Virus record (IMG/VR): IMGVR_UViG_2675903055_000001
Coordinates: 26,476 to 90,475 of that record
DNA: 64,000 nucleotides
Strand: one strand, 5' to 3'
From: a virus
Taxonomy: Duplodnaviria > Caudoviricetes
In this document: piece by piece, positions 1 through 64,000 of the stretch
Layout of the letters: every line of letters starts with the position of its first letter
How positions within the stretch are numbered: position 1 is the first letter of the stretch
Notes under the pieces: generated by a model
What the model saw: the letters and a program-made list of their open reading frames with translations, nothing else
Databases searched by the model: none
What the model was told of the DNA's origin: nothing
Made by a program: the position numbers and the translations under genes

Positions 1-1760
1 CTACCCGAGACCCCGGCCTTGTTCGCCGCCGCGGTCTCCGCCTTCAGCCGCTTCGTCTCGACCGTCTGGTCCTTGAGGCGCTGCACCGCCTGGTCGTAGG
101 CGAGCTGCGCACGAGCACGATCCAGCTCGCTGGACCCCGCATCCTTCATCGTGCGGGCCAGCGAAACCTGCGCCTCCCGCACACTCAGCACCGCATCCCG
201 CTGAGAGAGCTGTGCCCCAGCGAGCCGGGCGTTCAGATCCTCCAGCTCGCGGGCGGCCTCACGGCGGGCATCCGTCAGATCCTGCTGTGCCTGCCGGGCA
301 TCACGCTGAGCCGACGACAATGCCCGCTCCGCGTCCTGCACCGCCCGGGCAGCAGCCTCCTGCCGCTGCGCCGCGGTCGCCGCCGCCTCCGCGGCAGCCT
401 GCCGGGCCTGACGCACCTGCCGCTGGGCCTGCGCGATCTGCCGGGCCCCGTTCCGCTCCGCCGCCGCCAGCGCTTGCTGGGCGCTCGCCTGGGTCAGGGC
501 ATGCCGGGCCGCCTGCGCAGACGCCTGACCGCCGGACGCGGTCGCCCGCGACGCCGCCTCCTGCGCCGCCTTCTGCGCCTGCAGCGCACCGGCAATTTCC
601 CGGACTGCGGGGACCGCGACCGCGGCCAGAGCACCCACACCGGCCGCCGCGACGGTAGCCGCCGCAGTGACCGCGCCGAGGCCCGCCGCCAGGGCAGGCA
701 CCGCGGGCAGGACAGCGACGCCACCCACGGCGATCGACAACTGAATGAGGGCCCGCACCGCGGCGGACGTGTCCACCCGCACCCGCGCCGTCTGGCCGTC
801 GAGCCGGTTCACCATGGCCTGCACGGCGGCGAGCTGCGTCGCGGCAGCAGCCGCGTCCACCCGCACCGCCACATCCGCGTCCGAGGCGGAAAGCCGCTCC
901 AGTCGCCCCTGCAGTTCGGTGATCTTCGCCTGGGCGGTGGCCGCGTCGATATCGATGCCGACCCGCACATCCCGCAGCGCCGTCAACTGGGCCCGCAGGC
1001 TGGCGATCTCACCCTGTGCGGGGGTGGTGTCCGCCCCGATGTTGATGTTGGGGAGGGACGATTCTGCCTGCTGCACCGCGGCACGCAACCGCTGCCCGAA
1101 CGTTCCGTCCGTCTCCAGGCGGATTGTGGTGCGATCCGCATGGAGACGGTCCAGCTCGGCACGCACCTCGGCGAGCTGCGCCCGCGCCGCGGCCGTGTCG
1201 GCCCGCACCGTCGGATTGGGGTGGGCGGCACCCAGCCGCCGCAGTTGATCCTCCAGCTCTGTGATTTCGGTGCGGGCCTCGCCCGTGTCGATGTCGACGC
1301 CGATGCGCTTGCCCGCGAGGGTCTCCATGCGGGCGCGCAGGGCCTGCAGGTCGGAGTCCGCCTCGGAGGTGTCTGCGCCGACGGTGACGTCGGGCAGCGA
1401 CCGGAACGCGGCCTCGATGCGGGCGCGGGCGCTCCTCGCGAACGCCCCGCCCGCCTGCTCGCCCTGCTTCGCCGCCGCCGGGCGGGCAGTCCGCCCGCCC
1501 TGGGTGACCCCGTCCCGCAGCGCACCGCGGATCTCGGCGGTGATGCGGGCGGCGATCTGCGCGCCGATCTGCTGCCCGATCTGCAGGCCGACCTGACCCA
1601 CCTCGGACTGCATCGCCGGCCCGAAGCTACGGCCGGCCGCCTTACCCGCATCCTCTCCGGCCTTCGTCGCTGCGGGCACCAGTGCCGACTTGAGGTGGTT
1701 GTAGATCCCCTTGGTGTTGGGGATGACATCGACCTCGACGGATCCGACGGAGATGGCCAC
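1..1760 (-). CDS. Tape measure protein, N-terminal part (runs off the window)
   Basis: GTG at 1760 with GGGAGGGAG RBS; reads VAISVGSVEVDVIPNTKGIY..., Ala/Gln-rich coiled coil; follows tail chaperones. Absent from the ORF track because no stop lies in the window. Confidence 0.9.
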   Translation of the reverse strand, partial: MAISVGSVEVDVIPNTKGIYNHLKSALVPAATKAGEDAGKAAGRSFGPAMQSEVGQVGLQIGQQIGAQIAARITAEIRGALRDGVTQGGRTARPAAAKQGEQAGGAFARSARARIEAAFRSLPDVTVGADTSEADSDLQALRARMETLAGKRIGVDIDTGEARTEITELEDQLRRLGAAHPNPTVRADTAAARAQLAEVRAELDRLHADRTTIRLETDGTFGQRLRAAVQQAESSLPNINIGADTTPAQGEIASLRAQLTALRDVRVGIDIDAATAQAKITELQGRLERLSASDADVAVRVDAAAAATQLAAVQAMVNRLDGQTARVRVDTSAAVRALIQLSIAVGGVAVLPAVPALAAGLGAVTAAATVAAAGVGALAAVAVPAVREIAGALQAQKAAQEAASRATASGGQASAQAARHALTQASAQQALAAAERNGARQIAQAQRQVRQARQAAAEAAATAAQRQEAAARAVQDAERALSSAQRDARQAQQDLTDARREAARELEDLNARLAGAQLSQRDAVLSVREAQVSLARTMKDAGSSELDRARAQLAYDQAVQRLKDQTVETKRLKAETAAANKAGVSG

Positions 1761-1781
1761 AGGAGGACTCCCTCCCGCGCG

Positions 1782-2240
1782 TCAGGCCGCGCCTCCGTTG
1801 ATGAGCTGGAACAGCCGCTCCGCGGCGGCATCCGACATGGGGGCGGTCTTCCTCTTGCGGGGCTTGGCCCCCGGGCGTCGGATCGGCTCGGGCTGATCCG
1901 GCCGCTGCGACTTCTTCTCCGTGTTGACGCAGATCAGCGTGTACTGGAGCTGCGCCACCCGGTCCGCCAGCAGCGCCAGCAGTTGCTCGGCCTGCGACCA
2001 GCGGCCCTTCTCCGGCTCGCCCAGGTCCGCCTGCTCATCCAACTCGACGTCGGACAGGCTGTTGCGGATGGCGGTCATCGTGTGCGACTCGGGCGGCAGA
2101 TGCTGGATCAGCACCCGCAGCCACGCCCACGTCCGCCGCCCGGCCAGCACGTCGGTGATGTCGTAGTGCCGGTCGATGAGGTCAGCTCTTACCGCCTCCG
2201 GGTGCTCCTGCCAGACCGAGACGGCCCACCGGATTTCCCC
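1782..2240 (-). CDS. Tail assembly chaperone, -1 frameshift extension (GT-like product)
   Basis: The -1 frame is open from the GGGGAAA site (EIRWAVSVWQEHPEAVRADL...) into track ORF 1782..2150. Confidence 0.85.
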   Translation of the reverse strand, partial: GEIRWAVSVWQEHPEAVRADLIDRHYDITDVLAGRRTWAWLRVLIQHLPPESHTMTAIRNSLSDVELDEQADLGEPEKGRWSQAEQLLALLADRVAQLQYTLICVNTEKKSQRPDQPEPIRRPGAKPRKRKTAPMSDAAAERLFQLINGGAA

Positions 2241-2545
2241 AGGTCCTCACCCCCGGCACGGGCCGCGGCCTCCGCGAACCGGCCGATCGCGTCCATGTCC
2301 GGGTCGAGTTCCTCATACACCTCGACGTCGTCCTCGTGGAGAACGAGCGCCATGAACGCGTCCATGTCGCCAGAGTTCAGGGCACGGAACGCACTCGCGC
2401 GCCAGCGGCCGGCCGGGAGAGCCCGGACGTCCTTGGTGACGCCGTCGTAGCCGGCGAGGGGCACCGGCACGTAGGGGTCGTTCTCCTGCTCGGCCTCCGC
2501 CTCCTGCGCGGCTGCGGCGTCGAGTTCCTTCTTCGTCGTGGGCAT
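2189..2545 (-). CDS. Tail assembly chaperone (G-like)
   Basis: MPTTKKELD... 118 aa, acidic, between major tail and tape measure genes. Confidence 0.85.
   Translation of the reverse strand: MPTTKKELDAAAAQEAEAEQENDPYVPVPLAGYDGVTKDVRALPAGRWRASAFRALNSGDMDAFMALVLHEDDVEVYEELDPDMDAIGRFAEAAARAGGEDLGKSGGPSRSGRSTRRR
2234..2240 (-). other. Programmed -1 frameshift slippery site GGGGAAA
   Basis: CTG GGG AAA near the chaperone 3' end with an open -1 frame. Confidence 0.8.
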
Positions 2546-2638
2546 AGCGCGGGCCTCTCTCTTCCGGGCGCGGGCCAAAGGGAAGGTGGCGGGCCGGGCC
2601 CGCGCCAGAGGGCGGCCCGCCACCAGTCATGGGGCCCG

Positions 2639-3226
2639 TCAGGACCCGGTGTACTCGGGCGTCGCAGGCAGACGGTCCGCGTGGTAGACGGTGTTGCCCT
2701 CCGTGTCGGGATAGGCGGTGATCGTCCACTCGTAGCCGGCCGTCTCGTCCTGCTTGTGACTCACGTCCGAGCGCTCCGACACCTCGCCCTCGGGCACGTA
2801 GAACCCCTGCATGACGTTGCCGTCGATGACGATGAACCACCAAGCGCGGCGGTCCGGCAGCGGCGACGCGGTCTCCGCGTAGGTCGTCAGCCCGTCCTCG
2901 TCGGGCGCCAGATCCGCCTCGGCGATCCGGTACTGGATGGACTTGACCGTTGTCCGGCTGGTCTCCCACGCCGTCAGGCCGAACGTGCGGACGGACTTGG
3001 TGATGGTCGTGCGCCACGGCGACGTGTAGCCCCAGGGGGTGTACTCCTCCGAGTCCTCGTCGAAGCCCTGCGTCAGGCCGTCCTCCGAGATGCCGCCGAT
3101 GGGCTGCCACAGCCCTGTCGGTTGGATCAGCGGATCGCCAGGGGAGGTGGTTCCGACAGGCGCCGTCCATCCACCTCCGTTCGCACCGATCGCTGACAAG
3201 TCCGCAGCGCGGGTGATGTTGACCAT
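2639..3226 (-). CDS. Major tail (tube) protein
   Basis: GxISEDGLT, TSVRTFGLTAWET and YEWTITAYPD motifs; position. Confidence 0.9.
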   Translation of the reverse strand: MVNITRAADLSAIGANGGGWTAPVGTTSPGDPLIQPTGLWQPIGGISEDGLTQGFDEDSEEYTPWGYTSPWRTTITKSVRTFGLTAWETSRTTVKSIQYRIAEADLAPDEDGLTTYAETASPLPDRRAWWFIVIDGNVMQGFYVPEGEVSERSDVSHKQDETAGYEWTITAYPDTEGNTVYHADRLPATPEYTGS

Positions 3227-3245
3227 CAGGGGGTCTCCCAACATG

Positions 3246-3271
3246 CGAAAACCCCGCACACGGGCGGGGTT
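3246..3271 (-). terminator. Stem-loop AACCCCGC/GCGGGGTT followed by TTCG upstream of major tail gene
   Basis: 8-bp perfect stem with T-tract. Confidence 0.55.
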
Positions 3272-3301
3272 GGGTTACAGGTCCGGCGCGGGCCTGGCCG
3301 G

Positions 3302-3703
3302 TCAGGAGACCGGGTGAACGAACATCTCGTAGGTGGCCCCACAACGGCGGAGCCCCGTGTTCTGGTAGGGGCGGATCGCGGGCGGCGGATCCGACCTGAT
3401 GCGGCCCCACGTGGCGTTGCTGGTCGTGCTGCCCCGCAGCTCACCGAGGAGAGCGCCGCGGATCGTCGCCGACAGGGCGATCGCCTCACCGCGGGTGGCG
3501 GCGTACACGTCGATGTCGACGAGCGCCCGGTCCAGCCGGAACCCGTCATCACCGCCAGCCGGAAGCCGCTGCACCTGCACCGTGGGCAGCTCATCGAGGA
3601 GGAGGTTGTCGAGTTCGTCGCGCACCACGACGCCGTCGCCGAGGCGCTCCTGCAGCCAGCCGATCAGCTCCAGCTCGACATCCACCGACCCGACCGCCGC
3701 CAT
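3302..3703 (-). CDS. Tail terminator protein
   Basis: PTVQVQRLPAGGDDGFRLDRALVDIDVYA; position. Confidence 0.8.
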   Translation of the reverse strand: MAAVGSVDVELELIGWLQERLGDGVVVRDELDNLLLDELPTVQVQRLPAGGDDGFRLDRALVDIDVYAATRGEAIALSATIRGALLGELRGSTTSNATWGRIRSDPPPAIRPYQNTGLRRCGATYEMFVHPVS

Positions 3704-4032
3704 CACCGGCCACCCGCCTGCGCCGCCCGCAGCAGCACATGATGCGCGTGGACACGTTCGGTGCCGTACTCCACCCACCGGGCATACGGCGCCGAGTTCC
3801 ACACGGTGGCCACCGCACGGTCCTTGCGGCGTCCGCCGCGGCGCGTACTCGTCGAATGCCACGACGCCTTGTACAGACCCGGATGCGGATCCCACGCCGC
3901 CGTACCCACCGGGGAGATCGCGACCGCCGCGTCCTTGATGACGTCGGCGCGGCGCAGCATCTCCGCCTCAACCATCGGAGAGCGCAACAACTGACCGACG
4001 CCTTTCCGAGACATGCGGAACTTGGCTGCCAT
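3703..4032 (-). CDS. HK97 gp10-like neck/tail completion protein
   Basis: APYARWVEYGT motif; position. Confidence 0.75.
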   Translation of the reverse strand: MAAKFRMSRKGVGQLLRSPMVEAEMLRRADVIKDAAVAISPVGTAAWDPHPGLYKASWHSTSTRRGGRRKDRAVATVWNSAPYARWVEYGTERVHAHHVLLRAAQAGGR

Positions 4033-4065
4033 ACCCTCACCTCACCGACAACTTGGGGGGCGGGC

Positions 4066-4395
4066 ATGGAAGTCAAGGGCGTACAAGGCACGATCCGCTA
4101 CGAGGACGGCTGGATCACCATCACCAAGAAGGAGATCGGCCAGCAGGCCCGGGAGTTCCGCATCCGCGCCGCCGACGTGACCGGCACCCGCCTCAAGCCC
4201 GGCACCTGGGCCACCCACGGCTATGTGCAGTTCGTGCTGCCTGGCTCCGCACCTGCCCCGGAAAAGGGTGGAGCGCTGACCGGCGGCCGACCGCCGCAGT
4301 CGGACCCGCACAGCCTGTCCATCCCCCGCCGCAGCAACGACGCCGCGCAGAAACTCGTGGCCGCCGTCGAGCAGGAACGCGGCATCAGCCCGTAA
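4066..4395 (+). CDS. DUF4429-like (PH-fold-like) protein, antisense moron in neck module
   Basis: GTIRYEDGWITI...LKPGTWATHGYVQF resembles DUF4429; ATG at 4066 with G-rich RBS. Confidence 0.7.
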   Translation: MEVKGVQGTIRYEDGWITITKKEIGQQAREFRIRAADVTGTRLKPGTWATHGYVQFVLPGSAPAPEKGGALTGGRPPQSDPHSLSIPRRSNDAAQKLVAAVEQERGISP

Positions 4396-4747
4396 CCCGA
4401 TCCGCAGCGAACTGCACCGGCCCGGACGTGCCCGTGAACGGAGAACGCCCCCAGTCGCCGGGCCAGCCCGTCACCTCACACACCTCGCCGCGAATACGGA
4501 ACTGGTCGGTGGTCAGCACATCGGAACGGGGCGGAGCATAGACCGTGAAGCCGACGATGACCGTGTCCCGGCCCTGCTGCTCCGCGCCGCCGACCTGCGG
4601 CGTCTCCGCCCGCGGGGCCACCACGCAGCCAGGCATCGGCGTCTCCACGAGCGGGCCCGGAATCGGCTGCCCGCGCTCATCCCGGCCCGGCGACGGGCCG
4701 CGACGCAGGCGCACGATGGTCTCCCCATACAGGTACGGGGCAGGCAT
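4385..4747 (-). CDS. Head-to-tail stopper / head closure protein
   Basis: GETIVRLRR...DQFRIRGEVCEVTG; position. Confidence 0.8.
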   Translation of the reverse strand: MPAPYLYGETIVRLRRGPSPGRDERGQPIPGPLVETPMPGCVVAPRAETPQVGGAEQQGRDTVIVGFTVYAPPRSDVLTTDQFRIRGEVCEVTGWPGDWGRSPFTGTSGPVQFAADRVTG

Positions 4748-5163
4748 CAGAGCCAGCCCCAGCCCGGCTCGTACTCCGTGGCGATCCCCTCGTCCACATC
4801 GACCGGATACGTCGGCGACGGATCGGCAGTCTCAGGGGTCGGGTCCACCGTGAACGCCCCCCCGCGGCCGGCCAGCGACTTGAGCGCCGCCTTGTCAGCC
4901 TTCGTCAGATACAGACCGCCAGAACCCTGCGGGCGCTGCACCGACATCGGGCCGATCGTCTCGTAGGAGACCTGCGTAGGGTTGATGTACGCCCGACCAG
5001 CCGCCGCCAACACGACCGCATCGGCCTCGTCGGGCAGCGGTTTGACGACCGTCATGCACAGCCGTGCCGCCGTCGTGAGCAAGAAGTCGGCCCGGGGGCC
5101 ACTGATCTCGTCCAACTGGAGGTACATCGCAAGTTCCTCCGCCGTGGGAACCGTGAAGGCCAC
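4747..5163 (-). CDS. Head-to-tail adaptor (gp15/gp6-like)
   Basis: AAGRAYINP..SYETIGPMS..GGLYLT motif; GTG start with GGAGG. Confidence 0.8.
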   Translation of the reverse strand: MAFTVPTAEELAMYLQLDEISGPRADFLLTTAARLCMTVVKPLPDEADAVVLAAAGRAYINPTQVSYETIGPMSVQRPQGSGGLYLTKADKAALKSLAGRGGAFTVDPTPETADPSPTYPVDVDEGIATEYEPGWGWL

Positions 5164-5182
5164 GACGCACACCTCCGCTCCA

Positions 5183-6217
5183 TCACACGAGACCTTCGAC
5201 AGCACCGCACCAGGCCGTCAGATCGGCTGCAGGACCCAACTCGCGCGAGCGAGCCCGAGCCCTCTTGGACGCCAACCGGTACTCGGCCGGATCACCGAGC
5301 AGCTTGCCCAACACCGCTTCGTAGCCGTCCACGTCGAAGCGGTCCACGAACACGCCCGCCTCGCCGAGCGACTCGCACAGGCCCGGAGTCGGATGTGCCA
5401 CCACAGGGATGCCAGACGCCAACGCCTCAACGCCAGCCCGTCCCCACGACTCGTAGACCGACGGCATCAGCAGCACCTTCGTGCGGGCATACACCCGCTC
5501 CCGCATCTCGGAGCCGTCCACGTGCTCGACGACCTCGACATTCGGCAGGTCCGGAAGGATCTGCTCGCCGTAGGCACCGCGCACGGCCAGGAACTGCTGA
5601 TCCGGCATGCGCCGGGCCAGCGCCGCGAGTGTCGTCCCGCCCTTTTCCGCATTGCAGTTGATCAGCGTGATGGCCTTGCCGGGCTTCGTCGCATACTCGT
5701 CGGCGAACACCGGAGGCCGCACGATCAGCGACCGCTCCGGCCGGACAGCCTTCGGATACTCGGCGAAGAACAACTCCGCCTCCGCCTCCATCCAGCGCGA
5801 GTTGTACACCGCCAGCGCCGTCTGCCCCGCCGCCGCATCCCGGAACGTGGGCCGGTGCGTGTTGTGACACACGACCACCATCGGCTTGCCGTAGCCGCGG
5901 GCCAGCGACGCCGTCGACGGAACGCACTCCAGATGCGACAGCAGCACATCCGCCCGCCGCACAGCAGAAGGGAAATCCAGGCGCGCCTCCAGCGGCACGA
6001 CGCGCACGCCCCGGTACTCGTAGACCTCGTGTGCCTTCCCGTAACGGGACAACCACACCTCCACCTGATGCCCGCGCTCGACCAGCGGCCGCAGCATCGA
6101 GATCAGCATGTGCTCGGCGCCCGCGTTGTGCTCCGGTGGCGCGGCGTGCACGCGGGCGACGATGGACAGCGGCTTGGCTGCCCCGTCCGGCGCGGAAGCC
6201 GGGACAGCCCTGGCCAT
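5183..6217 (-). CDS. Glycosyltransferase family 4 (GT-B fold)
   Basis: HNAGAE N-terminal motif and PSVYESWGRAGVEALASGIPVV (EX7E) motif; ATG overlaps the capsid stop (TGATG). Confidence 0.9.
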   Translation of the reverse strand: MARAVPASAPDGAAKPLSIVARVHAAPPEHNAGAEHMLISMLRPLVERGHQVEVWLSRYGKAHEVYEYRGVRVVPLEARLDFPSAVRRADVLLSHLECVPSTASLARGYGKPMVVVCHNTHRPTFRDAAAGQTALAVYNSRWMEAEAELFFAEYPKAVRPERSLIVRPPVFADEYATKPGKAITLINCNAEKGGTTLAALARRMPDQQFLAVRGAYGEQILPDLPNVEVVEHVDGSEMRERVYARTKVLLMPSVYESWGRAGVEALASGIPVVAHPTPGLCESLGEAGVFVDRFDVDGYEAVLGKLLGDPAEYRLASKRARARSRELGPAADLTAWCGAVEGLV

Positions 6218-7173
6218 CAGGAACCGCTCGGGGTGCCGGTGAACTTCACGAACGCCTGCGCGTCACCCATGACGAACCCGTAGTACGCCTCCGCCAGGAG
6301 CAGCACCAGGTTCTCCTGGAAGGCGGAGTGGACGCCGCCTTCCTCGTCCACGTAGGTGGCCTCGTTCGACACGCGCACGGTGATGTCCATGCCCACGCCG
6401 TAGGCGCACTGCGACCAGTCGCCGCCCAGCGCCCGCAGGCCGGAATCGACACTGGCGGACTGACGCCGCTGCTTCCCCGACACGCTCCGCGAGTAGGCCA
6501 GCGGCTCACCGATCAGCGTCCCCGCCGCCGCCATGTCCGTACCCGGCGTCTGCGTGTCCACCAGGATCGGCCGGCCGGTGGTGTCCGTGGCCAGCAGCAG
6601 CTTCGGCTTCAGCCGGTGATCCGCGACGGTACCGGTGTAGTCCCAGTCCGCGTCGATGACCTCCTCCATGCCCGTCACCAGGTCGGCCCAGATGCCGCCG
6701 TTGCCCTGCGTCGCAGTGCCCAGCGTGACGCTGTTCGTCGTGGAGGCCAAGTACTCGGTGAACGGACCCGCAGCGCCCTTCATGGTCTTGCCGTGGATCG
6801 CCGCGTGGTCGAACGCGCGGGCGAACGCGGTAGGCAGATCCTTCTGCAGTTGGCTGTAGAGACCCGCGGCGTTGGTGTTCGCGACCTCCATCGCCACCGG
6901 GATCAGCACCGCCAGCTTCTTCGCCTGCATCTGCTTCACGTCCACGCCACCGGTCGACAGGGGCTTCTTCGCCGCCTGCCCGACCCAGTCCGCGGTCGGC
7001 ACGTCCATCGGGATCGGCACGGACGTGGTGGCGTCCAGCGCCAGCGGCGCCGGACGCGCCAGCGCCATGATCGCCGACTGCTCCACCGACTTCTCGAAGA
7101 TCGGAGCGGTGATCGTGCGCGGCAGAAGCGCACCATCGATGCTGGACAGGGTGATAGGGGCCGTAGCCGCCAT
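6217..7173 (-). CDS. Major capsid protein (HK97 fold)
   Basis: WVGQAAKKP, KKLAVLIPV, AFQENLVLLLAEAYYGF motifs. Confidence 0.95.
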   Translation of the reverse strand: MAATAPITLSSIDGALLPRTITAPIFEKSVEQSAIMALARPAPLALDATTSVPIPMDVPTADWVGQAAKKPLSTGGVDVKQMQAKKLAVLIPVAMEVANTNAAGLYSQLQKDLPTAFARAFDHAAIHGKTMKGAAGPFTEYLASTTNSVTLGTATQGNGGIWADLVTGMEEVIDADWDYTGTVADHRLKPKLLLATDTTGRPILVDTQTPGTDMAAAGTLIGEPLAYSRSVSGKQRRQSASVDSGLRALGGDWSQCAYGVGMDITVRVSNEATYVDEEGGVHSAFQENLVLLLAEAYYGFVMGDAQAFVKFTGTPSGS

Positions 7174-7193
7174 GATCGTCTCTTCTCCCGCAG

Positions 7194-7853
7194 CTACTTC
7201 TTAAGCTGCGAACTCAGCCACCCGGCGAACTCCTCCGCCGGGTCGGGGGCCTTCGTTTTGTTGGCGCCGGACGCCTGAGTGCGATCCGGCGCAGGACGCC
7301 GCGGGCCCTCCTGGGGCTGAGGCTGGGGCTTGGCCCAGTGCGGCTTGCGCTCCAAGAGCGCATCGAGATCGGCCCTGATGGCCGCCTCGTCGATGTCGCC
7401 GTCCGAGTCGATGTACGAGTCGAGGTCCAACGCCCCGACTGCGTCCTCCGGGTCGGCGAACGTGTTCCCAGCGAGCGCCTGCACCTGGCTCTTCACGAGC
7501 CGCTGACGGGTCTTGGTGATCTGCTCGTTGGCCGTAGCGAGCTGGCCGGCGAGGCGCTCGGACTCGGTCTTCTCCGCGTCCTTGATCCGCTGCAGTTCGG
7601 CGGCCTTCGGCTCCAGTTCCTTCAGCCGCTTGCGAAGGTTCTCCGCCTCCGAGTTGGCCTTGCGGATCTTCGCCGCGGCGCGCTTCGCATCGAACGGCTC
7701 CGCACCCGACTCGCCCTGCGTACCCGCCTCCAGGGCGGTCTCACCGGTGTCACCGTCGGGGCTGCTCACTGCGTCGGCTTCCCCGGTGACAGCCGGGTCG
7801 GTGGTCTCCTCGACCTCGGCGCCGGGCTGCTGCTGCTCGGTCTCTTCGGACAT
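7194..7853 (-). CDS. Capsid scaffolding protein
   Basis: Acidic N-terminus, KIRKANSEAENLRKRL, FADPEDA, LLERKPHW. Confidence 0.9.
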   Translation of the reverse strand: MSEETEQQQPGAEVEETTDPAVTGEADAVSSPDGDTGETALEAGTQGESGAEPFDAKRAAAKIRKANSEAENLRKRLKELEPKAAELQRIKDAEKTESERLAGQLATANEQITKTRQRLVKSQVQALAGNTFADPEDAVGALDLDSYIDSDGDIDEAAIRADLDALLERKPHWAKPQPQPQEGPRRPAPDRTQASGANKTKAPDPAEEFAGWLSSQLKK

Positions 7854-7887
7854 GACGAAACGGCCCTCCTGGGGCATGGATGTGAAT

Positions 7888-7912
7888 GAGAAAGGCCGCC
7901 TCCAGGGCGGCC
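7888..7912 (-). terminator. Stem-loop GGCCGCC/GGCGGCC followed by TTTCTC
   Basis: 7-bp stem with T-tract between minor head and scaffold genes. Confidence 0.55.
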
Positions 7913-7918
7913 GCGGTG

Positions 7919-8725
7919 TTACTGGACGGGCGACGCATCGTGCTCGGCGATCGCCCGACGGAACAGGCGAAGCTGATCGCCCGGATGGCCTTGCGCGTAC
8001 TCCCGGTAGATGCGGTCCCACCGAGCCGCCTGCGGAGACAACTCGAACCGCTGCCCCCGGAAGACACTGATGATCTGACAGGAGCAGTGGTCGTGATACT
8101 TCGCCACCGACGCATCGCCGGAAAACCGGTCGTTGGCATCCCGACCGGCCGTGCCTGCGGACTTGTAGACCATCCCGCGTGAGGCCATCAAGCGGCAGAA
8201 CGCGCAAGCGCCAAGCGCTGCGGCCCGCGCGTAACCAACAGCCTCACGGTCCCGCTGCACAGCCTGCCGCGTCGTCTGGCGTCCCTGATCCAAGACGAGC
8301 TTTTCCACCACCGCAGCCGTCTTCTTCTCCGCCGCAGCCAGCCTCACCTCGACTGGCTGTGCCTGCGCCGCCGTGGTACGCGGATCGTCCGGGTCCCGGG
8401 GCCACAGGTCCTTGGTGGCCCATCGCAGTGACGCCTGCGTCTGCTCCTGCGGCGGGCTGTCCGCGAGCGGCACGGTGAACGCACTGGTGACGTCGGCCGC
8501 GGCTCGCTGCGCCTCGTACACCTCGGCAGCCAACTGCGCCGCCAAGTCGCCGTACTGGCGCACCACCGCGTCGACCGCCTCCATCCACGGCGGCAACGTC
8601 GCACCCATCCGCGCGGGCACGAGGAGTCTCCGCAGCCTGCCCAGATCCCTGCGCAGCAGCCGCACCAGCCCGGCAGCAGCCTGACGGTGACGGGCGCCGT
8701 CCGCGTCAGAAACTCTCCTCGCCAC
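7919..8725 (-). CDS. MuF-like minor capsid / capsid maturation protein
   Basis: GACAFCRLMASRG and YHDHCSC motifs; follows portal. Confidence 0.8.
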   Translation of the reverse strand: MARRVSDADGARHRQAAAGLVRLLRRDLGRLRRLLVPARMGATLPPWMEAVDAVVRQYGDLAAQLAAEVYEAQRAAADVTSAFTVPLADSPPQEQTQASLRWATKDLWPRDPDDPRTTAAQAQPVEVRLAAAEKKTAAVVEKLVLDQGRQTTRQAVQRDREAVGYARAAALGACAFCRLMASRGMVYKSAGTAGRDANDRFSGDASVAKYHDHCSCQIISVFRGQRFELSPQAARWDRIYREYAQGHPGDQLRLFRRAIAEHDASPVQ

Positions 8726-10178
8726 CGGTCACCTCCGGCAGACCTGCGGCCTCCCCCGTCGAGGCCGAACTGTCCTCCCCGCCGCCGAGCCCAGTGAGCC
8801 GATCCAGCAACTGGGCCCCGGCAAAGCGGCGCCGGTCGGCTGCGACACGCTGACGCTGCCCCTCCGACAGGCCCGCCAGCTCCAGCGTCACGTCGGAGTC
8901 GGCCGGCAGAATCCCGGCCTGCACCAACTTGACCGCAGCATCGGTCTGCGCCGCCACGGTCGGTGTCGCTGGGTTCCGCCACACACACTCGATACGCCGC
9001 TCACGGGGCGGCGCCTCCCCATCGCGCACCCACATGGCCAGACGCATCACATCCGCCCACACCGCGCCGAAGCGGCGAATCCGACGCTCGGCCTTCTTCA
9101 CCAGCATCGCCTCGCTGCTGCGGATCGCATCCGCAGAAGCCGGGTTGTCCGAGGTGTAGCCGAGCATGTGCGGCGGTAGCCCCAACTGAGTCGCCATGAT
9201 CCGCGCATACAAGTCGATGATCTTCGTCATGCCAGTCGGGTCATGCGCCGCGAACTGGCCCACAGTCGGAAGGTTTCCCTCCTCGTCCCGCTCCAAGGCC
9301 AGGACCCGACCGATGTACGTCTCCCACGCAGACTTCGCGTTGCCCTCCGCGTCCTGGAACGCAGACTCGGACGCGCCGAGGATGTAGCGCTGCGGAGCAC
9401 CGAAGAACTCCGCCGCCACCTCCATGCCCATCAACCGGCGGCACGCAGCATCCGTGATCGACATGACCTCCGGGGTGATCTCACTACGCCCCACCCGGTC
9501 CGCGGTCCGCTGACGATTCGCCATCCGCAACACCGGAGGCAACCCCAGACCGTGCATGTCCCGGTCGACGACCTCCCAGCCGCCACTGGGCGAAGGCACC
9601 GCATACACCGTCTGCTCAGGCCCGTACAGCACCGTCAACGGCTCATCGCTGCGCGCCGGATCCAACCGATCCACGGTGCACTCCCGCAGCGCCGACGTCA
9701 CCATCCGCAGACGGGCATCCCACTCCACCGTCATATCCAACGGAGACTCGACCGTGATCACAGGCGGGCAATCCCCACCCGGGCCGCACTCACCCGACCC
9801 GACCGCGATGTACTCCCGCCCATAGGTCAGCGCGTCCAAGTGCGCCAGACTCGCCTCGTCGAACAGATCGTTCGCGTCGGCGATCTCCCGCAGACCCTCC
9901 GCGTCCCCGCCGTCAGCCCAGCGGAACGCCTCCAAGTCGAGACGCTGCTCCAGCGCCTCCACACCGATCCGCGGCCATCCGATGACCGTGTGCAGGCCCT
10001 TCAACTGCGGCGGGATGGAGATCCCCAGGTCCCGCACCAGTTGCTCACCGTTGAAGTAGGCGTCCAACAGTTGCAGATGCCACCGTGCCGACAGCAGGTC
10101 CTGCCGGAGAAACTGGATCTGCGCCAGCTCGTCCTCCGACAACGACACCAGCGGAAGCTCAGGGATCGTAGCGGCCAC
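8706..10178 (-). CDS. Portal protein (SPP1 gp6-like)
   Basis: IGWPRIGVEALEQRL, FFGAPQRYILG, SDNPASADAI, WRNPATPT. Confidence 0.95.
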   Translation of the reverse strand: MAATIPELPLVSLSEDELAQIQFLRQDLLSARWHLQLLDAYFNGEQLVRDLGISIPPQLKGLHTVIGWPRIGVEALEQRLDLEAFRWADGGDAEGLREIADANDLFDEASLAHLDALTYGREYIAVGSGECGPGGDCPPVITVESPLDMTVEWDARLRMVTSALRECTVDRLDPARSDEPLTVLYGPEQTVYAVPSPSGGWEVVDRDMHGLGLPPVLRMANRQRTADRVGRSEITPEVMSITDAACRRLMGMEVAAEFFGAPQRYILGASESAFQDAEGNAKSAWETYIGRVLALERDEEGNLPTVGQFAAHDPTGMTKIIDLYARIMATQLGLPPHMLGYTSDNPASADAIRSSEAMLVKKAERRIRRFGAVWADVMRLAMWVRDGEAPPRERRIECVWRNPATPTVAAQTDAAVKLVQAGILPADSDVTLELAGLSEGQRQRVAADRRRFAGAQLLDRLTGLGGGEDSSASTGEAAGLPEVTGGEESF

Positions 10179-10191
10179 AGGTCACCGCCCT

Positions 10192-11931
10192 TCACCTGAG
10201 TACGACGACCCGGCCCTTACCGGCCGACCGCTTCTTGGCCCACGCGGGCGAGTTCATCAACATGCGGCGCAGCATCCGCGCCCCGATCGCACACACCGCG
10301 AGATCGATCTTCCGGGCGGACTCGCGGTGCTCCTTACCGATCGTGTAGCCCCACCTGTTCGTCCGCCGCCGCGCATTCGCGATGTGCTGCCGCAGCACCC
10401 GGTGCCCGTCGTGAGGCACCTGCCGCTCCAGCGCATCCCGGTAGAACCGGTCAACCGCCTCCGTGAACAGCGGCTGATGCTTCGGATCACGCATGTCCCA
10501 CAGCACCGCGTGCTGCCGCGTACCCGAGACCACAGCCTTCAGCTTCAGGCGCTTCCCGTACCGCTGTGCCCACGAGTCGATGTAACCGTCCCAGTACCGC
10601 TCGCCGTCCGCGTCATCGTGGCCGGCTCCCGGGTCGGCGAAGAACGCGAGCGGCCGGTAGCGGGCGAAGGTCTGCTCGACCACGCCGTCGACCTCATCCC
10701 GCGGCACCCGCCACGGCCGATCATCCGGCCAGCCCGGCGGCTTCTGCCACACGCCCAGAGCAGTCACGAAACCGTCCGACACCCGACACGCCACCAACCC
10801 GGTGGCGTCATCGCTCTTCGACCCGTCGAAAAACAAGACGATCTCGTCTCGCTCGGCCAGCTCCACGCCGTCGACCTGGCAGGCATCCCACTCGTAGCGG
10901 GCCATGTACGCGTCGTCCGCGGCGACGATCTGGTTGAACCAGAACCGGCGACTACGCGACGGCGGATTCCGCACATCCAGGATCGACGCCTTCAGCCGGT
11001 CGATGTCCAGCCACACGGAATCCCCACGCACAGCCTTCAGCGTCGGGACGATCCACTCCTCCGTCAGCTTCGCCTCAGCCGGCGCCTCCAACGAGTCGTA
11101 GAACAGACCCGTATCGACCGACCGCCCGGACTCCGCCGACTCGAACGCCTCCCGAGTGCGCTCCGCCACCGAGTCCTCACCCGGCTCGTAAGCGTTCGTG
11201 AGAGCCAGGGTTCGCGACATTCCGTCCGCGCTCTTGGTCGAGTTGCGCTCGATGACCGCAGCCATCTCGTGCCCCTGATTCGAGTCCACCCAGTGGTGCG
11301 TCTCATTCAGCAGGACGAACGTCGGCCGACCGCCCTCCATCGCTCGCGGCGAAGACGTGACCGCCTCAACTCGAGCGCGTCCCTTGTCCGCATAGATGAT
11401 CTCCTTGCCGAGATCGATGCGGTACTCCTCGATCGCCCGCTTGCTGAACATCCCCGGGAAGAGCGTCATCGTCGAGCGCGTCTGGTCCTGCGACACCGCC
11501 GCGATCTGCACCCAGGCCGCCGGATGCTGCATTCCGATCGGCTGCCCCGGCGGGATCCCCCACTCGTCTCCCTCATCCGCCACCTGGCCCGACGGCCGGC
11601 ACGGGCCGACAAACTCGAACCCCGACCACGAAGCCCCCAAGGGATCCTTGCCATGACCCTTGAGGCGTTGGATCACGCCGTCCCGGTACTGGAACCGCAA
11701 CGTCACCGGGTCCAGCGCGTACCACCACAGCGTCAGCCGGGCCTGCTCCGCCGTATACCGCCACGGCGCCCCGACATGGTGCTGGAGGTACGTAGCCGTC
11801 CACGCCAGCGCATGCCAGCCCAGCGTGAACTCCGGCAGCACGAACCGGCCGTCCCGGCCACGCCGCCAAGTCGGCCCGAGCGTGAACGGGGTGACGACCT
11901 CGGGGACGGCTTCAACTTCCGCGTTCATCAC
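10192..11931 (-). CDS. terL: Terminase large subunit
   Basis: Walker A-like RLKGHGKDP, Walker B LLNETHHW, nuclease FFDGSKSDDAT, KIDLAV. Confidence 0.95.
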   Translation of the reverse strand: MMNAEVEAVPEVVTPFTLGPTWRRGRDGRFVLPEFTLGWHALAWTATYLQHHVGAPWRYTAEQARLTLWWYALDPVTLRFQYRDGVIQRLKGHGKDPLGASWSGFEFVGPCRPSGQVADEGDEWGIPPGQPIGMQHPAAWVQIAAVSQDQTRSTMTLFPGMFSKRAIEEYRIDLGKEIIYADKGRARVEAVTSSPRAMEGGRPTFVLLNETHHWVDSNQGHEMAAVIERNSTKSADGMSRTLALTNAYEPGEDSVAERTREAFESAESGRSVDTGLFYDSLEAPAEAKLTEEWIVPTLKAVRGDSVWLDIDRLKASILDVRNPPSRSRRFWFNQIVAADDAYMARYEWDACQVDGVELAERDEIVLFFDGSKSDDATGLVACRVSDGFVTALGVWQKPPGWPDDRPWRVPRDEVDGVVEQTFARYRPLAFFADPGAGHDDADGERYWDGYIDSWAQRYGKRLKLKAVVSGTRQHAVLWDMRDPKHQPLFTEAVDRFYRDALERQVPHDGHRVLRQHIANARRRTNRWGYTIGKEHRESARKIDLAVCAIGARMLRRMLMNSPAWAKKRSAGKGRVVVLR

Positions 11932-12163
11932 GACGAACGAGTGGCGACGGCATCTTCATCTCGTTCCGCCGCAGACACGCCTCGATCTCTTCCCGATCCG
12001 AACGATCGAAGAAGCCCCGGAGGCGCACCACCACGAAGTCCCGCACACCCTCGATCACCCGGGTCGAACTCGCATAACGGCACCGCTGCTGCGGGATGTC
12101 ATGCATGCGGGACCACGCCACCGCCTCGTCGCGACTGCCCGCACACACCACGTAGACCAGCAC
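11912..12163 (-). CDS. Hypothetical protein between terS and terL
   Basis: Fills the gap exactly with overlaps; GTG start after terS stop. Confidence 0.55.
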   Translation of the reverse strand: MLVYVVCAGSRDEAVAWSRMHDIPQQRCRYASSTRVIEGVRDFVVVRLRGFFDRSDREEIEACLRRNEMKMPSPLVRRDERGS

Positions 12164-12164
12164 G

Positions 12165-12602
12165 TCAGCCCCCGATCGCCGCACGGTAGTCCGCGATCGC
12201 CGTCACCCCAGCCGGAGCCTGCTGCACCGCAGGCTTCCGCTCCAACTCGATACGCGCCCGACGACGATCCCCCTCCGTCGACAGCAACCGCGCCATCACA
12301 CTGTCCAGCGCCGCAACGAACTGCCCGTTCGGCGGCCGGTCCGACGACAGACCACGCGACATCAACTCCGCCGCATACCGGGCCACCGCCCAGTCCGACG
12401 GCTGATAGAACACGGCCTGCCCCGACTCCCGCAGCGACAGATACCAGTCCCGCGCAATCGGATGCCACAGCTCATCCGGCTCCGGCAGATCCGGCAGATC
12501 CGTCGGCGGACCCGACGGCGCCTGCACCAGACCGGGCCCCTCGTCCTTGTTCCGGCGGCGGCGCTCCTCGCTCCGCTTCGGAATCGGACCATGTGTGCCC
12601 AT
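12165..12602 (-). CDS. terS: Terminase small subunit
   Basis: GPIPKRSEERRRRNK, WHPIARDWY, TEGDRRRARIELER. Confidence 0.9.
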   Translation of the reverse strand: MGTHGPIPKRSEERRRRNKDEGPGLVQAPSGPPTDLPDLPEPDELWHPIARDWYLSLRESGQAVFYQPSDWAVARYAAELMSRGLSSDRPPNGQFVAALDSVMARLLSTEGDRRRARIELERKPAVQQAPAGVTAIADYRAAIGG

Positions 12603-12690
12603 GACGACCTCCTGGGTCAAGACCACGCGCCACCCAGGGCGCGCAGAGGGCCTGACGTAACGACGCCCCGCGAGGGACGCCGCCAGGGCG

Positions 12691-13329
12691 TCACATCAAC
12701 GAGGCGAGAACACCGGCCGCATCAGGCAGCTCGGCAAGCTCAAGAGGAGTGCCCGGAACCCGGTCACCCACGATCATGTAGCGGCGGTCCGAGTACACCT
12801 CAACCGCCACCTCACCGCGACGAATCCGGCGGCCAGCCGAGACCTGGCCGCGGAACCACAAGTGCAGACCCGTACCAGACCGACCACGCTCCATGTACGT
12901 CGCCGGCAGCCGGTCGATGATGGCCTGCGCCCACGACAGCACCCGGCCCTCCTCGACAGCGTGGTCGAGGTCGACGACGACAATCCCATCGCTGCCCGCC
13001 AGGACGAAGCCGACGCCCTCACCAGCCTGCGCCTGCACCGCAGTCGGAAAGTCCGACCACGACGACGGGTCATCCACTGACGCGAAACGACCATCCACCC
13101 GCAGCGGCACCTTCCGAGACGAGTACCGCACCCACCGCGGGCGCCCCGTCAACTCGGCTGGCACGCGAGCCACCTGCTCCGCCGCCACCCGCTGCTGCTG
13201 TACACGCCGCCGCTCGCGGTATGCGGCCTGCCTGCACCGCGACGAACAGAACCGCGCATCCGCCCGAGCCGTCAAGGGCATCGGCCCCGCGCAGCGCTCG
13301 CACTCGGTGCGGCAGGTCGTCGAGATCAT
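12691..13329 (-). CDS. Stand-alone AEP prim-pol-like domain with N-terminal C4 zinc finger
   Basis: VVVDLDH (DxD), SGTGLHLW (sxH), VEVY; CERC...CSSRC. Confidence 0.75.
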   Translation of the reverse strand: MISTTCRTECERCAGPMPLTARADARFCSSRCRQAAYRERRRVQQQRVAAEQVARVPAELTGRPRWVRYSSRKVPLRVDGRFASVDDPSSWSDFPTAVQAQAGEGVGFVLAGSDGIVVVDLDHAVEEGRVLSWAQAIIDRLPATYMERGRSGTGLHLWFRGQVSAGRRIRRGEVAVEVYSDRRYMIVGDRVPGTPLELAELPDAAGVLASLM

Positions 13330-13499
13330 GACCCAAGCCTAGAGGATGCGCGTTACGGCTGTAGCCCTTTGACCAGCACCGTAACCGTACCGAGACAGAT
13401 CACACGAGCAGGCGTTGACTAGACCTGTCAGCCATCCGTGCAGGTCGGCGGCCTAGGGAACCCGTACAGAGAGTCAGGTGCTATACGGCCCCGATGGCA

Positions 13500-13716
13500 A
13501 TGATCATGGGACCAAGATCATCCCCCCAGATGATCTTGAAACGGATGATCTTGGACCAAGATCAAGGATCAAGGAATCTTCTTGATCAACGATCAAGGTC
13601 AGGCTTGATCCACTTCGTCAGCAAGATCAACCCGCCATCGAAAGCGTCGCTAGCGATCTTCATCGCTTCGCTTTTCGATCTTCTTCAATCGATCTTCGCG
13701 AAAGATCAAAAGATCT
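13500..13716. repeat. AT-enriched cluster of 15 GATC-core repeats (WWGATC / GATCWW); probable packaging (cos/pac) region
   Basis: GATC at 13502, 13516, 13532, 13547, 13560, 13567, 13584, 13591, 13607, 13625, 13655, 13677, 13691, 13704, 13712; intergenic, upstream of terS. Confidence 0.85.
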
Positions 13717-13881
13717 TGTTGCTGCTCAACGCCTTGCTCGCATGCCCAACGCGTCTGCCTCACCCCTATGCCATGCCCTACCGGTGCCCCACCACCGGAG
13801 AGGAGGGGGCCGACGTGGTGGCGCGCCCAGCCTGCCTTGCCCATGCTCTGAGGGTTGCCTTGTGGTTGCGTCAGCTACCTG

Positions 13882-14391
13882 TCAGCTCGCCTTGGGTTGG
13901 ACAGCTCGCCTGGCGTTGAGGTTCCTTCGGGCGGTTCGATAGTTCCGACGCCAGCACTCCCGGCACTGTCGCCGGCCGGACTTGGGCTCGACGTAGTACG
14001 CATCGGATCGAGTCAGGTCGTGGCCGTTCTTGCACCTGCCACCTTGACGAGCGTCGTATCCGCGTTGGATGTTCACGGCCCGTGCGACTGGCTCAAGGTG
14101 TCCAGGGTTGACGCATGCCCGATTGCGGCACAGGTGGTCCAGTTCGGCACCTTCAGGGATGGGGCCACAGTGTTCGGCGTAGAGGACGCGTTGGGCCAAT
14201 CGCGTCCCGTGGATCTGGCGTGAGGTCTTGCCGTAGCCGTTGGAGTAGCGCGCGCCTTGCCACTCCCAGCATCCCGTTGGGGCGACGGCGTAGTGCAGGA
14301 GGTTGTTCAGGTGCGGGTCGCCTGTGGTGCCGGTCGTTCTTGCGCGGCGGTAATGGAGTTCGCACATGCCGTTCCTCAGTCGGCCGGGCAC
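13882..14391 (-). CDS. HNH endonuclease (HNH_3-like)
   Basis: CWEWQG..NGYG, DHLCRNRACVNPGHLEPV, CKNGH; true start may lie slightly upstream. Confidence 0.85.
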   Translation of the reverse strand: MPGRLRNGMCELHYRRARTTGTTGDPHLNNLLHYAVAPTGCWEWQGARYSNGYGKTSRQIHGTRLAQRVLYAEHCGPIPEGAELDHLCRNRACVNPGHLEPVARAVNIQRGYDARQGGRCKNGHDLTRSDAYYVEPKSGRRQCRECWRRNYRTARRNLNARRAVQPKAS

Positions 14392-14479
14392 GCACTCTTC
14401 GTTGCCGATCTGGCAGGGGCGCGTGCGTGTGCCCTGTCCTTGCAGGTCTGTGGCCTGCTGGTCGCCGCAGCGTGGTCGT

Positions 14480-14755
14480 TCAGCGGCGTCGTCGTACTGA
14501 AGTGCGGCCGACGTTGCGGCGGTCGCCAGGCCAGACCCCTGTCATGTCCCGGTGGAGGCGGGCGCAATATCCGGCGGCGCGGCTGCCGAGGTAGCGCCTG
14601 AGGTGGCGGTTGCACCGGGTGAAGTCCGACGGGGTGTTCCAGCGGATCTTGGTGGTCCCGCCCTTGCCGGGGCCCCAGTATTGCTTCAGGGCGGCGGCAT
14701 TGCCGCGGTTGCCGCGTCCGCTGCGGCCTCGGCTTCCCCTGCCTTTGCTGGCCAC
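14480..14755 (-). CDS. Basic hypothetical phage protein
   Basis: GNAAALKQYW..KIRWNTPSDFTRC..GYCARLH..TGVWPG, a pattern recalled from actinophages. Confidence 0.7.
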   Translation of the reverse strand: MASKGRGSRGRSGRGNRGNAAALKQYWGPGKGGTTKIRWNTPSDFTRCNRHLRRYLGSRAAGYCARLHRDMTGVWPGDRRNVGRTSVRRRR

Positions 14756-14760
14756 GTGGA

Positions 14761-14952
14761 TCACTCCTCGGGCTGCTGGTTCTGGTCGATGCGGGTGATG
14801 GTGGCTCCGCTGTGTGCGGGTACGGCGATGCAGGTGCCGTGTGGGTCGGCGAGTACGGCCCAGCCGTGGTCGATGGTGAGGGTGAGGTGGCTGTCCTCGG
14901 CGAGGATGTCCTCGCCCTGCCCCTTCGGGTAGCGGATCAGGAACGCGGGCAT
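14761..14952 (-). CDS. Hypothetical protein
   Basis: 63 aa, operon-like packing. Confidence 0.65.
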   Translation of the reverse strand: MPAFLIRYPKGQGEDILAEDSHLTLTIDHGWAVLADPHGTCIAVPAHSGATITRIDQNQQPEE

Positions 14953-15188
14953 GGCTGGCCCGTCTCGTAGTCGACCTTGTACCAGTCGAGGTTGTGCGTG
15001 CGGGGAAGGTCGGCGCTGCCTGTGGCGGGCCCGTAGACCCTGATGCGTGGGTGCGTGGGGATGTCAGCGAGGGCGGGCAGATCGCGGACACCATTCCGCT
15101 GCCACGTCTGGATGAGAGTCTCTGCCTGGTCGGCGAGTGCGAAGAGCTGGCCCGTGGGGACTGGGATGGCTACGGACAGAATGGCCAT
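14937..15188 (-). CDS. Hypothetical protein
   Basis: 83 aa, operon-like packing. Confidence 0.6.
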   Translation of the reverse strand: MAILSVAIPVPTGQLFALADQAETLIQTWQRNGVRDLPALADIPTHPRIRVYGPATGSADLPRTHNLDWYKVDYETGQPCPRS

Positions 15189-15206
15189 GGCGCGGGCCTC
15201 TCGGCG

Positions 15207-15443
15207 TCAGGTTGCTGGGCAGGCGATGGTGTCGCTCTCGGCGCGGTAGAAGTCGAGGTGCGCGTCCGGGGCAATGCCGAGGATCTCAGCGAGTTGCTGG
15301 ACGCTTCCTGACATCGGCGTGATCGTCGGGGTGAGGGGTCGTGCGAGGTGCACCCGTTTGAGGTGGGCCTGGTGGAGGAGCGCTTGGGTGGCGGCGGCTG
15401 TGGGGTCTTCGCCGTGGGCCACCCGGATCATGGCGGTGAGCAT
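15207..15443 (-). CDS. Hypothetical protein
   Basis: MLTAMIRVAHG..., starts just after HNH stop. Confidence 0.6.
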   Translation of the reverse strand: MLTAMIRVAHGEDPTAAATQALLHQAHLKRVHLARPLTPTITPMSGSVQQLAEILGIAPDAHLDFYRAESDTIACPAT

Positions 15444-15448
15444 CGTCT

Positions 15449-15742
15449 TCACCTGAGTCCGGGGTGTTGTTCGGGTGGGCGCCGTCTGCCGGGCCGCGGG
15501 TTGGCGCGTTGTGCGGCGTTGCCCTCGGCGCTGGACTTGCGGCCGTGGCATTCGGCGCACACGCCCTGCAGTTTCGACGGCTGGTGATCGTCGGTCTTGG
15601 CTTTGATGTGGTCGCAGTGGGAGCTGGGCCGCACGCCGCAGAGGACGCAGATCACGTCCCTGGCGAGAACTTCGGCCCGGATCTTCTTCCAGCCCGGCGG
15701 CAGGCGGTCAACGCGGTCCGAGCCCTGCCAGCCGCCGCTCAT
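15449..15742 (-). CDS. Packaging-associated HNH endonuclease (HK97 gp74-like)
   Basis: WKKIRAEVLARD..CVLC..CDHI..LQGVCAECHGRKS; upstream of terminase. Confidence 0.9.
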   Translation of the reverse strand: MSGGWQGSDRVDRLPPGWKKIRAEVLARDVICVLCGVRPSSHCDHIKAKTDDHQPSKLQGVCAECHGRKSSAEGNAAQRANPRPGRRRPPEQHPGLR

Positions 15743-16137
15743 AGCCACATCACCGCTGAGGCGTTGATGATGAGGTGCATCGTGTTGTCGGCAATGATCA
15801 TCAGCCACACGGCCATCCACGGAGGGCGATCATTGTGGTAACCGGTCCCGGAGCATTCCGACCACGGATGCCGGTAGCTTGCGGGCGCCATCAGGTTCTT
15901 CACCCACACCACGTGCCGGGCGAGTCGGTAGCGGTCTATGACGGCGTGCGTCACGACGATGATGGCGAGCGCGGCGGGTGACTGGGTGACGAGGAGAAAC
16001 GGCAGCCCGTAGGTGAGGGCGTGTGCCCAGGCGGGCCACCAGCGTTTCGTCTTCTCGTTCGCCATCCAGTCGGATTGGATGAGGTAGTCCCCGGTGAGAT
16101 GCGCGAGAAGGATTCCGAATGCCGTCGCGCCGCTCAC
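15739..16137 (-). CDS. DUF3307-like membrane protein
   Basis: LAHLTGDYLIQSDWMA, HAVID, DNTMH. Confidence 0.8.
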   Translation of the reverse strand: MSGATAFGILLAHLTGDYLIQSDWMANEKTKRWWPAWAHALTYGLPFLLVTQSPAALAIIVVTHAVIDRYRLARHVVWVKNLMAPASYRHPWSECSGTGYHNDRPPWMAVWLMIIADNTMHLIINASAVMWL

Positions 16138-16376
16138 GGCTCGTCGTCCTCGTCGGCGAGTGAGTAGCCGCTGTTTTCGACGGCTTGTGCGGCGGTGACC
16201 ATGCCGAGTGCGGTGATCCAGTCGACTGCGTCGGAGCGGCCCTTCACCAGGTGGACGCTGCCGTCGGCTTTGATGACTTTGAGGATGACGATGGCGTCCA
16301 TGGCCATGTCGCCTTCGTCGAGGTCGGCGACGAGGCCGATCGCGTCGAGCATCTGCCCGATGTGCTGCTCAGCCAC
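16134..16376 (-). CDS. Hypothetical protein
   Basis: VAEQHIGQMLDAIG..., stop/start overlaps. Confidence 0.65.
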   Translation of the reverse strand: MAEQHIGQMLDAIGLVADLDEGDMAMDAIVILKVIKADGSVHLVKGRSDAVDWITALGMVTAAQAVENSGYSLADEDDEP

Positions 16377-16506
16377 GGCGGCTCCTGATGTTGGCGTCTC
16401 GCACGTCTTTGAGCTGGCCGAGGAGGCACGTCCACGCCCAGGTCCCGGCCAAGCCGACGCCTGGCAACGCCAGCGCGCCAAGCAGGCTTGGCCACGTCTC
16501 AGCCAC
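16369..16506 (-). CDS. 45-aa single-pass membrane microprotein
   Basis: VAETWPSLLGALALPGVGLAGTWAWTCLLGQLKDVRDANIRSRRG; overlaps both neighbours. Confidence 0.55.
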   Translation of the reverse strand: MAETWPSLLGALALPGVGLAGTWAWTCLLGQLKDVRDANIRSRRG

Positions 16507-17041
16507 GGCGTGACCACCACCAGACGCCGAGCGTGTCGCCACGCATCGACTCGACGCCGCCGCCGAGCTGGGCGAGGACGGTGTCCATGTCGTCGGGGTC
16601 CCACTGGTGGACGTGGGCTTCGTGCGGGTTGCCGTCGACTGTGCCTTGCTGGGAGTCGACGATGGGCACCGAGGCGAGGATGTGCCAGGCGCCGGCGGCC
16701 TCGATGCGCTCCAGCAGTGCGACGGCGTCTTCGCGGGGCATGTGTTCGAGGACGTCGCCGAGGATGACGAGGTCCCGATGGAACAGGTGGCCCGCCGAGT
16801 CGCGCACGTCTTCGGTGTGGATCTCGTCGTACATGGTGCGCGTCTTCGTCGACTTGAGCTTGTACTTGGCCACGTAGGGCTTGTGGATCTCGACTGCGGT
16901 CCACCACACGCCCTTGTGCACGGGCCGGAACAGCTTCGCGTAGGTGCCTTCGCCGGGGCCGACGTCGCACACGGTGTCGGGCAGGTGCTGCTCGAACCTC
17001 GCGAGGGACCAGTCCTTGCCCTCGGCGTCACTCGTCGGCAT
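16499..17041 (-). CDS. Class I SAM-dependent methyltransferase (small-molecule/glycan type)
   Basis: VCDVGPGEG motif I, AVEI, DLVILGDVLEHM. Confidence 0.85.
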   Translation of the reverse strand: MPTSDAEGKDWSLARFEQHLPDTVCDVGPGEGTYAKLFRPVHKGVWWTAVEIHKPYVAKYKLKSTKTRTMYDEIHTEDVRDSAGHLFHRDLVILGDVLEHMPREDAVALLERIEAAGAWHILASVPIVDSQQGTVDGNPHEAHVHQWDPDDMDTVLAQLGGGVESMRGDTLGVWWWSRRG

Positions 17042-17415
17042 CAGGGGCCTCCTGGTTCACCGACCGCACGTTGAATGGGTGCGGGAATCTTGGGTATCTC
17101 GACAGCGCTCTGGATCTTCGCCAGGGTGTCGGTCACTACGTCGGTCCACGCGGTCATATCCCGCCTGAACTGATCGTCGACCAGGTAGTCGGTCACGTCG
17201 TTGGCGGGGATCTCGACCGTTTCCTCGAAGACGAGGACAGCGCGGGCACCGACTCGTTCAGCGAGGCTTTGCCACTGGTCGTTCCTCGGGTCCAGTTCGC
17301 CCTTCATCGCGACGCAATCAAGGGGCAGGTCGTCTACCACGAGCGCGAACGGCGTCTCGTAGGTGCCGTCCGCGTGCTCAACCTCGGGCAGTTCGAGGAT
17401 CTGGAGACGGGCCAT
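17041..17415 (-). CDS. Hypothetical protein
   Basis: 124 aa, TGATG coupling. Confidence 0.7.
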   Translation of the reverse strand: MARLQILELPEVEHADGTYETPFALVVDDLPLDCVAMKGELDPRNDQWQSLAERVGARAVLVFEETVEIPANDVTDYLVDDQFRRDMTAWTDVVTDTLAKIQSAVEIPKIPAPIQRAVGEPGGP

Positions 17416-17627
17416 CAGCCGTCGCCTCGCTTGAGTGCCCCGCGGAGGGTGTCGCCGATCTCTAGGAGGGCCTGCGTGGCGGCGACCAGGGCGTAGACCT
17501 GGGCTTTCGCGGCGCGGGCTTGGATTTCGTGGGCGGAGACGTTGCCTTGCGGCATGGCGTTGAGTTCCTGCGCGGTCTGGTCGAGGGTGCGCTCGGCGAG
17601 TTCGCGGTAGCTGGGCACGCCGGCCAT
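17415..17627 (-). CDS. Hypothetical protein
   Basis: 70 aa, TGATG coupling. Confidence 0.7.
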   Translation of the reverse strand: MAGVPSYRELAERTLDQTAQELNAMPQGNVSAHEIQARAAKAQVYALVAATQALLEIGDTLRGALKRGDG

Positions 17628-17806
17628 CAGCCGGTCACCGGCTCGTTGTGGCGGTGGATGCTGCGGACGTTGTCGACGGGGGCGAAGGCGACGGCCTCGC
17701 TGCCGGTGTAGAAGGTGTAGTCGCGGGCTTCGTCGTCGTACTTCACTCCGTCGGCTTCGACGGTTTCGGTGTCGCCGGTGAGGTAGTTGATCGTGTAGCG
17801 GGCCAT
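17627..17806 (-). CDS. Hypothetical 59-aa protein (not in ORF track)
   Basis: MARYTINYLTGDTETVEADG...; TGATG coupling at both ends. Confidence 0.75.
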   Translation of the reverse strand: MARYTINYLTGDTETVEADGVKYDDEARDYTFYTGSEAVAFAPVDNVRSIHRHNEPVTG

Positions 17807-18180
17807 CAGCCGGTCACCGCCTTGTGCTGGCTGGTGTGGATGGTCTCGGGCTCCTCATCGACGAGCGTGTACGTCTTACCGCCGTCGGTCGACATGCTGC
17901 GCGAGTCGCGGACGTTCTGCCAGAACGGCACGCCGCCCATCTCCTGCGCCCGGTCGATCCATTCGGCGGGGTCGTCGGTGAGCGGGCTGAGCGGCTGGAA
18001 GCGGAGCAGCTTTTCCAGGACCAGCGCGGAGTGCTCGGCGGAGAAGCCGCTGTGGCCCATGGCGGCGAAGGCTTCGATGACCTTGCAGAGGCCGTTCGTG
18101 AGCCATTCGTCTTCGCCGATGAGGGCGAGTTCGCGGCGGGCGTGGGTGACCAGCGGGCTTTCAGTGGCGGTGTGGGCCAT
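17806..18180 (-). CDS. Conserved hypothetical phage protein
   Basis: HARREL, GHSGFSA, PLSPLTDDPAEW, WQNVRDSRSMSTDGGKTY. Confidence 0.75.
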   Translation of the reverse strand: MAHTATESPLVTHARRELALIGEDEWLTNGLCKVIEAFAAMGHSGFSAEHSALVLEKLLRFQPLSPLTDDPAEWIDRAQEMGGVPFWQNVRDSRSMSTDGGKTYTLVDEEPETIHTSQHKAVTG

Positions 18181-18196
18181 GGCGCGGGCTCCTGTG

Positions 18197-18580
18197 TCAG
18201 TGAGGGTCGGCGGGGAGGTTGACGAGCCGAAGGGGGTGTTCGTGTTCGTCGAGGGTGGTGAGGGTGTGGGTGAGGAGTCCTCGGAGGATGGAGCGTTCGC
18301 GGCGGTTGTCGGGGATGCCGCCGGGCTGGTCGACGACGCTGAGGGTGTGCCCGTCGGTCCAGGCGTAGGTGAGCGTGGTGGGCTTCTGTTGCAGCTTGGC
18401 CATCTGCTCTAGCGCGTATTCGTTGAGGGTGCGCATGAGGTCTTCGCCGTCGATGGTGTGGCAGAGGGAGCAGATGCGGACTGAGGCGGTGGCGTGGGCG
18501 GGCTTGTTGTACTGCCACGCGTGCTCGCAAAGACTGTCGGCAGCCATCGGCTCGTTGTCGGGCGGGCCGGGAACATTCAT
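18197..18580 (-). CDS. Hypothetical protein with CEH..C..C motif
   Basis: GGAG RBS, MNVPGPPDN start. Confidence 0.65.
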   Translation of the reverse strand: MNVPGPPDNEPMAADSLCEHAWQYNKPAHATASVRICSLCHTIDGEDLMRTLNEYALEQMAKLQQKPTTLTYAWTDGHTLSVVDQPGGIPDNRRERSILRGLLTHTLTTLDEHEHPLRLVNLPADPH

Positions 18581-18653
18581 GGCGCGGGCTCCTTGTGTTG
18601 GGAGGGAGCCTGCTGCCCGCACCCTCCCGACGGCGGGCAGCAGGGGTCTTAGG

Positions 18654-19121
18654 TCAGTTGTCGGCACCCGGGTTGTCGTCTGCGTCGCACGCTTCAAGGA
18701 CGATGCGGCGGATCTCCGGATCGGCGAACTCGAAGGCTTCCTGGCGCCTGGCTGCCGTTTCGTCTTCGACGTACCGCTGGTATTCGTCCCAGTGCTGGAC
18801 GACCAGCCGTTCGGTGGCGGCTTTACGAGCTTCGAGGTTGATCTGCCATGAGTCGTAGAGACCCGGGATGTGGTTGCGGCAGACGACGCGGCGCTTCGCC
18901 CTGATCTTGGGTCGGCAGCGGTCGTTGCAGCGGTCGCGCCAGCAGCACTCGCGAACCTCGGTCAGCGTGACTGCGACCGGAGGGCCGCAGGGCGTGCTCT
19001 TCGGCTTACACGCCCAAGCGCAGCTAATGCCATCCCCGGGGGTCCAGGCTCGAATGTGCACCAAATCCCGGCGGTCTCCACTGCCGATCTTCTGGACCGT
19101 GTTCGCGGTGAACTCTTCCAT
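18654..19121 (-). CDS. Cys-rich hypothetical protein
   Basis: 155 aa, GGAG RBS. Confidence 0.6.
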   Translation of the reverse strand: MEEFTANTVQKIGSGDRRDLVHIRAWTPGDGISCAWACKPKSTPCGPPVAVTLTEVRECCWRDRCNDRCRPKIRAKRRVVCRNHIPGLYDSWQINLEARKAATERLVVQHWDEYQRYVEDETAARRQEAFEFADPEIRRIVLEACDADDNPGADN

Positions 19122-19141
19122 GTTCCACTCCAGGGTGTGGC

Positions 19142-19510
19142 GGAAGCCCCGGCCCCTGGATGGTCCGGGGCTTCCTTCCCGCCGGGATCAGCGGCGGGCG
19201 ACTACGGGGATGTTGGTGGCCGCCCCGTGCCCTCGGCGGGGCGGCCACCATGGGGCTCAACAGCAGGGGGCTGGAGCACCCGGTCTATGCGTGCCGCGGG
19301 GCACGTTGGGGTGTGGTCCGCCTGGCCCTCAGTCAGGCGGACCGCGGCGCCGCACCGTGCCGCTTCGAGGCCGGCACGGTGCGCGTCGGGGTGTGTGGGG
19401 TATGGGGCCCGCCCGGTCGTGACGAAGCGACTCGGGCGGGCCGTGCGGGGGCGCCGCAGCAGCCAGCCCATGGCTGGGGCGCTCGCCCGCGCCTGCCCCG
19501 CACGGCAGGC
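19142..19510 (-). ncRNA. Candidate structured RNA: tandem array of nine GC-rich hairpins
   Basis: Stems of 6-14 bp at 19142-175, 19178-198, 19215-249, 19290-305, 19315-343, 19351-383, 19406-442, 19463-477, 19491-510. Confidence 0.5.
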
Positions 19511-19513
19511 GTC

Positions 19514-19750
19514 TCAGGCCGCGTCGACGCGAACTCGTCGAACCACGGGTGGTGCAGGGGTAGGGGCGATGACGTTGTTGTCGTCGTCGCGTTGTGCGGG
19601 GCTGATCTCCATCAGGTCGTATCGGGCGCCTTTGCCTTGTCCGTATACGGTGATGCGGCCTTCGGATGCCCATCGCCAGATGGTGCCGACAGGGCGGCCG
19701 GTCCAGTAGGCGACGTCGGATGCGGTAGCGAGCGCGACTCCGGAGGGCAT
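19514..19750 (-). CDS. Small HTH DNA-binding protein (MerR/Xis-like)
   Basis: ATASDVAYWTGRPVGTIWRWASEGRI; GGAGG RBS. Confidence 0.8.
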   Translation of the reverse strand: MPSGVALATASDVAYWTGRPVGTIWRWASEGRITVYGQGKGARYDLMEISPAQRDDDNNVIAPTPAPPVVRRVRVDAA

Positions 19751-19772
19751 GTTCACCTCCCGGGTACGACGA

Positions 19773-19855
19773 AAGGCCGCCCTGTGCGGGGCGGCCTTAG
19801 CGCGGAAGTCAGTCGATCTAAGCAAATAGTCGCTTCGGTCTCAGGGGTTTGTCAA
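19773..19855 (-). promoter_or_regulatory. Candidate late promoter (-35 TTGACA at 19850-55) followed by terminator-like hairpin (19773-98)
   Basis: TTGACA in an AT-richer gap; 10-bp stem AAGGCCGCCC/GGGCGGCCTT plus TCGT; -10 element not clear. Confidence 0.45.
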
Positions 19856-19890
19856 CCATTCACCTACGCGCCTGTCAAGGGCTTGGCACG

Positions 19891-20244
19891 TCAAAGGAGG
19901 CGAGCAGCGTTCTTTTCGTTCCGGACGGTGATCTCGTTGCCGTCCCATATGAGCGTGTCGCCTGGTTTGGTGACGACTGGTTGTTCGCTGCCGCGTTGGA
20001 TGACGTAGCCGCCGTGCCCGGTGACGGTGCGGTAGCCGTGTTGGCGGCACCAGCGCGCTGGGATGTCAACGAGCATGGACCATGTGATGGTGAGTCGGGT
20101 TGGGTCGGCGGCTTCCCGGTTGCAGACCATGCGCCGCATCAGAGCGGCCGTGTGGCGGAGCTGCCTGCTTCGCCGGGCGCTGATCCACGGGCTGTGAGAC
20201 TCGCGCTCGTACTGTTCGGCGAGTTCAGCTAGCGAGCTGGGCAT
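19891..20244 (-). CDS. Hypothetical protein
   Basis: 117 aa. Confidence 0.65.
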   Translation of the reverse strand: MPSSLAELAEQYERESHSPWISARRSRQLRHTAALMRRMVCNREAADPTRLTITWSMLVDIPARWCRQHGYRTVTGHGGYVIQRGSEQPVVTKPGDTLIWDGNEITVRNEKNAARLL

Positions 20245-20245
20245 C

Positions 20246-20716
20246 CTAGGTCTCCTTGTAGCGGGAGAAGGCGTCGCGGATGGCGGTGTCGTGGGCGAGG
20301 CAGCGGACGCAGTCGGTGTGCCAGTCGTCGTGGCCGTGCTCGTGTTCGTCGGCGAGCTGATCGAGGACGGCTTCGAGTGGGTGCGGGACGCGCCAGCCTC
20401 GGCCGGCTCGGCTGCATGCGGGGCAGATGCCGATGGCCATCTGGACGGGTCCGGTGTGGGTGGGGTCGGGGATGCTGTCGCCCCACTGGTGGCCGCCGGA
20501 GTGGCGTCCGCAGAGGATGCACGGCAGCCAGTACAGCCCGCGTTTGTGGGCGTGCCGTCGGTGGATCCAGGTCCAGGACTGGGGCAGGTGCCGTATCCAC
20601 TGGCCCCTGGTTGGCGCGCTGGTGGACAGGAGCGGGGTCATGCGCAGCCGCCGGTACCAGAGTCGTTCGAGCCAGGTCAGTGGCCGCTGTGTCAGGGTGA
20701 CGGTGTACCGGGTCAT
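20246..20716 (-). CDS. Hypothetical Cys/His-rich protein
   Basis: PCILCG, CPAC, CVRC motifs. Confidence 0.65.
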   Translation of the reverse strand: MTRYTVTLTQRPLTWLERLWYRRLRMTPLLSTSAPTRGQWIRHLPQSWTWIHRRHAHKRGLYWLPCILCGRHSGGHQWGDSIPDPTHTGPVQMAIGICPACSRAGRGWRVPHPLEAVLDQLADEHEHGHDDWHTDCVRCLAHDTAIRDAFSRYKET

Positions 20717-20967
20717 GCTGCCGCCCTGGGGCTGGTGGTGTGGGCGATGGCGCGGACTTCGAGAGCGTCGGCTTCGAGGTCGAGGATTGCTGCGAGAGTG
20801 TCGAGGTCGCAGTCAGGGGCGTCGGCGAGGTTGCGGCTGCTCGACGCGATGGCCCGTAGGAGGGCGATGACGGTGTCGCAGCCGAGGTAGGGCTGCCCGT
20901 CGCTTCCAACTGCGAGGGGTAGTCCGGTGGCGACCGGGGGCACGGGCCCGTCCTGGTCGTCGTTCAT
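20713..20967 (-). CDS. Hypothetical protein (paralogue of 34618..34830)
   Basis: Shares ADALEVRAI and V(I/V)xLLRx(I/V)A with 34618..34830. Confidence 0.7.
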   Translation of the reverse strand: MNDDQDGPVPPVATGLPLAVGSDGQPYLGCDTVIALLRAIASSSRNLADAPDCDLDTLAAILDLEADALEVRAIAHTTSPRAAA

Positions 20968-21764
20968 GCCGCTGCCTTTTCGGTCTGCGCCGGGGTGAGC
21001 GTGGGCATGGCGGGGATGGTCTGGGCGAGCCAGCCGTCGGGCGCTGTCGTGAAGTGCGGGGCGGCTGTCGCTCGCCACCAGGAGCGGACCGCGGTGGTGG
21101 CGGACGGCTGGCCGGTGCGTCGGTCGACGTACTCGATGGTGCGCTCACGGCTGTGCCGGGTGACGAGCCGTCCGCGCTTGCAGCCGTCGGGGTATTCGTT
21201 CCAGTTGATCCCGGCTTCGGACCACAGGAGTTCCTGCATGCTGCCGCTGTTCACGCCGTGCAGGCGTTTGTGGGAGAAGTGGGCCTGCGCCGCCATCGAG
21301 ATGGAGTTGCGGACGGCGTCGCGCTGCCGCCACAGGAAGTAGTTCGCCACTTCGACCGGGTCGGGAATGGTGAACACGCGGGCGTCGAACAGTGCCCGCT
21401 TGCCAGGGCGCTGTTCGTTGAGGACCGCGGTGGCAAGGGCGGCGGCCATGGAGGTCTGCTTGGCAAGGATGCCACCGAACCACGGCTGGGTGGTGGGGGT
21501 GGCGAAGTCGGTGTAGAGGACGCTGATCTCGTCGGACTGGGTGTAGGCGAACACGCTGCCGGTGATCTCGGTGCAGAGTGCTTCGGCCACGGCGTCCATT
21601 GCAGCCATGAACTGGTCGTCGAAGGGGCGTTGGGCGCCGCGCAGGTAGGTGTGCGCAGCTCGAATGTCGACGCGTAGGAGAGTGTGGGTCCGGCGTGGAA
21701 GCACCGCGCGGGTGACGGCCTCGTAGTCCTTCATCCGGTCCCCGAGAGGGGTGTTGTCCTTCAC
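20964..21764 (-). CDS. thg1: tRNA(His) guanylyltransferase Thg1-like 3'-5' polymerase
   Basis: LGDRMKDYE, RVDxRxxHTY, YTQSDEIS, FDARVF, YFLWRQRDAVRNSI. Confidence 0.9.
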   Translation of the reverse strand: MKDNTPLGDRMKDYEAVTRAVLPRRTHTLLRVDIRAAHTYLRGAQRPFDDQFMAAMDAVAEALCTEITGSVFAYTQSDEISVLYTDFATPTTQPWFGGILAKQTSMAAALATAVLNEQRPGKRALFDARVFTIPDPVEVANYFLWRQRDAVRNSISMAAQAHFSHKRLHGVNSGSMQELLWSEAGINWNEYPDGCKRGRLVTRHSRERTIEYVDRRTGQPSATTAVRSWWRATAAPHFTTAPDGWLAQTIPAMPTLTPAQTEKAAA

Positions 21765-22222
21765 GGTGCCCACTCCTCACCCTTGTGGTCGGGGTGCCTG
21801 GCGAATGGACGGGCGAGGATTTCGAGGCGACGGTCGATGCGGGCGTCGCGTCCGCAGTCACAGGGGCCGCCGAGGCGGCTCTCGTCGCAGGTCTCTCCGC
21901 CGTCCCGTTCTTCGGTGGCCGCAGCACAGGTGTACCAGCAGTCTTCGACGACTGCGTGCCGTTCGGCGTCGAGGTCGGCTACGAGTGCGAGCTTGGCGTC
22001 GAGGTCGGCGATAACGGCGGTGGGATCGTGAGCGGCGAGGTGGTCGACGGTAGCCCGCAGTTGCCGGCCGCTGAGTGCGAACCCTTCGGCGACGGTGATG
22101 CCGTCGATGGCGATCACTTCGTCGTGTTCGGCGTTGGGCTGCCACGGTCCGGGGCTGGCGGCTAGAGCGAGCGCCCGCTGTTCGGCGTACCGGGCACGCA
22201 GGAAGTCGGCGATGTCGTTCAC
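21761..22222 (-). CDS. DUF6221-like protein
   Basis: DIADFLRARYAE, HLAAHDPTAVIADLDAK, ..HPDH..EW. Confidence 0.75.
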   Translation of the reverse strand: MNDIADFLRARYAEQRALALAASPGPWQPNAEHDEVIAIDGITVAEGFALSGRQLRATVDHLAAHDPTAVIADLDAKLALVADLDAERHAVVEDCWYTCAAATEERDGGETCDESRLGGPCDCGRDARIDRRLEILARPFARHPDHKGEEWAP

Positions 22223-22923
22223 GCTGCTGCCTCCATGTGGTGGTCGCGTGTGGCGGCTTCCTGTGCGAGGCGGAGTTCGCGCCACGCGGCCATGTCGGGC
22301 CACTCGCTGCCGCAGTCGCCGCACCGTATGCGGGGGCTGCCGGTTGAGGCTGTGAGCTGGGCGCCGCACTGGGTTCCGTCGTCGTAGGCGATGGGGCACA
22401 GGCCGACTTTGACGCGGCCGGCTCGTTTCGTGGGGTCGAGGGCGGCGCCCAGTTCGGCGTGGAGTTGGCGGACCTCCTCGACGTCCTGGCCCACCGACTC
22501 GTAGGCGTCCACGGCCCACGGCAGGTTGTTGACGAGGAACCTGACGTGCTCGGGCACGGCCTGCCTCGCGTTGCCGCGCCAGGGTGCCATCGTCCAGCCG
22601 AGTGCTTGCCGCCAGGCGTCTTCGATGGCGGCGAGTCGTGTGGCAGCACCGCCGGGGGCGACGAGGTTGAGGACGCGCACGTCGGGTGGGATGGGCGGTG
22701 TGCGGGAGCCGGAGACGTTGCCTTGTTTGCCGACGGTGCCGCGCATGAGTGCGGCGGTGGTGTTGGCGTGGGTGAACAGGCCGGGGATGGCGGCGAGTCT
22801 GGTGCGGGTCTTGTCTTCGCAGGGGCGGCAGGCGATGCGGCCGAGTTCTTGTTCCCAGAGGGGGCGGGCGCAGGCGCCGCATGTGGGCCAGTCGTAGCCG
22901 TCGTCGGTGGTGTGGGTGTGCAC
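22219..22923 (-). CDS. Putative late-gene transcriptional activator with N- and C-terminal zinc fingers
   Basis: CGAC..CRPC, SGSRTPPIP, WLxxNLPW-like segment, CP..CG..CGDC; position upstream of late genes. Confidence 0.6.
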   Translation of the reverse strand: MHTHTTDDGYDWPTCGACARPLWEQELGRIACRPCEDKTRTRLAAIPGLFTHANTTAALMRGTVGKQGNVSGSRTPPIPPDVRVLNLVAPGGAATRLAAIEDAWRQALGWTMAPWRGNARQAVPEHVRFLVNNLPWAVDAYESVGQDVEEVRQLHAELGAALDPTKRAGRVKVGLCPIAYDDGTQCGAQLTASTGSPRIRCGDCGSEWPDMAAWRELRLAQEAATRDHHMEAAA

Positions 22924-22978
22924 GGCGGGCTCCTCGCGGGCGGAAGAGGGGGCGGTACACGCACTAGTGTGCACAGGT

Positions 22979-23000
22979 GAAATGACAAGCGTGTCATTTC
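22979..23000. promoter_or_regulatory. Perfect palindrome GAAATGACA-AGCG-TGTCATTTC, candidate operator
   Basis: 9-bp inverted repeat upstream of the putative late activator. Confidence 0.5.
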
Positions 23001-23159
23001 GGCGGGTGGTGAAGGCCCGGCGGGTGACAGCGCAACGCCCGGCACGGGGCGGGGCGAAGGCTCCGTCTCGAGGGGCCAGTGCTCGTTGGTTCGCGCAGCC
23101 GCCCACGGGCTCGACCTGATCCGCGGACGCGACGCCCCCCGAGAGTGGGCATGGGCGAC

Positions 23160-23594
23160 TCACTCACCCCAGCCAGGCACGACGGTGGTCGGTATGCCCT
23201 CCTCCGCCCATAGCGCGAGGACAGCCGGGTTGTCGTCCCAAGCGTGCACGGGCCTCCAGCGCTCACGGATGCGGGCGAGGATGCTTCGCTTCACTTCGTA
23301 GTCAGGACGCTGGTCGTGGTGAGCGCGCATCCACATCGCGTCGGACGGCACACCATGCAGGGCCAGCCACATGGCGGTGTGCGGCCGGAAGCGAACGGAG
23401 CGGGCCGTGACCACGAGTACGCCGAGCCCGGCGGCCCGCGCTTCGTGCGCGGCCCCAACGACGTGCGCATGCGGTGGGCAGTCGACGGACGCCGTGTGGA
23501 AGGCGTGGAAGCGGCCAGGCTCGTCGAGGAGATGGCGGATGCCGCGCACGTCGCACAGCGTCCCGTCCACATCGAAGATCACGGCGTCGCGCAT
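23160..23594 (-). CDS. HAD-family phosphatase (PNKP 3'-phosphatase-like)
   Basis: IFDVDGTL, VTAR, VKR, WDD motifs; no kinase domain. Confidence 0.85.
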   Translation of the reverse strand: MRDAVIFDVDGTLCDVRGIRHLLDEPGRFHAFHTASVDCPPHAHVVGAAHEARAAGLGVLVVTARSVRFRPHTAMWLALHGVPSDAMWMRAHHDQRPDYEVKRSILARIRERWRPVHAWDDNPAVLALWAEEGIPTTVVPGWGE

Positions 23595-23657
23595 AGCTCC
23601 ATGATGCCCAGCCATGTCAGCCAAGTGAACCAGTGCGGAGAGGGCATCGTGGCACGT

Positions 23658-23864
23658 TCAGTTGGCGGTCTCTGCCGGGTCCTGCTTGGCGGTGTCGACG
23701 TCGATGGCCAGTGATTGCAGCTTCCCGCCGAACGAGACGGCGGCGGAGACGACTTCGGTGCCGGCCGCGCCGGAGCGCATGGCGTCCTGTACGAACGCGG
23801 CGAGCTCGTCGAGGGTGAGGAACTGCTTCTTCGGCGCCTTGTGCTCGATTGTGCGAGTGGACAT
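23658..23864 (-). CDS. Hypothetical protein
   Basis: 68 aa, GGAG RBS. Confidence 0.7.
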   Translation of the reverse strand: MSTRTIEHKAPKKQFLTLDELAAFVQDAMRSGAAGTEVVSAAVSFGGKLQSLAIDVDTAKQDPAETAN

Positions 23865-23945
23865 GACGGTGCTCCTTTGAGTTCGTGGGACTCAGTGTGC
23901 CGGTTTCCCCGCGGACAGCGCCCGGCAGCGGGCAGACTGCCACCC

Positions 23946-24143
23946 ATGGACCCGACGTTCACGGTGCAGGCCGAGTCTGAGGCTGTGTGTGAGGCCGCGT
24001 TGGCGCGGTTGTGTGCTGCGCTGGAGATCGAGCCGTGTCTGTTGCCGCGTGAGGTGTTGCCGGGGTCGGGGCGGTGGATGGCGCGCGCGAAGCCCCAGCC
24101 GTCCGACGAGGTCCAAGGCGTCATTCAGGCTGAGACCGGGTGA
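23946..24143 (+). CDS. Hypothetical protein
   Basis: MDPTFTVQAESE...GRWMARA, 65 aa. Confidence 0.55.
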   Translation: MDPTFTVQAESEAVCEAALARLCAALEIEPCLLPREVLPGSGRWMARAKPQPSDEVQGVIQAETG

Positions 24144-24319
24144 AGGGCCTCCTCGGTCACCCACTCCCCGGTGAAGAACGCCAGCGAGTTGTAGTGCCGA
24201 ATCTTGTAGATCGGGTTCCCCTGCTCGTCCCAGGAGACCTTGAGTACCTGCATGCGGGGCTGGCTGCCATGGGTCACGATCTGCCACTTCCTGAACCGGG
24301 GATCGCGCTTCGCAGGCAT
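24125..24319 (-). CDS. Hypothetical SH3-like small protein
   Basis: MPAKRDPRFRKWQIV..., RBS. Confidence 0.65.
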   Translation of the reverse strand: MPAKRDPRFRKWQIVTHGSQPRMQVLKVSWDEQGNPIYKIRHYNSLAFFTGEWVTEEALHPVSA

Positions 24320-24321
24320 GG

Positions 24322-24549
24322 TCAGTCCTTCTTCCGGGTGATGGCGAGGCAGTCGGGGCACCAGCGCTCGCCCGGCTTGTCGAGACGCCGCGGCACCTGG
24401 CGCTTCCCGCCCGACATGACGATGCTGTCTTCGTCGCTGCACGCGATCCGCTGGAACGTGGCGTCGGGGTCCGGGCCGACCGGCTTGTGCCAGATCAACT
24501 CCTTCGTGACGCCACCGGGCCCCTTGATGCGTTCCGACACTGCAAGCAT
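24322..24549 (-). CDS. Hypothetical protein
   Basis: MLAVSER...WCPDC, GGAG RBS. Confidence 0.65.
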   Translation of the reverse strand: MLAVSERIKGPGGVTKELIWHKPVGPDPDATFQRIACSDEDSIVMSGGKRQVPRRLDKPGERWCPDCLAITRKKD

Positions 24550-24551
24550 GG

Positions 24552-24692
24552 TCAGCTCTCCTTGATCTCGGTGATCTCGAAGGCGAAGGGCACGTCCTCG
24601 CAGGCGTCGTAGACGGCGTCGCGGATGCCCTGCCCGGTGGGGCCGTACTCGTCGGGCGCGTCGATCTCCATCGTCAGCTTGTACTTCGGCAT
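24552..24692 (-). CDS. 46-aa hypothetical protein (not in ORF track)
   Basis: MPKYKLTMEIDAPDEYG..., GGAG RBS. Confidence 0.6.
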   Translation of the reverse strand: MPKYKLTMEIDAPDEYGPTGQGIRDAVYDACEDVPFAFEITEIKES

Positions 24693-24797
24693 GATCAGTT
24701 CTCCTTGTCACTGTGCGCGCGGGACAACAGGCCACCCACGAAGCCCCCGCCAACCTGCACGCTGGCCATGGCCCCGCAGCCGATGAGGAGGCGGGTC

Positions 24798-25352
24798 ATG
24801 GTCAGGTCAGCGCCGTCGCCGGGGAGGACGACTGCGGCGAGCAGCGGCCGGGCGACGGTGGGTAACGCCACCAAACGGCGGTACAGGCCGAAGCACTCGT
24901 CCTGTTATCACGTCGGCTACTCGCTCACGTGCCGCGAGTACGACGACCTCCTGCGCCTCAGCAGGGGACGGTGCAAGATCTGCAAGGAAGCCGCTTCGCA
25001 TCTGTGCATCGACCACGATCACAAGCTGGGAACATGGGCGGTTCGCGGCCTCATATGCAACGCCTGCAATCTGGCCCTCAAGAAAGTCGACGCTGGGTGC
25101 GGGGAGAAGAGCCCGGCAGTCGCGAGGTACCTCGCGAACGCTTGGCACAGAAGGCAAGCGAGTAGTGCAGTCAAGGCCGCTCGTGTCCGGCCAGTCTCCG
25201 AATGCCCTGTGTGCGGGAAGCGGTCGTCGGTGAAGCGTGACGGCCGCCTCTACGAGCACTGGTCCCGTCTCCCAGGGCAGTACGAAACGCGCTGCACTGG
25301 CGTCCCTGACGCCAGGCTCCCGCAGCGTCCCGAACCTACCGAAGGGGCATGA
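24798..25352 (+). CDS. Endonuclease VII-type (His-Me finger) nuclease
   Basis: YSLTCREYDDL..CKIC..LCIDHDH..VRGLICNACN; GAGGAGG RBS. Confidence 0.85.
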   Translation: MVRSAPSPGRTTAASSGRATVGNATKRRYRPKHSSCYHVGYSLTCREYDDLLRLSRGRCKICKEAASHLCIDHDHKLGTWAVRGLICNACNLALKKVDAGCGEKSPAVARYLANAWHRRQASSAVKAARVRPVSECPVCGKRSSVKRDGRLYEHWSRLPGQYETRCTGVPDARLPQRPEPTEGA

Positions 25353-25744
25353 GCATGGACCGTGACCTGACCGACTTCTTGTGGCTACGCGTCACCGAAG
25401 ACCACGAGACCGCCCAGCGCCCGACCGACGCCCCGTGGGCCAAGCCAACCTGGGCCCTCCGGCGAGACGACGACGACGACGCTTACGTCGACCTCGGCAC
25501 CCAGCACCTGGACCGAGAGAGCAGCCTCAACGAGGACGAGCTGACCCACATCGCGCGGCACGATCCGACGCGGGCTTTCGCCGAGGTTGAGCTGTTGAAG
25601 TGGCTGCTCGCCGAGCACGAGCTGCGTGCCGATGGGGACGGAGGCTATGTGTGCGCGGTGGATGGTGAGGACTGCGGCACGCTGCGCCGCATGGCCGCCC
25701 TGTACGCGGATCACGAGGAGTACAGGCAGGAGTGGCGGCCGTAG
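25349..25744 (+). CDS. DUF6221-like protein (second copy)
   Basis: HIARHDPTRAFAEVE, LRRMAALYADHEEYRQEWRP. Confidence 0.8.
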   Translation: MSMDRDLTDFLWLRVTEDHETAQRPTDAPWAKPTWALRRDDDDDAYVDLGTQHLDRESSLNEDELTHIARHDPTRAFAEVELLKWLLAEHELRADGDGGYVCAVDGEDCGTLRRMAALYADHEEYRQEWRP

Positions 25745-25806
25745 TTCGCGCAGCATGCCACGGGCACTGCCGTCTCCGAACGACGACAGTGCCCACCTCT
25801 TCACAC

Positions 25807-26385
25807 TTACCGCTTCGGGATGCGCCATTCGGTCGGATAGGCCAACCCTTCTGGTGCGTATTCGACGCGCACAGGCCGTTGGTCCGCCGGCACGGGGAAC
25901 ATGATCCCTCCCCGGGCGCAGCGCCCAGCTCGGACGACCTTGTCCATGATGGGATACTCCGGCTTCGGGAAGTCCCCGCCGCTGAGGCCGGTGATCTCCG
26001 CTTGGCTTCCGTCAGCGAAGGCGAGCGACCACGGATCTTGCGAGACGCTGTTCTCTCCCTCCGATTTGTCAATGCAGACCTTCACGTCGACGCGCGCCCA
26101 TACGGCCTTCTCTTGCATCCCAAGGCTCTCGTCGGGCGGCTCGATGCCTGAGTAGGGCTGCTTGTAGCTGAGGACTGAGGCGGTGCCTTCGTTGCCGTCA
26201 TCGTCCTTCCAGGGCCACGACTGCCCCAGTTCGAGACGGTCCGGCTCGTCCTGGGCCTGCTCCTTGTCGGGAGATGCCTTCTCCTCATGTGGGGTCGGCT
26301 TGGGTTCATCACCCGGTGCCGCACACGCGGTAAGAGCAGCGAGCAGTGCCACGCTGCCTGCCGATGCTGCGAGCGTGATACGCAT
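25807..26385 (-). CDS. Lipoprotein (DUF4352-like Ig fold)
   Basis: Signal peptide with lipobox LTAC; GRCARGGIMF. Confidence 0.8.
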   Translation of the reverse strand: MRITLAASAGSVALLAALTACAAPGDEPKPTPHEEKASPDKEQAQDEPDRLELGQSWPWKDDDGNEGTASVLSYKQPYSGIEPPDESLGMQEKAVWARVDVKVCIDKSEGENSVSQDPWSLAFADGSQAEITGLSGGDFPKPEYPIMDKVVRAGRCARGGIMFPVPADQRPVRVEYAPEGLAYPTEWRIPKR

Positions 26386-26462
26386 GTGCCCTCCTTGGGG
26401 TCACGTAGAAGTGCGGCCCCGCCGCACTGGGGGGTTGGCGGGGCCGCGGTGGGGGGCGGCGG

Positions 26463-27056
26463 TCAGTGCCAGCCGAGCCCGGTGTTGGAGAGCTGCGCGT
26501 TGCAGATGTTGTAGCCGCCGGAGGCGTGGGCCTTCTTCGTTTCGCCGTTGACGGTCACCGAGCAGTTGATGTCGCCGCCGCCTTGGAGTTGGGCGTTGAC
26601 GTGGTACCACAGGGCGTCGTCGTTGAACGGGAGTGTCTTCGTCATGGGCAGTCCGGAGCCTTGCCGACTGTCGGTGTCGGTGCCGTAGGTGATGTCGGCG
26701 CCGGCGGGGGCGCTGCCCCACACCTTGATGGTCACCGTCTTCGGCTTCGGCTTGGGCTCGGGCTTGGCGGCCGGCTTGGGCTTGGCGGAGGTCTCCTCGG
26801 CCTTCGGTGCTTCGTCGCCCGCGGGTTCGGCGTTCTCCTTCTCGGGCTTCGGCTTGGCGCTCGGCTCGGACGCGGTGTCCTTCTTGTCGGTGTCGCCGCC
26901 TCCGATGGCGGAGCCGATGCCGCCGAGGACGAGGACGCCGCCGATCACGCTGAGGACGATCAGGCCGGTGCGCTTCTTCTTGGGCGGCGGCTGGGGCTGC
27001 CACTGCTGCTGGAACGGGGGCTGCGGCTGGCCGGGGTACTGCTGGTGCGGGTTCAT
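26463..27056 (-). CDS. Membrane-anchored MmpS-like protein
   Basis: Pro/Gln N-terminus, one TM, K/P/E linker, ITYG...INCSVTVNG...ICNA. Confidence 0.8.
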   Translation of the reverse strand: MNPHQQYPGQPQPPFQQQWQPQPPPKKKRTGLIVLSVIGGVLVLGGIGSAIGGGDTDKKDTASEPSAKPKPEKENAEPAGDEAPKAEETSAKPKPAAKPEPKPKPKTVTIKVWGSAPAGADITYGTDTDSRQGSGLPMTKTLPFNDDALWYHVNAQLQGGGDINCSVTVNGETKKAHASGGYNICNAQLSNTGLGWH

Positions 27057-27149
27057 GGGTCCCCCTGGGTTGTTGAAGGATGGATCGTACTGGCGTTGTG
27101 TCGGGTAGGTGAGGGTCTTGTGGCCTCTGTGCGGGTCTGGTTGTACTCG

Positions 27150-27245
27150 TCAGTTCATGTGCGGGCAGGCGCGGACCCACCAGCCGCAGCCGGGGCAGTA
27201 GGTGGGCGGGATGAGTCGGGTGGCCAGCGCGCGGATGGCGTGCAT
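27150..27245 (-). CDS. 31-aa Cys/His microprotein (not in ORF track)
   Basis: MHAIRALATRLIPPTYCPGCGWWVRACPHMN with CAGGAG RBS. Confidence 0.55.
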   Translation of the reverse strand: MHAIRALATRLIPPTYCPGCGWWVRACPHMN

Positions 27246-27329
27246 GATGTGGGTCTCCTGTCTCTCGTGTGGGATGGGTGGCCGCAGGGCCGGGATCGTG
27301 CAGCCACAGCCGGGCCCGGCCCTGCGGTG

Positions 27330-27548
27330 TCAGCGGCGGCGGGGCCGGTCGGCTGGGTTGATCTGCATGCCGAGGGCCTCACGCTGGCGCGGCTCCTCGG
27401 CGTGGAAGTCGGCCCAGGTGGCGCCGAGGTCGAATGCCCTCTGCTGCGCCTCTTCGACTGGAGGGTCGGGGAAGATCGTCGGCGGCCTGGTGAGGCTCAG
27501 CCGGATGGCCTCGGCGACGGCTTCCTTCATCTGCTGTTCCTGGTCCAC
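27330..27548 (-). CDS. Hypothetical protein
   Basis: VDQEQQMKEAVAEAIR..., GGAG RBS. Confidence 0.6.
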   Translation of the reverse strand: MDQEQQMKEAVAEAIRLSLTRPPTIFPDPPVEEAQQRAFDLGATWADFHAEEPRQREALGMQINPADRPRRR

Positions 27549-27562
27549 GGGTGTCTCCTTCG

Positions 27563-27799
27563 TCAGAGGTGGCGGATGATCCAGTCGAGGACGGCGATCC
27601 AGGCGAGGACGGCGAAGCCGCAGCCGGTGCGCCACGACAGCCGCTGGCGGACGCCTACGGTCTCGATGTGCTCGCCGTCGGGTCTGAGCCCGTGGTGGGC
27701 CAGCTGACGGTGACGGCCGCGGACGGCGCGCAGGGCGACGCGGGAGTGCACCGGTTCGGCGGTGGTGCCGCAGTCGTCGCACCGGTACTGGTAGGCCAT
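27563..27799 (-). CDS. Zn-ribbon plus C-terminal TM protein (plasmid/AICE spread-region type)
   Basis: YRCDDC..H..H, C-terminal hydrophobic helix. Confidence 0.7.
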   Translation of the reverse strand: MAYQYRCDDCGTTAEPVHSRVALRAVRGRHRQLAHHGLRPDGEHIETVGVRQRLSWRTGCGFAVLAWIAVLDWIIRHL

Positions 27800-27819
27800 C
27801 GGCGGGTCCTCTCGGGGGC

Positions 27820-27893
27820 GGTAGGCGGGTAGGTAGGAACGGGGTAGGCGGCGGGTAGGACGTGGGCTGACCTGCGGTTCCTACCGGGCTACC
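27820..27893. repeat. GGTAG(G) direct repeats (5) and inverted CTACC(GGG) (2)
   Basis: GGTAG at 27820, 27828, 27832, 27843, 27854; CTACC at 27881, 27889. Confidence 0.65.
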
Positions 27894-28611
27894 GGGCCGG
27901 GGGGTGGGGGCTGTTCGGGGTGTGGGGAGCGGGCGCTGGGCCGGGCTGTGGGTGGGGTGTGACGGGGGTGTAGGCGGGGCCCCGGTCGGGGCTGCCGGGC
28001 GGGCCGGGAGCGGGGGTGTCGGGGAGGTGCCCGAGCCCGTCCGGGAGGTCCCGGAGGAGGACCCCTTGGCGGTTGCGCTGACGGCCCCCCGCCGCCTTCA
28101 GGTTGAGTCCTTCGGTGACCGGGATGCCGGCCGCGTCGAGGGCCTGGCGGACGGTCTGTTTCGTGGCTCCGGGGAGGGCGTCGGCGATGGTGTCGAGGTG
28201 GGCGCCGCGCTGCCCGGTGTCGGCGGTGATCTCGCGGATGGCGAGGGCGACGATGTGCGCGGCCGGTGGCACGGCCTCGGCCGGCTGCTCCTCCCCCGGC
28301 TCGTCTTGATCGTTTCGGGGTGTGGGGGCGGGGGCCAGCGTCCATGCGGCGACGCACCAGGCCGCGGTCAGCGGCGTCATCATCGGCGGGTGCTGGTCGA
28401 CCAGGAGCACGATGCCGACCGCGCCCGCGGCTACCCCACCCAGGCGGGTCACGCTGCCCTGGGTGCCGTCGCCTGCGGCGACCCAGGCCGCGCCCCGTTC
28501 GAGCAGGGCGCGGCTGCCGGTGCACAGCGACGTAGCGAGGTGCCGGCCGGGGATGAAGGGGCGGGCGGCCTCCCGCGCTCGGGCCACTGGGCGGGGCTTC
28601 CGGTCGGGCAC
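27889..28611 (-). CDS. Membrane protein with C-terminal winged-helix-like domain and Pro-rich tail
   Basis: Two hydrophobic segments, then GAHLDTIADAL..TVRQALDAAGIPV..RQGV. Confidence 0.7.
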   Translation of the reverse strand: MPDRKPRPVARAREAARPFIPGRHLATSLCTGSRALLERGAAWVAAGDGTQGSVTRLGGVAAGAVGIVLLVDQHPPMMTPLTAAWCVAAWTLAPAPTPRNDQDEPGEEQPAEAVPPAAHIVALAIREITADTGQRGAHLDTIADALPGATKQTVRQALDAAGIPVTEGLNLKAAGGRQRNRQGVLLRDLPDGLGHLPDTPAPGPPGSPDRGPAYTPVTPHPQPGPAPAPHTPNSPHPPAR

Positions 28612-28612
28612 G

Positions 28613-29089
28613 TCAGACCCCCAGGACCTTCGCGAAGGAGGCGACGACGGAGGCGAGGACGCCCCAGATGCCGCCCGCACGGCCGGCGACGTAGGCCATC
28701 ACGAAGCCCCAGATCGCGACCTGCTTCAGCGTGAGCTTCTTCCAGTACAGGACGGCGGCGATGCAGCAGGCCGCGGCGCCCATGCCGACGTTGCCGAGGG
28801 GGCCGCCGCTGCCGCCGACGCCGAGCGCGGCCAGGAGGGTGCCGAGCAGGTCGGCGGGGGTGGACCAGATGCCGCCCGCGGCGGCGTAGAGGGTGGCCGC
28901 GAGCGCGCCGAGGAACAGCGCGAGCGTCCACGGCAACGGCCGGCCCTTGCCCGCGGCCTTGACGCCGAGGACGAGTACGACGGTGACGACCAGGGCGGCG
29001 CCGCCGGCGCCGAGATGGCCGAGGATCTCGCCCTGGCTGATGCCCGGCGACGGGGGCGCCATCGGCGTGGTGGATACGGCGGTGGACAT
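28613..29089 (-). CDS. Four-TM Gly/Ala-rich membrane protein (Spd-like)
   Basis: 158 aa, almost entirely hydrophobic. Confidence 0.75.
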   Translation of the reverse strand: MSTAVSTTPMAPPSPGISQGEILGHLGAGGAALVVTVVLVLGVKAAGKGRPLPWTLALFLGALAATLYAAAGGIWSTPADLLGTLLAALGVGGSGGPLGNVGMGAAACCIAAVLYWKKLTLKQVAIWGFVMAYVAGRAGGIWGVLASVVASFAKVLGV

Positions 29090-29101
29090 GACTTCTCCTG
29101 G

Positions 29102-29755
29102 TCAGAGGGAGGCGGGCGCGTACAGGCCCAAGGCGAGGACGGCAGAGGCGAGGGGGGCGCGGCAGATCCACGGGAGCGGGCCCCACCAGCCGCGGGTGCG
29201 GCGGTCGAGGACCTGGCCGAGGAGGACGACGATGCCGCTGCCGAGGAGCAGTGCGGTGGTGACGCTGTAGTCGCGGCCGCAGTCGGTGATCCAGCCTCCG
29301 AACAGGTCGACCAGGCCAAAGCTCCAGCCCAACGTGGCGGCGCTGCCGTTGTAGAGCAGGACCCAGGTGCGGTGCTCGACGTGCAGGTGCTGGCGGACCT
29401 GCTCGGCCCGCTGGTCGACGGCGCCCGTCTTGATGGTGGGCAGCCGCCGCCGGGGCTCGGGCGCCGGCTCCGGGGTGTCGGGGTCGGCCGTCAGCTCCTC
29501 GACGGGCTGGGGCTGGGCGCTCGTCTGCGGGCGCGGCACGGGCAGCTCGGCCTCGGGGGGCTCCGGGGGCCTGGTCCACCAGTCGGCGGCGGGCCCGGTG
29601 TCGGTGCCGTCGGCGTACAGCCGGTCCCACCAGTCGTCGTCGTGGCGGTCGGCTGGCTCGGGGGCGGGCTTGCGCCACGGCGGGAGGTTGTCGGCCCCGG
29701 CCGGCGCGGGCGGCATCTCGGGCGCGAGCGGGGGCTGCTGTCCGTCGCTGCTCAC
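29102..29755 (-). CDS. Membrane protein, acidic Pro-rich N-terminus and 3 C-terminal TM segments
   Basis: DDDWWDRLY; C-terminal hydrophobic helices. Confidence 0.7.
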   Translation of the reverse strand: MSSDGQQPPLAPEMPPAPAGADNLPPWRKPAPEPADRHDDDWWDRLYADGTDTGPAADWWTRPPEPPEAELPVPRPQTSAQPQPVEELTADPDTPEPAPEPRRRLPTIKTGAVDQRAEQVRQHLHVEHRTWVLLYNGSAATLGWSFGLVDLFGGWITDCGRDYSVTTALLLGSGIVVLLGQVLDRRTRGWWGPLPWICRAPLASAVLALGLYAPASL

Positions 29756-30078
29756 GAGTGGTCTCCGCACTGGTGGTCGCGGCCGTCGGCGAGCGCCGCG
29801 GCGAAGCCGGATTCGGGCCGGTAGCCGAGGGCGAGGCGGTGGCAGGGGCAGCGCCAGGCATAGCCGTGCACGGTGTACTCGCCCTGCGGGGACAGCACTT
29901 CGTAGTCGGCGCGGTGGACGGTGACGCGGGTGTCGGAGCGGCTGGTGACGGTGGTGATGACGCCGGACATGGCCGGCGCTGTCGACGTGCCGGTCGGGGT
30001 GGGCTCGGCTGCCTGCGTGGTGCTGGCCGTGGTCCAGCCCGGGGGCAGCGTGCCGGGGGCGGCGGGGGGGTCGGTCAT
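29752..30078 (-). CDS. Hypothetical protein with CPC..H.C motif
   Basis: Stop/start overlaps in operon. Confidence 0.6.
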   Translation of the reverse strand: MTDPPAAPGTLPPGWTTASTTQAAEPTPTGTSTAPAMSGVITTVTSRSDTRVTVHRADYEVLSPQGEYTVHGYAWRCPCHRLALGYRPESGFAAALADGRDHQCGDHS

Positions 30079-30083
30079 GACGA

Positions 30084-31601
30084 TCACTGGGTCTCCTGGG
30101 CGTCGAGGTGGCGGCGGATGGCGGACGCCTTGGACTGGCCGACACCGAGCCCCGACTTGAGGGCGCGGATGCCCGCGGGCTTGCCGTGGGTACGGCGGTG
30201 CTCGGCGTCGAGTACGCGCGCCCGGTCGAGGAGGGCGTCCGTACCTGGGGGTGTACTCGGCGTACTCGGCTCGGGTACGGGCGCGTACTCGGCGGCCGGA
30301 GCCGGGGGCTCGTCGGGGTGCTCCGCCGGTGCGTCGTGGGTGGTGCTCTCGGGGAGCCGGGCGTGTACCTGGGTACGGGTACGGTCCGCGGCGAGTACGG
30401 GCTCCGGGTCCTGTACCTCGGGGTGTACCTCGGTGTCGGGTACGTCGGCGGGTACGGGTGTCTGTGCTGGTGGGGCCGCGGGTACGGCCTGTACCTCGGG
30501 TGCGGGTACGGCCTCGGGTGCGGGCGGTTCGACCGGGTCGGGTACGGCGGGGGTGGCCGTGTCCAGGCGTGGCGGATTGCCCGCCCGGGTGGCCATCCGC
30601 ACCAGCGTCTCGGTGACGGGTACGCCGTACCCGGTGCACAGCGACGCGAGTCCGGCCGGGGTGCGATCCGGGTGCGCGGCGGCCACCCGGCGTACCGCAT
30701 CGAACCGGTCGAGGCGCTTGAGTTCGGCCGTGGTGATGCCGTGCGGGGTACGCAGGTACGGGGCGGGTACAGCCTCGACGGTCCACAGCGACGGCAGGGG
30801 TACGTCCTTCAGCGCGGCGGCACCGCGCCGTGCGGCGAGGAGCTGCATGAGCTGGTGCCGCTGCTGACCGTTGACACCGACCTGCGCGCGGGCAACCGCG
30901 GCGGCGAGCCGCTTCTTCCCCCACGGGCCAAGGCGGTCGCGGGAGGCGAGGCGGACGGCGCGGGCGGTGGCACGGTCGCGGGTGATCTGCTCGGCGTCCC
31001 GGTCCCGGGTCGCGAGCCCCGCGTAGGACAGGACCCGCTCGCGCAACTCGCGTCCGACGACGGCCAGCAGCCCGGAGGCGAGGGCCTGCGGGCGGGCGAT
31101 GCGAATCTCCAGCCCCATGGCGAGGTGCCACAGGATGCCGGCCATGACGGGCCCGATGACGGCGCGGACCGTGCCGCCGACGAGTCCGGACTCGGTGAGG
31201 GCGGGGATGACCTGGACGCCGGTGATGACCCACACGAGGACGCCGGGCGTTCCCGAGGTGCCGGCCGTGGTGTCGGTGGTGGTGGCGCGTTTGTGGGCTC
31301 GGGCGAGGAGCGCGCAGGCGAGGAGCGCGATCTCCCCTGCGGCGAAGAAGAACAGCCGCTCGTTCTGGCTGTGCATGCCGAGCCGGTGCGCGGCGAACCG
31401 CCAGCTCGTGTCCGCGGTGTAGCCGGTGCAGGCGGCGGCGCCGATCGACGCGACGACGACGGACGCGGAGGGCCGGGCGGCGGCTCGCAGGCCGCGGACG
31501 ATGAGCCACCCGGCGAGGACGAGCAGCCCGCAGACACCGACCGCGAGGACCGCAGCCGGGAGCGGGTTGGCCTGTGCCCAGTGGGCGGCGGGTGCGGTCA
31601 T
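30084..31601 (-). CDS. SpdB2/DUF2637-like membrane protein with C-terminal HTH
   Basis: 4-5 N-terminal TM helices, basic middle, Pro/Val/Glu linker, terminal GIRALKSGLGVGQSKASAIR HTH. Confidence 0.65.
   Translation of the reverse strand: MTAPAAHWAQANPLPAAVLAVGVCGLLVLAGWLIVRGLRAAARPSASVVVASIGAAACTGYTADTSWRFAAHRLGMHSQNERLFFFAAGEIALLACALLARAHKRATTTDTTAGTSGTPGVLVWVITGVQVIPALTESGLVGGTVRAVIGPVMAGILWHLAMGLEIRIARPQALASGLLAVVGRELRERVLSYAGLATRDRDAEQITRDRATARAVRLASRDRLGPWGKKRLAAAVARAQVGVNGQQRHQLMQLLAARRGAAALKDVPLPSLWTVEAVPAPYLRTPHGITTAELKRLDRFDAVRRVAAAHPDRTPAGLASLCTGYGVPVTETLVRMATRAGNPPRLDTATPAVPDPVEPPAPEAVPAPEVQAVPAAPPAQTPVPADVPDTEVHPEVQDPEPVLAADRTRTQVHARLPESTTHDAPAEHPDEPPAPAAEYAPVPEPSTPSTPPGTDALLDRARVLDAEHRRTHGKPAGIRALKSGLGVGQSKASAIRRHLDAQETQ
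30188..30805. repeat. In-gene GTAC-core iteron array (26 copies; main unit GGGTACGG)
   Basis: Hand count of 26 GTAC in ~615 bp; none seen in the 5' half of the same gene. Confidence 0.85.
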
Positions 31602-31795
31602 CGTCGTCGTGCTCCCCTGCGGGATCGTCGGATGCGGTGGTGGTGTGCGCGCCAGGAGGCGACCGCGGCGGCGCCCATGACGAGGACGCCGGGCCTGAAG
31701 TCGCCGAGCGCGGCGAGGAGGGCGAGGGCGGTGAACGTCCAGCGGGCGAGCGGCCCGCACAGTTCGTCCCGCAGCCGGGGGCGTAGGCGGGTCAC
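31598..31795 (-). CDS. Small two-TM membrane protein
   Basis: WTFTALALLAALG..GVLVMGAAAVASW. Confidence 0.65.
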   Translation of the reverse strand: MTRLRPRLRDELCGPLARWTFTALALLAALGDFRPGVLVMGAAAVASWRAHHHRIRRSRRGARRR

Positions 31796-31944
31796 CGGGG
31801 CTCCGTCCGGGTGCCGAGCCGCTCCAGCATGTGGGCGAGGGCGATGGCGTCGCAGAGGCTGATGAGCGGTCCGTGGAGGCGCCATGTGAGGAGGTGCCAC
31901 AGGAGTGCGGGGATGGCGGTGGTGGTGGGGTGTGGAAGGTTCAC
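31792..31944 (-). CDS. 50-aa hypothetical protein (not in ORF track)
   Basis: VNLPHPTTTAIPALLWHLLTWRLHG...; GGAG RBS, GTGA overlap. Confidence 0.55.
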   Translation of the reverse strand: MNLPHPTTTAIPALLWHLLTWRLHGPLISLCDAIALAHMLERLGTRTEPR

Positions 31945-31956
31945 GGTCGGCTCCGA

Positions 31957-31993
31957 GGCCGGGCCCGCCCTAGGGGTGGAGGCGGGCCCGGCC
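31957..31993. terminator. 13-bp stem-loop inside the spd-like operon
   Basis: GGCCGGGCCCGCC / GGCGGGCCCGGCC. Confidence 0.5.
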
Positions 31994-32003
31994 GGTTCGG
32001 GGG

Positions 32004-32204
32004 TTAGCTGCGTTGGCTGTTGCGTCGGATGTCGGCGTGCCGTTGGGCGTCGTCCCAGTCCTGGCCGGCGCGGAGCGCACGGTCCGCGCCGCCACCGGGC
32101 TTGCGGTGGTCGGCGCGGCGCCTGGCGGAGGCCCGGTCGGAGGCGGACTGCTTGCCGCTGTACTTGGTGTCGGCGAGTTCGCGGTCACTGCGGAAGAGAG
32201 CCAT
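32004..32204 (-). CDS. Small basic protein typical of Streptomyces mobile-element transfer regions
   Basis: MALFRSDRELADTKYSGKQSASDRASARRR..GQDWDD (family recalled, not searched). Confidence 0.7.
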   Translation of the reverse strand: MALFRSDRELADTKYSGKQSASDRASARRRADHRKPGGGADRALRAGQDWDDAQRHADIRRNSQRS

Positions 32205-32377
32205 CAGCCGGCCCGCCCCACGTGCTGACGCTGCTGCCCGTCGGTGCGGGGGTGGGCGCAGCAGTTGCGCCACGTTTGCCGGACGATGCCGTCTCCGGAG
32301 GTGTCCTCGACATAGCCGCCGCTGCCGTCGCACTGCTGCTCTTGGGTACCGGGCTCGGCCGGCTCGACGGCGGTCAC
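32204..32377 (-). CDS. 57-aa hypothetical protein
   Basis: CDGSGG..CC.H; overlaps both neighbours. Confidence 0.55.
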   Translation of the reverse strand: MTAVEPAEPGTQEQQCDGSGGYVEDTSGDGIVRQTWRNCCAHPRTDGQQRQHVGRAG

Positions 32378-32682
32378 AGCGTCACTCCCTCGTCGAGGGC
32401 GATCTGGATGCGGCGGTGGAGCAGGCGCGGCGGGGTCGGCTCGTGCGGGTTGCCGATCACCTTGAGGGCGGCCTCCACGTCGTCGCTCACGGCGGGCCCG
32501 TTGCTGCCGTGGATGCGGCGGGCGTGGAGGCCGAGGAGCAGCGGCACGTCGAGAACGCCGGGCCCACCGGCGCGGCTGATCGTGCCGTCGAGCCCGGTGA
32601 GGGTAGCGGTGAGGAGCTGGACGACGCGTTGCGTCGGACTGTCGGGGTCGGCGTGGGTGCCGATAGCATCCGGCATGGTCAT
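32374..32682 (-). CDS. Hypothetical protein, first gene of the spd-like operon
   Basis: AGGAGG RBS, MTMPDAIG... Confidence 0.7.
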   Translation of the reverse strand: MTMPDAIGTHADPDSPTQRVVQLLTATLTGLDGTISRAGGPGVLDVPLLLGLHARRIHGSNGPAVSDDVEAALKVIGNPHEPTPPRLLHRRIQIALDEGVTL

Positions 32683-32716
32683 TCCTCCTGGTAGCGCAGG
32701 TAGGGGTGACTCCCGC

Positions 32717-32822
32717 GCCCGTGTGCGACCACGGGCCGGGGCTTGACGGTGCCCGGTGTGCGACCACCGGGCACCGTCGGTTTGGTGCGGCCCTGGTTCG
32801 TGTGCGACCACGAACCAGGGCC
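32717..32822 (-). repeat. Three tandem hairpins with identical GTG-TGCGAC-CAC apex but different stems
   Basis: GTGTGCGACCAC at 32721, 32756, 32800; stems of 7, 14 and 14 bp. Confidence 0.9.
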
Positions 32823-32846
32823 TTGTGCATTGGCAGCGTGGGCTGC

Positions 32847-32883
32847 TTGTCACCAATGTATGGGCACCCATACAATTAGGCAA
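32847..32883. promoter_or_regulatory. Overlapping divergent sigma70-type promoters sharing a palindromic operator
   Basis: Plus: TTGTCA(32847)-18-TACAAT(32871). Minus: TTGCCT(32883)-17-TACATT(32860). Operator TGTATGGG-CA-CCCATACA at 32857-74. Confidence 0.85.
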
Positions 32884-32908
32884 GCGGCTCCCGAAGATGA
32901 GGAACGGG

Positions 32909-33220
32909 ATGACCGAAGAACCCATCGACCAGGAGGCGCAGCGTGTGTTCGACGCTCTCGACGAAGTGGAAGCGATGACCGACCCGCTGGCCCGGGCGCG
33001 CGTGATCGGCTTGCTCCTGAAGGACCAAGCGAAGCGCAACAAGAAGTTCCACGAGTACCGGCGGCAGGTCGTCCTCGAACTGCGCGAGCAGAAGGTGCCC
33101 TACCGCAAGATCGCCGAACAGTTGGGCGTGTCACTCGGCACGGTCCAAGACATCGAGCGTGGGGCAGGCCGCTGGACACAACGCCCGAGGAAGGACTCGC
33201 CGCAGGATGCACCCGAGTAG
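32909..33220 (+). CDS. HTH repressor of the spd-like module
   Basis: VPYRKIAEQLGVSLGTVQDIERG HTH; divergent from the operon. Confidence 0.85.
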   Translation: MTEEPIDQEAQRVFDALDEVEAMTDPLARARVIGLLLKDQAKRNKKFHEYRRQVVLELREQKVPYRKIAEQLGVSLGTVQDIERGAGRWTQRPRKDSPQDAPE

Positions 33221-33262
33221 CAGCGGCCGGTTGGTTCGGCCTCGCCTCCGAGGAGACCACCG

Positions 33263-33799
33263 ATGAGCGCGTCAAGCGACTCCGCCGCCAAGCCCCGCCG
33301 TGCCGCTGTGTACCGCCTGTGGGACTCCGAGGGCAACCTCTTGTACATCGGCTCGGCCTACGACCCGGACCACCGTTGCCAGGCCCACAGGCAACAACCT
33401 TGGTGGCCGGCAGTCACACGCCGCACCGAAGAGTGGCACGCGGGGCGCCGCAACGCATACATCGCTGAGCTCGAAGCCATAGCGAAAGAACGTCCCACGC
33501 ACAACTTGATGGGCACGCTGGAGTACCAGACGCCCAGCACCGAAAAGGTTCAGCGCCGGAACGAGCTCGCACCTCTCCGAGGGCGTCTCACCCGAGAAGC
33601 TGACCTGCTGGCAGCGAGGGTGACTCGCGAGTCGCGAGCCGCGGGCGCCTCCAGTTACGAAGCAGAGCGGGCTGGCAAGCTGGCAGCGATCGACTTTCTG
33701 GAAGACACGGGCCTATTCGATGGAGCGGTCAAATGGCGGCGAAGGCAGGTGGCTTACGATGCGCGCCGCCACGAAGAGGAGCAGCGTGATGACAGCTGA
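33263..33799 (+). CDS. GIY-YIG nuclease family protein
   Basis: AVYRLWD..LLYIGSA..R..H..PWW..E..AI..P.HN. Confidence 0.85.
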   Translation: MSASSDSAAKPRRAAVYRLWDSEGNLLYIGSAYDPDHRCQAHRQQPWWPAVTRRTEEWHAGRRNAYIAELEAIAKERPTHNLMGTLEYQTPSTEKVQRRNELAPLRGRLTREADLLAARVTRESRAAGASSYEAERAGKLAAIDFLEDTGLFDGAVKWRRRQVAYDARRHEEEQRDDS

Positions 33800-33920
33800 G
33801 GAGTCGGAGCCGGTCTACTGGTGGTGCAACTCGTGCGGCGAGGAGGTCCAGGACGAGACCGTCGAGTGCTGCGGTGACGGCGAGATCGTCCCCTCCTACG
33901 ACGAGAGCGGTGCCCGATGA
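33789..33920 (+). CDS. 43-aa acidic zinc-ribbon protein
   Basis: WCNSCG...ECC. Confidence 0.55.
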   Translation: MTAEESEPVYWWCNSCGEEVQDETVECCGDGEIVPSYDESGAR

Positions 33921-33961
33921 CGGCGGACCACCCCGACTACCGCGAGGAGTGGCGGCCGTGA
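33917..33961 (+). pseudogene. C-terminal remnant of a DUF6221-like gene
   Basis: MTADHPDYREEWRP matches ADHEEYRQEWRP of 25349..25744. Confidence 0.6.
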
Positions 33962-34251
33962 GCGTGCAGGAGCTGACAGCCGAGCAGATGGCCGAGCTGC
34001 GCTGGCAGTTGAACAGCCGCCCCGTGCGGGCCCTCGGCACCATTGCGCGGGGTGAGCCTCTGCCGCCTCTGCCGCGCTGCCCTGGGTGTGGTGCGGTAGC
34101 CGAGCGCGTGGATGAGCGGCTTGAGGACCCGCAGTTCGGTGTGTATGAGACGGCGCTGCTGGCCCGGTGGCTGCCATGCGGCCACCGGTTCCGTGGGATC
34201 GTCGACCCGTTCGCGGAATCGGTGCGCCCGGGCGGGAGGTGGCGGCCGTGA
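33958..34251 (+). CDS. Hypothetical zinc-ribbon protein
   Basis: CPGC...PCGH; GTGA overlaps. Confidence 0.6.
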   Translation: MSVQELTAEQMAELRWQLNSRPVRALGTIARGEPLPPLPRCPGCGAVAERVDERLEDPQFGVYETALLARWLPCGHRFRGIVDPFAESVRPGGRWRP

Positions 34252-34511
34252 CTGCCCGGCCGCCGCTGGTCACGGACCACTGGTTCCGTGAAGGCCCGGT
34301 CCAGCCCGACGGCTCGGACGGCTATTGGATCTGCGGCCGCTGTGGCCAGCACCGGGGCGACCATCTGCAAGTCGAAGGTGACTGGCTGCTGCCCCTGCAC
34401 GCAGTCGTCCCCATGCGGATTCGGCCGAGGCACTGCAAGGCATGTGGCAGGGAGCGACGCCATACGACGCACACCCCGTGGAGGTGGGAGTCCTTGGGGG
34501 CCGCGGAGTGA
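34248..34511 (+). CDS. Hypothetical zinc-finger protein
   Basis: CGRCGQH..H, HCKACG..H. Confidence 0.6.
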   Translation: MTARPPLVTDHWFREGPVQPDGSDGYWICGRCGQHRGDHLQVEGDWLLPLHAVVPMRIRPRHCKACGRERRHTTHTPWRWESLGAAE

Positions 34512-34617
34512 CCGGTCTCGTTCCGCGCCCGTCGGCGGAGTCGTCGGCCGGCTGGCCCGACCCCGGCGACGTGTGAGCGCCCCGCCCGGTTGGGCGGGGC
34601 GTCGTCGTGTGCGGCGG

Positions 34618-34830
34618 TCAGGCCATTGGCTCGCCCGCCTGAGTCGTCGCTTCGATGGCGCGGACTTCCAGCGCGTCAGCGTTTCGGTCCAGGATCCGCG
34701 CGAACATCCCGATCGACACGTCTGGGTCGTCTTCGTTTCCGCGCATCACGATCGCCACGGAGCGGAGCAGGTCTACGACTGCCCATGTCGGGAGGAACGT
34801 CTCCCCCTGTTCGTTCAGGACGATGTCCAT
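34618..34830 (-). CDS. Hypothetical protein (paralogue of 20713..20967)
   Basis: NADALEVRAI. Confidence 0.65.
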   Translation of the reverse strand: MDIVLNEQGETFLPTWAVVDLLRSVAIVMRGNEDDPDVSIGMFARILDRNADALEVRAIEATTQAGEPMA

Positions 34831-34969
34831 GTGGCTGGCTGTCGTCTCTGTCTGCTCTCCGTCGTCCATGTGCGCCCCCCTGTGTTGTGTTGGTACACGG
34901 TATGTGCGGTTCGTTGGGTTGGTGCGGGAGTTGCGCCAGCCCGGCCGGAGGGGGACGGCCGGGCGGGGG

Positions 34970-35164
34970 TCAGTGGTGGCGGCGGATGCGTGCGGCTTTG
35001 AGGGCGGCGAGTTCGGCTCGTGCCCGGTGGCCGGCGGCTTCCCGGTGAGCGGCTTGGGCGCGGCGGGCGTGCCGGCTGGTGTCGACCGCGCACCAGACAG
35101 CAGCCGCGGCCAGGGCGAGGGCGACGAAGGCGAGAACGATGTCGGTCACGGTGGGGTCGGTCAT
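34970..35164 (-). CDS. Small single-TM protein
   Basis: IVLAFVALALAAAAVWCAV followed by basic tail. Confidence 0.65.
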   Translation of the reverse strand: MTDPTVTDIVLAFVALALAAAAVWCAVDTSRHARRAQAAHREAAGHRARAELAALKAARIRRHH

Positions 35165-35358
35165 GGCTGGCTCCTGTCGAGGTGGTGTGCGAGGTGTCCG
35201 CCGTACATGGCGAGAGCGGAGGCGATCTGCTGGCCCCAGCCGTCGGGGTCGATGGGGCGGCCGGCAGCGTCCCATTCGGCGCCGAGGTCTTGGAGGGTGT
35301 TCCAGTAGGCGCGGCAGGAGTCACAGGCTGTGGTGATCTCCTGCCGCTCCCACGTCAC
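35161..35358 (-). CDS. Hypothetical protein
   Basis: VTWERQEITTACDSC... Confidence 0.6.
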   Translation of the reverse strand: MTWERQEITTACDSCRAYWNTLQDLGAEWDAAGRPIDPDGWGQQIASALAMYGGHLAHHLDRSQP

Positions 35359-35750
35359 GGCTGCTCCTGGTTGATGGTGCGGGCGACGGCGAGGGCGTGG
35401 GGGCCGCCACCGCCGCGGTGGCCCCACTCGGCGAGGGTGTACGCCTCTTGCTGGGCCGCGTGCTCCAGCCAGTCGGCGAGGGCGAGGCCGATGCCGGGGT
35501 GCATGGCGGCGATGTAGGCGGCGTCGGCCCACACGTTGCGGGTCTCGTCCCACGATTCCTGGCTCATCGTCGGCAACCAGGCGCGGAGTTCGGTGTCGTT
35601 GCGCTCGCCGGACAGGACGGTCGCGGTGTGCCCGTACTGGCCGAGGTGGGTGTCGTGCTGGCGCCACGGGCCGGGGGTGGCGGCGGTGGCGAGCGCCCGC
35701 AGGCGTGCGGCGGCGGTGCGGAGTTCGTCGGCGGGGCTGGGGTCGGTCAC
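35355..35750 (-). CDS. Ead/Ea22-like hypothetical protein
   Basis: AATPGPW...DAAYIAAMHP. Confidence 0.75.
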   Translation of the reverse strand: MTDPSPADELRTAAARLRALATAATPGPWRQHDTHLGQYGHTATVLSGERNDTELRAWLPTMSQESWDETRNVWADAAYIAAMHPGIGLALADWLEHAAQQEAYTLAEWGHRGGGGPHALAVARTINQEQP

Positions 35751-36727
35751 GGCTGCTCCTCGATGCCGTGGCAGTCGCATCCGCAGGGGACACCGGTGAA
35801 CTTGTTGTTGCGGCGACACCTGTCGTGGAGGTGGTCGGCCGCCGCCCGGAGTTCCTCGGCGTGTTCGGTGTGGACGTCGACTACGCGCTCGCACTCGCGG
35901 GCCGTCTCACATGCGGTGCTGGTGTACGGCGGCACGTCGATCAGGCGGAGCAGGTGGTCGGGGAGCTGCTCGCGGGTGCTGCCGGGCGGGGGCGGGGTGA
36001 AGTCGTCGGTCACGGTCAGCTTCTTGGCGGGCTGGATGACGATGTCTTTGCCGAGGAGGCGGAAGACCTCGCGGATGGTGTCCAGGCTGAGCCCGTTGAT
36101 CAGTTCGCCGATGGGCGTGGTGAGGTCGATGGGTACCCACGGGGCGGGTGGGGCTGCGTCGCGCCGCGTGCAGCGGCCGGCTCGGACGTGGCCGTCGGCG
36201 CACTCCTCGCCGCAGTGGGCGGCGGTTCGGGCGCACGGGGTCTGGCGGCAGGAGCAGTTGGCGCAGTGCTCGCAGAACGGCTGGTTCCGGTAGTTGTGGT
36301 AGACGATCTCTTCCGAGTCGCAGCCGACGCAGCGTTCGGCTAGCTGCCAGCGCGTGCCGTGGTCGTTGGCGTGGCTGCCGTAGTGGCCGGGGTGCAGCAC
36401 GCACTCCTCACGAATGGCGCCGAACGGGTCAGTGGGCGACAGATCGCCGCAGCGCTCGGGCGGTGGGTGCTGTTCGCGGGTGTGGCGTTTCAGTTCGGCG
36501 TGGCTGGTGGTGCGGAAGTCGGGGCAGTCCCAGCAGCCGTAGTTGACGGGTGTGGTCATGGTGGTCTCCGGGGTGGTGCGGAAGGTGTCGGGGGCGACAG
36601 TCGGTGTGAGGGTTTCGAGAGCCCGGTCGAGGCTGGCGAGCGTCTCGCGCTGCCGGGCGGGGTCGGTGAGTACTCGGCGGGCAAAGGCCCATCCGCAGCA
36701 GTCGGGGCTGGGGTTGGGGTTGGTCAT
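35747..36727 (-). CDS. Cys/His-rich mosaic multi-zinc-finger protein
   Basis: CWDC..H..H, C..HPGH..H, CVGC, CEHC, CGCDCH. Confidence 0.65.
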   Translation of the reverse strand: MTNPNPSPDCCGWAFARRVLTDPARQRETLASLDRALETLTPTVAPDTFRTTPETTMTTPVNYGCWDCPDFRTTSHAELKRHTREQHPPPERCGDLSPTDPFGAIREECVLHPGHYGSHANDHGTRWQLAERCVGCDSEEIVYHNYRNQPFCEHCANCSCRQTPCARTAAHCGEECADGHVRAGRCTRRDAAPPAPWVPIDLTTPIGELINGLSLDTIREVFRLLGKDIVIQPAKKLTVTDDFTPPPPGSTREQLPDHLLRLIDVPPYTSTACETARECERVVDVHTEHAEELRAAADHLHDRCRRNNKFTGVPCGCDCHGIEEQP

Positions 36728-36755
36728 CAGGTTCCCTTCAGCGTCGTGTGGGTTG

Positions 36756-36829
36756 TGCCCGAGGCCGGATTCGAACCGGCACTGAGCCGCTTTTAAGGCG
36801 GGCGCGTCTACCTGTTGCGCGACTCGGGC
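36756..36829 (-). tRNA. tRNA-Leu(UAA), bldA-type anticodon, short variable loop
   Basis: Acceptor GCCCGAG/CTCGGGC + A73; Leu-type D-loop (A14,A15,G18G19,U20,A20a,G21,A22); loop CTTAAAA (anticodon 36793-95); T-arm GCCGG-TTCGAAT-CCGGC; 74 nt, CCA not encoded. Confidence 0.85.
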
Positions 36830-36837
36830 GAAGGCGG

Positions 36838-37953
36838 TCAGGAGAAGAGGGCGAGTTGTTCGCGCTCGGCGCCCTGCGGAAGCACGACGGGGACCGGGTC
36901 CGCCTCCGCGCCCGGCCCGCTGCCGTCGTCGGCTGGGGTGTCGGTGCCGCCGTCCGTGCCGAGGTTGACGATGCGGGCCTGGGCAGGGCGCAGCCGCGCG
37001 TACTCGGCGCGGCTGACCTTCCCCGCGAGGAGACTGTCGCCGACGCTGATGCGAGGCATCGGCCGGTGCGGTATCGCGTCCAGGCGCAGCGGCCCGGGTA
37101 GGGCGCCGGCCTCGTGGAGTAGGTGGGCGAGGTAGACGGTGACGCGGAGTCGGCACACGGCCTCGGTGACCGGGTCGAGTTCCATGCCGTCGACGCCGGC
37201 GAGGATGCGGCGGGCCGCCGCGGCCGGGGGTATGGGTGTCCAGCCGGTGACGCCGTCCATGTGCATCTGCCGCGGGGCGAGTTGGCCGGTGGTGTACAGC
37301 TCCCAGAGCATGTCGATGGCGCGGATGAGGAAGTGGCCGGTTCCGCAGGTGGGGTCGATCAGGCGCAGCGTCTCGTTGCGGAACTCCGCGGCGGCGGGGA
37401 TGAGGGTGCGGTCGAGGATGCCGTCGGCGAGCCACCAGGGGGATTGGGCGAGGGCGTGGGCGAGGCGGCGTTCGTCGGTGACGAGTTGGAGGAGGTCGCC
37501 GAGGATCCAGCCGGTGATCGTGCCCGGCCCGCTCTCGACGGGGTAGGCGAGGGTGGGGGCGTCTTCGGCCCACCAGTGGAGTAGGCGGCTGCCGGCGGTC
37601 TCACTGGGTGAGGCGTGGCGGACGGGGTTGTCGTAGGCGGGGTCGAGGAGCGTCCAGGCGCAGGGGTGGACGGCGGTGTCGGCGACGGCGTAGGTGAGCC
37701 AGGCCAGGTCGGTGCCGCCCTGGGCGAGGAACTGCCGCCGTGCGGGCTGCGCGTCGGCGTTCAGGCGGCCGTCGATGAGGTGGTGGTCGGCTGCCCAGGC
37801 GTGGATGCAGGTCATGTACACCCAGCCGGCTGCGGTGCGGTGGGCGTCTTTGCCGGGGATGCTGTTGGCGAGCTGCTCGATCTGGCGCTGGAGTGCGCGG
37901 ATGAGGGGCCGGCTGGGTTCGGGGCGGGTCTGGGTGAGTGGGGTGCTGGTCAT
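36838..37953 (-). CDS. Truncated PglX/BREX-like adenine methyltransferase homologue (SAM-binding half only)
   Basis: LGDLLQ..ALAQSP..ILDRTL.PA..EF..LRLIDPTCGTGHF, GMELDP, VGDSLL; no NPPY/DPPY; ends EQLALFS. Confidence 0.8.
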   Translation of the reverse strand: MTSTPLTQTRPEPSRPLIRALQRQIEQLANSIPGKDAHRTAAGWVYMTCIHAWAADHHLIDGRLNADAQPARRQFLAQGGTDLAWLTYAVADTAVHPCAWTLLDPAYDNPVRHASPSETAGSRLLHWWAEDAPTLAYPVESGPGTITGWILGDLLQLVTDERRLAHALAQSPWWLADGILDRTLIPAAAEFRNETLRLIDPTCGTGHFLIRAIDMLWELYTTGQLAPRQMHMDGVTGWTPIPPAAAARRILAGVDGMELDPVTEAVCRLRVTVYLAHLLHEAGALPGPLRLDAIPHRPMPRISVGDSLLAGKVSRAEYARLRPAQARIVNLGTDGGTDTPADDGSGPGAEADPVPVVLPQGAEREQLALFS

Positions 37954-38399
37954 GCGGCGTGCTCCTGTCGCCCGGTGGTGATGTGGGCTGGGGTGATGAG
38001 GCCAGCGGCCATGGCGAGGGCGACGGCGTGGGTGGCGGTGCGCGCGCCGAGCCGGTGGTGGGCGGTGCGCAGAAGCCAGCGGACCGTGTCGAGGGAGGTG
38101 CCCATCTGGTCGGCGGCGTGCTGCGCGGTGTAGCCGAGGGCGGTCCAGAGCAGGGCTTCGAGCTGCCGGCCGGTCAGGGGGTTGTCGAGGGGGGCGTCGA
38201 GGAGTCCGGTGCGGGTGGCGAGGTAGACGGCGTGGGGCATGCTGACCGCGCCGAGTTTGCGCATGACGCGGGTGGCTACGTTCGCCACGCTCTTGGTGGT
38301 GAGGTTGATGTGGTGGCCGATCTCGCTGTAGGTGTCGCCGGCCGCGGTTCCGCGGAGGACTTCGAGTTCCGTGTCTGTGAGTCCCCGCGGCCCGGTCAC
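37950..38399 (-). CDS. Tandem LuxR-type HTH regulator
   Basis: LTDTELEVL..KLGAVSMPHAV and LTGRQLEAL..RLGARTATHAV. Confidence 0.85.
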   Translation of the reverse strand: MTGPRGLTDTELEVLRGTAAGDTYSEIGHHINLTTKSVANVATRVMRKLGAVSMPHAVYLATRTGLLDAPLDNPLTGRQLEALLWTALGYTAQHAADQMGTSLDTVRWLLRTAHHRLGARTATHAVALAMAAGLITPAHITTGRQEHAA

Positions 38400-38662
38400 G
38401 ATGCGGCTCCGTCGTCGCCGATGTCGCGCGGGTCGGTGATGAGGGACACGGCGACGCTGACGCGCATGCCACAGAGTGAGAGGAGGCTGTCGGCCCAAGA
38501 GAGGGTGAGGGTGGCCCGACCGGTGAGCATTTGGCTGAGGTGTTTGGTGGACAGATCGAGCCGCCGGGCGGCCTCGGCTTGGCTCAGACCGCTGATGATG
38601 AGGGCCGCACGTACCTGGGCGCGGAGATTGTTCTCTGCACTTGATGACGTTGGGGTCAGCAC
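38396..38662 (-). CDS. XRE-family HTH protein
   Basis: GLSQAEAARRLDLSTKHLSQMLTG. Confidence 0.85.
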   Translation of the reverse strand: MLTPTSSSAENNLRAQVRAALIISGLSQAEAARRLDLSTKHLSQMLTGRATLTLSWADSLLSLCGMRVSVAVSLITDPRDIGDDGAAS

Positions 38663-39609
38663 GGGGGCTCCTCGCTGCCGGGGCCGGGGCAGAGGAACGG
38701 GTACGGCGGGTTGGTGTCGTGGCAGGCGGGGCAGTCCTCGGCATTGCCGCCGCGGTGCTTGAGTGCGGTCGGCGCTGGCCCGGGGGTCGGCTCGTCGTCG
38801 TGTACGGCGCGGATGCGTGCGACAGCGTCGCGCATTCCGGCGAGCGCCACAGGGTTCTTGCCGTGCACGTCGCTGTCGATGGCGTCGCACTCGCCGAGGA
38901 TGGCGGCGAGCTGGTTCTCCAGTCGGACCTCCACCTCACGCGCCCGGTCACGCTCGCCGCGCAGGCGGGCGCTGTCCTTCTCGGCCGCCGAGATCGCCCC
39001 CCGAAGTGCTTCGTCCAGCCCCTCGTTCTCCTCCCGCAGGCGGGCTTCTCGGATGCGGGACTCGGACAGCAGCCGGTACACCGCGTGCTGCTCGGCGTCG
39101 GCCACGGGCGTCACGGCGTCGGCGATGCGCCCGTCCTCGCCTGCGTCGAGGGCGTAGAGGCCGCCGGTCTCGTGCAGGTGGCGGACTGCTGCGGCGTACC
39201 GGTCGCGGCGTTCGCTGCTGCCGGAGGTGACGCGGACTGCGCCGCCGCCGGGCTGCTGCGCGTCGGCCAGGTGCACGAGCACGGTCTCCGCAGCCGCTTG
39301 CGCACGCGCGGCGGGCACCTGCACACCGCAGCCGGCGAGAGCGGACAACACCACAGCACGGAGATAGGCGGGATGGGTGGGGGCCTCGCGGTCCTGTGCG
39401 CCCGCCGGCGGCACGCTCTCGGTGCGCTGCGCTTCGGCGGCCAGGCGACGGACCTGTTCCAGTGCCGCATCCACGCCGTTGCAGAAGTCGCAGCCGTCGC
39501 CCGGCCGGTAGGAGCAGTTGGCGGCGACCTGCCGCACCGCCCGCTCCACTTCGGCGAGCGCGGCGACTCGGTCGGTGAGCGTGGGGAGGGAAGTGTTGCC
39601 GTGATTCAT
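38656..39609 (-). CDS. Mosaic coiled-coil hypothetical protein
   Basis: RRDRYAAA, coiled coil, AEDCPAC..YPFLCPG. Confidence 0.7.
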   Translation of the reverse strand: MNHGNTSLPTLTDRVAALAEVERAVRQVAANCSYRPGDGCDFCNGVDAALEQVRRLAAEAQRTESVPPAGAQDREAPTHPAYLRAVVLSALAGCGVQVPAARAQAAAETVLVHLADAQQPGGGAVRVTSGSSERRDRYAAAVRHLHETGGLYALDAGEDGRIADAVTPVADAEQHAVYRLLSESRIREARLREENEGLDEALRGAISAAEKDSARLRGERDRAREVEVRLENQLAAILGECDAIDSDVHGKNPVALAGMRDAVARIRAVHDDEPTPGPAPTALKHRGGNAEDCPACHDTNPPYPFLCPGPGSEEPPC

Positions 39610-40229
39610 GACGCCACGCCCTGCCCGTCGGCTCGCGTCGCTCCGCTCACAGCCACCGCACAGTCCGCGCAGTACCGCGTCGCCTTGGCCGGCGTGCGCC
39701 ACAGAACGGCTGGCTTCTCCAGGCCGCATGCAGTCTTCCAGAACCCGGCCTTTGACGGAGCTGCACTGTGAATCGTGGCTTGCTTCACGACGCACAGGCG
39801 GTCGGGCCAGGGGTCGTGATCGATGACGATTCCGAGACGGCGACACACAGAAAGTGGATCTTCGTAGCCCTTGGTGAGCCGCTCGGGCAGGATCGTATTG
39901 CGTACTTCTTGAACGGTCTGGAAGATCCGCCCCTGTTTGATGTTGTTGCACACGTGGCAGGCCAGGACCCAGTTGTCCTGCGGGTTCCGCGCGATGTACG
40001 CGTAGGGCGCGAAATGATCCCAGTTGAGGCGGAGTGTGACGAAACTGTTTTCGCGCAGGATCTCGGCGCCGATGGGTATCTGGCAGTAGAGGCACCGGTT
40101 GCGGTGCTCGGCGATCAGCCGCGCACGTTCAGCGGTACGAGGGCGACGGCGGGAGTCGTTGCCACTGATCTGACTGCGCCCGTACACGGTTCTGCGCCAG
40201 TCATTTGCGGGGAGTTCAGGGGTGGTCAT
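39606..40229 (-). CDS. HNH endonuclease
   Basis: CLYC..WDHFAP..NWVLACHVCNNIK. Confidence 0.85.
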   Translation of the reverse strand: MTTPELPANDWRRTVYGRSQISGNDSRRRPRTAERARLIAEHRNRCLYCQIPIGAEILRENSFVTLRLNWDHFAPYAYIARNPQDNWVLACHVCNNIKQGRIFQTVQEVRNTILPERLTKGYEDPLSVCRRLGIVIDHDPWPDRLCVVKQATIHSAAPSKAGFWKTACGLEKPAVLWRTPAKATRYCADCAVAVSGATRADGQGVAS

Positions 40230-40450
40230 GGGCGCGCTCCTCGCTGCATGCGGTCGATCGAGTGGCTGTACGCCTCGCTGGCGCTCTTAGAGTGCGAGAT
40301 AGCCAGGGGCCCCAAGGGCAGTTCAGGCCGGGAGACGGGCGCGCAGACCCCTTCACGGGCCTCTTTCGGGGGCGGCGTATCCACCGGAGCGCCTGTACGG
40401 CCGTCCAGCGGGCGCACAGTGCGCGTCTCGGGGATGCTGGGCTCGGTCAT
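40226..40450 (-). CDS. Hypothetical protein
   Basis: ATGA overlaps. Confidence 0.55.
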   Translation of the reverse strand: MTEPSIPETRTVRPLDGRTGAPVDTPPPKEAREGVCAPVSRPELPLGPLAISHSKSASEAYSHSIDRMQRGARP

Positions 40451-40848
40451 CGGGTGCTCCTCTCAGCGTGCATGCGCAGTGCGTCGGACACGGTGAAGCC
40501 GTTCACGGTGATCAGCGGTGCCTGCTCCTTCGCGAGGCGCAGCGCCGTGTCCACGTCGAACCGGTGCGCGGCCAGCCACTCGTCGGTGCGCTCGGACGGC
40601 ACGTGCTCCCAATCCCAGGAGCCGTCGGCGGTGAGGCACTGGCCGTGGCGGACGACGGCCCACCGGTCTCGGCCGCGGTACTCCACCTGGATGGCGAAGA
40701 GATGCCGGTCGGTGTCATCGCCCTCGGGCAGACAGGAGACGACGTATCGGGTCGGCTGCACGGTGGGGGCGGGCACGCCGGGCGTGGCGTGGCCCAACTG
40801 CTCGCGGATCTCGCGCATCGTCATCGCGCGGCCAGGCTGTGCGGTCAT
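40447..40848 (-). CDS. Conserved hypothetical phage protein
   Basis: IQVEYRGRDRWAV..CL..WDWE.PSERTDEWLAAHRF. Confidence 0.75.
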   Translation of the reverse strand: MTAQPGRAMTMREIREQLGHATPGVPAPTVQPTRYVVSCLPEGDDTDRHLFAIQVEYRGRDRWAVVRHGQCLTADGSWDWEHVPSERTDEWLAAHRFDVDTALRLAKEQAPLITVNGFTVSDALRMHAERSTR

Positions 40849-40905
40849 CAGGTTCTCCGGGTGCAGGGGCCCGGCCGCGCACGGCGGCCGGGCAAACGAA
40901 AGGGA

Positions 40906-41187
40906 TCAGACAGCAGGCGGACGACCGGGCGTGTCCCCGCCATCCGCACCGAACGACGGCAACTCGTAGGCGGCGATCACCCGCCGCCACGCACGCTCAC
41001 GCCGGTACGCAGCCACCCGACCAGCAGCCGCCATCACCACCATCGACGTGACGAGCGACGCCCACGGCGGCATCGGCCCCCCGGCCATCAGCCACCACAC
41101 CGCGTTCACCACCGCAGTGCCGACAGCACCGACGACGAAGCAGCGCACGGCAACGGACAGGAACGGCTCGTTCGGGACAGCGGTCAT
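40906..41187 (-). CDS. Small two-TM membrane protein
   Basis: Two hydrophobic helices. Confidence 0.6.
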   Translation of the reverse strand: MTAVPNEPFLSVAVRCFVVGAVGTAVVNAVWWLMAGGPMPPWASLVTSMVVMAAAGRVAAYRRERAWRRVIAAYELPSFGADGGDTPGRPPAV

Positions 41188-41465
41188 GGGGGTCCTCCGG
41201 GGTAGTGGGCGATGTCGGGTAGGTCGACGGTCGGCCCGCGGCGACGGACACGACGGTGGTTGAGCGGGGAGGTGGCTGGCAGTTCACCGCAGCCCGGCAG
41301 TTCGAGCTGGCCGGACACCGCAGGAACCACCCCTTCATGCACCCGCAGTGGCTCCGGCCCGCGAACCGCACGCCGGCACACCGGACCCATACCGGCCGCG
41401 AGCGACACGGGGTCCCGAAGTGGTCGGCCGCAGCCACGGCAGCGGCGATGCTGGCTGGTGGACAT
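41184..41465 (-). CDS. DUF6011-like zinc-finger protein
   Basis: CRGCGRPLRDPVS..GMGPVC. Confidence 0.8.
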   Translation of the reverse strand: MSTSQHRRCRGCGRPLRDPVSLAAGMGPVCRRAVRGPEPLRVHEGVVPAVSGQLELPGCGELPATSPLNHRRVRRRGPTVDLPDIAHYPGGPP

Positions 41466-41484
41466 GGGATGTCCTGTCGTAGAT

Positions 41485-41838
41485 CTACGGTCGGGTTTGG
41501 GTTGCGGCTCTTCTGGCCCGCGCGTCGGCTCGGATGTCTGGTCCGGCGGGGTGGGCGTCGAGGGCGGCGTGCAGTGCCTGGTACCAGCCCTCGGCGTACT
41601 GCCGTTCGGCCCGCTCGTCCCGCAGCTTCCGTTCGGCACGCTCCAGGCGGGCGCCGAGCGTGTCGCATGTGCAGTCCGCCTCGGGGTCTTGGCTGCGGGC
41701 CATGCATCCGGGGAGGAGGCACAGGGCTCCGTCGGGGTCGGTGAACCACCAGCAGCCGGCTGGGACGGTGTCGGGTGTTGTGGGGATGGGGTGGTGGTGG
41801 TCGCCGAGGGCGGGCTGGTTTGCGGGGCTGCGGGCCAT
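41485..41838 (-). CDS. Hypothetical protein
   Basis: CWW..LPGCM..CTC. Confidence 0.65.
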   Translation of the reverse strand: MARSPANQPALGDHHHPIPTTPDTVPAGCWWFTDPDGALCLLPGCMARSQDPEADCTCDTLGARLERAERKLRDERAERQYAEGWYQALHAALDAHPAGPDIRADARARRAATQTRP

Positions 41839-42050
41839 TAGGCGGCGTCCTGTTCGGGTATGGCGTGGAGGTGCCGGTGGCGGATGTGGGCGTGGTGTGC
41901 GTCGAGTGCGGCGAGGAGGTCGGCGCGGTGCTGGGCTTGTTCGGCTTCGGTCCACGCGCTGTGGTAGTCGGCGGGCTGGGGTGTGTGCGGCGGTGGTGTG
42001 GGGCGGATGGGTATCTCCTCGGCGAGGAGCCGGTCGTAGGCGGTGGTCAT
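41838..42050 (-). CDS. Hypothetical protein
   Basis: YDRLLAEEIP..WT..QHRADL. Confidence 0.65.
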   Translation of the reverse strand: MTTAYDRLLAEEIPIRPTPPPHTPQPADYHSAWTEAEQAQHRADLLAALDAHHAHIRHRHLHAIPEQDAA

Positions 42051-42439
42051 GTGGTCCACCGCCTGACTGGGATCCCGGCTTGTTCGGCGAGTCCGGCGGT
42101 GTGGCTGGCGCCGCGGCTGCCGTTGCGGATGAAGGCGAGGCAGAGGTCGGCGCCGAGGTAGACCATGTGGGCGTTGCGGATGAACCCGGCCCGGCGCCCG
42201 TTGATCCGCCAGTTGGCGGGGTGGTGTTCCTCGGTGACGCCGTTGACGAAGCCGTTGGCGGTGAGGCACCAGTCGCGGGCTTGGGCGTCGGCACCAGTGG
42301 GGCAGACGCCGTGGACGACGACGAGTGACCGGCCCGTGATGAGTGCTTCGTCGCGGGCGTTGTTGAGGGCAGCCCACACCACGTTGGAGGCGGGCCAGTC
42401 GCGGGAGCCGGTGACGAGGACGCGGTAGGGGCCGGTCAT
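42047..42439 (-). CDS. SLOG family (DUF2493/YspA-like) protein
   Basis: VLVTGSRDW, VVHG.CPTGAD, AGFIRNAHMV, SRGASHT. Confidence 0.85.
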   Translation of the reverse strand: MTGPYRVLVTGSRDWPASNVVWAALNNARDEALITGRSLVVVHGVCPTGADAQARDWCLTANGFVNGVTEEHHPANWRINGRRAGFIRNAHMVYLGADLCLAFIRNGSRGASHTAGLAEQAGIPVRRWTT

Positions 42440-42795
42440 TGGTCGCCCCCGTTGGCCAACTCCAGGAGCACGTCGGCGTGGCAGGGCTGGTCGAGCGGGC
42501 ACCAGCACATGAGGTTCCGGCCGGCCAGCTCGCGGCGTGCGCGGGCGATCAGGGTCGGTCGCTCGGCGATCCAGGCGCGGAACAGGAGGGCGGCTTCGGC
42601 GCGGGCGTCGCGCTCGTAGTCGAACGTGGCCCAGGTGCTGAGGCTGTCGATCGGGTCGGGGATGCCGTAGAGGCCGTCGGCCTGGCGGACTACTGCGTAG
42701 GGGTTGCCCCAGGCGGTGCCGCGTCCGACGTAGATGGCGCCTTCGGGTGCACGCCACCCGCGGGTGCGTTCGCGCTTGATGCGGGTGGGGCTCAT
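42436..42795 (-). CDS. DUF4326-like protein
   Basis: AIYVGRGTAWGNPY, ELAGRNLMCWCPLDQPCHADVL. Confidence 0.85.
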   Translation of the reverse strand: MSPTRIKRERTRGWRAPEGAIYVGRGTAWGNPYAVVRQADGLYGIPDPIDSLSTWATFDYERDARAEAALLFRAWIAERPTLIARARRELAGRNLMCWCPLDQPCHADVLLELANGGDQ

Positions 42796-43097
42796 GCGGT
42801 GACCTCGGCTTCCTGTACGCGCTGCGGGTGGGGTTCGGGGATCGCTCGGCCGCCGACCCGGCAGGGGGTGCCGGGCGCCACCTGGCAGGCGGGGCAGACG
42901 GCGGTGGCGATGACCCACGCGGTGATGCGGGCGGGGTGGACGGGCGCGTCGGTGATGCGGCGCCGTCCGCTGCGGGTGGTGCAGGGTGCGCGGTCGTGGG
43001 CGCCGCAGTGGGGGCAGGTGACGGCGAGGGCGGGGTGCTGTCCGGTGCGGGAGATGGCGCGGATGTCGTCGGGCATGGGGACGCTGTAGCGACTCAC
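42792..43097 (-). CDS. Double zinc-finger protein
   Basis: CPHC..C..H and CPAC..C..H. Confidence 0.7.
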   Translation of the reverse strand: MSRYSVPMPDDIRAISRTGQHPALAVTCPHCGAHDRAPCTTRSGRRRITDAPVHPARITAWVIATAVCPACQVAPGTPCRVGGRAIPEPHPQRVQEAEVTA

Positions 43098-43966
43098 GCT
43101 GCACGCTCCAGTCGGTCTTCGACCGGTAGGTCGAGGAGGGAGAGCTGCCGGGGGGCGGTCATGCCCTTCTCGATGGCGGCGAGGACGCCTTCGCGCCAGG
43201 CGAGGGCGTAGCGCAGGCAGTTCGCTTCGTTCTTGTGCGGGCCGCGGGAACGCGGAAGCCGGAAGTCGCAGCCGTCGCCGGGGGTGTGTCGGCCCTGGGC
43301 GGACCAGGCCATCGAGTCGGCTGTGCCGAGCAGGTGCGCGACGCGCCGGAGCCCCTCCGTCTTGAAGCCGAAGCCGTGCGCCCGGCCCGGGCCGACGATG
43401 CCCGCGACGGTGTGGATGACCTCCGCGGCGAGCGGGGTGTCCTGAATGCGGCACACGCTCCCGACACCCACCAGCGGCTCGCGAGTGAGGTCGACGCCGG
43501 CCCGCTCGTAGAGGGTGGCGCACTGCTCGTAGGCGGCCGGCCGGTCACCCTGCAGCACGGGGATGATCCGCACCGGGCAGTTCAGCGCGCGGAGCTCGCA
43601 AAAGTTCGCCACGGTCCGCCGCTGGTGCTCGGCCACGCTCAGGCGGGTGCCGGGGGCGTGCTTGCCGCCGGGCATGGGGCCGCCGTTGATGATGACGTCC
43701 TCGCACATCCAGTCCTGCGGCGCGGCCCACTCCAAGCGGCCGATGTGCTCCGCGTACCGGCGGATCTGTTCCACGTACTGGCGGGGGCTGGGTCCGCTGC
43801 CCCAGGTGCCGTGTTCGGACAGTTGAGTGAATCCGCCGGAGTCCAGCGCCCACGGGCCGCGGGCTTCGGGTAGGCGCCGTATGCCGCGCAGAGTTGTGTC
43901 GGAGACGAACAGCGGCACGTCGGTGTGTGCCATGAAGTGCGGCTTGGCGCCGAGGTAGAACTTCAT
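43094..43966 (-). CDS. dpdA: DpdA-like 7-deazaguanine DNA transglycosylase (TGT fold)
   Basis: ALDSGGF, AAPQDWMCE, IPVLQG, VGVGSVC, HGFG, ADSMAWS; C-terminal RQLSLL. Confidence 0.8.
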   Translation of the reverse strand: MKFYLGAKPHFMAHTDVPLFVSDTTLRGIRRLPEARGPWALDSGGFTQLSEHGTWGSGPSPRQYVEQIRRYAEHIGRLEWAAPQDWMCEDVIINGGPMPGGKHAPGTRLSVAEHQRRTVANFCELRALNCPVRIIPVLQGDRPAAYEQCATLYERAGVDLTREPLVGVGSVCRIQDTPLAAEVIHTVAGIVGPGRAHGFGFKTEGLRRVAHLLGTADSMAWSAQGRHTPGDGCDFRLPRSRGPHKNEANCLRYALAWREGVLAAIEKGMTAPRQLSLLDLPVEDRLERAA

Positions 43967-44475
43967 GCGGTCGCCTCCGGCCTGCGGGCGCGCCAGGCGA
44001 AGATCACCGTGATGGCGGCGGCCGTCATCCAGGCTTTGCCGACGAGTTGGCCGGGCAGGAACGCGAGGGACCCGAAGGCGAGCCACAGGAACACCACGCT
44101 GTCGGCGAGGAGACCGACCGCGTTGGAGGCGGCCATCGCGACCAGCAGGCCGCGTCGGCGGAGTGGTTCGTATACGGCGTAGTCGAGCGTCTCGGACAGG
44201 GCGAACGCCGCGGTGGAGGCGATGGCCAACTCTGGGGTGGCCAGCAGCCACGACAGCACCGCTCCTGTGGCGATCGCGGCGAGGATGGCGGCGCGTCCGG
44301 CGGCTTCCCGCGCGAGGTCACGGAGGACGAGGGCGAGGCCGACCATGTACACGCCGGCGGGTGCGGCATAGCCGAAGCCGACTGGCACGGCACCGACGTG
44401 AGTGACGAGCATGTTCGCGGCCGGGATGGTGGCGACGTAGGCGGTGAGGGCAACTGACGCGCGAACGGAGATCAT
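43963..44475 (-). CDS. yhhQ: VUT family (YhhQ-like) 7-deazaguanine precursor transporter
   Basis: AN, LRDL, AS..AF..SETLD..VY, SN..G...DS.VF..LAFG, GQ..GK. Confidence 0.85.
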   Translation of the reverse strand: MISVRASVALTAYVATIPAANMLVTHVGAVPVGFGYAAPAGVYMVGLALVLRDLAREAAGRAAILAAIATGAVLSWLLATPELAIASTAAFALSETLDYAVYEPLRRRGLLVAMAASNAVGLLADSVVFLWLAFGSLAFLPGQLVGKAWMTAAAITVIFAWRARRPEATA

Positions 44476-44831
44476 GCGGCACGCTCCTCGGTCTCGGCGC
44501 CGATCCACTCGTGGCAGATGGAGCGGTGGACGGTGGCGCGCTTCGACTTGGCGTAGCCGTGGAAGCGGATGACTCCGGCGTGGGCGGCGGCGCGGAAGCG
44601 GGGGCCCCAGCAGTTGGGGTGCGGCGGCTCGTCGAGCCCGTCGGCGACGAGGTCGGCGGCTTGGAAGGGGATGCCGAGGGCGGCGAACTTGGCTATGCGG
44701 GCGTCGCAGTCGGTGGCCCAGTCGGGGTCGAGCTGGTCGACGCGGGTCATGCCGGTCTGCTTGGCGTGTTCGCCGGCGGCGGCGTTGATGGTGCCGGGGG
44801 TGGGCTCGGGGATCTGGAGCTGGCCGGTCAT
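44472..44831 (-). CDS. Hypothetical protein (wHTH-like)
   Basis: PPHPNCWGPRF..AA..GVI..GY..S.R. Confidence 0.7.
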   Translation of the reverse strand: MTGQLQIPEPTPGTINAAAGEHAKQTGMTRVDQLDPDWATDCDARIAKFAALGIPFQAADLVADGLDEPPHPNCWGPRFRAAAHAGVIRFHGYAKSKRATVHRSICHEWIGAETEERAA

Positions 44832-45031
44832 CGGTTGGCCTCTCGGTTGATGGCGCGGATGCAGCGGCGGCAGGTGATCTCGGCGTCGTCGTCGAGCCAG
44901 TGGTTGTCGGCGAGGACGTCGATGAAGTAGCCGCAGGCGGTTTCGGTGCCGCCGGAGATCGGCAGCTCGCGGGCGGCGTGGACGGCCCGGCCTCCGTGAA
45001 GGCGGACACGGAGCGAGTGCTGGCCGGTCAT
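44828..45031 (-). CDS. Small zinc-binding hypothetical protein
   Basis: VH..TACG..ITCRRC. Confidence 0.65.
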   Translation of the reverse strand: MTGQHSLRVRLHGGRAVHAARELPISGGTETACGYFIDVLADNHWLDDDAEITCRRCIRAINREANR

Positions 45032-45300
45032 CGGGCACCGCCTTCGAAGCACTCGCAGTCGCCGATGACCCGTCCCTCGCAGACGTGTTCGGTGAGGGGG
45101 GTGCGGGTGTCGGCGTGCAGCCGGTACAGGTCGAGCAGTCCGTCCGCGGCCTGGTACGCCTCCGGGTGGTCGGCTGCCGCGTCGCGCTGGGCTTTCAGCC
45201 ATTGGTCGATGTCGTCGCCGCGGCGGGGCTGGTGTGGCGGGTTGTAGCCGGGTCCGGTGTGGGTGAGTGCGTCGAGGAGGCGGGCGAGGCTGCGCTTCAT
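45028..45300 (-). CDS. Hypothetical protein
   Basis: LLDLYRLHADT..C..C.C. Confidence 0.65.
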   Translation of the reverse strand: MKRSLARLLDALTHTGPGYNPPHQPRRGDDIDQWLKAQRDAAADHPEAYQAADGLLDLYRLHADTRTPLTEHVCEGRVIGDCECFEGGAR

Positions 45301-45698
45301 GCGGACACCTCCGCGAGCTGCTTCTCGACGGCGGCCAGGACCTCGGCGGGCGGGGTCCAGAAGCCGAGCCGGCCCTTGCACGGCACCGGCTGTTGGAGCG
45401 GGCGAACGTTGGAGAGCTGCCAGTGGTAGACGTCCCAGTTGCCCCACGGCTCGCAGCAGTCGGCGTATGCGTGGCAGTCGGTGAGGTTGGCAACGGCGAG
45501 GATCGCGCTGCGGGTGTCGGGGTAGTTGCGGCGGGCGGTGTTCTCGCCGAACGGCAGGATGGCGTGGCGGTCGTCGGTGGCGCCGGCGTGGATGAGGATC
45601 TGACCGCGGTAGTTCGTCGTCCAGGTGCGGTTCTCGACGCGCTTCGAGCCGTGGGTGATGGCGTCGGCCCAGGGCTGACGGATGGTGAGGGCTTTCAT
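45297..45698 (-). CDS. ASCH domain protein
   Basis: MKALTIRQPWA..G.KRVENRTW..LIHAG. Confidence 0.9.
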   Translation of the reverse strand: MKALTIRQPWADAITHGSKRVENRTWTTNYRGQILIHAGATDDRHAILPFGENTARRNYPDTRSAILAVANLTDCHAYADCCEPWGNWDVYHWQLSNVRPLQQPVPCKGRLGFWTPPAEVLAAVEKQLAEVSA

Positions 45699-46423
45699 GC
45701 GGGCTCCTGGTGGTTGATGGCGTCCATCTGGGCGCGCTGCTCGGGGGTGAGGCGGGCGAGGGCTTCCGCGGCGGCGGTCCGGCGGCGTTCTTCCTCGCGT
45801 GCGGCGGCCGGGTCGGCTACGGGTTCACCAAGGGCGGTTCGCTTCCGGGCGCCGTGGGTTGGTCGACGTTTCCCTCCGGGCCACCGGCAGTGCTGGCCGA
45901 CCCGGGCCTGGCATGCCGGGCACTGCACGCTGAACGGCCGGGGCTTGGCCGCCTCGCGGGCTTCCTCCTCGCCGGGTTCGGCGGGTATCTCCCGGCCGAC
46001 GCCTTCGAGGACGCGCGCCAGGGCTTGGGGCGAGCCGCCTTCGAGCGCGGGCGGGACCGGGTCGGCGGGCCGATGGCCGTCGGCGGTGGCTGCGATCTGT
46101 CCGCGGAGGCGGGCGAGGTAGTTCGGGTCCTCGTCGCCGGGTGGCGGCTCGTACTGGAAGTTCGTGAGGCGGTCGCGGCGGGCTTTGCGGGCGAGGTCGA
46201 TGATGTCGACGGCCGTGGCGCGGAATCGGTCCTCGGGCTTGCGGGAGGCCATCTCCAGGTAGAAGCGGGTGAGGGCGGCCTCGGCGGCGGCGTAGTTGAT
46301 GCGGGCGGCGTTGAGGTCTGCGTGCCAGGCGAGGACGTCGGCGTCGCCGACGGTGCGCTGGTCGCGGGCGGCAGCGAGGCCGAGGAACGTTCCCACTTCC
46401 TTGTAGGTGATCGTTTCGGTCAT
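45695..46423 (-). CDS. Replication accessory protein (helicase loader/inhibitor-like N-terminus, C-terminal zinc finger)
   Basis: DQRTVG..DV.AW..L; CPAC..C..H; directly downstream of initiator. Confidence 0.6.
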   Translation of the reverse strand: MTETITYKEVGTFLGLAAARDQRTVGDADVLAWHADLNAARINYAAAEAALTRFYLEMASRKPEDRFRATAVDIIDLARKARRDRLTNFQYEPPPGDEDPNYLARLRGQIAATADGHRPADPVPPALEGGSPQALARVLEGVGREIPAEPGEEEAREAAKPRPFSVQCPACQARVGQHCRWPGGKRRPTHGARKRTALGEPVADPAAAREEERRRTAAAEALARLTPEQRAQMDAINHQEPA

Positions 46424-47553
46424 CGGTTCTCCTGAGCGCGGGCGGCGTCGGCGGCGGCCTGGAGGCGGCTGCCGACGTCGATGGCCTGCTGCACGCGGGC
46501 GTCAGTGGTGGACGGGCGGTGCTGGTTGGGCAGCGCGATGACGTTGCTGGGGGTGGGTTGACCGCTGGCGAACGGCGCGGCCAGTGGCGGCTGGTCGGGT
46601 TCGTCGTCGTAGGCGCCGCGACGGAGCCAGGTGGCGGGGTACGGCGTGTACCGGGGGTCCTCAGTCGCGCGTTCGTGGGCGTATGCCTTGGCAGCCTGGA
46701 CGATGTGTTCGGGGGTGGCGCCGCGGTCGATGGCGGCTATCCACTCCTTGCGGGCGTCTTCGCGGTTGCGCTTGCGGGGGTAGACGAGCCAGAACGCGCC
46801 GAAGGCTTCGAGTTGGTAGTCGCGCTGGGGGGCGGCGTTGCCGCTGCTGTCGAGGGCGAGTGGACCGGTGAGGGAATCATCTGCGCGAAGCGCAGGAGTA
46901 TTTGTTTCTTCTCCCGTATTCGTCTTCCCGTATTCGTTCTTAGACGTACCACCGTGTGGCACGTCGGAGTGACCTGGGGTTTTGCTTGTTTGCGCAGGTC
47001 CGGCCGGGATGCCACAGGCTGGTACGTCGGTGCGACCTGCGGTGTTGGGGGTTTGTGCAGGTGACTCCGACGTGCCACCACCTGGTACGTCGGAGTGGGC
47101 TTCCGGCGTACCGCCATGTGGTACGTCGGCCCCACCTGCGCCATTGCGCGTTCCCCCAGTTCGGTCCGACGTACCACCATGTGGTACGTCGGTGTGACCT
47201 GCGGGCTTCGGGGTTTCCCCTGCTCGCGCCGACGTACCACCGTGTGGCACGTCGGTGAGGGTGAGGATCGTGGTGTGCTGGCCACCGGGGAGTACCTCTC
47301 GACTCGGCGTGAGGTAGCCGTGTTCCTTCAGTTCGGCGAAGGCTGCGCGGAACTGGCGGCGGCCGGGGCCCGCCTTGCCGTGGCGTTCGTTTGAGGCGCG
47401 CCACAGCGAGTCGGCGGTGGTGTCCCAGCCGTCGGGGCGGCTGAGGAGTTCGACAAGGATGCCGCGGGCCATATGGCTTAGGCGGTCGTCGCGCACGGTG
47501 GCGTTGGGGACTTGGAGGAAGTCCCTCGTTGGCCTGGAGTGCCGGATCCTCAC
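46420..47553 (-). CDS. Replication initiator (lambda O-like)
   Basis: N-terminal wHTH (LSHMARGIL..LLS.P.GW), central repeats, FGAFWLVYPRK..YTPYPATWL. Confidence 0.85.
   Translation of the reverse strand: MRIRHSRPTRDFLQVPNATVRDDRLSHMARGILVELLSRPDGWDTTADSLWRASNERHGKAGPGRRQFRAAFAELKEHGYLTPSREVLPGGQHTTILTLTDVPHGGTSARAGETPKPAGHTDVPHGGTSDRTGGTRNGAGGADVPHGGTPEAHSDVPGGGTSESPAQTPNTAGRTDVPACGIPAGPAQTSKTPGHSDVPHGGTSKNEYGKTNTGEETNTPALRADDSLTGPLALDSSGNAAPQRDYQLEAFGAFWLVYPRKRNREDARKEWIAAIDRGATPEHIVQAAKAYAHERATEDPRYTPYPATWLRRGAYDDEPDQPPLAAPFASGQPTPSNVIALPNQHRPSTTDARVQQAIDVGSRLQAAADAARAQENR
46943..47255. repeat. Six palindromic iterons CCGACGTRCCA-N5-TGGYACGTCGG (probable ori)
   Basis: Copies at ~46943, 47006 (degenerate), 47067, 47103, 47166, 47229; read as DVPHGGT repeats in the protein. 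Confidence 0.85.
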
Positions 47554-47684
47554 GCTTGCTCTTCTCTCGTTCGCACTGATCAGGACGTGGCTGTGAAACC
47601 CCCTGGTCAGGGCGGCTCACGGATATCCGTGGGGTCACTAGTGTACACTTGGGTACGCGAAGGTACCACGGTTACTATGTGCGT

Positions 47685-47882
47685 ATGCCTGCGTCCACAA
47701 GTGCCGAGATCGGCATCCGAGAACTGAGGGCGTCCTTGTCGGACGTCGTGAACGAGACCGCCGTCCGCGGCCGGATCACCTACGTGACGAGCCGTGGCCG
47801 TCGAATCGCAGCGATCGTGCCCGTGCCTGACGCGGAAGCCGTCGAAGCAGACCGAGATCCGGGGGGATCCCCCTCGGACTGA
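47685..47882 (+). CDS. Phd/YefM-family antitoxin-like protein
   Basis: IGIRELRASLSDVVN..GR..VTSRGRRIAAIVP; TACTAT 6 nt upstream of ATG suggests a leaderless mRNA. Confidence 0.85.
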   Translation: MPASTSAEIGIRELRASLSDVVNETAVRGRITYVTSRGRRIAAIVPVPDAEAVEADRDPGGSPSD

Positions 47883-47897
47883 CCGAGGGGGAACCCC

Positions 47898-48353
47898 ATG
47901 TATCTCGACGACCACCCCACCGCGCTCTACCGCTTCTACGACGGGGACGACGCCCTGCTCTACGTCGGAATCACGCACAACGTGGAGCAGCGCTTCGCAG
48001 CCCACGCGGTCAAGGCGCCGTGGTGGCACGAAGCCGCACGCCAAACTGTCGAGTGGTACGACTCCCGCGCTGCCGCGCTCGCAGCCGAGCTTCACGCCAT
48101 CCGCGCCGAACGGCCGCGTCACAACATCGCGGGTTCGCCCTGGGCGTCTGGACCGCGCGAGCTGACGGGCTGCGAGATCACGGAAGGAGAGGCCAAAGAG
48201 TTGGTGCGAGGCTTGGAGCTTGGCGCGGCCCTTGTGGATCCTGTCTTCGTCGTGGATCGCAAGAAGGAGAGGAACCGCGTGGCAGTTCTGGTGTCCCCGG
48301 AGTTCTACCGACAGGCAATGGCCGCGGGTGACACTCACCGTCCGCAGACCTGA
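47898..48353 (+). CDS. GIY-YIG nuclease with Phd-like C-terminal segment
   Basis: ALYRFYD..LLYVGIT..R..H..PWW; C-terminal PVFVVDRKKERNRVAVLVSPEFYRQA. Confidence 0.8.
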   Translation: MYLDDHPTALYRFYDGDDALLYVGITHNVEQRFAAHAVKAPWWHEAARQTVEWYDSRAAALAAELHAIRAERPRHNIAGSPWASGPRELTGCEITEGEAKELVRGLELGAALVDPVFVVDRKKERNRVAVLVSPEFYRQAMAAGDTHRPQT

Positions 48354-48378
48354 CATCGGCTTCTCCTCTCTCCCCTGG

Positions 48379-48406
48379 GCCCCGCTTCGGCGGGGCTTCG
48401 TCGTGT
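48379..48406 (+). terminator. Intrinsic terminator of the Phd/GIY-YIG operon
   Basis: GCCCCGC-TTCG-GCGGGGC then TTCGTCGT. Confidence 0.7.
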
Positions 48407-48446
48407 CCGGTGCCGGGCCCGCGGTGCTGCGGACCCGGCGGTACTG

Positions 48447-49292
48447 CTACTTCGGGGTGGGGATCTCGCTGCCCGGCTTGTGCACCAGCCGGGCCAGGTC
48501 CCGGCCAGCGCGCACGGCGTTCCAAGTGCGGATCAGGTAGGCCATGAAGCGGTCTTCTGCCAGGCGCACGTTGTCGAGTCGCTCGGAGGTGACCCGGGTC
48601 CGCAGGGCGAGGATCGGGTGGCCGACGGGCAGCTCGGCGCCGTCGCTGAGCCGCTGGAAGAACCAGGCAGCCTCGGCCGGGTCGATGGTGGTGAACAGGT
48701 GATGGCAGGTGCCGAGGACCGACTGCGGAATGTGCGGAAATGCCTGGCGGGTGCGGACCGCGATCTCCGTGGAGCGGCGCAGCTCGGGCCGCTCGACGAG
48801 GAGGGCAGCGCACTCGGCGGTCGTTGGGGACTGGCGGCCGGTGAAGCGGCGGTCGCCCTGCTCCCAAGCCCACACCCGGCGGAGGATCGCGGCGAGGGTG
48901 ACGGCGTTGTCTTCGTTGCGGAGGCCGAGGACGTCGCCGGTGGAACGCTTGCGGCCGGCGTCCATGGTTTCCTGCGAGGCGGGGTCGAGGCCGATGACGA
49001 CGAACATGTCGACGGCGGTGTCGGCCTGGATGACGGCGTGGAGGCGGTGCTGTCCGTCGAGGACACTGCCGTCGGTGGCGAGCTTGATGGCTTCGCCGTT
49101 GACGGCCCACCGTCCGGAGGCCATGTCGCGGGCGTAGTCGCCGACGGCACGGTCCCGCAGCTTGCGGTTGTGGGTGTTGCGCCGCAGGAGGTCCGTGGCG
49201 AGGGCGGGTGTGATGGTGATGACCAGCGATGTCGGTCCGCTGGTGGCGAGCAGGTCGAGTTCTGCGGTGCTGGCGGGGGTTACGGTGGTCAT
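48447..49292 (-). CDS. ParB/Srx-like N-terminal domain protein
   Basis: NTHNR..YARDM..G.W..NGE.I..LDGQHRL.A. Confidence 0.75.
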   Translation of the reverse strand: MTTVTPASTAELDLLATSGPTSLVITITPALATDLLRRNTHNRKLRDRAVGDYARDMASGRWAVNGEAIKLATDGSVLDGQHRLHAVIQADTAVDMFVVIGLDPASQETMDAGRKRSTGDVLGLRNEDNAVTLAAILRRVWAWEQGDRRFTGRQSPTTAECAALLVERPELRRSTEIAVRTRQAFPHIPQSVLGTCHHLFTTIDPAEAAWFFQRLSDGAELPVGHPILALRTRVTSERLDNVRLAEDRFMAYLIRTWNAVRAGRDLARLVHKPGSEIPTPK

Positions 49293-49398
49293 TGCAGCTC
49301 CTTGTTGAGGTTGTCGGCGGTATCGGCGCCGGTGCGGGGGCCGGTCGTAGGGCGGTCGGCCCCCGCGGTGTGTGTGCTGGTGGTGGGGTCGTGGCCGG

Positions 49399-49839
49399 TC
49401 ACGCTGCGGCCTCGGCCTTGGCCCGGTGTGCTGCGTCGCGGCGACGTTTGGCCGCGCGGCAGGCGTCGTCGATCGGCTCGCGCTTCTTCACGTGCCGGTC
49501 GTAGGCCGACGCCGTGCCGCACTCGGCCTGCGGCCGGCCGCCCTTGCGCGGGGCTTGCGGGTGGTCCGGGTCCCGGGGCACGCGGCGGCGCAGGATGGTC
49601 GCCCGCTCCCGCTCCGTCAGCCCGCCCCACACGCCGAACGCCGCGTCCTGCGGGTTGCTGAGGGCCCAGTTCGCGCACGCCCTGCGGACGGGGCAGTCGT
49701 CGCAGATGCTGCGGGCGACGAGGGCCGGCGCTCCCGGCGGCGGGAACATGACCTCCGGGTCGGCCAGCACGCGGCAGGCGGCATGGTCCCGCCAGTCACC
49801 GCGGGGCAGGTTGTCGGGGGCGTGGCCGGTGATGCTCAT
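49399..49839 (-). CDS. whiB: WhiB-family transcription factor with C-terminal zinc-knuckle extension
   Basis: W..AAC..ICDDCPVRRAC..GVWGGLTERER; CGTASAY..H..C. Confidence 0.9.
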   Translation of the reverse strand: MSITGHAPDNLPRGDWRDHAACRVLADPEVMFPPPGAPALVARSICDDCPVRRACANWALSNPQDAAFGVWGGLTERERATILRRRVPRDPDHPQAPRKGGRPQAECGTASAYDRHVKKREPIDDACRAAKRRRDAAHRAKAEAAA

Positions 49840-50285
49840 GCGGGCACCTCCTGGGTGCGGGAACGCAGCGCGCGGTAGAGAGAAGCCCGCTGCACGGGGG
49901 TCAGGCCGCCCGCGATCCCGCCGCGGCCCCGGGTCGGCATCGCGCCCTCGCCGTGCATGGCCTCGGCCAGGCAGAGGGCCCGGACCGGGCAGCGCAACAC
50001 GCACACGTTCTGCGCGGCGATGCTCTCGGTGGTGGTGCCGTCGCCGTCCCAGTCCGCGGGGATCGGGGTGGGTCGGGTGCAGGCGCCGTGCCGGTGCCAG
50101 CCCTCCGCGGGCCTGGGCCGGTCGATGACGACCGTGGCCTTCCGGGCGCGGGTGGGTTCGTGGCGGAGGCGGAGCACGGTGCGGGTGGACACGCCGAGGT
50201 GGGCGGCGATGGCCGGGTCGCTCCAGCCGGCTCGGTAGAGGGTGCGGGCTCTGGTGGCACGCTCCTCGCGGGTCATGTGGGTCAT
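49836..50285 (-). CDS. HTH-WhiB fusion protein (divergent WhiB)
   Basis: IAAHLGVSTRTVLR, then GAC..CVLRCPVRALC..GIAGGLT. Confidence 0.75.
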   Translation of the reverse strand: MTHMTREERATRARTLYRAGWSDPAIAAHLGVSTRTVLRLRHEPTRARKATVVIDRPRPAEGWHRHGACTRPTPIPADWDGDGTTTESIAAQNVCVLRCPVRALCLAEAMHGEGAMPTRGRGGIAGGLTPVQRASLYRALRSRTQEVPA

Positions 50286-51076
50286 GCCGCCACCGCCTTG
50301 GTTGCGGCGCGGTGGGCGCTGCGGGCGTCGAGGCACGGCTGGCAAGCAGGCAGAACACCGTTTTGGAAGTGGGCGTTGTAGCCGCTGGACGTGCCGCAGT
50401 GGCCGGTCCAGTCGGGGTACGCCTGCGGGTCGTCGATGGTGTCGTCGTCCCACGCGCCGACCGGAGCCCACAGCTTGGCCTTGGCCTGGTTGAGGGCCCG
50501 GCTGTATGCCTGGTTGGCGACACGGTGGTCACGGGGGTCGGTGCGCCACAGCTCGTCGTAGAGGCTGCGCACGCGGCGCGCGGTGGCGATGGTGACGTGC
50601 TCCCGTGCGAGGAGCGCCCCGAAGTTGCCCGGGGTCATGTCCAGCCGGGCCGCGAGGCGTGACTGCGGCCAGCCTCTGGCGGTCAGCGCCTGGAGACGGC
50701 GCACGGTGCCGACTGCGGCGACGGTGGTCGTGCCCGGCAGGTTCTCCCACGTCGGCTCGACGGAGAGGATCGCCGCGGCGGTGGCCGGCCGGATCTGTGC
50801 CGGTGGTGGTGTGCCGCGGTCGGATCGGCCGTGCAGGAGGACGTACACCTGCTTGCGGTCGAGGTGGGCGAGGGCTGCGATGGTGCGCGTACCGATTCCG
50901 CAGGCGAGGAGTTCACGCACGTGGGCGCGGGCGGGTTCGGCGTCGACGTAGGGCTGCCAGGTTCCGCGGCGGATGGCGTGGTCGCGGGCGTCGCGGTATT
51001 GGGCGGCGGCGAAGCCGCAGGTGTAGCAGCGGCAGCCGTCGAGCTTGTAGCGGGCGTAGCCGTGGGGTCGGGTCAC
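50282..51076 (-). CDS. Conserved actinophage DNA-binding protein
   Basis: HGYARY..CRC..C, GTVRRLQAL..GW, WDDDTIDDP, CGT..GY..H..C..C. Confidence 0.75.
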   Translation of the reverse strand: MTRPHGYARYKLDGCRCYTCGFAAAQYRDARDHAIRRGTWQPYVDAEPARAHVRELLACGIGTRTIAALAHLDRKQVYVLLHGRSDRGTPPPAQIRPATAAAILSVEPTWENLPGTTTVAAVGTVRRLQALTARGWPQSRLAARLDMTPGNFGALLAREHVTIATARRVRSLYDELWRTDPRDHRVANQAYSRALNQAKAKLWAPVGAWDDDTIDDPQAYPDWTGHCGTSSGYNAHFQNGVLPACQPCLDARSAHRAATKAVAA

Positions 51077-51291
51077 TGCTGCTCGCCTCGCTTTCTCCAG
51101 GCCGAGGTGTGGCCGTTGTGCCAGTGGTCGCCGCACTTGTAGGCGCGGAGGGCGGTGTGGGGGTGGATGGCGCGGGCGGCGCGGCGTGCTTCGCGGCGGG
51201 TGAGGTAGGACTTCCGGCCGCAGGTGGGGCAGGTGCCGAGGGCGAGGTGTTCGGGTGCGATGTGCGGCGGTGAGGCGTTGAGGTGTTTCAT
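51073..51291 (-). CDS. Small zinc-finger protein
   Basis: CPTCGRKSY..AYKC..H.GH. Confidence 0.7.
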   Translation of the reverse strand: MKHLNASPPHIAPEHLALGTCPTCGRKSYLTRREARRAARAIHPHTALRAYKCGDHWHNGHTSAWRKRGEQQ

Positions 51292-51391
51292 CTGCGGGTC
51301 ACCTCCTGGTGCGGGTTGGGTGCTGGTGTGGTGGTGTGGTGGCCCGCGCCGGGGGCCTGTGGTCATCCCCGGGCGCGGGCAGTAGGCGGGG

Positions 51392-51760
51392 TTATGCGGT
51401 GTGGCGCCAGCGGGTGGGGTCGGCCCACATGTCGCCTGCGGGGATCGGGTGCGTGGCGATGTCGGCGGGGTGGCTGGTGTCGCGCTCGGCCGGCGGGACG
51501 GTGACCGCGCCGGACTCGGCGAGTTCGGCCCGGAGCCGGTGGACCTCGGCCATGGCCTCGGCGAGCTGCCCGGCCAGGTGCTTGGCCCGCTCGTCGGCCG
51601 CACGCCGGTCTTCGAGAGCGCCGGACAGCTCGACCGCTGCGGCATCGAACTCGCCGGTGACCTTCACGACCTGGCAGGCGAGGTCAGCGGCTTCGGCTTC
51701 GAGGCGCTTCACCTGGGCGCGGAGTGTGGCGCGGGAGGCCAGCCGGTGCGCACCCATCAC
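51392..51760 (-). CDS. Coiled-coil hypothetical protein
   Basis: 122 aa. Confidence 0.65.
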   Translation of the reverse strand: MMGAHRLASRATLRAQVKRLEAEAADLACQVVKVTGEFDAAAVELSGALEDRRAADERAKHLAGQLAEAMAEVHRLRAELAESGAVTVPPAERDTSHPADIATHPIPAGDMWADPTRWRHTA

Positions 51761-52158
51761 GACACCCCCAGCTCTGCCGGGTTCGGCCGCAGCAGCATCC
51801 GCACACCCTCGTAGCCCTCACGCGGCACCAGCCCCAACTGGCCGGGCGGGTCCGGGATCGGCTGCGGCTCGGACGGGCCGTCGTCCTCGTGCCGGTACTC
51901 GACGCAGTGGTACTGGCCGGCTCGGGAGTAGCGGCCGTGCTCGTCGCGCGGACCGTCGAGCCACTGCGCCGGGCGGCGGCCGACGAGGGAGAGGAGCAGC
52001 AGCGGGCAGCCGTTGCCCTCGTCGCCCTGTCGTGCGGGCTTGTCGTGGATGCAGGTGTCGCAGTTCGCTGCCATCCAGCCGTAGCCCTCGTCGCTGTTGG
52101 CGAAGGGCGCCTCGTCGCGGGACTCGTCCCACAGCTTGTCGTAGTCGCCGGGGATCAC
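51757..52158 (-). CDS. Hypothetical protein
   Basis: FANSDEG..W..NCDTC..C..C. Confidence 0.7.
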   Translation of the reverse strand: MIPGDYDKLWDESRDEAPFANSDEGYGWMAANCDTCIHDKPARQGDEGNGCPLLLLSLVGRRPAQWLDGPRDEHGRYSRAGQYHCVEYRHEDDGPSEPQPIPDPPGQLGLVPREGYEGVRMLLRPNPAELGVS

Positions 52159-52568
52159 GGGGTCACCGCCTTGTTGTGCTTGCAGGGCCACGGCTCGGCG
52201 TGGGTGGCAACCTCGTAGGCGTCCTCGAAGCCCGGGGCGAAGGTGGAATGGATCGCGCAGACCACTTCCTCTCCGACCTCCTCGCAGTACGAGTTATCTC
52301 TGACGCCGTCGTGGTCGCACTCCATCTCCAGGCACAGCACGTCACCGCTGGCGAGCTTCATCGGCGTGCATGTGGGCTCAGGAGCGGTTGGCCCGCAGGT
52401 GGTGCATTCGCGGCGCACGTCAGGCAGGGGGCGGCCAGCGACTGCGGCGGTGAACTCGCTGTCGGTCAGGTCGCCGATCAGGTCGCCGCAGCCGTTGCAG
52501 GCGCGCTTGGTCGTGATGGTCTTCGAGCCGTCCGAGTTGACCCGGTCTGGCGTGTTCGGACGAGTCAT
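52155..52568 (-). CDS. Cys-rich hypothetical protein
   Basis: KRACNGCG..LPDVRREC..C. Confidence 0.65.
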   Translation of the reverse strand: MTRPNTPDRVNSDGSKTITTKRACNGCGDLIGDLTDSEFTAAVAGRPLPDVRRECTTCGPTAPEPTCTPMKLASGDVLCLEMECDHDGVRDNSYCEEVGEEVVCAIHSTFAPGFEDAYEVATHAEPWPCKHNKAVTP

Positions 52569-53176
52569 CACGCGGCCACCGCCTTCGTGGCGGCGTCCCA
52601 CAGGTCGATGCCGTGGCGGATGGCGTGGCAGGACCACAGGAAGCCGGGCGTGTAGTCGCTGAAGTCCCACTCCGACAGGTCACCGAAGTCCCAGCCTTCG
52701 TAGCGGAAGTCCGCCAACGCGGCGCGGGCGCCCGCCTCGTGGCTGATGTCGCCCAGTTCGAAGATCTCGCTGGCGACCTCGCGGCCGATACCTCGCGGCG
52801 CTTCACCATCGCGGATGGAGTGGGCGACGTACCGCTTGACCTGCTGCTCGAAGAGGTCCGGGTCGAAGCTCTCGATCTCGTCGCGTCCGGCGCGGACCTT
52901 CTCGGACCAGTAGCCCGGGTTGATTTCGCCGGGGAACGCGGTCTTCCGGAACAGGTTGAACATGTCGGGGGTGGCGTCGATGTCGAAGTGGAAGGTCCAC
53001 CCGGTCTTGACGACGAGGTTGTACGGCCAGGTGATCAGGTGGAAGGCACCGATGCTGCCGTGCTCCGGGGTGGCGAAGTTCAGGTGCCGGTACAGCCCGT
53101 CGTCGTGGAGGACGGTCATCTCGTGGTGCTGCGTGTCCCGGGCGAACCGGGCGGCGATCTTCGGGTAGTCGGTCAT
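52568..53176 (-). CDS. Conserved hypothetical phage protein
   Basis: LHDDGLYRHL..TWP..INPGYWSEK..FLWSCHAI. Confidence 0.8.
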   Translation of the reverse strand: MTDYPKIAARFARDTQHHEMTVLHDDGLYRHLNFATPEHGSIGAFHLITWPYNLVVKTGWTFHFDIDATPDMFNLFRKTAFPGEINPGYWSEKVRAGRDEIESFDPDLFEQQVKRYVAHSIRDGEAPRGIGREVASEIFELGDISHEAGARAALADFRYEGWDFGDLSEWDFSDYTPGFLWSCHAIRHGIDLWDAATKAVAA

Positions 53177-53529
53177 CACGCCACGTCCAGCAGCGTGACA
53201 GGCCGGGCGCCAGGGGCGTCGGGGTCGGACCAGTCCGCATGCCACGCGTACTCCGGCACGTCCCACTCGTCGTCGTCCGGGTCGGGCTTGCGGAAGACGG
53301 CCCACCGCTGCTCCAGGCGGCCTGCCCAGTCGGCGGCGCTGGCGGTGAAGTCGTCGGCGATGTTGGGCCAGCCGATGACGGTGCGGGCGTACCGGTTGAA
53401 GGCGGCCAACACACGCTTGGGCTCGTGGTGGCCGAGTGCCAGCAGCCTGTCCCCGTCCTCGCCGAGGGACGCCATCTGGATGCCGTAGTGGGTGTCTTCC
53501 ATCTCGGGGTTGTCGATCAGCTCGGTCAT
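53176..53529 (-). CDS. Hypothetical protein
   Basis: 117 aa. Confidence 0.7.
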   Translation of the reverse strand: MTELIDNPEMEDTHYGIQMASLGEDGDRLLALGHHEPKRVLAAFNRYARTVIGWPNIADDFTASAADWAGRLEQRWAVFRKPDPDDDEWDVPEYAWHADWSDPDAPGARPVTLLDVA

Positions 53530-53723
53530 GCGGGGTCCTTGGTGTCGTCGGTGTCGGGCGCCGGAACGGAAGGGGTGAGGCCAAGAGCGGCGAGCACGGT
53601 GTCCTTGTCGGTCGTGCTCCAGCCACCGCGCTCGGCGATGGCGTCGACCGACCGGCGGGCCGCGGCCAACAGATGCGGCTGGGTCGGGCCAGTTGGCGGG
53701 ACCGGCAGGGGAACGTCAACCAC
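53526..53723 (-). CDS. Hypothetical protein
   Basis: Operon packing. Confidence 0.5.
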   Translation of the reverse strand: MVDVPLPVPPTGPTQPHLLAAARRSVDAIAERGGWSTTDKDTVLAALGLTPSVPAPDTDDTKDPA

Positions 53724-54003
53724 GGTCGGCCTCCGCTGTGGTGTGGGTGGCGTTGCAGCCGACGCAGCGGGCCACCTCGCAGGTGATCTCGTGCGGCATG
53801 TGGGTGCGGCACCGGCCCGTGCACGGCTGGGTCTCGACGACGAGCCAGCCGTCGGGCACGTCCTCGACGGTCGGCATCGGCGCCGCGACCGGCGCGGACG
53901 CCGCGGGGGCGGGCGGGAAGGCGTAGCGGCGGAGCAGCCACACCGGCGCGCAGTAGACGGCGACCACCGTGGCGGCGGCGGCCACACCGCCCGCCCCCGT
54001 CAC
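53716..54003 (-). CDS. Membrane-anchored zinc-finger hypothetical protein
   Basis: N-terminal hydrophobic helix, C..C..H..C..C. Confidence 0.55.
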   Translation of the reverse strand: MTGAGGVAAAATVVAVYCAPVWLLRRYAFPPAPAASAPVAAPMPTVEDVPDGWLVVETQPCTGRCRTHMPHEITCEVARCVGCNATHTTAEADRG

Positions 54004-54590
54004 GACCCGCTCCCGGTGACCGCATCGAACACGGCCTTGTGCCAGCGGGCGTCGCCCAGCGCGGTATGCGCCACGTCGTCGCCAGGCGGCTCGACACCAA
54101 CCGCGCGAGACAGAGCACGCGAGGAGTACGGCAGCGTCACCTCGGCGCCGCGCCCGCAGCCCACCAGGTAGCCCGCGGCGAGGGTCGCGATGTCGACCGG
54201 CCGGTAGTGCCACGGCAGCTTGCGGTTGTGCTCCTGGAGCAGCTTCGTCAGGAACCGGATGTCGAAGCCCGGGTTGGAGCCGACGACGACCGCCTGCCAC
54301 ATGGCTTCCTGCACGTCGTGCAGCAGCTCCGGCATGGTCAGCCGCGCGCGGACGGTGCCGTCCTCGTTCATCTCCGCGGCATCCCAGCCGGCGGAGACAG
54401 CGAACCGCTCCCGGTAGCGGCCGATGGACAGCGACTCGGGGTCGGCGTGGTAGAGCGGCACCCGCACCTGCCACAGGTACTCGACCTCAGCGCCGTCGGT
54501 GTCGCGGCGGATGACGGCGATCTCCCACGCATCCCCGAACCGCGGGTCCAGGTGCGAGGTCTCGGCGTCCGTGAAGGCGAGGGCGGTCAT
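54000..54590 (-). CDS. DEDDh 3'-5' exonuclease (DnaQ-like)
   Basis: FTDAET, GSNPGFD, HTALGDA. Confidence 0.9.
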   Translation of the reverse strand: MTALAFTDAETSHLDPRFGDAWEIAVIRRDTDGAEVEYLWQVRVPLYHADPESLSIGRYRERFAVSAGWDAAEMNEDGTVRARLTMPELLHDVQEAMWQAVVVGSNPGFDIRFLTKLLQEHNRKLPWHYRPVDIATLAAGYLVGCGRGAEVTLPYSSRALSRAVGVEPPGDDVAHTALGDARWHKAVFDAVTGSGS

Positions 54591-55456
54591 GCGCGGGCCC
54601 CCGATCCGGGAGCGGTCGCCTCAGGCCAGTCGACCGACTCGGCGTTCGAAGCCGACGCCCCAGTGATCTCTTCGGCGGTGACCCGCGGCGGCGGGAACGC
54701 TTCCTCGACCGTCAGCTCTCGGCGATCGATCGAGCTGTAGAGGATGCCGAGCTCGGTCACGTCGTGCTCGGTCCACTGGGTGGACTTGCGGCCGAACTTG
54801 GCCTCGATCTGCTCGATGGCGACCCCGAACCGCTCGAACGCCTTGATGCCGTCGGCGATGCGGGTCGGCAGCGGTACGCCGCCGCCGTTGTGGAGCGTGG
54901 CTCGGCAGGCGTCGATCGCCTCTTCCACGAACCAGCCAGGCAGTACCGAGAAGATCGCTTCGCGGACCCTACGGGCGCCGTTGTTGGCGTTGTTCTCGTA
55001 GATGTCGCGCAGCTCGGTCAGCTTCTCCGAGCCCTCGCCCTTCTTCTTGTCCCGGCGGTGGGGGACGATGAACGTGCTGCTGACCCGGGAGTTCTTCTCG
55101 ACGTCCCAGGCGAACGCCTGCATCTCCGACTCGCCGTACTCGTCGTCGCGTCGCATCTCGATCAGGCCGTGCTGCATGTTGCCCCAGATGCGGGCCAGCT
55201 CCCGGGCGAGGAACACGGACGGCCCGCTGATGGTCTGCTTGGCGCGGGGGAAGCTGTAGAACGCCTTCTCGGCGAGCCGCTTCTGCCCGCACACGGTGCG
55301 CATCTCGGCGATGGCGGCGGCCGGGTTGCGGGGGCACTGCTGGGCGACGACGACGGCGGCCTGGACCTCGGCGGCGGCGCGGGACTGTTCGACTGCGGTG
55401 CCCTGCCCTACGCGGGCCGGTGCGGCGGTCGGGGTCATTCGCTCGGGCTGGTTCAC
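54587..55456 (-). CDS. RecT-like single-strand annealing protein
   Basis: FYSFPR..GPSVFLARELARIWGN..AWDVEKN; downstream of RecE-like gene. Confidence 0.7.
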   Translation of the reverse strand: MNQPERMTPTAAPARVGQGTAVEQSRAAAEVQAAVVVAQQCPRNPAAAIAEMRTVCGQKRLAEKAFYSFPRAKQTISGPSVFLARELARIWGNMQHGLIEMRRDDEYGESEMQAFAWDVEKNSRVSSTFIVPHRRDKKKGEGSEKLTELRDIYENNANNGARRVREAIFSVLPGWFVEEAIDACRATLHNGGGVPLPTRIADGIKAFERFGVAIEQIEAKFGRKSTQWTEHDVTELGILYSSIDRRELTVEEAFPPPRVTAEEITGASASNAESVDWPEATAPGSGARA

Positions 55457-56358
55457 AAATACTCCTCGGAGTCGCGGTTCTCCGCGTAGGGCGGCAGGGA
55501 GAGGTGTTCGATGGCGTCGGTGTAGCCGGGCCAGCGGCCGGTGGCGGTGCACTCGGCGTAGATCTGGAGGGCGCGGCGGTTGCGGGCGGCGCCGATGCGC
55601 ATGGCCATCGCGTCGAGTTGGACGACCGTCACGAGGTACGGCGGGGTCTTCTCCTGGACGACGAAGACGAACGCCACGTCCTCGGCCAGGCCGAGGGCCT
55701 TGACCCCGGCGCTGTTCCAGGCGGCCTGCTGGTGGTAGCCGTAGGTGTCGACCGTCCGGCGGATCGCCTCCGGCTCGGCCGATGCCGCGGTCTTGTAGTC
55801 CGGCACGACCATGCGGCCGGGGCCGGACTGCGGCAGCCAGTCGAGGAGTGCGCGCCGCATCACCCCGGTCGGCGGGTCGCGCCAGAACAGGGCCTGCTCC
55901 GGGGCGCCTCCGCGTATCGGGTCGAACAGCACGGAGGCAACCGGGTGGGCGCGGAGTGCGTCCGCCATCGCTGTGACTTGCTCGTACTCGTGGCGGAGCA
56001 GCGGGACTCTGCCCATGGCGCGGGCGTCCTCTCGGTCCTCACGCGCGGCGGTCGTGCGCCAGTTGTCTGCCTCGACTACGTGGATGGTGGGGCCGTCGCC
56101 GAGTACGAGCCGGTGGGCGGCAGTGCCGTAGTCGAAGGTGTTCCGCGGCTGCCGCCCATGCTGCCGCTCGTGGTGGTAGAGCGCGGGGCAGCCGGGGGGA
56201 AGGAGGCGGCGAGCACCAGTGGAGGAGAGACTGCCGCCGGGAACGGGGTCGGCGTGGTAGGCGTCCATGGGGAGGTCGGGGTAGATGCCGGGTTCGGTGA
56301 TGTCGAGCCCGGCGTCCGGGGCCTGTGTGGCGGCCCCGGCAAGCGCGGCGGTTGTCAC
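55453..56358 (-). CDS. RecE/exonuclease VIII-like PD-(D/E)XK nuclease
   Basis: YHAD..LSSTG, GTAAH..L, RALLDWL..DYKT, YHQQAAW, FVVQEKTPPY. Confidence 0.9.
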   Translation of the reverse strand: MTTAALAGAATQAPDAGLDITEPGIYPDLPMDAYHADPVPGGSLSSTGARRLLPPGCPALYHHERQHGRQPRNTFDYGTAAHRLVLGDGPTIHVVEADNWRTTAAREDREDARAMGRVPLLRHEYEQVTAMADALRAHPVASVLFDPIRGGAPEQALFWRDPPTGVMRRALLDWLPQSGPGRMVVPDYKTAASAEPEAIRRTVDTYGYHQQAAWNSAGVKALGLAEDVAFVFVVQEKTPPYLVTVVQLDAMAMRIGAARNRRALQIYAECTATGRWPGYTDAIEHLSLPPYAENRDSEEYL

Positions 56359-56864
56359 GCGGCACCTCCGGTGGTGTGGTCGGGAAGGGTGTAGAAGCGG
56401 CGCGGGGTGCCCTCTCCGTGCCGGTCCAGGTGCCCGTCCCGATACAGGTCCGCGAGGTAGCGGCGGCAAGACATCCGGAGGACGTGGGTGCCGGTGACCT
56501 GGCGCCAAGCGGGCTTCAGGCGTCCGACGGTCCACTCCCCGCCCTCCCTGCGGATCACTTCCAGCAGGTACCGCCTGACGTGGCGGACCGGGTGGGCGGG
56601 GTTGGGGTCGCTGCCGAGCTGGTAGACACGTCCCGCCTTCGTGTCGTGGGGCACGAGGTAGGCGCGGCGGGCGAGGTCCCTGAGGTCGCGGCGGGCGGTG
56701 CTCCGGGCGGTGGTGTGCCACGGCGTCGTCGCGTAGATCTGTAGGGCCAGGCCGGTGGTGAGGAAGGGTGTGCCGGTGCGGCGTGCGATGGCGAGGAGGA
56801 AGTGGCGGCGGGCCTCGGCGCCCAGTGCGGACCGGGGAACGGCGGACGGCGCGATGGTTGTCAT
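56355..56864 (-). CDS. Tandem winged-helix protein
   Basis: ARRDLRDLARRAYL and CRRYLADLYRDGHL. Confidence 0.7.
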   Translation of the reverse strand: MTTIAPSAVPRSALGAEARRHFLLAIARRTGTPFLTTGLALQIYATTPWHTTARSTARRDLRDLARRAYLVPHDTKAGRVYQLGSDPNPAHPVRHVRRYLLEVIRREGGEWTVGRLKPAWRQVTGTHVLRMSCRRYLADLYRDGHLDRHGEGTPRRFYTLPDHTTGGAA

Positions 56865-57073
56865 CGGGTTCCTCCGGGGAGGGTGTAGGCCCGCGGGTTG
56901 CCGGTGACGGTGGTGAGTCGTCCGGTGCGGGCGAGGTAAGCGAGGTCGGTTCGGGCGGTGCGGCGGCCCGGGGCCAGGCGCTGGGTGCGGTACAGGTCCC
57001 AGGCGCGGCTGGTGGTCCAGGTGCCGTGGTCGGCGCGGATGGTGGCCAGCAGCAGGCAGCGGCGTTGGTTCAC
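56861..57073 (-). CDS. Small winged-helix protein
   Basis: WTT.RA..ARTDLAYLARTGRL. Confidence 0.7.
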   Translation of the reverse strand: MNQRRCLLLATIRADHGTWTTSRAWDLYRTQRLAPGRRTARTDLAYLARTGRLTTVTGNPRAYTLPGGTR

Positions 57074-57378
57074 CGGGGGTCACCTCCGGCGTGGACGGCC
57101 GCGAGTGCAGCGGCCTGCCACAGGTCGGCCTCCACCTGGGCGCCCAGCCAGCGGGCGACGACCGCGGTCCCCTCGTCGATCTGCTCGACGCGCGCCTCGA
57201 ACGCGCCGGCCGGTGCATAGGCGGGCAGCCGGTAGGCGGTGCGGATCCGGTGCGCCGCACCGCGGGCGGAGTAGGCGACCGGGTAGACAGCGACCTGCAT
57301 CCACATGCCGGGGTGCTCGCGGAGGCGTGCGGCGGCCTGGATGTGGCTGGTGTGGGTGCGCTTGCGGGGACGAGTCAC
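57070..57378 (-). CDS. Hypothetical protein
   Basis: LREHPGMW..Y.PAGAFEAR. Confidence 0.7.
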   Translation of the reverse strand: MTRPRKRTHTSHIQAAARLREHPGMWMQVAVYPVAYSARGAAHRIRTAYRLPAYAPAGAFEARVEQIDEGTAVVARWLGAQVEADLWQAAALAAVHAGGDPR

Positions 57379-58418
57379 TGCCGCTCACCCGACCCAGCTG
57401 CGGACGCGTTCGGGCAGGAGCCGCCGGGCGCGTGGGTCTCGGCGCGGCCGTCGGGGCAGGCGCATCCGGCGCAGTGCGTGCACCAGGACTCCGGCGGCTC
57501 CCCGCACCGCTCGCAGGCCCCGCTGACCGACTGCTCCTCGACTGCGTCCGGGCCGGGCGCAGTGGCCTGTGCGTGGTCGGCCTCGGCCACGAGGCGGTAC
57601 GTCGCGCACGCCTGCACCACGCTCCGGAGCACGTCGGCGTCGTCGTCCTCCGCCCGGTAGTAGCCGAGGGCGGCCGAGGCGATCTCGCCCAGGAACGCCT
57701 GCTGGTCGAGCTCATCGAGCCAGGCGAGCCAGGGCAGGCCGTACCACTCCGGGGTGTCGCAGTGCTCGCAGCCGGGCTGTCCGCATCGGCATGCCTGGCG
57801 TCGGTCGGCGTCGCGGACGGACTCGCGCTGGTGCGGGCAGTCCTTCTGGGCCTCGTCCCGCTCGGCGGCCTCGGCCTGTCGGTCCAGGACGATGGCCCCG
57901 CCGTACAACACCCGCTTGTGATGGACCTGTCCGGCGTCCGGCAGGCCGTCGGCCTCGCGTCGCCAGCGGTCCGCTTCCTCCCGCAGTACGGCGGCGCGGG
58001 TGGACTCGCCCCCGGTGGGGGTGTCCTTCCCGGCGTCGTCCCGCTCGGCGGCGTCGGCCAGGCGGCGCAGCTTGTCGGCGAGGCGGAGCACGCCGACGTT
58101 CTCCGACACCTGAGCGCTCCGTCGAGGGCCGGTCGTCGTCTCGAACTGGCGCAGACCCTCTGCCGTCTCGGCAGCCTCCCGCAGCACGGTGGCGCGGGAC
58201 GGGCGTGCCTCCAGCTCGGCGTGCAGCGTGGTGATGAGCCGCTGCTGCTCCTGCATCCACGCGGCGACCGTGCTGCCGCAGACGGCGGCGAGCTGACCGC
58301 GCAGTGCGGCGGCCTCGGCGCGGGCGGCGTCACGGTCCGCCGTCAGCTCGACGGTGGCAGCCTCCGCGGTGTGTGCACGGGCCGCGGCCTCATCCCGCGT
58401 CATCGGTGTCTCGCTCAT
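57375..58418 (-). CDS. Mosaic hypothetical protein
   Basis: RATVLREAA repeats, C-terminal Cys cluster. Confidence 0.65.
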   Translation of the reverse strand: MSETPMTRDEAAARAHTAEAATVELTADRDAARAEAAALRGQLAAVCGSTVAAWMQEQQRLITTLHAELEARPSRATVLREAAETAEGLRQFETTTGPRRSAQVSENVGVLRLADKLRRLADAAERDDAGKDTPTGGESTRAAVLREEADRWRREADGLPDAGQVHHKRVLYGGAIVLDRQAEAAERDEAQKDCPHQRESVRDADRRQACRCGQPGCEHCDTPEWYGLPWLAWLDELDQQAFLGEIASAALGYYRAEDDDADVLRSVVQACATYRLVAEADHAQATAPGPDAVEEQSVSGACERCGEPPESWCTHCAGCACPDGRAETHAPGGSCPNASAAGSGERQ

Positions 58419-59164
58419 GCCGCACCGCCCGTGGTGTGCAGATCCAGCGGCCACCCCGCACGCACCGCACCCGGACCAGCCGGCCGCGACCACAGGCCCG
58501 CGTGCTTCCCGTCGCCCATCCGCGGACCACCACTCCGGTCGTGGTCCGCCCGGTACGCCGACTCGTTCGCCTGCTGCAACTCGTCCAGCCGCTCGGCCTG
58601 GCGGCTCGCCAGCTCCTGCAACCGGGCCACCTCGCGCCGCAGGCGCTTCGCCTCGGCCGCCTGCGCCGCCATCTCCGGGGCCAACTGCTCGGCCAGCAAC
58701 GTGCACTGCCTCCCGTACACGTCCAGCCCCGGAACCGAGTCCGCCAGCGACTGCGCCAACGCGTCCCGCTCGTGGACCGCGTGCGCATCGTCGTTGCCCT
58801 GCGAGGTCTGCACGCCCGCCGAAGCCGTGGCCTCGACCAGCTCCGTCAGGTCGTCGCCGCACTCGTCGGCCAGGTGCCGCAGCGCGAAGTCCAGGTAGGC
58901 GGACAGGTTCACCGTCACCCCGGACGGGATCCGGTCGACGTACACGCGGTGCGGCCCGGACACGGGCATCGACATGGTGGTCCCCTCCTCAGGGGCGGTG
59001 GAGCGGACATCGGTCATCGCGCGGCGGTAGGCATGCCGCTGCCACGGGAACCACTTCGACTCGTCGGCGCCGTACAACTCGTGGAAGCGGAAGTCGGCAG
59101 CGGCGATCTCGCACTGCGTCTGGTCGACCAGCGGTAGCGACGCCAGACACGTCTCGTCGAACAT
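58415..59164 (-). CDS. Coiled-coil hypothetical protein
   Basis: Start at 59164 coupled to upstream stop; internal ATG possible. Confidence 0.6.
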   Translation of the reverse strand: MFDETCLASLPLVDQTQCEIAAADFRFHELYGADESKWFPWQRHAYRRAMTDVRSTAPEEGTTMSMPVSGPHRVYVDRIPSGVTVNLSAYLDFALRHLADECGDDLTELVEATASAGVQTSQGNDDAHAVHERDALAQSLADSVPGLDVYGRQCTLLAEQLAPEMAAQAAEAKRLRREVARLQELASRQAERLDELQQANESAYRADHDRSGGPRMGDGKHAGLWSRPAGPGAVRAGWPLDLHTTGGAA

Positions 59165-59610
59165 CACGACGCCACCGCCTCGGCGCCGCTCTCCGGCGCG
59201 GAGATCAGACCCATCGACAAGCCCAGCGACAGGGCCTGCGTTCCCGAGGCGGCACCGAGCCGCTGGTACAGGCGACGCCGGTGGGTCTTCACCGAGTCGA
59301 CCGTGATGTGCATGCGATGGGCGATCGACTCGTTCGTCAGGCCCTGCCCCATCAGCTCCAGCACGCGCTGCTGCTGCTCGGTCAACACGGCCGGCCGGGT
59401 CGGGGCGGGAGTCGGCGGGACGTTGCGGCCCCGGGCCCACTGGCGCAGGCGGTGCAACTCGGTCGCCGTCGCCGCCGACTGCAGCAAGCCCGCGTCCGAC
59501 AGGGCCACGACCACCCGCTCCACCAGCGGCAGAGACGAGGAGTCCCGCACTCCCGCGTAGGCGCGGCTCAGCGCGTCCAGCTCGGTCCGGGTGTAGGTGC
59601 GGGTGCTCAT
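59164..59610 (-). CDS. LuxR-type HTH regulator
   Basis: LTEQQQRVLELMGQGLTNESIA..VKTHRRRLYQRLG. Confidence 0.9.
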   Translation of the reverse strand: MSTRTYTRTELDALSRAYAGVRDSSSLPLVERVVVALSDAGLLQSAATATELHRLRQWARGRNVPPTPAPTRPAVLTEQQQRVLELMGQGLTNESIAHRMHITVDSVKTHRRRLYQRLGAASGTQALSLGLSMGLISAPESGAEAVAS

Positions 59611-60029
59611 GCCGCCACCTCCACCTGCACGGTGGGGCGCAGCGCCATCGGCAGCGGCGGCTCGGCCGGGTCGGAGAGCAGGTGCCTCCACTCGGCGGCC
59701 AGACCCTCGGCCCAGCGGGGACCGGTCAAGCCGATGGTGACCGACGCGGACACCTGCACCTGCACGTCGTGCCAGGTGGTGGTGAGCCGGTACATGCGGC
59801 GCACCAGCCCGCTGGACTCGAACGTGGCGGACTCGTCCGGCTCGGGTCGGCCGCCGAGGACGGCGGCGTAGGCGTGCAGTGCCGCGCACGGGTGGTCGGA
59901 GGCGTACAGGTCGCCGGTGAGAGTGCCGCTGGTGGGGCGGATCCGCCATTCCAGGACGGGCAGTTCGGGGTGGGACTGGACGAGGTCGACGAGGGCCATC
60001 GCGGGGCCCATCTGCTCCCGGGTCGTCAT
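59607..60029 (-). CDS. Hypothetical protein
   Basis: 140 aa, ATGA overlap. Confidence 0.7.
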   Translation of the reverse strand: MTTREQMGPAMALVDLVQSHPELPVLEWRIRPTSGTLTGDLYASDHPCAALHAYAAVLGGRPEPDESATFESSGLVRRMYRLTTTWHDVQVQVSASVTIGLTGPRWAEGLAAEWRHLLSDPAEPPLPMALRPTVQVEVAA

Positions 60030-60280
60030 CGCTGCACACCGCCCCCGGCGCGCTTCATCTCGGGGGCCGTCCGGGTGAACACCTCGTGGGTGTGGGGGAC
60101 GCTGACCTCGAAGCCATCGGCCAGGGTCAACATCGCCATGCGCAGCGGGCTGAGCATCTGGACGACCCTGCTGATCTGCTTCCACTGGTCCTCGTGCTTG
60201 AGGTACCAGCCCTCTTGCAGCCGGGACGCCTTGCGGTACTGCCCGATCGCGGGCTCCGGGTTCTGGGATGATGGGGTCAC
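60026..60280 (-). CDS. Hypothetical protein
   Basis: GGAGG-like RBS. Confidence 0.55.
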   Translation of the reverse strand: MTPSSQNPEPAIGQYRKASRLQEGWYLKHEDQWKQISRVVQMLSPLRMAMLTLADGFEVSVPHTHEVFTRTAPEMKRAGGGVQR

Positions 60281-60366
60281 AGCCCCTCCTGTCTTCTGTG
60301 TTGGATGGGTGTGGGCTGATGGGGTCCCGTTGCTTGGCCGTGGCGGGGCCCCGCCCACAAGGCGGG

Positions 60367-60615
60367 TTACGCGGCGCGCTCGACCGGAGCTGCCGCCGGG
60401 TCGTTCGCCGGGCTCTTCGGGTCCGCGGCCATGCCGGCCGCCTCGAACGCCTCGATCACGTCCCGCTTCCACAGCAGCTTTCGGCCAGGGAGCGTCGGCG
60501 GGAGCTGCCTCTTGTGGCGGCGGATGTAGATCGCGTTCTCCGTGGTGCACCAGCGGGCCGCCAGATCGGCCGCCGTGAGGTGGGGGGACTCAGTCCGCTG
60601 GGGTGTCTTCATCAC
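60367..60615 (-). CDS. Excisionase-like HTH (AlpA/HTH_17)
   Basis: HLTAADLAARW..GRKLLWKRDVIEAFE. Confidence 0.85.
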   Translation of the reverse strand: MMKTPQRTESPHLTAADLAARWCTTENAIYIRRHKRQLPPTLPGRKLLWKRDVIEAFEAAGMAADPKSPANDPAAAPVERAA

Positions 60616-60838
60616 GTCTCTCTTGGGTGAGGGCGATCTCTGAGATCGCGGCCCTGGCTGCTCGCTCGCTGCGGAGCGTGAGTGCTATGCGTCTGAGCAG
60701 GTCAGGGCTTGGGTTGGCTTGGTCTCGTTCGATCCGTGAGAGCCAGGACGGGGAGACGCCGATCCGGTTGGCGAAGGCCGTGAGGCCGTATCCGCTCTCC
60801 TCGCGCTGGCGCCGGATCCGGTATCCCCGCGCTTGCAC
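60590..60838 (-). CDS. Cro-like XRE HTH protein
   Basis: IRRQRE..GYGLTAFANRIGVSPSWLSRIERD; divergent from repressor. Confidence 0.85.
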   Translation of the reverse strand: MQARGYRIRRQREESGYGLTAFANRIGVSPSWLSRIERDQANPSPDLLRRIALTLRSERAARAAISEIALTQERRDEDTPAD

Positions 60839-61014
60839 AACACGAAAGTTAGCGAAAGAACAAGCAAGATCACAAGCCCCCCGCTGCAATTGCAGGTGAA
60901 AGAACGCGAAATTGCAGGTCGGAGACTCAAAGGCGCCGGTGCCGACTGAGGTGGACCTTGGTAGGTTGTTTGTCGTTGCTTTTCGTTGCGCGTAGGAGAG
61001 TGCGGAGACCCCCC
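60839..61014. promoter_or_regulatory. Lysis/lysogeny switch region
   Basis: AT-richer; palindrome CTGCAATTGCAG (60884-95); repeats GAAAGAAC (60854, 60898) and AATTGCAGGT (60888, 60910). Confidence 0.7.
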
Positions 61015-61602
61015 ATGGACCGAGACCAGGCGTATGCCGTCCTCGGCACCGCCATCCGCAACAGCAGGGAACGTCAGGGCCTCACCCGTCCCGACGTCGT
61101 AGCCCGCATCCAACAGGCGGGCGGCTCGGTCACCATCCGCAGCATCCTCAGCCTGGAGAAGGGCGTCGTCCCCAAGCAGCGGGCCAAGCTCCCCAGCACC
61201 GAGCCCGTTGTCGCGGCGCTCGGATGGCGCGCCGGCTGGGCCGACCGCATCCTCGCCGGCGAAGACCCCGAAGTGGTGCTCGCGCCCCTCACGGACGAAC
61301 TGGCCGCCCTACGGATCGAGCAGTCCCAAGTCACCGCGGCACGCCCGGAGGCAAGCCGCGAAGAGGTCCTCGGCATGCTGCCGGACATCTACGGGTTCAG
61401 CCGCAAGGCCGAAGCCCTGGGTGCCGACTCCCGTATCCGGGCCGAGTTCGACCGGCTCGCCGACGAACTCGTCTGGTCCATCCCCGCCACGGCCGAGCCA
61501 ACCGCGGAGTACGGGCTCGCCGCGGCACGACCCCACGCCGAGGGCGAAGGTGTCCCCGCCGACGATGCGCGGCGCATCGCCAGCGCCATGGACGGCGAGT
61601 AG
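61015..61602 (+). CDS. Immunity repressor (XRE HTH, ImmR-like)
   Basis: LGTAIRNSRERQGLTRPDVV..SILSLEKG; no S24 peptidase domain. Confidence 0.85.
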   Translation: MDRDQAYAVLGTAIRNSRERQGLTRPDVVARIQQAGGSVTIRSILSLEKGVVPKQRAKLPSTEPVVAALGWRAGWADRILAGEDPEVVLAPLTDELAALRIEQSQVTAARPEASREEVLGMLPDIYGFSRKAEALGADSRIRAEFDRLADELVWSIPATAEPTAEYGLAAARPHAEGEGVPADDARRIASAMDGE

Positions 61603-61830
61603 CCGCGGAGCCCTCGCGGCCGGCTCCGGTTTCACCTCGCCCCGAGCGGGCTGGGCCTGGCCTGTCGGCCCGGCGAGACCGCATGTGTCCGGGGTGTGCC
61701 TGAAGGCGCAAGAAGTAGAAGAAAGTTGAACGTTTTCCCGTTCTTTCCTTCCCTTGCTCACAGCCCATCAGGTACACCTGTAGGTCCACGCCTCCTCGTG
61801 TACTGCGGTAACGCAACGCAAGGGGGCGCC

Positions 61831-62280
61831 ATGTCTGTTGCCGAGTCCTTCTACATCGAGGCCGGTCGACAGTACTCGCCGCACGACGCGGTGGACATGC
61901 TGGGCATCTCGATCGCCCGGACCTGGCTGCGCGACACGTGGGGGGCATGGTGCGCAACCAGGCGAAAGATCGTGATCGCCACGGGACTGTCCGTCGTGCA
62001 GGAGCGGTGCGTCCTGGCGCACGAGATCGAGCACGTGCTGGCCGACCACGACGGGTGCGCGACCGGGGTCGTGGCGGTCCGTCAGGAGCGGCGCGCCGAC
62101 ATCGAGGCGGCCCGGAAGCTGATCGCGATATCGGATCTGTGCGAGGTGGCCCAGTGGGCCGATGACATCCGTGTCGCCGCGCACGAGTTGCATGTGACCG
62201 AGCGCATGCTGCGTGTGCGGCTGCGGGATCTCGACGGGGAGGCGTGGCCGTGGCCGGCCGCGGAGAGGGGCGTCGGGTGA
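61831..62280 (+). CDS. immA: ImmA/IrrE-family metallopeptidase (anti-repressor)
   Basis: ERCVLAHEIEH (HExxH), E..AD..AARKLI. Confidence 0.9.
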   Translation: MSVAESFYIEAGRQYSPHDAVDMLGISIARTWLRDTWGAWCATRRKIVIATGLSVVQERCVLAHEIEHVLADHDGCATGVVAVRQERRADIEAARKLIAISDLCEVAQWADDIRVAAHELHVTERMLRVRLRDLDGEAWPWPAAERGVG

Positions 62281-62310
62281 CCGGGCGGCCGGGGCGGGCG
62301 GGCTGGCGGC

Positions 62311-62338
62311 GTCTCACGATGTCTCACACATCTCTCAC
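62311..62338 (+). repeat. Three (G/C)TCTCAC direct repeats, probable integrase arm-type sites
   Basis: At 62311, 62321 and 62332, ~10 bp apart, ~100 bp from the att core. Confidence 0.65.
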
Positions 62339-62429
62339 GGCGTGCGGTCCGGTGTCCGCGTGGGATGCCTCTGACCTGCACCGCAGCGACATACAGTGCA
62401 TCACATGGCGCGTGTGGCGCGCTTGCCGG

Positions 62430-62475
62430 TGACTGGGGGTCAAGGGGTCGTGGGTTCAAATCCCGCCGTCCCGAC
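62430..62475 (+). other. Attachment-site core: duplicated 3' half of tRNA-Pro(GGG)
   Basis: TGACTGGGGGTCAAGGGGTCGTGGGTTCAAATCCCGCCGTCCCGAC covers anticodon loop to acceptor 3' strand; no intact 5' half. Confidence 0.85.
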
Positions 62476-62493
62476 TGCGAAGATCGCAGATCG

Positions 62494-62529
62494 GAAGCCG
62501 TTCCAGCATTTGCTGGGACGGCTTCTTTC
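62494..62529 (+). terminator. Host tRNA terminator
   Basis: GAAGCCGTTCCAGC/GCTGGGACGGCTTC stem followed by TTTC. Confidence 0.75.
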
Positions 62530-62974
62530 GTGCATGCGTTTGCTCCCATGACGGGAGCCCTCTGGGACCACTCGCGCTCCCGCGCCCGTCAGCCGTGCCC
62601 GTTTCTCCGTCCCACGATCGGGTCGAGGTTGTGCGCGGTACGCCGCTGCTGCGCGCCGTCGTCAGCGGTGCCGTGTCGCCACGCCCCGCCGGGTGGACGG
62701 GTATTCCCGGACAGAAGGCGCAAGAGCCCCTGGACCGCACGGGAAGGAAGGGCCGACCCCTATGGGCCTAGCATCTGACGCATTCCGCACCCCTCCCTGG
62801 CGCAGGAGAGGGCCTCTGCCCAGACCAGCGCAGCAGTGCGGGTCGTCCCGTGACGCGATCCCGCGCCTGGGACAGGCGGTTGACACTTGAGCACAGGTGG
62901 GAGCGTATCCGCGAGAGCGGGAGCGGCCGTGAGCACGGGTCCGTACGCCCAGGCAGGCCGCCGGCCCGCCGGAC

Positions 62975-64000
62975 TCACGACGCCCGGGGCGGGCGGCTGG
63001 TGTCCCGTACGACCAGCTTCGGGTCGATCACCGCTTCCTGCGGCTCCACTTCCTTGTTGTCCAGCCGCTGCCTCGCGAAGCGCACGGCGTGCTCGGCCAT
63101 GAGGACGGCGTCCTGACGGACGGTCGTCAGACCGACGGGCATGAGGTGGGACAGGTGGCTGTCGTCGTAGCCGATGACGGACACCTCCCCGGGGACATCG
63201 ACACCGGTCCGGCTGAAAGCCATCAACAGACCCATGGCGCAGCGATCGTTGGCCGCCAGGACCGCTGTCGGGAGCGGTTGTCCGGCGTCGCGTTCGGACG
63301 CCAGGAGTCGGCCGACGCCGATACCCGACTCCTCCGTGTGGCTGCCCGGGATCACACGGAGCTCGGAACCCAGTCCGTGACGGCGCATGGCGGCGCGGTA
63401 GGCGCGGCGCCGCTCGGCCGAACCCGGCCCTCGGCCACCGTCGATGTGGACGATCCGACGGTGGCCCATCTCCACGAGGTGGTCCATGGCCTGCCGTACG
63501 CCTTTGCCCTCCGCGCTGCGCACAGAGTCGATCCCTGCCCCCCGCATCCGCCGGGCGACCGAGACGGCCACGGTCCGCTGCCCGAGAGCATCGAGTTCGG
63601 CGGCCGTCGCCTCCGGGCCGAGCAGGATCACAGCCTCGCAGCGGTGACTGAGCAGCGCCTCGACGGCCTTCGGCTCGCCCCTGCCCTGGGCCGTCGCGGA
63701 GAGCAGGACGTCGTAGCCGTGCCGATCGGCCTCGGCGTAGATGCCCTCGATGAGATCGGCGTGGAAGGTCTGGTGCGCGGTGAACATGACGCCGAGCGCC
63801 CGGCTGCGGCCGCGGGCGAGGAGTCGGGCGGCGCTGTCGGGGCGGTAGCCGATCTCGTCGGCGACGCGCAGCACCCGGTCGCGGGTTTCCTGGCCGGCCC
63901 CCGGCTGGTTGCGGAAGACGATCGAGACCAGCGCCCGCGAGACGCCTGCCTCCGCGGCGACGTCCGCCATGGTGGGACGCTGCTTGCCCGTCGCATCCAC
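62975..64000 (-). CDS. Host LacI-family transcriptional regulator
   Basis: PTMADVAAEAGVSRALVS HTH, sugar-binding domain, LTTVRQD; start at window edge uncertain. Confidence 0.95.
   Translation of the reverse strand: MDATGKQRPTMADVAAEAGVSRALVSIVFRNQPGAGQETRDRVLRVADEIGYRPDSAARLLARGRSRALGVMFTAHQTFHADLIEGIYAEADRHGYDVLLSATAQGRGEPKAVEALLSHRCEAVILLGPEATAAELDALGQRTVAVSVARRMRGAGIDSVRSAEGKGVRQAMDHLVEMGHRRIVHIDGGRGPGSAERRRAYRAAMRRHGLGSELRVIPGSHTEESGIGVGRLLASERDAGQPLPTAVLAANDRCAMGLLMAFSRTGVDVPGEVSVIGYDDSHLSHLMPVGLTTVRQDAVLMAEHAVRFARQRLDNKEVEPQEAVIDPKLVVRDTSRPPRAS

Follow-up and report, generated by a model that had tools for sequence, protein, structure and literature searches.

The clt loci of Streptomyces plasmids are arrays of 8-bp repeats at the 3′ end of traB, and the known clt recognition sequence is GACCCGGA. 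Among the spread proteins of these plasmids, SpdB2 of pSVH1 is a pore-forming, oligomerising membrane protein that binds dsDNA (PMC4447253). Thoma et al. (2015), with reference to Smith 1999 and Van Dessel 2005, report putative homologues of SpdB2 on two actinophages, phiC31 and VWB, and the suggestion that such phage proteins may spread phage DNA has already been published (Thoma 2015, PMC4447253). Genes of the plasmid pSNA1 are also termed tra/spd genes in the literature (PMC3212956), in which we found no demonstrated function for the genes of pSNA1 or pNKL. The module described here relates prophage genes to the spread genes of such small plasmids; the spread of phage DNA by SpdB2 homologues is itself not a new idea (Thoma 2015).

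The module lies within a tailed Streptomyces prophage, in a window of 64,000 nucleotides (the whole stretch of DNA analysed), and consists of a leftward series of about 13 genes, most of them overlapping, that spans 26463-32682 on the minus strand (Table 1). Genes were called by GC3 frame analysis, overlaps of 1-4 nt were found at six gene junctions, and sequence hydrophobicity together with AF2 models predicts TM or hydrophobic helices in seven of the products. A preliminary description of this DNA had proposed a long leftward operon with at least six membrane proteins, and the operon stands; the left boundary given there does not, as the module continues to 26463. Several of the small products recur in the closest related module, L046, where the 102-aa first product has a 94% identical homologue in the equivalent place, the 66-aa basic product a counterpart at 94% identity, the 78-aa CxxC/TM protein one at 95% and the 111-aa protein one at 42%. 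The slot of the 111-aa gene is held by a small ORF in pSNA1 and L047, and the 197-aa protein has a homologue at the equivalent relative position in L011. Family searches with the 57-aa, 66-aa and 72-aa products returned no match.

Table 1. Genes and sequence features of the module, with positions in the window
Position	Strand	Feature	Basis
32756..33220	+	Divergent HTH regulator; likely start ATG 32897, 107 aa	HTH_23 E 1.4e-6
32847..32884	.	Face-to-face promoter region with palindrome TGTATGGGCACCCATACA at 32858-32875, the likely operator	
32716..32822	-	Three leader hairpins with identical apex (RNA GUG-GUCGCA-CAC) and unrelated perfect stems	
32374-32682	-	First operon gene, 102 aa, soluble, no assigned role	GC3 frame
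32204-32377 and 32004-32204	-	Two small genes, coupled, with products of 57 aa (Cys-rich) and 66 aa (basic)	
31957..31993	-	GGCCGGGCCCGCC/GGCGGGCCCGGCC, a GC-rich hairpin in the gap between the small leader genes and the two small ORFs that precede the 505-aa gene	
31792-31944 and 31598-31795	-	Small overlapping ORFs: 50 aa; 65 aa, hydrophobic	Frame plot and sequence; weakly supported calls
30084-31601	-	505-aa membrane and HTH protein	
30190..30803	.	26 GTAC in the region of the 505-aa gene that codes for the linker, mostly CGGGTAC on the + strand and GTACCCG on the coding strand	
29752-30087	-	111-aa Cys/His-containing protein, translationally coupled	
29102-29755	-	217-aa protein, C-terminal TM helices; gene 1 of the plasmid-shared block	
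28613-29089	-	158-aa four-TM protein; gene 2 of the plasmid-shared block	
27889-28611	-	240-aa protein, two TM helices and winged helix; gene 3 of the plasmid-shared block	
27800..27888	-	89-nt intergenic gap with CCCGGTAG twice and CCTACC five times	Read from sequence
27563-27799	-	78-aa protein, N-terminal CxxC zinc-ribbon-like motif, C-terminal TM helix	phrog_32136 E 1.3e-9
27330-27548	-	72-aa soluble protein, no assigned role	GC3 frame
27150-27329	-	Possible 31-codon ORF inside the interval	
26463-27056	-	197-aa single-pass membrane protein, Pro/Lys-rich spacer, Mycobact_memb-like ectodomain; probable last gene	PF05423 E 2.2e-5

Three consecutive genes tie the module to plasmids. The block encoding the 217-aa, 158-aa and 240-aa proteins has colinear homologues in pNKL and pSNA1 at 39-52% amino-acid identity, with E-values from 1e-9 to 5e-28; in tblastn the 217-aa gene matches pNKL at 5e-28 and pSNA1 at 2e-26, the 158-aa protein matches its pNKL counterpart at 52% identity (E 4e-26; also phrog_38677, E 8e-13), and the 240-aa gene matches pNKL at 2e-28 and pSNA1 at 4e-17. 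Relatives of the 217-aa protein number 62, many of them on contigs of 10-25 kb, with a plasmid context in L047, and the 158-aa protein is present in L025 and L046. The same block occurs on other small plasmids with a divergent GntR regulator, and in plasmids of the pNKL/pSNA1 type it is preceded by an HTH protein with a weak DUF2637 match and by a small ORF, in positions matching those of the 505-aa and 111-aa genes. With the spd/tra operon of pSNA1/pNKL-type RCR plasmids, the module thus has in common the three homologues, a preceding TM and HTH protein with its small ORF, a divergent repressor and mostly membrane products. The two differ in that the regulator is of GntR type in the plasmids and of HTH_23 type in the prophage, the large TM and HTH proteins are not recognisably homologous, and the prophage, itself a tailed-phage replicon, adds small leader genes, three hairpins and a GTAC array. 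Set beside Streptomyces tra/spd systems in general, the module has homology to a plasmid spd operon and a regulator in the same divergent position; TraB and a repressor of the GntR-type TraR/KorA kind were not found.

Similarity of the module to Spd proteins, expected from the preliminary description, took the form of plasmid-operon homology of three genes and not of a match to DUF2637 or to pIJ101 Spd proteins: HMM, BLAST and hhalign comparisons of the module proteins with Pfam DUF2637 and with pIJ101 SpdA, SpdB and KilB gave no match. For the 240-aa protein, the claimed pairing of TM helices with a C-terminal DNA-binding fold is borne out by AF2, which places TM helices at residues 52-92. 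In the same model residues 116-186 (pLDDT about 90) form a winged helix of H-b-H-H-b-b topology; Foldseek matches were all non-significant (E 0.24-1.1) and nearly all to DNA-binding domains of the winged-helix or another HTH type (ROK, MarR, ArsR, Fur, TubR, ORC).

Plasmid kinship also bears on a Kil-type role, in which the membrane proteins would disturb the envelope during lytic growth, by growth arrest or permeabilisation, as unregulated plasmid tra/spd (kil) genes do, with the regulator acting as kor. A divergent repressor beside a membrane operon parallels the logic of kil and kor, toxicity is known for SpdB3 and pore formation for SpdB2 (PMC4447253), the four-TM 158-aa protein is of holin size, and the operon is co-oriented with the phage lytic genes just upstream of the late region. 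However, multicopy RCR plasmids keep the same genes yet do not lyse their hosts, no endolysin is adjacent, and the HTH and winged-helix domains and the GTAC array would be left unexplained; we regard such a role as distinctly unlikely.

The module contains no Walker A motif, as was first described, and its contig, C31, carries no FtsK-like motor (PF01580) in a search that detects pIJ101 Tra and plasmid TraB as positive controls. FtsK domains are absent as well from all five plasmids sharing the three-gene block. Of the earlier proposal that the phage captured the Spd part of a transfer system without TraB, the absence of TraB holds but the wording misleads: because the block-sharing plasmids also lack FtsK, to be without TraB is normal for this gene set and does not reflect truncation in the phage. 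Moreover, since spreading in pSVH1 requires TraB (PMC4447253), which is missing both here and in the block-sharing plasmids, classical spreading cannot be assumed.

The 505-aa protein comprises a membrane helical N-domain (aa 1-265), an HTH-like segment (291-338), a disordered Pro-rich linker (345-450) and a C-terminal HTH (454-504). Its AF2 model (mean pLDDT 80, above 90 over helices 13-161) shows the membrane helices and forms HTH-like bundles at aa 291-338 and 454-504, in agreement with the TM helices and C-terminal HTH first read from the sequence. A search with this protein gave more than 900 matches, and its family forms 418 clusters at 50% identity; in L046, the otherwise near-identical module, its slot is occupied by a different TM-linker-HTH protein. 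Distant relatives of the membrane domain adjoin FtsK-type TraB genes on plasmids, or relaxases, and no solved structure was found to be similar to this domain.

In architecture the 505-aa protein is of SpdB2 type, with a multi-pass N-domain and C-terminal HTH encoded in a membrane-protein operon under a divergent regulator. It resembles pSVH1 SpdB2 and pIJ101 SpdB (DUF2637; SpdB_N and HTH_SpdB_C) in its multi-helix membrane N-domain, Pro-rich linker, C-terminal HTH and operon position, and its nearest named Atlas clusters, by language-model features, are DUF2637 (similarity 0.95), SpdB_N and HTH_SpdB_C. It differs from them in having an extra internal HTH-like domain, no encoded TraB partner and no HMM or profile match: Pfam PF10935 (DUF2637) matched neither the protein (E <= 0.1), nor any of 101 family members (E <= 0.01), nor the prophage contig searched in six frames (E <= 1), and hhalign, with thin reference profiles, gave probabilities of 16% against four DUF2637 proteins, 0.8% against pIJ101 SpdB and 0.1% against the DUF2637-like protein of L047. 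Kinship with SpdB/DUF2637 was thus not demonstrated by HMM or profile, although a distant one may exist given the thin profiles, and it is the language-model features that suggest it. Like the putative phiC31 and VWB homologues, this is a plasmid spread-type membrane protein in a temperate Streptomyces phage; those are described as single genes, whereas here a multi-gene regulated operon has direct plasmid homologues. The module proteins, the 505-aa protein included, had no tblastn match in phiC31 at E <= 0.1, and a six-frame search of phiC31 with Pfam DUF2637 gave none at E <= 1.

The internal GTAC repeats noted at the outset proved to be an array of 26 copies within the 505-aa gene; nowhere else in the 7.2 Mb genome, where the mean is 3.1 per kb, is GTAC so densely clustered. 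Of the 30 places within the array where a synonymous choice could create GTAC, 26 do so; the corresponding figures are 0 of 14 for the N-half of the same gene and 15% for other genes. The copies fall in all three phases through rare GTA, CGT and AGT codons. The array is under selection at the DNA level. Among 37 full-length relatives of the 505-aa protein from viral contigs, 23 have the array, and its occurrence follows that of the C-terminal HTH cassette; because many relatives, the closest module L046 among them, lack it, it is not essential to the module. Our literature search, aimed at Spd and phage terms and not at the array, found no published description of it.

The array recalls clt loci in that its short repeats are densely packed into the 3′ part of the coding sequence of a transfer-related gene; it differs from them in its GTAC(CCG) motif with a palindromic core, in the absence of TraB and in that its role in binding is putative. 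The likeness would fit helper mobilisation, in which the module makes prophage or plasmid DNA a substrate for the TraB of a co-resident AICE or plasmid and the array, in the 3′ half of a transfer-type gene as clt is in traB, serves as a clt-like locus. Other contigs of the same genome do carry AICE-type FtsK/TraB genes, along with DUF2637 genes (C22:204773, C12:499, C32, C10, C24 and C9). However, GTACCCG is unrelated to the clt recognition sequence, many module-bearing relatives lack the array, and we found no precedent for a foreign TraB moving a phage genome of 50-60 kb; mobilisation of this kind appears very unlikely.

The control region largely bears out the first account of it. The operon has its own HTH regulator on the opposite strand, which matches HTH_23/sigma-70 r4-like models and not GntR, and whose relatives hold the equivalent divergent position in L012, L013, L025 and L046. 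Two promoter-like sites, TTGTCA-18-TACAAT on the plus strand (32847-32876, 10/12) and, on visual inspection, TTGCCT-17-TACATT in the leftward direction, each overlap the palindrome TGTATGGGCACCCATACA, as proposed for a shared operator; its TGTATGG half-site reappears alongside the related regulators in L025 and L046, and it is the likely operator of the divergent regulator. The three-hairpin leader is likewise present (fold z-score -7.4): GTG-TGCGAC-CAC is common to all three hairpins, on stems of 7, 14 and 14 bp, and the set is unique within the 7.2 Mb genome, has no match in Rfam and is not kept in L046, which has a single, different hairpin. In L011 and L012 a hairpin resembling GGCCGGGCCCGCC/GGCGGGCCCGGCC stands directly upstream of the homologue of the 505-aa gene. 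The GGTAG repeats described as terminal exist, as five copies of CCTACC, but they are internal, upstream of 27563-27799.

Separate control is also relevant to superinfection or entry exclusion, in which membrane proteins of the lysogen would block DNA entry of other phages or conjugative elements, as prophage Sie and plasmid entry-exclusion proteins do. The module has many small membrane proteins and a regulator of its own, apart from the neighbouring phage operons; it is common to plasmids and prophages, both of which gain from shutting out competitors; and exclusion requires no motor. The 197-aa protein matches a Sie-like PHROG family weakly, at a non-significant E of 0.009, and PADLOC, run on ten module proteins, returned nothing below E 0.009. 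A normally-off, repressor-controlled operon is nevertheless a poor fit to constitutive exclusion in a lysogen, and two membrane-tethered putative DNA-binding proteins and an in-gene GTAC array would go unexplained. Exclusion is therefore a rather unlikely function.

Judged from sequence and predicted structure, the operon probably serves to anchor phage DNA at the membranes of the hyphae or to move it there. In the reading that we prefer, to which we give a probability of roughly 0.45, it is a membrane module under its own control, found in both Streptomyces prophages and small plasmids, that forms a membrane-anchored DNA-binding complex, holds the dsDNA of the element at the hyphal membrane or septum and aids its distribution between compartments. 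The divergent regulator would bind the TGTATGG-type palindrome over both promoters and keep the operon off; on derepression, the 505-aa SpdB-like protein would enter the membrane with the 217-aa, four-TM 158-aa and TM and winged-helix 240-aa proteins, and the HTH and winged-helix domains would bind DNA, the favoured candidate cis site being the approximately 26 GTAC(CCG) motifs inside the 505-aa gene. A motor, if there is one, would come from elsewhere, for example from the TraB of a resident AICE or from replication or packaging forces; alternatively, tethering would need none. A bolder version, which we consider doubtful, is a TraB-independent form of DNA handling common to Streptomyces prophages and small plasmids, in which the SpdB-like protein binds the array in its own gene as a centromere-like site, tethers the replicon at septa with its three partners and passes it between hyphal compartments. 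If this were true, a temperate phage could colonise the mycelium without virions.

The module is common in Streptomyces prophages: relatives are present in 61 out of 200 species of the genus and also on 73 viral contigs. An integrated prophage has no need of partition, a consideration counted against tethering and distribution. A synteny survey of other prophages, called for at the outset, found the gene order of the module kept there, and wherever packaging genes are visible the relatives always lie upstream of them.

The window corresponds to G000:C31:246416-310415 in a Streptomyces-type host genome (7.18 Mb, 34 contigs, ~70% GC) and lies within a tailed prophage whose genes nearly all run leftward. 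Because ORF lists are useless at such GC content, genes were called by third-position GC, and these calls resolve a leftward operon of 13-14 genes, with the early/replication genes of the prophage on one side and the late region on the other. Six of its junctions overlap by 1-4 nt, hydrophobic helices are present in seven of its products, and + strand genes flank it on both sides: to its right lie those for an HTH regulator and a GIY-YIG protein, to its left a DUF6221 gene. The regulator is followed by the GIY-YIG nuclease-domain gene; elsewhere in the prophage, a GT4 glycosyltransferase gene adjoins the capsid gene, and the tRNA-Leu carries the bldA-type anticodon UAA, which reads the rare Streptomyces TTA codon.

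Coordinates of prophage and operon features (window positions; lengths refer to the encoded proteins)
Feature	Position	Strand
GT4 glycosyltransferase	5183-6217	-
Major capsid	6217-7086	
SPP1-type portal	8706-10148	
Large terminase	10192-11931	
Thg1-like enzyme (tRNA-His guanylyltransferase)	20964-21773	-
DUF6221 gene	25349-25744	+
Operon	26463-32682	-
Zinc-ribbon gene	27563-27799	-
Block gene, 240 aa	27889-28611	-
Block gene, 158 aa	28613-29089	-
Block gene, 217 aa	29102-29755	-
505-aa protein gene	30084-31601	-
GTAC array	30190-30800	
Three hairpins	32716-32822	
HTH regulator	32897-33220	+
GIY-YIG gene	33263-33799	+
tRNA-Leu(UAA)	36755-36829	-
LuxR-type regulator	37950-38399	
DpdA (7-deazaguanine DNA modification)	43094-43966	-

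Family scans of the operon products against Pfam, NCBIfam, PHROGs and PADLOC returned almost nothing except HTH domains, a weak Mycobact_memb match and two PHROGs of unknown function. In its predicted structure, the 240-aa protein combines two TM helices with a well-modeled winged helix. Our leading interpretation, to which we assign a probability of roughly 45%, is that the operon encodes a membrane-anchored complex that would bind the element's dsDNA and tether it at hyphal membranes or septa, perhaps also distributing it, with the divergent regulator repressing the operon and the GTAC array serving as a likely cis site for the complex. The hydrophobic helices would also fit a kil-type perturbation of the envelope, a role that we consider quite unlikely for a gene set that includes predicted DNA-binding membrane proteins.

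The clearest relatives of the operon reside on plasmids. By blastn, a dozen small Streptomyces plasmids match the window over 27716-29360, and pNKL carries colinear genes matching all three genes of the block encoding the 217-aa (E 5e-28), 158-aa (4e-26) and 240-aa (2e-28) proteins, as does pSNA1. In plasmids of the pSNA1/pNKL type and in L047, a plasmid-type contig, the block is preceded by a protein with a weak DUF2637 match and an HTH domain and then by an ORF of ~50 aa, and a GntR regulator gene is oriented divergently to the operon as a whole, a layout shared with Streptomyces tra/spd operons; pSNA1 genes are cited in the literature as tra and spd genes (PMC3212956). The GntR-controlled operon of DUF2637 and three membrane-protein genes is found on the small rolling-circle plasmids L001 (pSNA1), L002 (pNKL), L023, L024 and L047; two of these (L023, L024) bear a relaxase instead of TraB, and the sole large ORF of L047 looks Rep-like. 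A 566-aa protein of an S. virginiae plasmid, at first read as TraB, matches the Pfam replication-protein family Rep_1.

The preliminary description had proposed that the phage captured the Spd part of a transfer operon without the TraB motor. The absence of the motor was borne out, since the operon has no Walker A motif and no FtsK/SpoIIIE domain was detected anywhere on the host contig carrying the window. Loss of TraB by the phage did not hold up, because the plasmids that share the block also lack it: none of five (pSNA1, pNKL, two NBC plasmids and pSITFR-21c) has an FtsK domain at E <= 1, in a search that took in L001, L002, L023 and L024, with L047 outside it, and that detected both pIJ101 Tra and a plasmid TraB as positive controls. 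At 18 chromosomal loci with homologs, from 15 other genomes, the nearest FtsK domain is more than 100 kb away. Judged from these comparisons, the TraB-less state is the norm for this gene set, which raises the question of what "spread" genes do alone. AICE-type TraB and DUF2637 genes are present on other contigs of the host genome, so help in trans is possible; mobilization of the element by such a helper TraB nevertheless seems improbable to us.

The 505-aa protein takes the slot occupied by DUF2637 proteins in the plasmid operons. AF2 models its helical membrane domain with confidence, followed by an HTH-like bundle in the interior of the protein, a linker predicted as disordered and, at the C-terminus, a second HTH. 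ESM Atlas neighbors of the membrane domain comprise DUF2637 clusters (0.95), SpdB_N, HTH_SpdB_C and a viral DUF2637+Lsr2 cluster, and distant plasmid relatives of this N-terminal domain directly adjoin FtsK-type TraB genes. However, HMM and hhalign comparisons with DUF2637 and pIJ101 SpdB were negative. A Foldseek search of the PDB with the model turned up nothing convincing, and phmmer of the C-terminal 68 aa against PDB sequences returned nothing. We therefore term the protein SpdB-like in architecture and context, and not a demonstrated member of that family. The N-domain family itself forms 418 clusters at 50% identity, with no Pfam model covering it. Chromosomal relatives with the N-domain only, in other Streptomyces species (L033, L034, L036, L039), have a MobA/VirD2-type relaxase of 574-763 aa lying 2-3 kb downstream, which suggests integrated mobilizable elements distinct from AICEs.

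The candidate cis site falls within the stretch of the 505-aa gene encoding the linker, which is disordered and Pro-rich, together with the HTH at the C-terminus; 26 GTAC sites there form the densest cluster in the genome (genome mean 3.1 per kb). Across codons 266-505, GTAC is used in 26 of the 30 dipeptides able to carry it (16/17 in phase 0, 7/10 in phase 1 and 3/3 in phase 2). Codons 1-265 use it in 0 of 14 such dipeptides, and the window's other genes in 15%. Valine is encoded by GTA at 16 of 22 positions in the array part vs 3.3% in the rest of the window, and rare CGT and AGT codons allow RT and ST dipeptides to carry the motif. Arrays recur in relatives with only ~55% protein identity. 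IMG/VR contigs hold 37 full-length relatives, of which 23 have an array, at a median density of 27.7 GTAC per kb vs 3.7 in flanks; the consensus is GTACCCG, and phase 0 accounts for 66% of sites, phases 1 and 2 for 17% each. Relatives sharing the N-terminal membrane domain alone mostly lack an array, which thus travels with the C-terminal HTH cassette. By its codon pattern, the array is the product of selection on nucleic acid, DNA or possibly RNA, rather than on protein. A by-product of protein composition is ruled out by the choice of rare GTA, CGT and AGT codons in all three phases; as a negative control, the second densest cluster of the genome (G000:C28:55188-55750) belongs to the gene of a Tyr-rich membrane protein with PYG repeats, whose TAC Tyr codons account for it entirely. 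A translational effect of the rare GTA codon is also unlikely, as one third of sites are in other phases and a tRNA-Val(UAC) is available in the host.

The cis features listed in the preliminary description were all recovered. In the intergenic region, TTGTCA-18-TACAAT resembles a + strand promoter and, by eye, TTGCCT-17-TACATT a leftward one; both overlap the palindrome TGTATGGGCACCCATACA. Its TGTATGG half-site recurs in L046, the prophage with the closest module, and on plasmid pSITFR-21c, in each case beside a related regulator, which gives good comparative support for the palindrome as the putative operator. The three leader hairpins share the apex GTG-TGCGAC-CAC on perfect but mutually unrelated stems, have a fold z-score of -7.4, occur as a set nowhere else in the genome and have no counterpart in Rfam. 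Because they are not kept in related modules, even in L046 (first gene 94% identical; one different hairpin), we assign them no specific role. Within the operon, five copies of CCTACC and two of CCCGGTAG lie in an 89-nt intergenic gap that precedes the zinc-ribbon gene.

The core idea is not new, in that phage homologs of SpdB2 have already been proposed to help spread phage DNA (Thoma et al. 2015, PMC4447253); in the literature searched, phage use of the mycelial DNA route was proposed, with no test found. We found no description of the multi-gene operon with direct plasmid homologs, of the TraB-less state on plasmids or of the breadth in prophages, nor any of an in-gene GTAC array in spread-protein and phage literature, although these searches were not aimed at arrays. 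DNA movement between compartments of the Streptomyces mycelium is understood only in part, and the Spd proteins are the least understood component of the conjugation apparatus. The module offers a concrete, widespread test case for phage use of this route: its operon is defined, it has candidates for the repressor, the operator and the cis array, and two of its membrane proteins are candidate DNA binders.

Of 200 Streptomyces species sampled, at least 61, roughly a third, have homologs of the 505-aa protein, as do 73 IMG/VR contigs, which range from 13 to 86 kb; a scan of genome contigs returned one locus only. Where context is readable, terminase and portal genes, which are of several different types, follow a few kb downstream of these homologs, and a divergent HTH regulator accompanies them; the layout thus recurs in other prophages, as the earlier account had anticipated, with no TraB-like match on 71 viral contigs. 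Among isolated phage genomes, tblastn gave a weak match in the plasmid-phage ZL12 only. The module could also act in entry or superinfection exclusion, which we regard as unlikely. The L046 module is near-identical: five of its genes show 88-95% identity, and its homolog of the 217-aa protein 74%. Its large-protein slot lacks a GTAC array and holds a NERD protein in addition to an unrelated TM-linker-HTH protein; this slot is therefore exchangeable. DUF6221 genes are recurrent neighbors of the module across prophages, on the strand opposite the operon, as in the window and in L046 (5938-6348, 13305-13697) and L012 (8372-8773).

What the first reader, a model, noticed from the sequence alone, without database searches (positions are those of the whole stretch)
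30188..30805. 26 GTAC-core repeats written into the 3' half of the membrane-HTH gene
Seen: 26 GTAC tetramers in ~615 bp, where roughly 1-2 are expected at this GC level (estimated by eye); none were seen in the 5' half of the gene. Main units are GGGTACGG (~10 copies, one inverted at 30625) and TGTAC(C)TCGG. The array forces repeated use of the normally rare Val codon GTA (VP, EV, VL), so selection appears to act on the DNA rather than on the low-complexity linker. Inference: a cis-acting binding array (clt/parS-like) for the gene's own C-terminal HTH, giving a one-gene membrane-anchor plus DNA-site system.
Basis: partly seen in the sequence, partly recalled or inferred. Interest (0 to 1): 0.8.

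Follow-up and report, generated by a model that had tools for sequence, protein, structure and literature searches.

The report
DNA-site array inside membrane-tether gene
A Streptomyces prophage gene for a membrane protein has about 26 copies of a short DNA word written into its own coding sequence; this word is most likely the docking site for the protein's own FtsK-gamma-like DNA-reading tail, which would tie the mobile element's DNA to the cell membrane.

Summary
There are 26 GTAC in 30188-30805, against 1.7-1.8 expected. This is the densest GTAC cluster in the 7.2-Mb genome, and none lies in the 5' part of the gene. The sites fall in all three reading frames and use 26 of the 30 places that synonymous codon choice allows (3.0 expected). 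Unusual codons are confined to the codons that build GTAC, so selection acts on the DNA. The oriented word is GTACC[C/T][G/C], in long form CCGTACCCG on the coding strand.

The gene (30084-31601, minus strand, 505 aa) lies in a tailed prophage. It encodes four membrane helices, a small helical domain, a disordered linker and a C-terminal three-helix domain whose best sequence matches are FtsK gamma domains. No TraB/FtsK motor or relaxase is nearby.

In 90 homologous loci the same gene region carries arrays of other words (CGGGGACCG, GGACCGAG, GCGGACCA, GGTCACC, GATGCGCA, GGCACAC). Each word is tied to one type of C-terminal domain. In one case array and domain were exchanged together as a cassette, while neighbouring genes differ between contexts.

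Best reading (about 0.6): a one-gene module in which a motor-less membrane anchor reads a clt/KOPS-like array in its own gene. Binding has not been shown.

The scan had noted this stretch before, and clt-like arrays beside phage-borne TraB on other DNA.

The parts
30084..31601 (-). CDS of the 505-aa membrane protein (P0001). The start is taken at the Met that homologues share; the open frame runs up to 31760.
   Evidence: ORF list. Homologues are 470-560 aa long and align from this Met. GC3 is 0.93 in the 5' part.
31119..31565 (-). N-terminal membrane domain, four long helices (aa 13-161). It is followed by a helical region, aa 171-257, that is the most conserved part of the family.
   Evidence: AlphaFold2 model. 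It is 44-76% identical across 90 loci. tblastn finds matches on actinobacterial plasmids. Atlas neighbours partly carry DUF2637 and HTH_SpdB_C.
30588..30746 (-). Middle four-helix domain (aa 286-338). Its function is unknown. Its coding DNA carries GTAC sites too.
   Evidence: pLDDT 93-97. Conserved within the H1 class. No match in PDB sequences.
30246..30584 (-). Disordered Pro/Ala/Val-rich linker (aa 340-452). It carries the core of the array.
   Evidence: pLDDT below 50. GTAC positions were mapped on the protein.
30090..30242 (-). C-terminal three-helix HTH (aa 454-504). It is FtsK-gamma-like but lacks the wing.
   Evidence: pLDDT 95-97 and 85 for the domain alone. The six best PDB sequence hits of the profile are all FtsK gamma (E 0.009-0.27). 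Structural alignment to 5dcf gives Z 6.2 at 29% identity and to 2ve8 Z 5.8 at 27% identity. hhalign places it in the same register as the host's own FtsK gamma.
30188..30805 (.). Array of 26 GTAC-core sites. About 10 are CCGTACCCG-type on the coding (-) strand and about 8 are GTACCT(C/G)G or GTACTCGG-type on the + strand. Spacing is irregular, 6-80 bp.
32756..33220 (+). Context only: a divergent HTH regulator at the head of the leftward membrane-protein operon that contains the gene.
   Evidence: Pfam HTH_23 at 1.4e-6. A homologue sits in the same position next to the GTAC-class copy in another prophage, L098.

Best explanation
The 615-bp stretch is a cluster of cognate binding sites, about 26 copies of GTACC[C/T][G/C] (long form CCGTACCCG). 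They are superimposed by synonymous and near-neutral codon choice on the 3' part of a prophage gene.

The gene product is anchored in the membrane by four N-terminal helices. A disordered linker of about 110 residues connects these to a small C-terminal FtsK-gamma-like helix-turn-helix. I infer that this domain reads the array. Several (probably oligomeric) copies of the protein would then tie this piece of the element's DNA to the membrane. The arrangement resembles TraB on clt or FtsK on KOPS, but without a translocase motor.

Because reader and sites lie in one gene, specificity can change and move as one cassette.

What is shown and what is inferred:
- Shown: DNA-level selection, family-wide arrays, the pairing of word and domain, the cassette swap, and the absence of a nearby motor.
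- Inferred: binding by the protein's own domain, oligomeric tethering, cis capture, and the biological role (positioning DNA for spread, transfer or inheritance in hyphae).
For: DNA-level selection:
- 26 GTAC against 3.0 expected for this protein, out of 30 possible; they fall in all three frames, and odd codons occur only where they build GTAC.

The same holds in relatives:
- GGGGACC 32 against 3.0, GGACCGA 29 against 3.0, CGGACCA 24 against 6.0, TGCGCA 9 against 0.7, GGCACAC 8 against 0.7, each in three frames.

One word per C-terminal domain type across 90 loci:
- Within one type, GGRN goes with CGGGGACCG and GVGN with CSRGGACCGAG.
- The GGCACAC word goes with the same domain on a plasmid and on a chromosome.
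- Array-bearing genes that seem to lack the domain have it just downstream in another frame.

Cassette swap:
- L036 sits inside the GGGGACCG clade (100/99 support). It is 89% identical to L049 up to about codon 324, unrelated over array plus domain, and similar again directly after the stop codon.

Neighbours differ between contexts: prophage, MobC/relaxase element and T4SS-type plasmid.

No alternative reader is evident:
- No FtsK/TraB domain lies in the window's contig or within 20 kb of copies in five other genomes.
- The word is not enriched genome-wide, and there is no second array of it.
- The host's TraB-like genes have other repeats.

The C-terminal domain resembles FtsK gamma, a reader of 8-bp words.

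Precedents: TraB reads 8-bp clt repeats with its C-terminal wHTH (PMC4447253, PMC3583192). SpdA2 binds a site inside its own coding region (PMC4170104).
Against: - No binding data exist.
- Array and domain are adjacent on the DNA, so their pairing and joint swap could partly reflect linkage rather than recognition.
- L008 (GTAC word) and L011 (GGATGC word) have almost the same third helix. The specificity code is therefore unclear; a Lys/Gln difference in helix 2 is the only obvious correlate.
- The domain lacks the wing that FtsK gamma uses. Its FtsK-gamma similarity is marginal (E about 0.01; Z about 6, tied with other winged helices; Pfam FtsK_gamma is not reached for the window protein).
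- Some homologues with a C-terminal HTH have no array (H7 class, L010).
- In L103 further sites lie 800 bp downstream of the gene.
- The other classes use unrelated C-terminal domains.
Confidence: 0.6

Rival explanations
1. The array is a clt-like docking site read in trans by a TraB/FtsK-type DNA pump, either the host's own or that of a co-resident conjugative element. The prophage could then be mobilised between hyphae, and the membrane protein would be only a Spd-like helper.
For: clt loci are arrays of 7-9-bp direct repeats (PMC4447253, PMC3583192). Some words in this family resemble published clt repeats: pJV1 CCGCACA[CG][CG] against GGCACAC, and pWTY27 CCCGCCC (PMC3583192). The gene sits in a spread-like membrane operon. 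Earlier notes of this scan report phage-borne TraB with such arrays on other DNA.
Against: No FtsK/TraB domain lies in the window's contig or within 20 kb of copies in five other genomes. The two TraB-like genes of this genome have different local repeats. There is no second GGGTACGG array in the genome. The word is not enriched or skewed genome-wide. The word changes with the gene's own C-terminal domain.
Confidence: 0.13
2. Another phage-encoded DNA-binding protein reads the array. Candidates are the replication initiator, whose origin repeats share CGTACC (a titration or handcuffing site), a small terminase (a pac-like site), or the second membrane-wHTH protein of the operon.
For: Origin-like 27-bp palindromes at 46940-47260 have half-sites CCGACGT(A/G)CCAC, and GGTACGTCGG occurs once in the array. 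In another GTAC-class prophage the gene lies about 4 kb from the large terminase. A second TM+wHTH gene lies at 27889-28611.
Against: The same architecture occurs next to relaxases and on plasmids that have none of these phage genes. No homologue of the window's initiator and no second cluster of the word turned up in 20-kb contexts of relatives. The origin repeats tolerate G in place of the A of GTAC, whereas the array does not. In the window the terminase lies 18 kb away.
Confidence: 0.12
3. There is no DNA-binding function. The pattern would be a by-product of peptide repeats or tandem duplication, or a cluster of rare codons that slows translation of a membrane protein.
For: Other GTAC clusters in this genome are simple Tyr-rich protein repeats. 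In relatives, part of the array grew by 45-bp tandem duplication.
Against: The window's array is not tandem, its sites lie in three frames, and 26 of 30 possible sites are used. Codons that do not touch GTAC have normal GC3 (0.905). Every GTA is followed by C. The words differ between relatives but are equally enriched.
Confidence: 0.03
4. The cluster is tied to restriction, methylation or base modification of a short palindrome (GTAC; TGCGCA, GGWCC and GGTNACC in relatives). It would serve, for example, as a modification-sensing or decoy region.
For: Several cores are palindromic and look like restriction sites. The prophage encodes a DpdA-like base-exchange enzyme and a PglX-like fragment.
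Against: Information extends asymmetrically beyond the palindromes (GTACC[CT][GC], CGGGGACCG, GGATGCGCA) with a strong orientation bias. GGCACAC and CGGACCA are not palindromic. The word tracks the C-terminal domain, not any modification gene.
Confidence: 0.03

Closest known systems
TraB with its clt locus (TRS repeats) of Streptomyces conjugative plasmids (pSVH1, pJV1, pWTY27)
   Same: A membrane-anchored protein of a Streptomyces mobile element reads an element-specific array of 7-9-bp repeats with a C-terminal (winged) HTH. Words differ between elements.
   Different: There is no FtsK/SpoIIIE motor domain in the protein or nearby. The array is far larger (26 sites against 4-9) and lies wholly inside coding sequence. 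The setting is a tailed prophage. Transfer has not been shown.
FtsK gamma domain on KOPS (2VE9) and SpoIIIE gamma on SRS
   Same: These are the best sequence matches of the C-terminal domain, in the same helix1-helix2-turn-helix3 register, with 27-29% identity in structural alignment. They read asymmetric 8-bp words.
   Different: The similarity is below family thresholds. The wing is missing. KOPS are spread over a chromosome and orient a motor, whereas here the sites are packed into 615 bp and the word is not enriched in the genome.
SpdA2 and its sps site of pIJ101 (PMC4170104)
   Same: A DNA-binding protein of a Streptomyces mobile element whose specific site lies inside its own coding region. 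It has a mild role in stable inheritance.
   Different: SpdA2 is a small soluble protein. sps is a 12-bp palindrome present 1-3 times and conserved between plasmids, not a class-specific array of tens of sites.
SpdB/SpdB2 spread proteins (DUF2637) of Streptomyces plasmids
   Same: A multi-helix membrane protein in a repressor-controlled operon of small membrane proteins. SpdB2 is oligomeric and binds dsDNA (PMC4447253). Atlas neighbours of the query carry DUF2637 and 'HTH_SpdB_C'.
   Different: The DUF2637 model does not reach the protein. There is no BLASTP similarity to pIJ101 SpdB. To my knowledge SpdB2 binding is not sequence-specific, and no cognate array has been described for it.
Noc on NBS sites in Bacillus subtilis (recalled from my own knowledge)
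   Same: A site-specific DNA-binding protein that recruits DNA to the membrane through many sites.
   Different: Noc is a ParB-family protein with an amphipathic helix, and its sites are scattered over the chromosome. It is unrelated in sequence. This is an analogy only.

Membership tests
FtsK gamma domain (Pfam PF09397) | Sequence match to the family model or to solved gamma domains | tested here: inconclusive
   Pfam gives no hit for the window protein. A profile of the domain has FtsK gamma as its six best PDB hits, but only at E 0.009-0.27. A relative reaches PF09397 only at E 0.053. hhalign against the host FtsK gamma gives E 0.003 at low probability.
FtsK gamma domain (Pfam PF09397) | Three-helix winged-helix fold | tested here: inconclusive
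   The three helices are modelled with confidence. 5dcf gives Z 6.2 and 2ve8 Z 5.8, tied with other winged helices but with much higher identity, 27-29%. The protein ends 7 residues after helix 3, so there is no wing.
FtsK gamma domain (Pfam PF09397) | Sits at the C-terminus of an FtsK/SpoIIIE/TraB translocase | tested here: not met
   There is no FtsK_SpoIIIE domain in the protein or the contig. The 150 best bearers of the domain are 40-546 aa long with the domain at the C-terminus; I saw no translocase-sized protein among them.
FtsK gamma domain (Pfam PF09397) | Binds an asymmetric 8-bp word | not testable with these tools
   A matching candidate word exists (CCGTACCC, 9 exact copies). Binding needs EMSA or ChIP.
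[quoted passage not shown] | Cluster of short direct repeats specific to the element | tested here: met
   The words are class-specific in relatives.
[quoted passage not shown] | Partnered with a traB/tra translocase gene of the same element | tested here: not met
[quoted passage not shown] | Required in cis for conjugal transfer | not testable with these tools
   This needs mating assays.
SpdB / DUF2637 (Pfam PF10935) | Match to the family model | tested here: not met
   No Pfam hit. The six-frame DUF2637 search of the genome finds 7 places, none in this contig. Weak leads only: 10-15% of neighbouring clusters; E 0.06 in one relative.
parS/ParB-type centromere | Palindromic sites of about 16 bp | tested here: not met
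   The sites are asymmetric 7-9-mers with irregular spacing. I did not search for ParA or ParB genes.

The most novel reading that the evidence does not exclude
A widespread, undescribed class of one-gene 'self-addressed' DNA-membrane tethers in Streptomyces mobile elements (prophages, relaxase-bearing elements, plasmids). Each has a motor-less membrane anchor that ends in a small DNA reader (FtsK-gamma-like in this class), and its cognate clt/KOPS-like array is encoded within its own linker. Array plus reader are exchanged as a specificity cassette. The tether would place the element's DNA at the membrane for spread, transfer or inheritance in hyphae.
Probability: 0.45. Interest if true: 0.85.

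Novelty: new variant of a known kind. Interest (0 to 1): 0.72.

Why it matters
Streptomyces elements are known to move double-stranded DNA with TraB, which docks on clt repeats. How the accompanying Spd-type membrane proteins handle DNA is an open question.

This family offers a concrete, testable case. It is a membrane protein without a motor that seems to carry both a sequence-specific reader and a large array of its sites in one gene. About a quarter of the sampled Streptomyces genomes have it (81 of 301), and it occurs in phages as well as in transfer elements.

It is also an unusually clear example of a coding sequence pushed nearly to the synonymous limit to hold a second, DNA-level message. 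It further provides natural pairs of reader and word (at least six classes) for studying how small HTH domains change specificity.

Tried and rejected
Family and fold searches that gave nothing useful:
- Pfam, NCBIfam and PHROGs on the whole protein and on its three parts: no family.
- tblastn against isolated phages: no match. megablast against plasmids: no match.
- BLASTP against pIJ101 SpdB: nothing.
- Foldseek on the whole model: only meaningless helical hits. Foldseek on the domain alone: only generic HTH hits, none significant.
- Middle domain against PDB sequences: nothing.
- Rfam over 29.5-32 kb: nothing.

Ideas tested and rejected:
- A TraB/clt module. No FtsK-type domain lies in the contig or near five other copies, and no relaxase lies in the contig.
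- A host KOPS-like word. GGGTACGG occurs 615 times in the genome against about 620 expected.
- A match to the resident TraB-like genes' repeats. Their top 8-mers are different.
- A general rare-codon cluster, rejected by GC3.
- A Tyr-repeat explanation. It holds for the other GTAC clusters but not for this one.

Searches with limited yield:
- A second cluster of the word near replication genes of related prophages: none found.
- The search for related loci with a single sequence returned only one locus; loci were then taken from the genome search.
- Literature searches for DUF2637 and for such arrays found no description.

Full report
**Observation.** The window has 70% G+C and holds 210 GTAC in 64 kb. 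Of these, 26 lie between 30190 and 30803, where 1.7-1.8 are expected, and none lies in the rest of the gene. In the whole 7.18-Mb genome this is the densest GTAC cluster. The runner-up has 19 sites in 570 bp and, like other clusters, is a Tyr-rich peptide repeat with every site in one frame. Exact GGGTACGG occurs eight times on the + strand and once inverted at 30625. TGTACCTCGG occurs three times and GTACTCGG three times. The repeats are irregularly spaced and not tandem.

**The gene.** The array lies in a minus-strand gene, 30084-31601, of 505 aa counted from the Met that homologues share. The window is a tailed prophage. It has a large terminase, portal, scaffold and major head genes at 6-12 kb, and a DpdA-like gene, a replication initiator and an exonuclease at 43-57 kb. 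The gene belongs to a leftward operon of small membrane proteins that faces a divergent HTH regulator.

**Selection is on the DNA.**
- In the coding frame, 16 sites are GTA|C, 7 are xGT|ACx (CGT ACC, AGT ACG, AGT ACA, GGT ACG) and 3 are xxG|TAC.
- GTA makes up 16 of 22 Val codons in the 3' part and 0 of 25 in the 5' part. In other phage genes it is 13 of 305 Val codons.
- Resampling synonymous codons with phage usage gives 3.0 +/- 1.5 GTAC, with a maximum of 11 in 20,000 trials. The largest number any synonymous version of this protein could hold is 30, and 26 are present.
- Codons that do not touch a GTAC have normal GC3 (0.905, against 0.93 in the 5' part), while those that touch one have 0.54. 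This rules out a general rare-codon stretch.
- When each site is oriented, 22 of 26 read GTACC on one strand and the rest read GTACTCG. The word is therefore the asymmetric GTACC[C/T][G/C]. The long form CCGTACCCG lies mostly on the coding strand, and GTACCT(C/G)G or GTACTCGG lie on the other strand.

**The protein.** AlphaFold2, run with 52 homologues, gives the following:
- four long membrane helices (aa 13-161);
- a helical region (aa 171-257);
- a confident four-helix domain (aa 286-338);
- a disordered linker (aa 340-452);
- a confident three-helix C-terminal domain (aa 454-504).

No Pfam, NCBIfam or PHROG family is reached.

A profile of the last 58 residues of this class has FtsK gamma domains as its six best hits among all PDB sequences: 2j5p, 2j5o, 2ve8/2ve9, 5dcf, 2ius and 2iut, at E 0.009-0.27. 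The alignment runs through helix 1, helix 2, the turn and helix 3. A model of the domain alone aligns to 5dcf (Z 6.2, 1.8 A, 29% identity) and to 2ve8 (Z 5.8, 27% identity). The Z scores are tied with other winged helices, but the identity is two to three times higher. hhalign places the domain in the same register on the host's own FtsK gamma.

The protein stops seven residues after helix 3, so the wing is missing. The domain defines its own family of at least 484 clusters. In the 150 best hits it is always C-terminal, on proteins of 40-546 aa. I therefore call it FtsK-gamma-like, not a member of that family.

**Relatives.**
- More than 1,300 homologues exist, and 81 of 301 sampled Streptomyces genomes have at least one.
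- I read 90 loci. The 5' membrane part is 44-76% identical throughout. The 3' part carries arrays, but of different words: CCGTACCC(G), (G/C)CTACCCG, CGGGGACCG, GGACCGAG, GCGGACCA, GGTCACC, GATGCGCA, GGCACAC and, more weakly, CTGCCCG. One subgroup has none.
- In each strong class the copies lie in all three frames and exceed the synonymous expectation about tenfold. Some arrays also grew by 45-bp tandem duplication.

**Covariation.** Each word goes with one type of C-terminal domain.
- Within one type, the change GGRN to GVGN at the start of the last helix goes with loss of the two 5' G (0.95 and 0.92 down to 0.54 and 0.44) and gain of a 3' A (0.43 up to 0.76) in the site matrix.
- The GGCACAC word occurs with the same domain type on a plasmid and in a chromosome.
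- Five array-bearing genes that seemed to lack the domain have it just downstream in another frame, that is, they are frameshifted.
- On a tree of the membrane part, L036 (its own domain, GCGGACCA word) nests inside the GGGGACCG clade with 100/99 support. The two GATGC-type genes fall in two places within the GTAC group.
- At the DNA level L036 is 89% identical to L049 through the upstream region and the first 324 codons or so. It has no similarity over the 870 bp of array plus domain, and similarity resumes directly after the stop codon. Array and reader were thus exchanged as one cassette.

**Context.**
- The gene's neighbours are not conserved between contexts. A second GTAC-class copy lies in another prophage with a similar repressor and membrane operon, 4 kb from its terminase.
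- GGGGACCG-type and CTGCCCG-type copies sit beside MobC and a MobA/VirD2 relaxase, downstream of WhiB-like and initiator genes. One copy lies on a T4SS-type plasmid.
- No FtsK/TraB domain lies in the window's contig or within 20 kb of copies in five genomes, and no relaxase lies in the contig.
- The word is at chance frequency in the genome. The two TraB-like genes of the strain have other local repeats.

**Interpretation.** The array is best read as the cognate site cluster of the protein's own C-terminal reader. That makes a membrane tether for the element's DNA, related in logic to two known systems:
- TraB on clt, where 8-bp repeats are read by a C-terminal wHTH (PMC4447253, PMC3583192);
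- SpdA2 on sps, where the site lies inside the protein's own gene (PMC4170104).

Oligomers with long flexible linkers could reach many sites at once. Both of these points are inference.

**Weak points.**
- There are no binding data.
- Physical linkage could produce part of the covariation.
- Two genes with nearly the same third helix carry different words.
- The wing is missing.
- Some homologues lack arrays.
- In one locus, extra sites lie downstream of the gene.
- The other classes have unrelated C-terminal domains, with weak EF-hand-like and Arc-like matches. What the family shares is therefore the architecture, not one reader fold.

**Rivals.** Four alternatives are kept at low odds, as detailed in the Rival explanations section: reading in trans by a TraB/FtsK pump; reading by another phage protein (the origin repeats at 46940-47260 share CGTACC); a protein-level or translational by-product; and a restriction or modification role.

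**Novelty.** I found no description of this family or of such arrays in the searchable literature. Earlier notes of this scan reported clt-like arrays next to phage-borne TraB genes on other DNA. The present case differs in having no motor and in tying the array to the membrane protein's own tail. I rate it a new variant of a known kind.

Noticed in passing
window 46940-47260: Inside the replication-initiator gene (46420-47616, minus strand) lie five or six 27-bp palindromes, CCGACGT(A/G)CCACC-N-TGTGG(T/C)ACGTCGG, about 63 bp apart. This looks like a lambda-O-style origin with iterons inside the initiator gene. The half-site shares CGTACC with the array word.
   Followed up: partly
window 47640-47670: Three GTAC at 10-bp spacing (GTACACTTGGGTACGCGAAGGTACC) lie in the gap just upstream of the initiator gene. 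They may form an operator or promoter element.
   Followed up: no
L103 11800-12200 (G155:C19, locus of L009): A second cluster of that gene's word (GGATGCG, about 10 copies) lies 800 bp downstream of the homologous gene, so arrays are not always confined to the gene.
   Followed up: no
L057, L052, L018, L027, L031, L045, L090: In the GGGGACCG/GGACCGAG classes the array grew by 45-bp tandem repeats (15-aa units, each with two sites). Five array-bearing genes are frameshifted, so the C-terminal domain lies in another frame. This is either slippage-prone DNA or assembly error.
   Followed up: partly
own genome G000:C24:67183-69316: A true DUF2637 protein with a C-terminal HTH lies directly upstream of a relaxase gene, in the same position as this family in other elements, but has no word array.
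   Followed up: partly
own genome G000:C12:179302-179443: About nine copies of GGTACTGAC at 10-bp spacing lie in what looks like non-coding DNA. This is an unrelated short-repeat array.
   Followed up: no
alignment A3 (C-terminal domains of the GGGGACCG class): The conserved stretch LERDGNEAVTRVQLREIL resembles a degenerate EF-hand loop. Calmodulins are the best PDB sequence hits, at E 7e-4 and weaker.
   Followed up: no

What the first reader, a model, noticed from the sequence alone, without database searches (positions are those of the whole stretch)
32717..32822. Leader with three hairpins sharing an identical 12-nt apex (GTG-TGCGAC-CAC) on unrelated stems
Seen: three perfect stem-loops (7, 14 and 14 bp) lie between the leftward promoter and the first gene of the spd-like operon. 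Stems differ completely but stay perfectly complementary, while the loop and top 3 bp are invariant (RNA apex GUG-GUCGCA-CAC on the transcribed strand). This pattern indicates selection for structure plus a protein-read loop. Inference: boxB/put-like antitermination or RNA-binding-protein sites that let a long membrane operon be read through its internal hairpin (31957-93); or ssDNA/cruciform sites for a nuclease or relaxase; or a repeat-type RNA antitoxin.
Basis: partly seen in the sequence, partly recalled or inferred. Interest (0 to 1): 0.78.

Follow-up and report, generated by a model that had tools for sequence, protein, structure and literature searches.

The report
Prophage antisense RNA with matched loops
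The three hairpins are real and conserved, but they most likely belong to a small antisense RNA, made from the opposite strand, that covers the ribosome-binding site of the first gene of a Streptomyces prophage operon; why all three loops read UGCGAC is still unexplained.

Summary
Observation confirmed. Three hairpins (7, 14 and 14 bp) share the apex GTG-TGCGAC-CAC at 32717-32822, and the 12-mer occurs only once elsewhere in the genome.

The same cassette lies between divergent genes in about 17 other Streptomyces prophage-like loci. Stems covary and the top pairs change in a compensated way. All three loops stay TGCGAC, except in one locus where all three changed together.

- G·U pairs fall on the + strand, antisense to the leftward leader (28 against 3 in the hairpins, 52 against 7 in a fourth stem).
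- That fourth stem (P0, 32678-32710) carries the complement of the Shine-Dalgarno sequence and start codon.
- A TANNNT box lies just upstream of P0 in 14 of 16 loci.
- T-rich, terminator-like tails follow hairpins 2 and 3 on the + strand.

Best reading: a 100-150 nt cis-antisense RNA facing promoter P_L. It works like P22 sar, FinP or CopA, with a shared loop partner not yet identified.

Simpler relatives keep P0 and a single hairpin. No Rfam or phage-collection match was found. BoxB/put-type antitermination is not supported.

This scan had already noted the same kind of matched-loop cassette, with other loops, on other Streptomyces prophage DNA.

No transcript data exist.

The parts
32664..32669 (+). 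Candidate -10 box (TAGCAT) of the antisense promoter P_as. It lies inside codons 5-7 of the leftward ORF. The predicted start of the antisense RNA is about 32676-32678.
   Evidence: Exactly one TANNNT in the 60 nt upstream of the anti-SD, at the same place in 14 of 16 cassette loci whose leftward genes belong to several unrelated families. Background frequency is 0.001 per position. The box is also present in single-hairpin relatives. No -35 was recognised. Not tested experimentally.
32678..32710 (+). Stem P0. Its 5' arm is the complement of the start codon and Shine-Dalgarno sequence of the leftward ORF (CAT...CCTCCT). Its 3' arm pairs with it partly through G·U pairs.
   Evidence: Fold. In 16 of 16 loci the + strand folds 2-13 kcal/mol better than the - strand, with 52 G·U pairs on + against 7 on -.
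32712..32741 (+). Hairpin 1 (core 32717-32736, 7 bp, loop TGCGAC 32724-32729).
   Evidence: conserved with covarying stem.
32745..32778 (+). Hairpin 2 (14 bp, loop TGCGAC 32759-32764), followed by GGTTTGG. It is the best conserved hairpin of the family and is followed by a T run in most loci.
32789..32822 (+). Hairpin 3 (14 bp, loop TGCGAC 32803-32808).
32823..32832 (+). T-rich tail (CTTGTGCATT here; GGGGCTTTGTGCTG in most loci). Probable 3' end of the antisense RNA.
   Evidence: Conserved in alignment A1. The same 14-mer tail follows ordinary GC-rich end-of-gene hairpins in many actinobacterial viral contigs. The window's own copy did not pass the simple terminator scan.
32856..32884 (-). Leftward promoter P_L: -35 TTGCCT (complement of 32879-32884), 17-nt spacer, -10 TACATT (complement of 32856-32861). 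The predicted start is about 32848, giving a leader of about 165 nt that contains the complements of all three hairpins.
   Evidence: Read from the sequence. Scores 8 of 12, below the scan's reporting threshold. Equivalent hexamers are kept in the loci with the same type of rightward gene.
32847..32876 (+). Rightward promoter P_R (TTGTCA, 18 nt, TACAAT) for the HTH gene.
   Evidence: 10 of 12 matches; 0.1 expected in shuffles.
32857..32874 (.). Palindromic operator TGTATGGG-CA-CCCATACA, which spans the -10 boxes of both P_L and P_R.
   Evidence: (inverted repeat I25) and sequence. Conserved as a palindrome of varying sequence in related loci.
32374..32682 (-). First leftward ORF (102 aa; Shine-Dalgarno AGGAGG is the complement of 32684-32689). 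It is the presumed target of the antisense RNA. Function unknown.
   Evidence: no Pfam or PHROG match.
32909..33220 (+). Rightward HTH gene (103 aa; HTH_23), the probable regulator acting at the operator.
   Evidence: E = 4.8e-7; homologues beside related cassettes.

Best explanation
The cassette is most likely the gene of a small cis-antisense RNA (a countertranscript) made from the + strand.

Proposed anatomy, all inferred from sequence:
- A promoter whose -10 box (TAGCAT, 32664-32669) lies inside the first codons of the leftward ORF starts an RNA at about 32677.
- The RNA folds into four consecutive stem-loops: P0, whose 5' arm is the anti-start-codon and anti-Shine-Dalgarno sequence, then HP1, HP2 and HP3.
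- It ends at the T-rich tails after HP2 (about 100 nt) or HP3 (about 150 nt).
- It is fully complementary to the roughly 165-nt leader that promoter P_L makes in the opposite direction.

Proposed action, also inferred:
- The three exposed UGCGAC loops meet the complementary GUCGCA loops of the leader hairpins (loop-loop kissing).
- Pairing then spreads to the ribosome-binding site. This blocks translation of the first leftward gene and creates a long duplex that RNase III could cut.
- Convergent transcription from P_as and P_L may add transcriptional interference.
- The result is a second, RNA-level lock on the leftward operon, beside the protein operator shared by P_L and P_R.

Shown here: the structure, its conservation, its strand bias and the positions of the promoter-like and terminator-like elements.

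Unexplained: plain antisense pairing does not require the three loops to be identical, nor to change together as in one relative. This points to one shared partner for all three loops, either a protein (probably of the host) or a particular loop fold.
For: 1. The cassette is conserved in about 17 further loci in Streptomyces genomes and viral or metagenome contigs. They were found by BLAST, by pattern, by covariance model, and once by protein homology alone.
2. 17 of 33 consensus pairs show double compensatory changes. The top pairs vary as GTG/CAC, GAG/CTC, GTA/TAC, GCG/CGC and CCG/CGG around a fixed loop.
3. Strand: on the consensus pairs there are 28 G·U cells on the + strand against 3 A·C cells, which would be G·U on the - strand. 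The difference is still significant after correcting for the G+T-rich + strand (p 0.003-0.017).
4. P0 folds better on the + strand in 16 of 16 loci, with 52 G·U pairs against 7. For the hairpins the free-energy difference favours the + strand (Wilcoxon p = 0.003). Whole cassettes fold better on + in 14 of 15 loci.
5. A single TANNNT sits 17-24 nt upstream of the anti-SD in 14 of 16 loci, although the leftward genes belong to unrelated families.
6. T content after HP2 and HP3 is 2.3-2.5 of 9 on the + strand against 0.3-0.8 on the - strand. The tail GGGGCTTTGTGCTG is a common terminator tail in actinobacterial viral contigs.
7. Relatives with homologous rightward genes keep P0, one tailed hairpin and the TANNNT box, and also fold better on the + strand. 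The general module is therefore an anti-RBS stem plus a terminator.
8. The flanking genes are mosaic and no protein family travels with the cassette.
Against: - There are no transcript data: no start site, 3' end or Northern blot.
- No -35 element was recognised for P_as.
- The window's own tails are weak, and the simple terminator scan called nothing.
- The anti-SD sequence of the proposed RNA is buried in P0.
- The loops lack the YUNR U-turn motif typical of fast-pairing antisense RNAs (read from the sequence).
- Loop identity and the concerted loop change are not explained by cis-antisense pairing.
- The + strand is G+T-rich, which inflates raw G·U counts.
- The loci are related, so the counts are not independent.
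- Many loci were retrieved with the loop motif itself, which biases 'loop invariance across loci'.
- G·T pairs would fit single-stranded DNA as well as RNA.
Confidence: 0.6

Rival explanations
1. The hairpins act in the leftward mRNA leader (loops GUCGCA) as sites for an RNA-binding antiterminator (boxB/N-like), or as a put-like RNA that lets RNA polymerase read through the long operon.
For: The hairpins do lie between a conserved leftward promoter and the first leftward gene. The - strand also folds very stably. Identical loops on unrelated stems are typical of protein-binding arrays.
Against: G·U pairs and P0 favour the other strand. Single-hairpin relatives lack an array. The loop is 6 nt and not GNRA-like. 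No Rfam match was found. No conserved candidate protein was found. No T-tailed terminator was seen downstream on the - strand; the hairpin at 31957-93 has no U tail.
Confidence: 0.1
2. The + strand transcript is not a free small RNA. It is a second, upstream start for the rightward regulator gene, in the manner of lambda P_RE. HP2 and HP3 then act as attenuators whose read-through is set by a factor that binds the loops.
For: It uses the same + strand evidence: TANNNT, P0 and G·U pairs. The tails are imperfect terminators. The transcript would run antisense to the leftward start and then into the HTH gene, as P_RE does across cro into cI (comparison from my own knowledge).
Against: The rightward gene has its own strong promoter, with the operator between the hairpins and the gene. 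There are two or three very stable hairpins with tails in series. Three unrelated families of rightward genes follow the same cassette.
Confidence: 0.12
3. The antisense RNA exists, but its main role is to bind several copies of a protein through the three identical loops. It would act as a sponge, or as a protein-dependent switch, for a host RNA-binding protein such as an ANTAR regulator.
For: There are identical hexaloops on unrelated stems, and one relative changed all three loops together. No element-encoded reader co-occurs, so a host factor is plausible. The host has four ANTAR proteins. ANTAR targets are tandem hairpins with hexaloops, G at position 4 and linkers of 2-25 nt (PMC8164766).
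Against: The ANTAR signature A at loop position 1 is not met; it is U on the + strand and G on the - strand. The stems are far longer than in ANTAR targets, and there are three hairpins, not two. CsrA is absent from the host. No binding data exist.
Confidence: 0.1
4. The hairpins form in single-stranded or extruded + strand DNA and are read by a DNA enzyme: a primase or initiator at an origin, a nuclease, or an HUH-type protein.
For: G·T pairs are also tolerated in DNA hairpins. The stems are long and GC-rich and could extrude. A GIY-YIG gene lies nearby in this window.
Against: The GIY-YIG gene and the other neighbours are not conserved beside the cassette. No HUH, Rep or primase domain appeared among the neighbouring ORFs scanned. 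This model does not explain why one arm of P0 is exactly the anti-RBS, nor the TANNNT box, nor the T tails.
Confidence: 0.05

Closest known systems
Phage P22 sar RNA against ant (immI region), and F-plasmid FinP against traJ (comparison from my own knowledge)
   Same: A short, highly structured RNA is made from a promoter inside the 5' end of the target gene, on the opposite strand. It is complementary to the ribosome-binding site and leader of the first gene of an operon of a mobile element, and it sits next to a protein-controlled promoter.
   Different: Here there are four stem-loops. Three of them carry an identical hexaloop on unrelated stems. The anti-SD is inside a stem built with G·U pairs. 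No partner protein such as FinO is known, and nothing has been tested experimentally.
Plasmid countertranscripts with loop-loop kissing: ColE1 RNA I/RNA II (three stem-loops, Rop), R1 CopA/CopT (from my own knowledge)
   Same: Several stable hairpins have loops that can kiss the complementary loops of the sense leader. The two promoters face each other.
   Different: In those systems each loop has its own sequence and many carry a YUNR U-turn. Here all the loops are the same and have no YUNR. The target here is a phage operon start, not a replication primer or rep gene.
Matched-loop hairpin cassettes noted earlier in this scan on other Streptomyces prophages (e1-2917924, e1-3648811; unchecked AI notes)
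   Same: Three hairpins with one shared loop lie between facing promoters, and an antisense RNA over the next gene's ribosome-binding site is the preferred reading. Those notes report that the loops differ between elements but change together.
   Different: The loop sequences differ (TCATCAC; a GGTGACAC apex). I could not align those loci here. In my set one loop (UGCGAC) dominates even among loci found without using the loop, with one concerted variant (UGUCGY).
ANTAR-target RNAs of Actinobacteria (PMC8164766; PMC3369931)
   Same: Tandem hairpins with hexanucleotide loops, G at loop position 4 and linkers within 2-25 nt, close to a ribosome-binding site. The host encodes four ANTAR proteins.
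   Different: Position 1 is U (or G on the other strand), not A. There are three hairpins with stems of 7-16 bp. No such family was reported by the Rfam scan.
Lambda boxB/N and HK022 put antitermination sites
   Same: Repeated hairpins in a phage leader downstream of an early promoter.
   Different: The loop type and length differ. Strand evidence points the other way. No N-like protein was found. Relatives manage with one hairpin.

Membership tests
Cis-encoded antisense (countertranscript) regulators of phage and plasmid operons | A promoter on the opposite strand within or next to the 5' end of the target gene | tested here: met
   TANNNT at a fixed position in 14 of 16 loci. This is an in-silico result only, and no -35 was found.
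Cis-encoded antisense (countertranscript) regulators of phage and plasmid operons | A short transcript ended by an intrinsic terminator | tested here: inconclusive
   GC-rich HP2 and HP3 have T-enriched tails on the + strand only, and the tail is a common terminator tail. The strict scan called none in the window.
Cis-encoded antisense (countertranscript) regulators of phage and plasmid operons | Complementarity to the target's ribosome-binding site and leader | tested here: met
   The 5' arm of P0 is the complement of the start codon and AGGAGG. The cassette spans almost the whole predicted leader.
Cis-encoded antisense (countertranscript) regulators of phage and plasmid operons | Structure selected on the antisense strand | tested here: met
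   G·U pairs 28 against 3 in the hairpins and 52 against 7 in P0. P0 is better on the + strand in 16 of 16 loci.
Cis-encoded antisense (countertranscript) regulators of phage and plasmid operons | The RNA is made and represses its target | not testable with these tools
   No transcriptome or reporter data were available.
Cis-encoded antisense (countertranscript) regulators of phage and plasmid operons | YUNR U-turn in the recognition loops (frequent, not obligatory) | tested here: not met
   Neither GUGUGCGACCAC nor its complement contains Y-U-N-R in the loop (read).
boxB/N-type or put-type processive antitermination sites | Short hairpin with a GNRA-like pentaloop (boxB), or the two-stem put fold, in the transcript of the regulated operon | tested here: not met
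   The loop is a hexaloop, the stems are 7-16 bp, the structure is selected on the opposite strand, and there was no Rfam hit.
boxB/N-type or put-type processive antitermination sites | A cognate antiterminator protein encoded by the element (for boxB) | tested here: not met
   No protein family is shared by all the cassette-bearing elements. Coverage of many loci was only 3-12 kb.
ANTAR-target RNA | Dual stem-loops with hexanucleotide loops, A at position 1 and G at position 4, linker of 2-25 nt (PMC8164766) | tested here: not met
   Hexaloops, G4 and linker length are met. A1 is not met (U on +, G on -). There are three hairpins..
Csr/Rsm-type protein-sequestering sRNA | Several hairpins with GGA in the loop, and a CsrA protein in the host | tested here: not met
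   The loop is UGCGAC, and PF02599 found no match in the 100%-complete genome.
Type III toxin-antitoxin RNA antitoxin (ToxI-like) | Tandem direct repeats of one unit next to an endoribonuclease toxin gene | tested here: not met
   Only the 12-nt apex repeats; the stems are unrelated. No such toxin domain appeared in the neighbours.
T-loop motif (UGNRA) hairpin | Five-nucleotide UGNRA followed by two bulged nucleotides in a 7-nt terminal loop (bioRxiv 10.1101/2022.12.26.521914) | tested here: inconclusive
   UGCGA fits UGNRA, but the loop has 6 nt rather than 7. The variant loops UGUCGY do not fit.

The most novel reading that the evidence does not exclude
The three identical loops are a recognition tag read by one shared partner: a host RNA-binding protein (for example an ANTAR-type regulator) or a T-loop-like docking fold. 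This would make a family of Streptomyces prophage switch RNAs whose activity, or whose cross-immunity between phages, is set by a six-base loop code that has to change in all the hairpins at once.
Probability: 0.25. Interest if true: 0.75.

Novelty: new variant of a known kind. Interest (0 to 1): 0.55.

Why it matters
Regulation of temperate Streptomyces phages is poorly known, and I found no description of an RNA-level lock at their genetic switch in the papers searched. If the reading holds, a whole family of prophages uses one compact module: facing promoters, an anti-RBS stem built with G·U pairs so that only the antisense strand folds, and one to three tailed hairpins. The module controls an operon of unknown, partly membrane-associated genes.

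The matched loops raise a clear, testable question: what reads the same six bases three times? The module could also serve as a small orthogonal repression device for Streptomyces engineering.

Tried and rejected
- Rfam, both strands, permissive threshold: only chance-level hits such as VA, 6C and scr5239.
- Phage collection by blastn: no match to the cassette, and only weak matches to the neighbouring genes.
- Pattern scans with the loop motif: most hits outside Streptomyces were unrelated tandem repeats, for example in giant-virus bins and Gammaproteobacteria.
- The 14-mer tail turned out to be a generic terminator tail, not a cassette marker.
- Covariance-model scan of 150 genomes of the genus found only 2 further genomes. 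Its pre-filter scores few candidates, so absence means little.
- Pfam and PHROGs on flanking ORFs here and in L050 gave almost nothing, so 'spd-like' could not be supported. Some of my ORF choices look out of frame.
- ORF clustering across 20 elements to find a loop-reading protein found no family shared by all. A small zinc-ribbon ORF (27563-27880) is the most widespread but is missing from several elements.
- No other hairpin in the window has a TGCGAC or GTCGCA loop that could be a trans target.
- CsrA is absent from the host.
- The protein alignment A2 was too divergent to use for a locus search.
- The dsDNA-operator reading of the 12-mer was rejected because the top pairs covary and only the 6 loop bases are fixed.

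Full report
**Observation**

The window is 70% G+C. The stretch 32683-32908 lies between two divergent genes:
- A leftward ORF (32374-32682, 102 aa, preceded by AGGAGG; no Pfam or PHROG match).
- A rightward HTH gene (32909-33220, HTH_23, E = 4.8e-7). A GIY-YIG endonuclease gene follows it.

Three hairpins sit at 32717-32736, 32745-32778 and 32789-32822. They have 7, 14 and 14 perfect pairs, and each carries loop TGCGAC and closing pairs GTG/CAC. The 12-mer is otherwise found only once in the 7.18-Mb genome, in a place without a hairpin. The region folds far better than shuffled sequence.

**Context**

- The neighbourhood looks like a prophage. It holds DpdA, DUF4326, HNH, endonuclease VII, DUF6221, a PNKP-type phosphatase and a Thg1-like gene, and shows weak DNA similarity to Streptomyces phages.
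- Right of the hairpins lies a palindrome, TGTATGGG-CA-CCCATACA (32857-32874). It spans the -10 boxes of two back-to-back promoters:
  - P_R: TTGTCA, 18 nt, TACAAT (10 of 12).
  - P_L: TTGCCT, 17 nt, TACATT, read from the sequence (8 of 12, below the scan's threshold).
- Both promoters are kept in the loci with the same type of rightward gene.

**Relatives**

- BLAST within the genus, exact-pattern scans of three collections, a covariance model (R1, from alignment A1) and one protein-based search gave about 17 further loci with the same cassette. They lie in Streptomyces genomes, IMG/VR contigs and one metagenome contig.
- The stems differ widely but stay paired: 17 of 33 consensus pairs show double compensatory change.
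- The three top pairs also covary (GTG/CAC, GAG/CTC, GTA/TAC, GCG/CGC, CCG/CGG, and G·U closing pairs in L219). The six loop bases stay TGCGAC.
- One locus (L218) has all three loops changed to TGTCAT, TGTCGT and TGTCGC.
- Caution: many loci were found with the loop itself as the query, so invariance across loci is partly built in. The loci found without it (L006, L007, L008, L021, L369) still all carry TGCGAC.
- The flanking genes are mosaic. There are three unrelated families of small HTH gene on the right and several families on the left, in different combinations.

**Which strand folds**

- On the consensus pairs of A1 there are 28 G·U cells on the + strand against 3 A·C cells, which would be G·U on the - strand. 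The + strand is G+T-rich. After allowing for that, the excess remains (p = 0.003-0.017).
- A fourth stem, P0 (32678-32710), lies between the leftward start codon and hairpin 1.
  - Its 5' arm is the exact complement of the start codon and Shine-Dalgarno sequence.
  - Its 3' arm pairs with that arm largely through G·U.
  - In 16 of 16 loci P0 is 2-13 kcal/mol more stable on the + strand, with 52 G·U pairs against 7.
  - The consequence is that the + strand RNA has a firm stem, while in the mRNA the same positions are C·A mismatches and the ribosome-binding site stays largely open.
- For the three hairpins the free-energy difference is smaller but in the same direction (Wilcoxon p = 0.003).

**Signals on the + strand**

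- In 14 of 16 loci exactly one TANNNT hexamer lies in the 60 nt upstream of the anti-SD. It is always 17-24 nt before it, which places it inside the first codons of leftward genes that belong to unrelated families. The background frequency is 0.001 per position. In the window it is TAGCAT at 32664-32669, which puts a start near 32677, at the foot of P0.
- Hairpins 2 and 3 are followed by T-enriched tails on the + strand (2.3 and 2.5 T in 9), but not on the - strand (0.3 and 0.8).
- The usual tail, GGGGCTTTGTGCTG, follows ordinary end-of-gene hairpins in many actinobacterial viral contigs.
- The window's own tails are weaker, and the strict terminator scan called nothing.

**Simpler relatives**

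Loci with homologues of the window's HTH gene, found by DNA or protein similarity, have the same layout but only one tailed hairpin after P0, with other loops (for example GUGCGAA and GUACGAA). In 15 of 16 such segments the + strand again folds better. The basic module is therefore an anti-RBS stem plus a terminator. The three-hairpin, matched-loop form is an elaboration of it.

**Mechanism proposed**

- A 100-150 nt cis-antisense RNA is made from P_as, facing P_L.
- Its loops can kiss the complementary loops of the leader, and pairing can then spread to the ribosome-binding site.
- This is the logic of P22 sar/ant, FinP/traJ, CopA/CopT and ColE1 RNA I/II (from my own knowledge).
- None of it is shown by experiment.

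What this model does not explain is why the three loops are identical and why they can change together. In a cis pair any loop is automatically complementary to its counterpart. That points to a single partner for all three loops. I tested several candidates:
- No protein family co-occurs with all the cassettes, even between the window's element and the otherwise very different G304/G188/G320/G115 group. This makes a host factor or an intrinsic RNA fold more likely than an element-encoded reader.
- CsrA is absent from the host.
- The host has four ANTAR proteins. Their targets are tandem hexaloop hairpins with A1 and G4 (PMC8164766). Here G4 is present but A1 is not, so membership fails.
- UGCGA fits the T-loop consensus UGNRA (bioRxiv 10.1101/2022.12.26.521914). 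The loop has six bases, not seven, and the variant loops do not fit.
- All of these remain leads only.

**Rivals**

- A P_RE-like second start for the rightward gene, with the hairpins as attenuators, uses the same + strand evidence. It is disfavoured by the strong dedicated promoter P_R and by the serial tailed hairpins.
- Single-stranded DNA sites are compatible with G·T pairs but explain none of the transcription signals.
- A double-stranded operator reading is rejected because the top pairs covary.

**Earlier notes of this scan**

Two follow-up notes on other genomes (e1-2917924, e1-3648811) describe three-hairpin cassettes with other shared loops between facing promoters in Streptomyces prophages, read as antisense RNAs.
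- They made me check my ascertainment bias.
- They agree with the concerted loop change I saw in L218.
- I could not align their loci here.

No paper describing such a module turned up in the literature searches.

**Verdict**

This is a real, conserved, structured element. It is most likely an antisense small RNA gene at the switch of a prophage family, which makes it a new variant of a known kind of regulator. The matched-loop feature remains unexplained.

Noticed in passing
L039:600-720 (Pyrinomonadaceae MAG contig DASQMB010000064.1): Two hairpins carry the very same 12-nt apex GTG-TGCGAC-CAC. They lie in an AT-rich 5' untranslated region, just downstream of a sigma-70-like promoter and on the same strand as a DDE_Tnp_1 transposase gene (E = 8e-25). 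This could be chance, or a hint that this apex has a function outside Streptomyces.
   Followed up: partly
L218 = G110:C79:517808-517926 (related Streptomyces genome): A homologous cassette in which all three loops changed together to TGTCAT, TGTCGT and TGTCGC, beside a homologue of the window's HTH gene and a similar operator.
   Followed up: partly
window 27563-27880 (-): A small zinc-ribbon ORF (weak Zn_ribbon_8 match, phrog_32136) is the leftward-operon gene found in the most elements: 7 three-hairpin elements and 2 single-hairpin ones. It is a possible nucleic-acid binder, but it is absent from several cassette-bearing loci.
   Followed up: partly
L250-L362, many IMG/VR contigs: GC-rich hairpins followed by GGGGCTTTGTGCTG, often preceded by CAAAGCCCC, recur at gene ends in many actinobacterial viral contigs. 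They look like a stereotyped, possibly bidirectional, terminator.
   Followed up: no
window 31957-31993: A strong 14-bp GC hairpin inside the leftward operon (-39.9 kcal/mol on the - strand). Its loop is unrelated to TGCGAC and it has no U tail. Its role is unknown.
   Followed up: partly
L008 / L042 (oriented, between P0 and hairpin 1): Some cassettes carry an extra fifth hairpin with a different loop (for example CCGGCCCGTG-CTTC-CACGGGCCGG) inserted between P0 and hairpin 1.
   Followed up: no
window 29102-30808 and 30084-31940 (-): Two long open frames overlap on the same strand, and one translation is Arg/Pro-rich, as out-of-frame reads are in high-GC DNA. Gene calls in the leftward operon need care before any 'spd-like' claim is made.
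   Followed up: no
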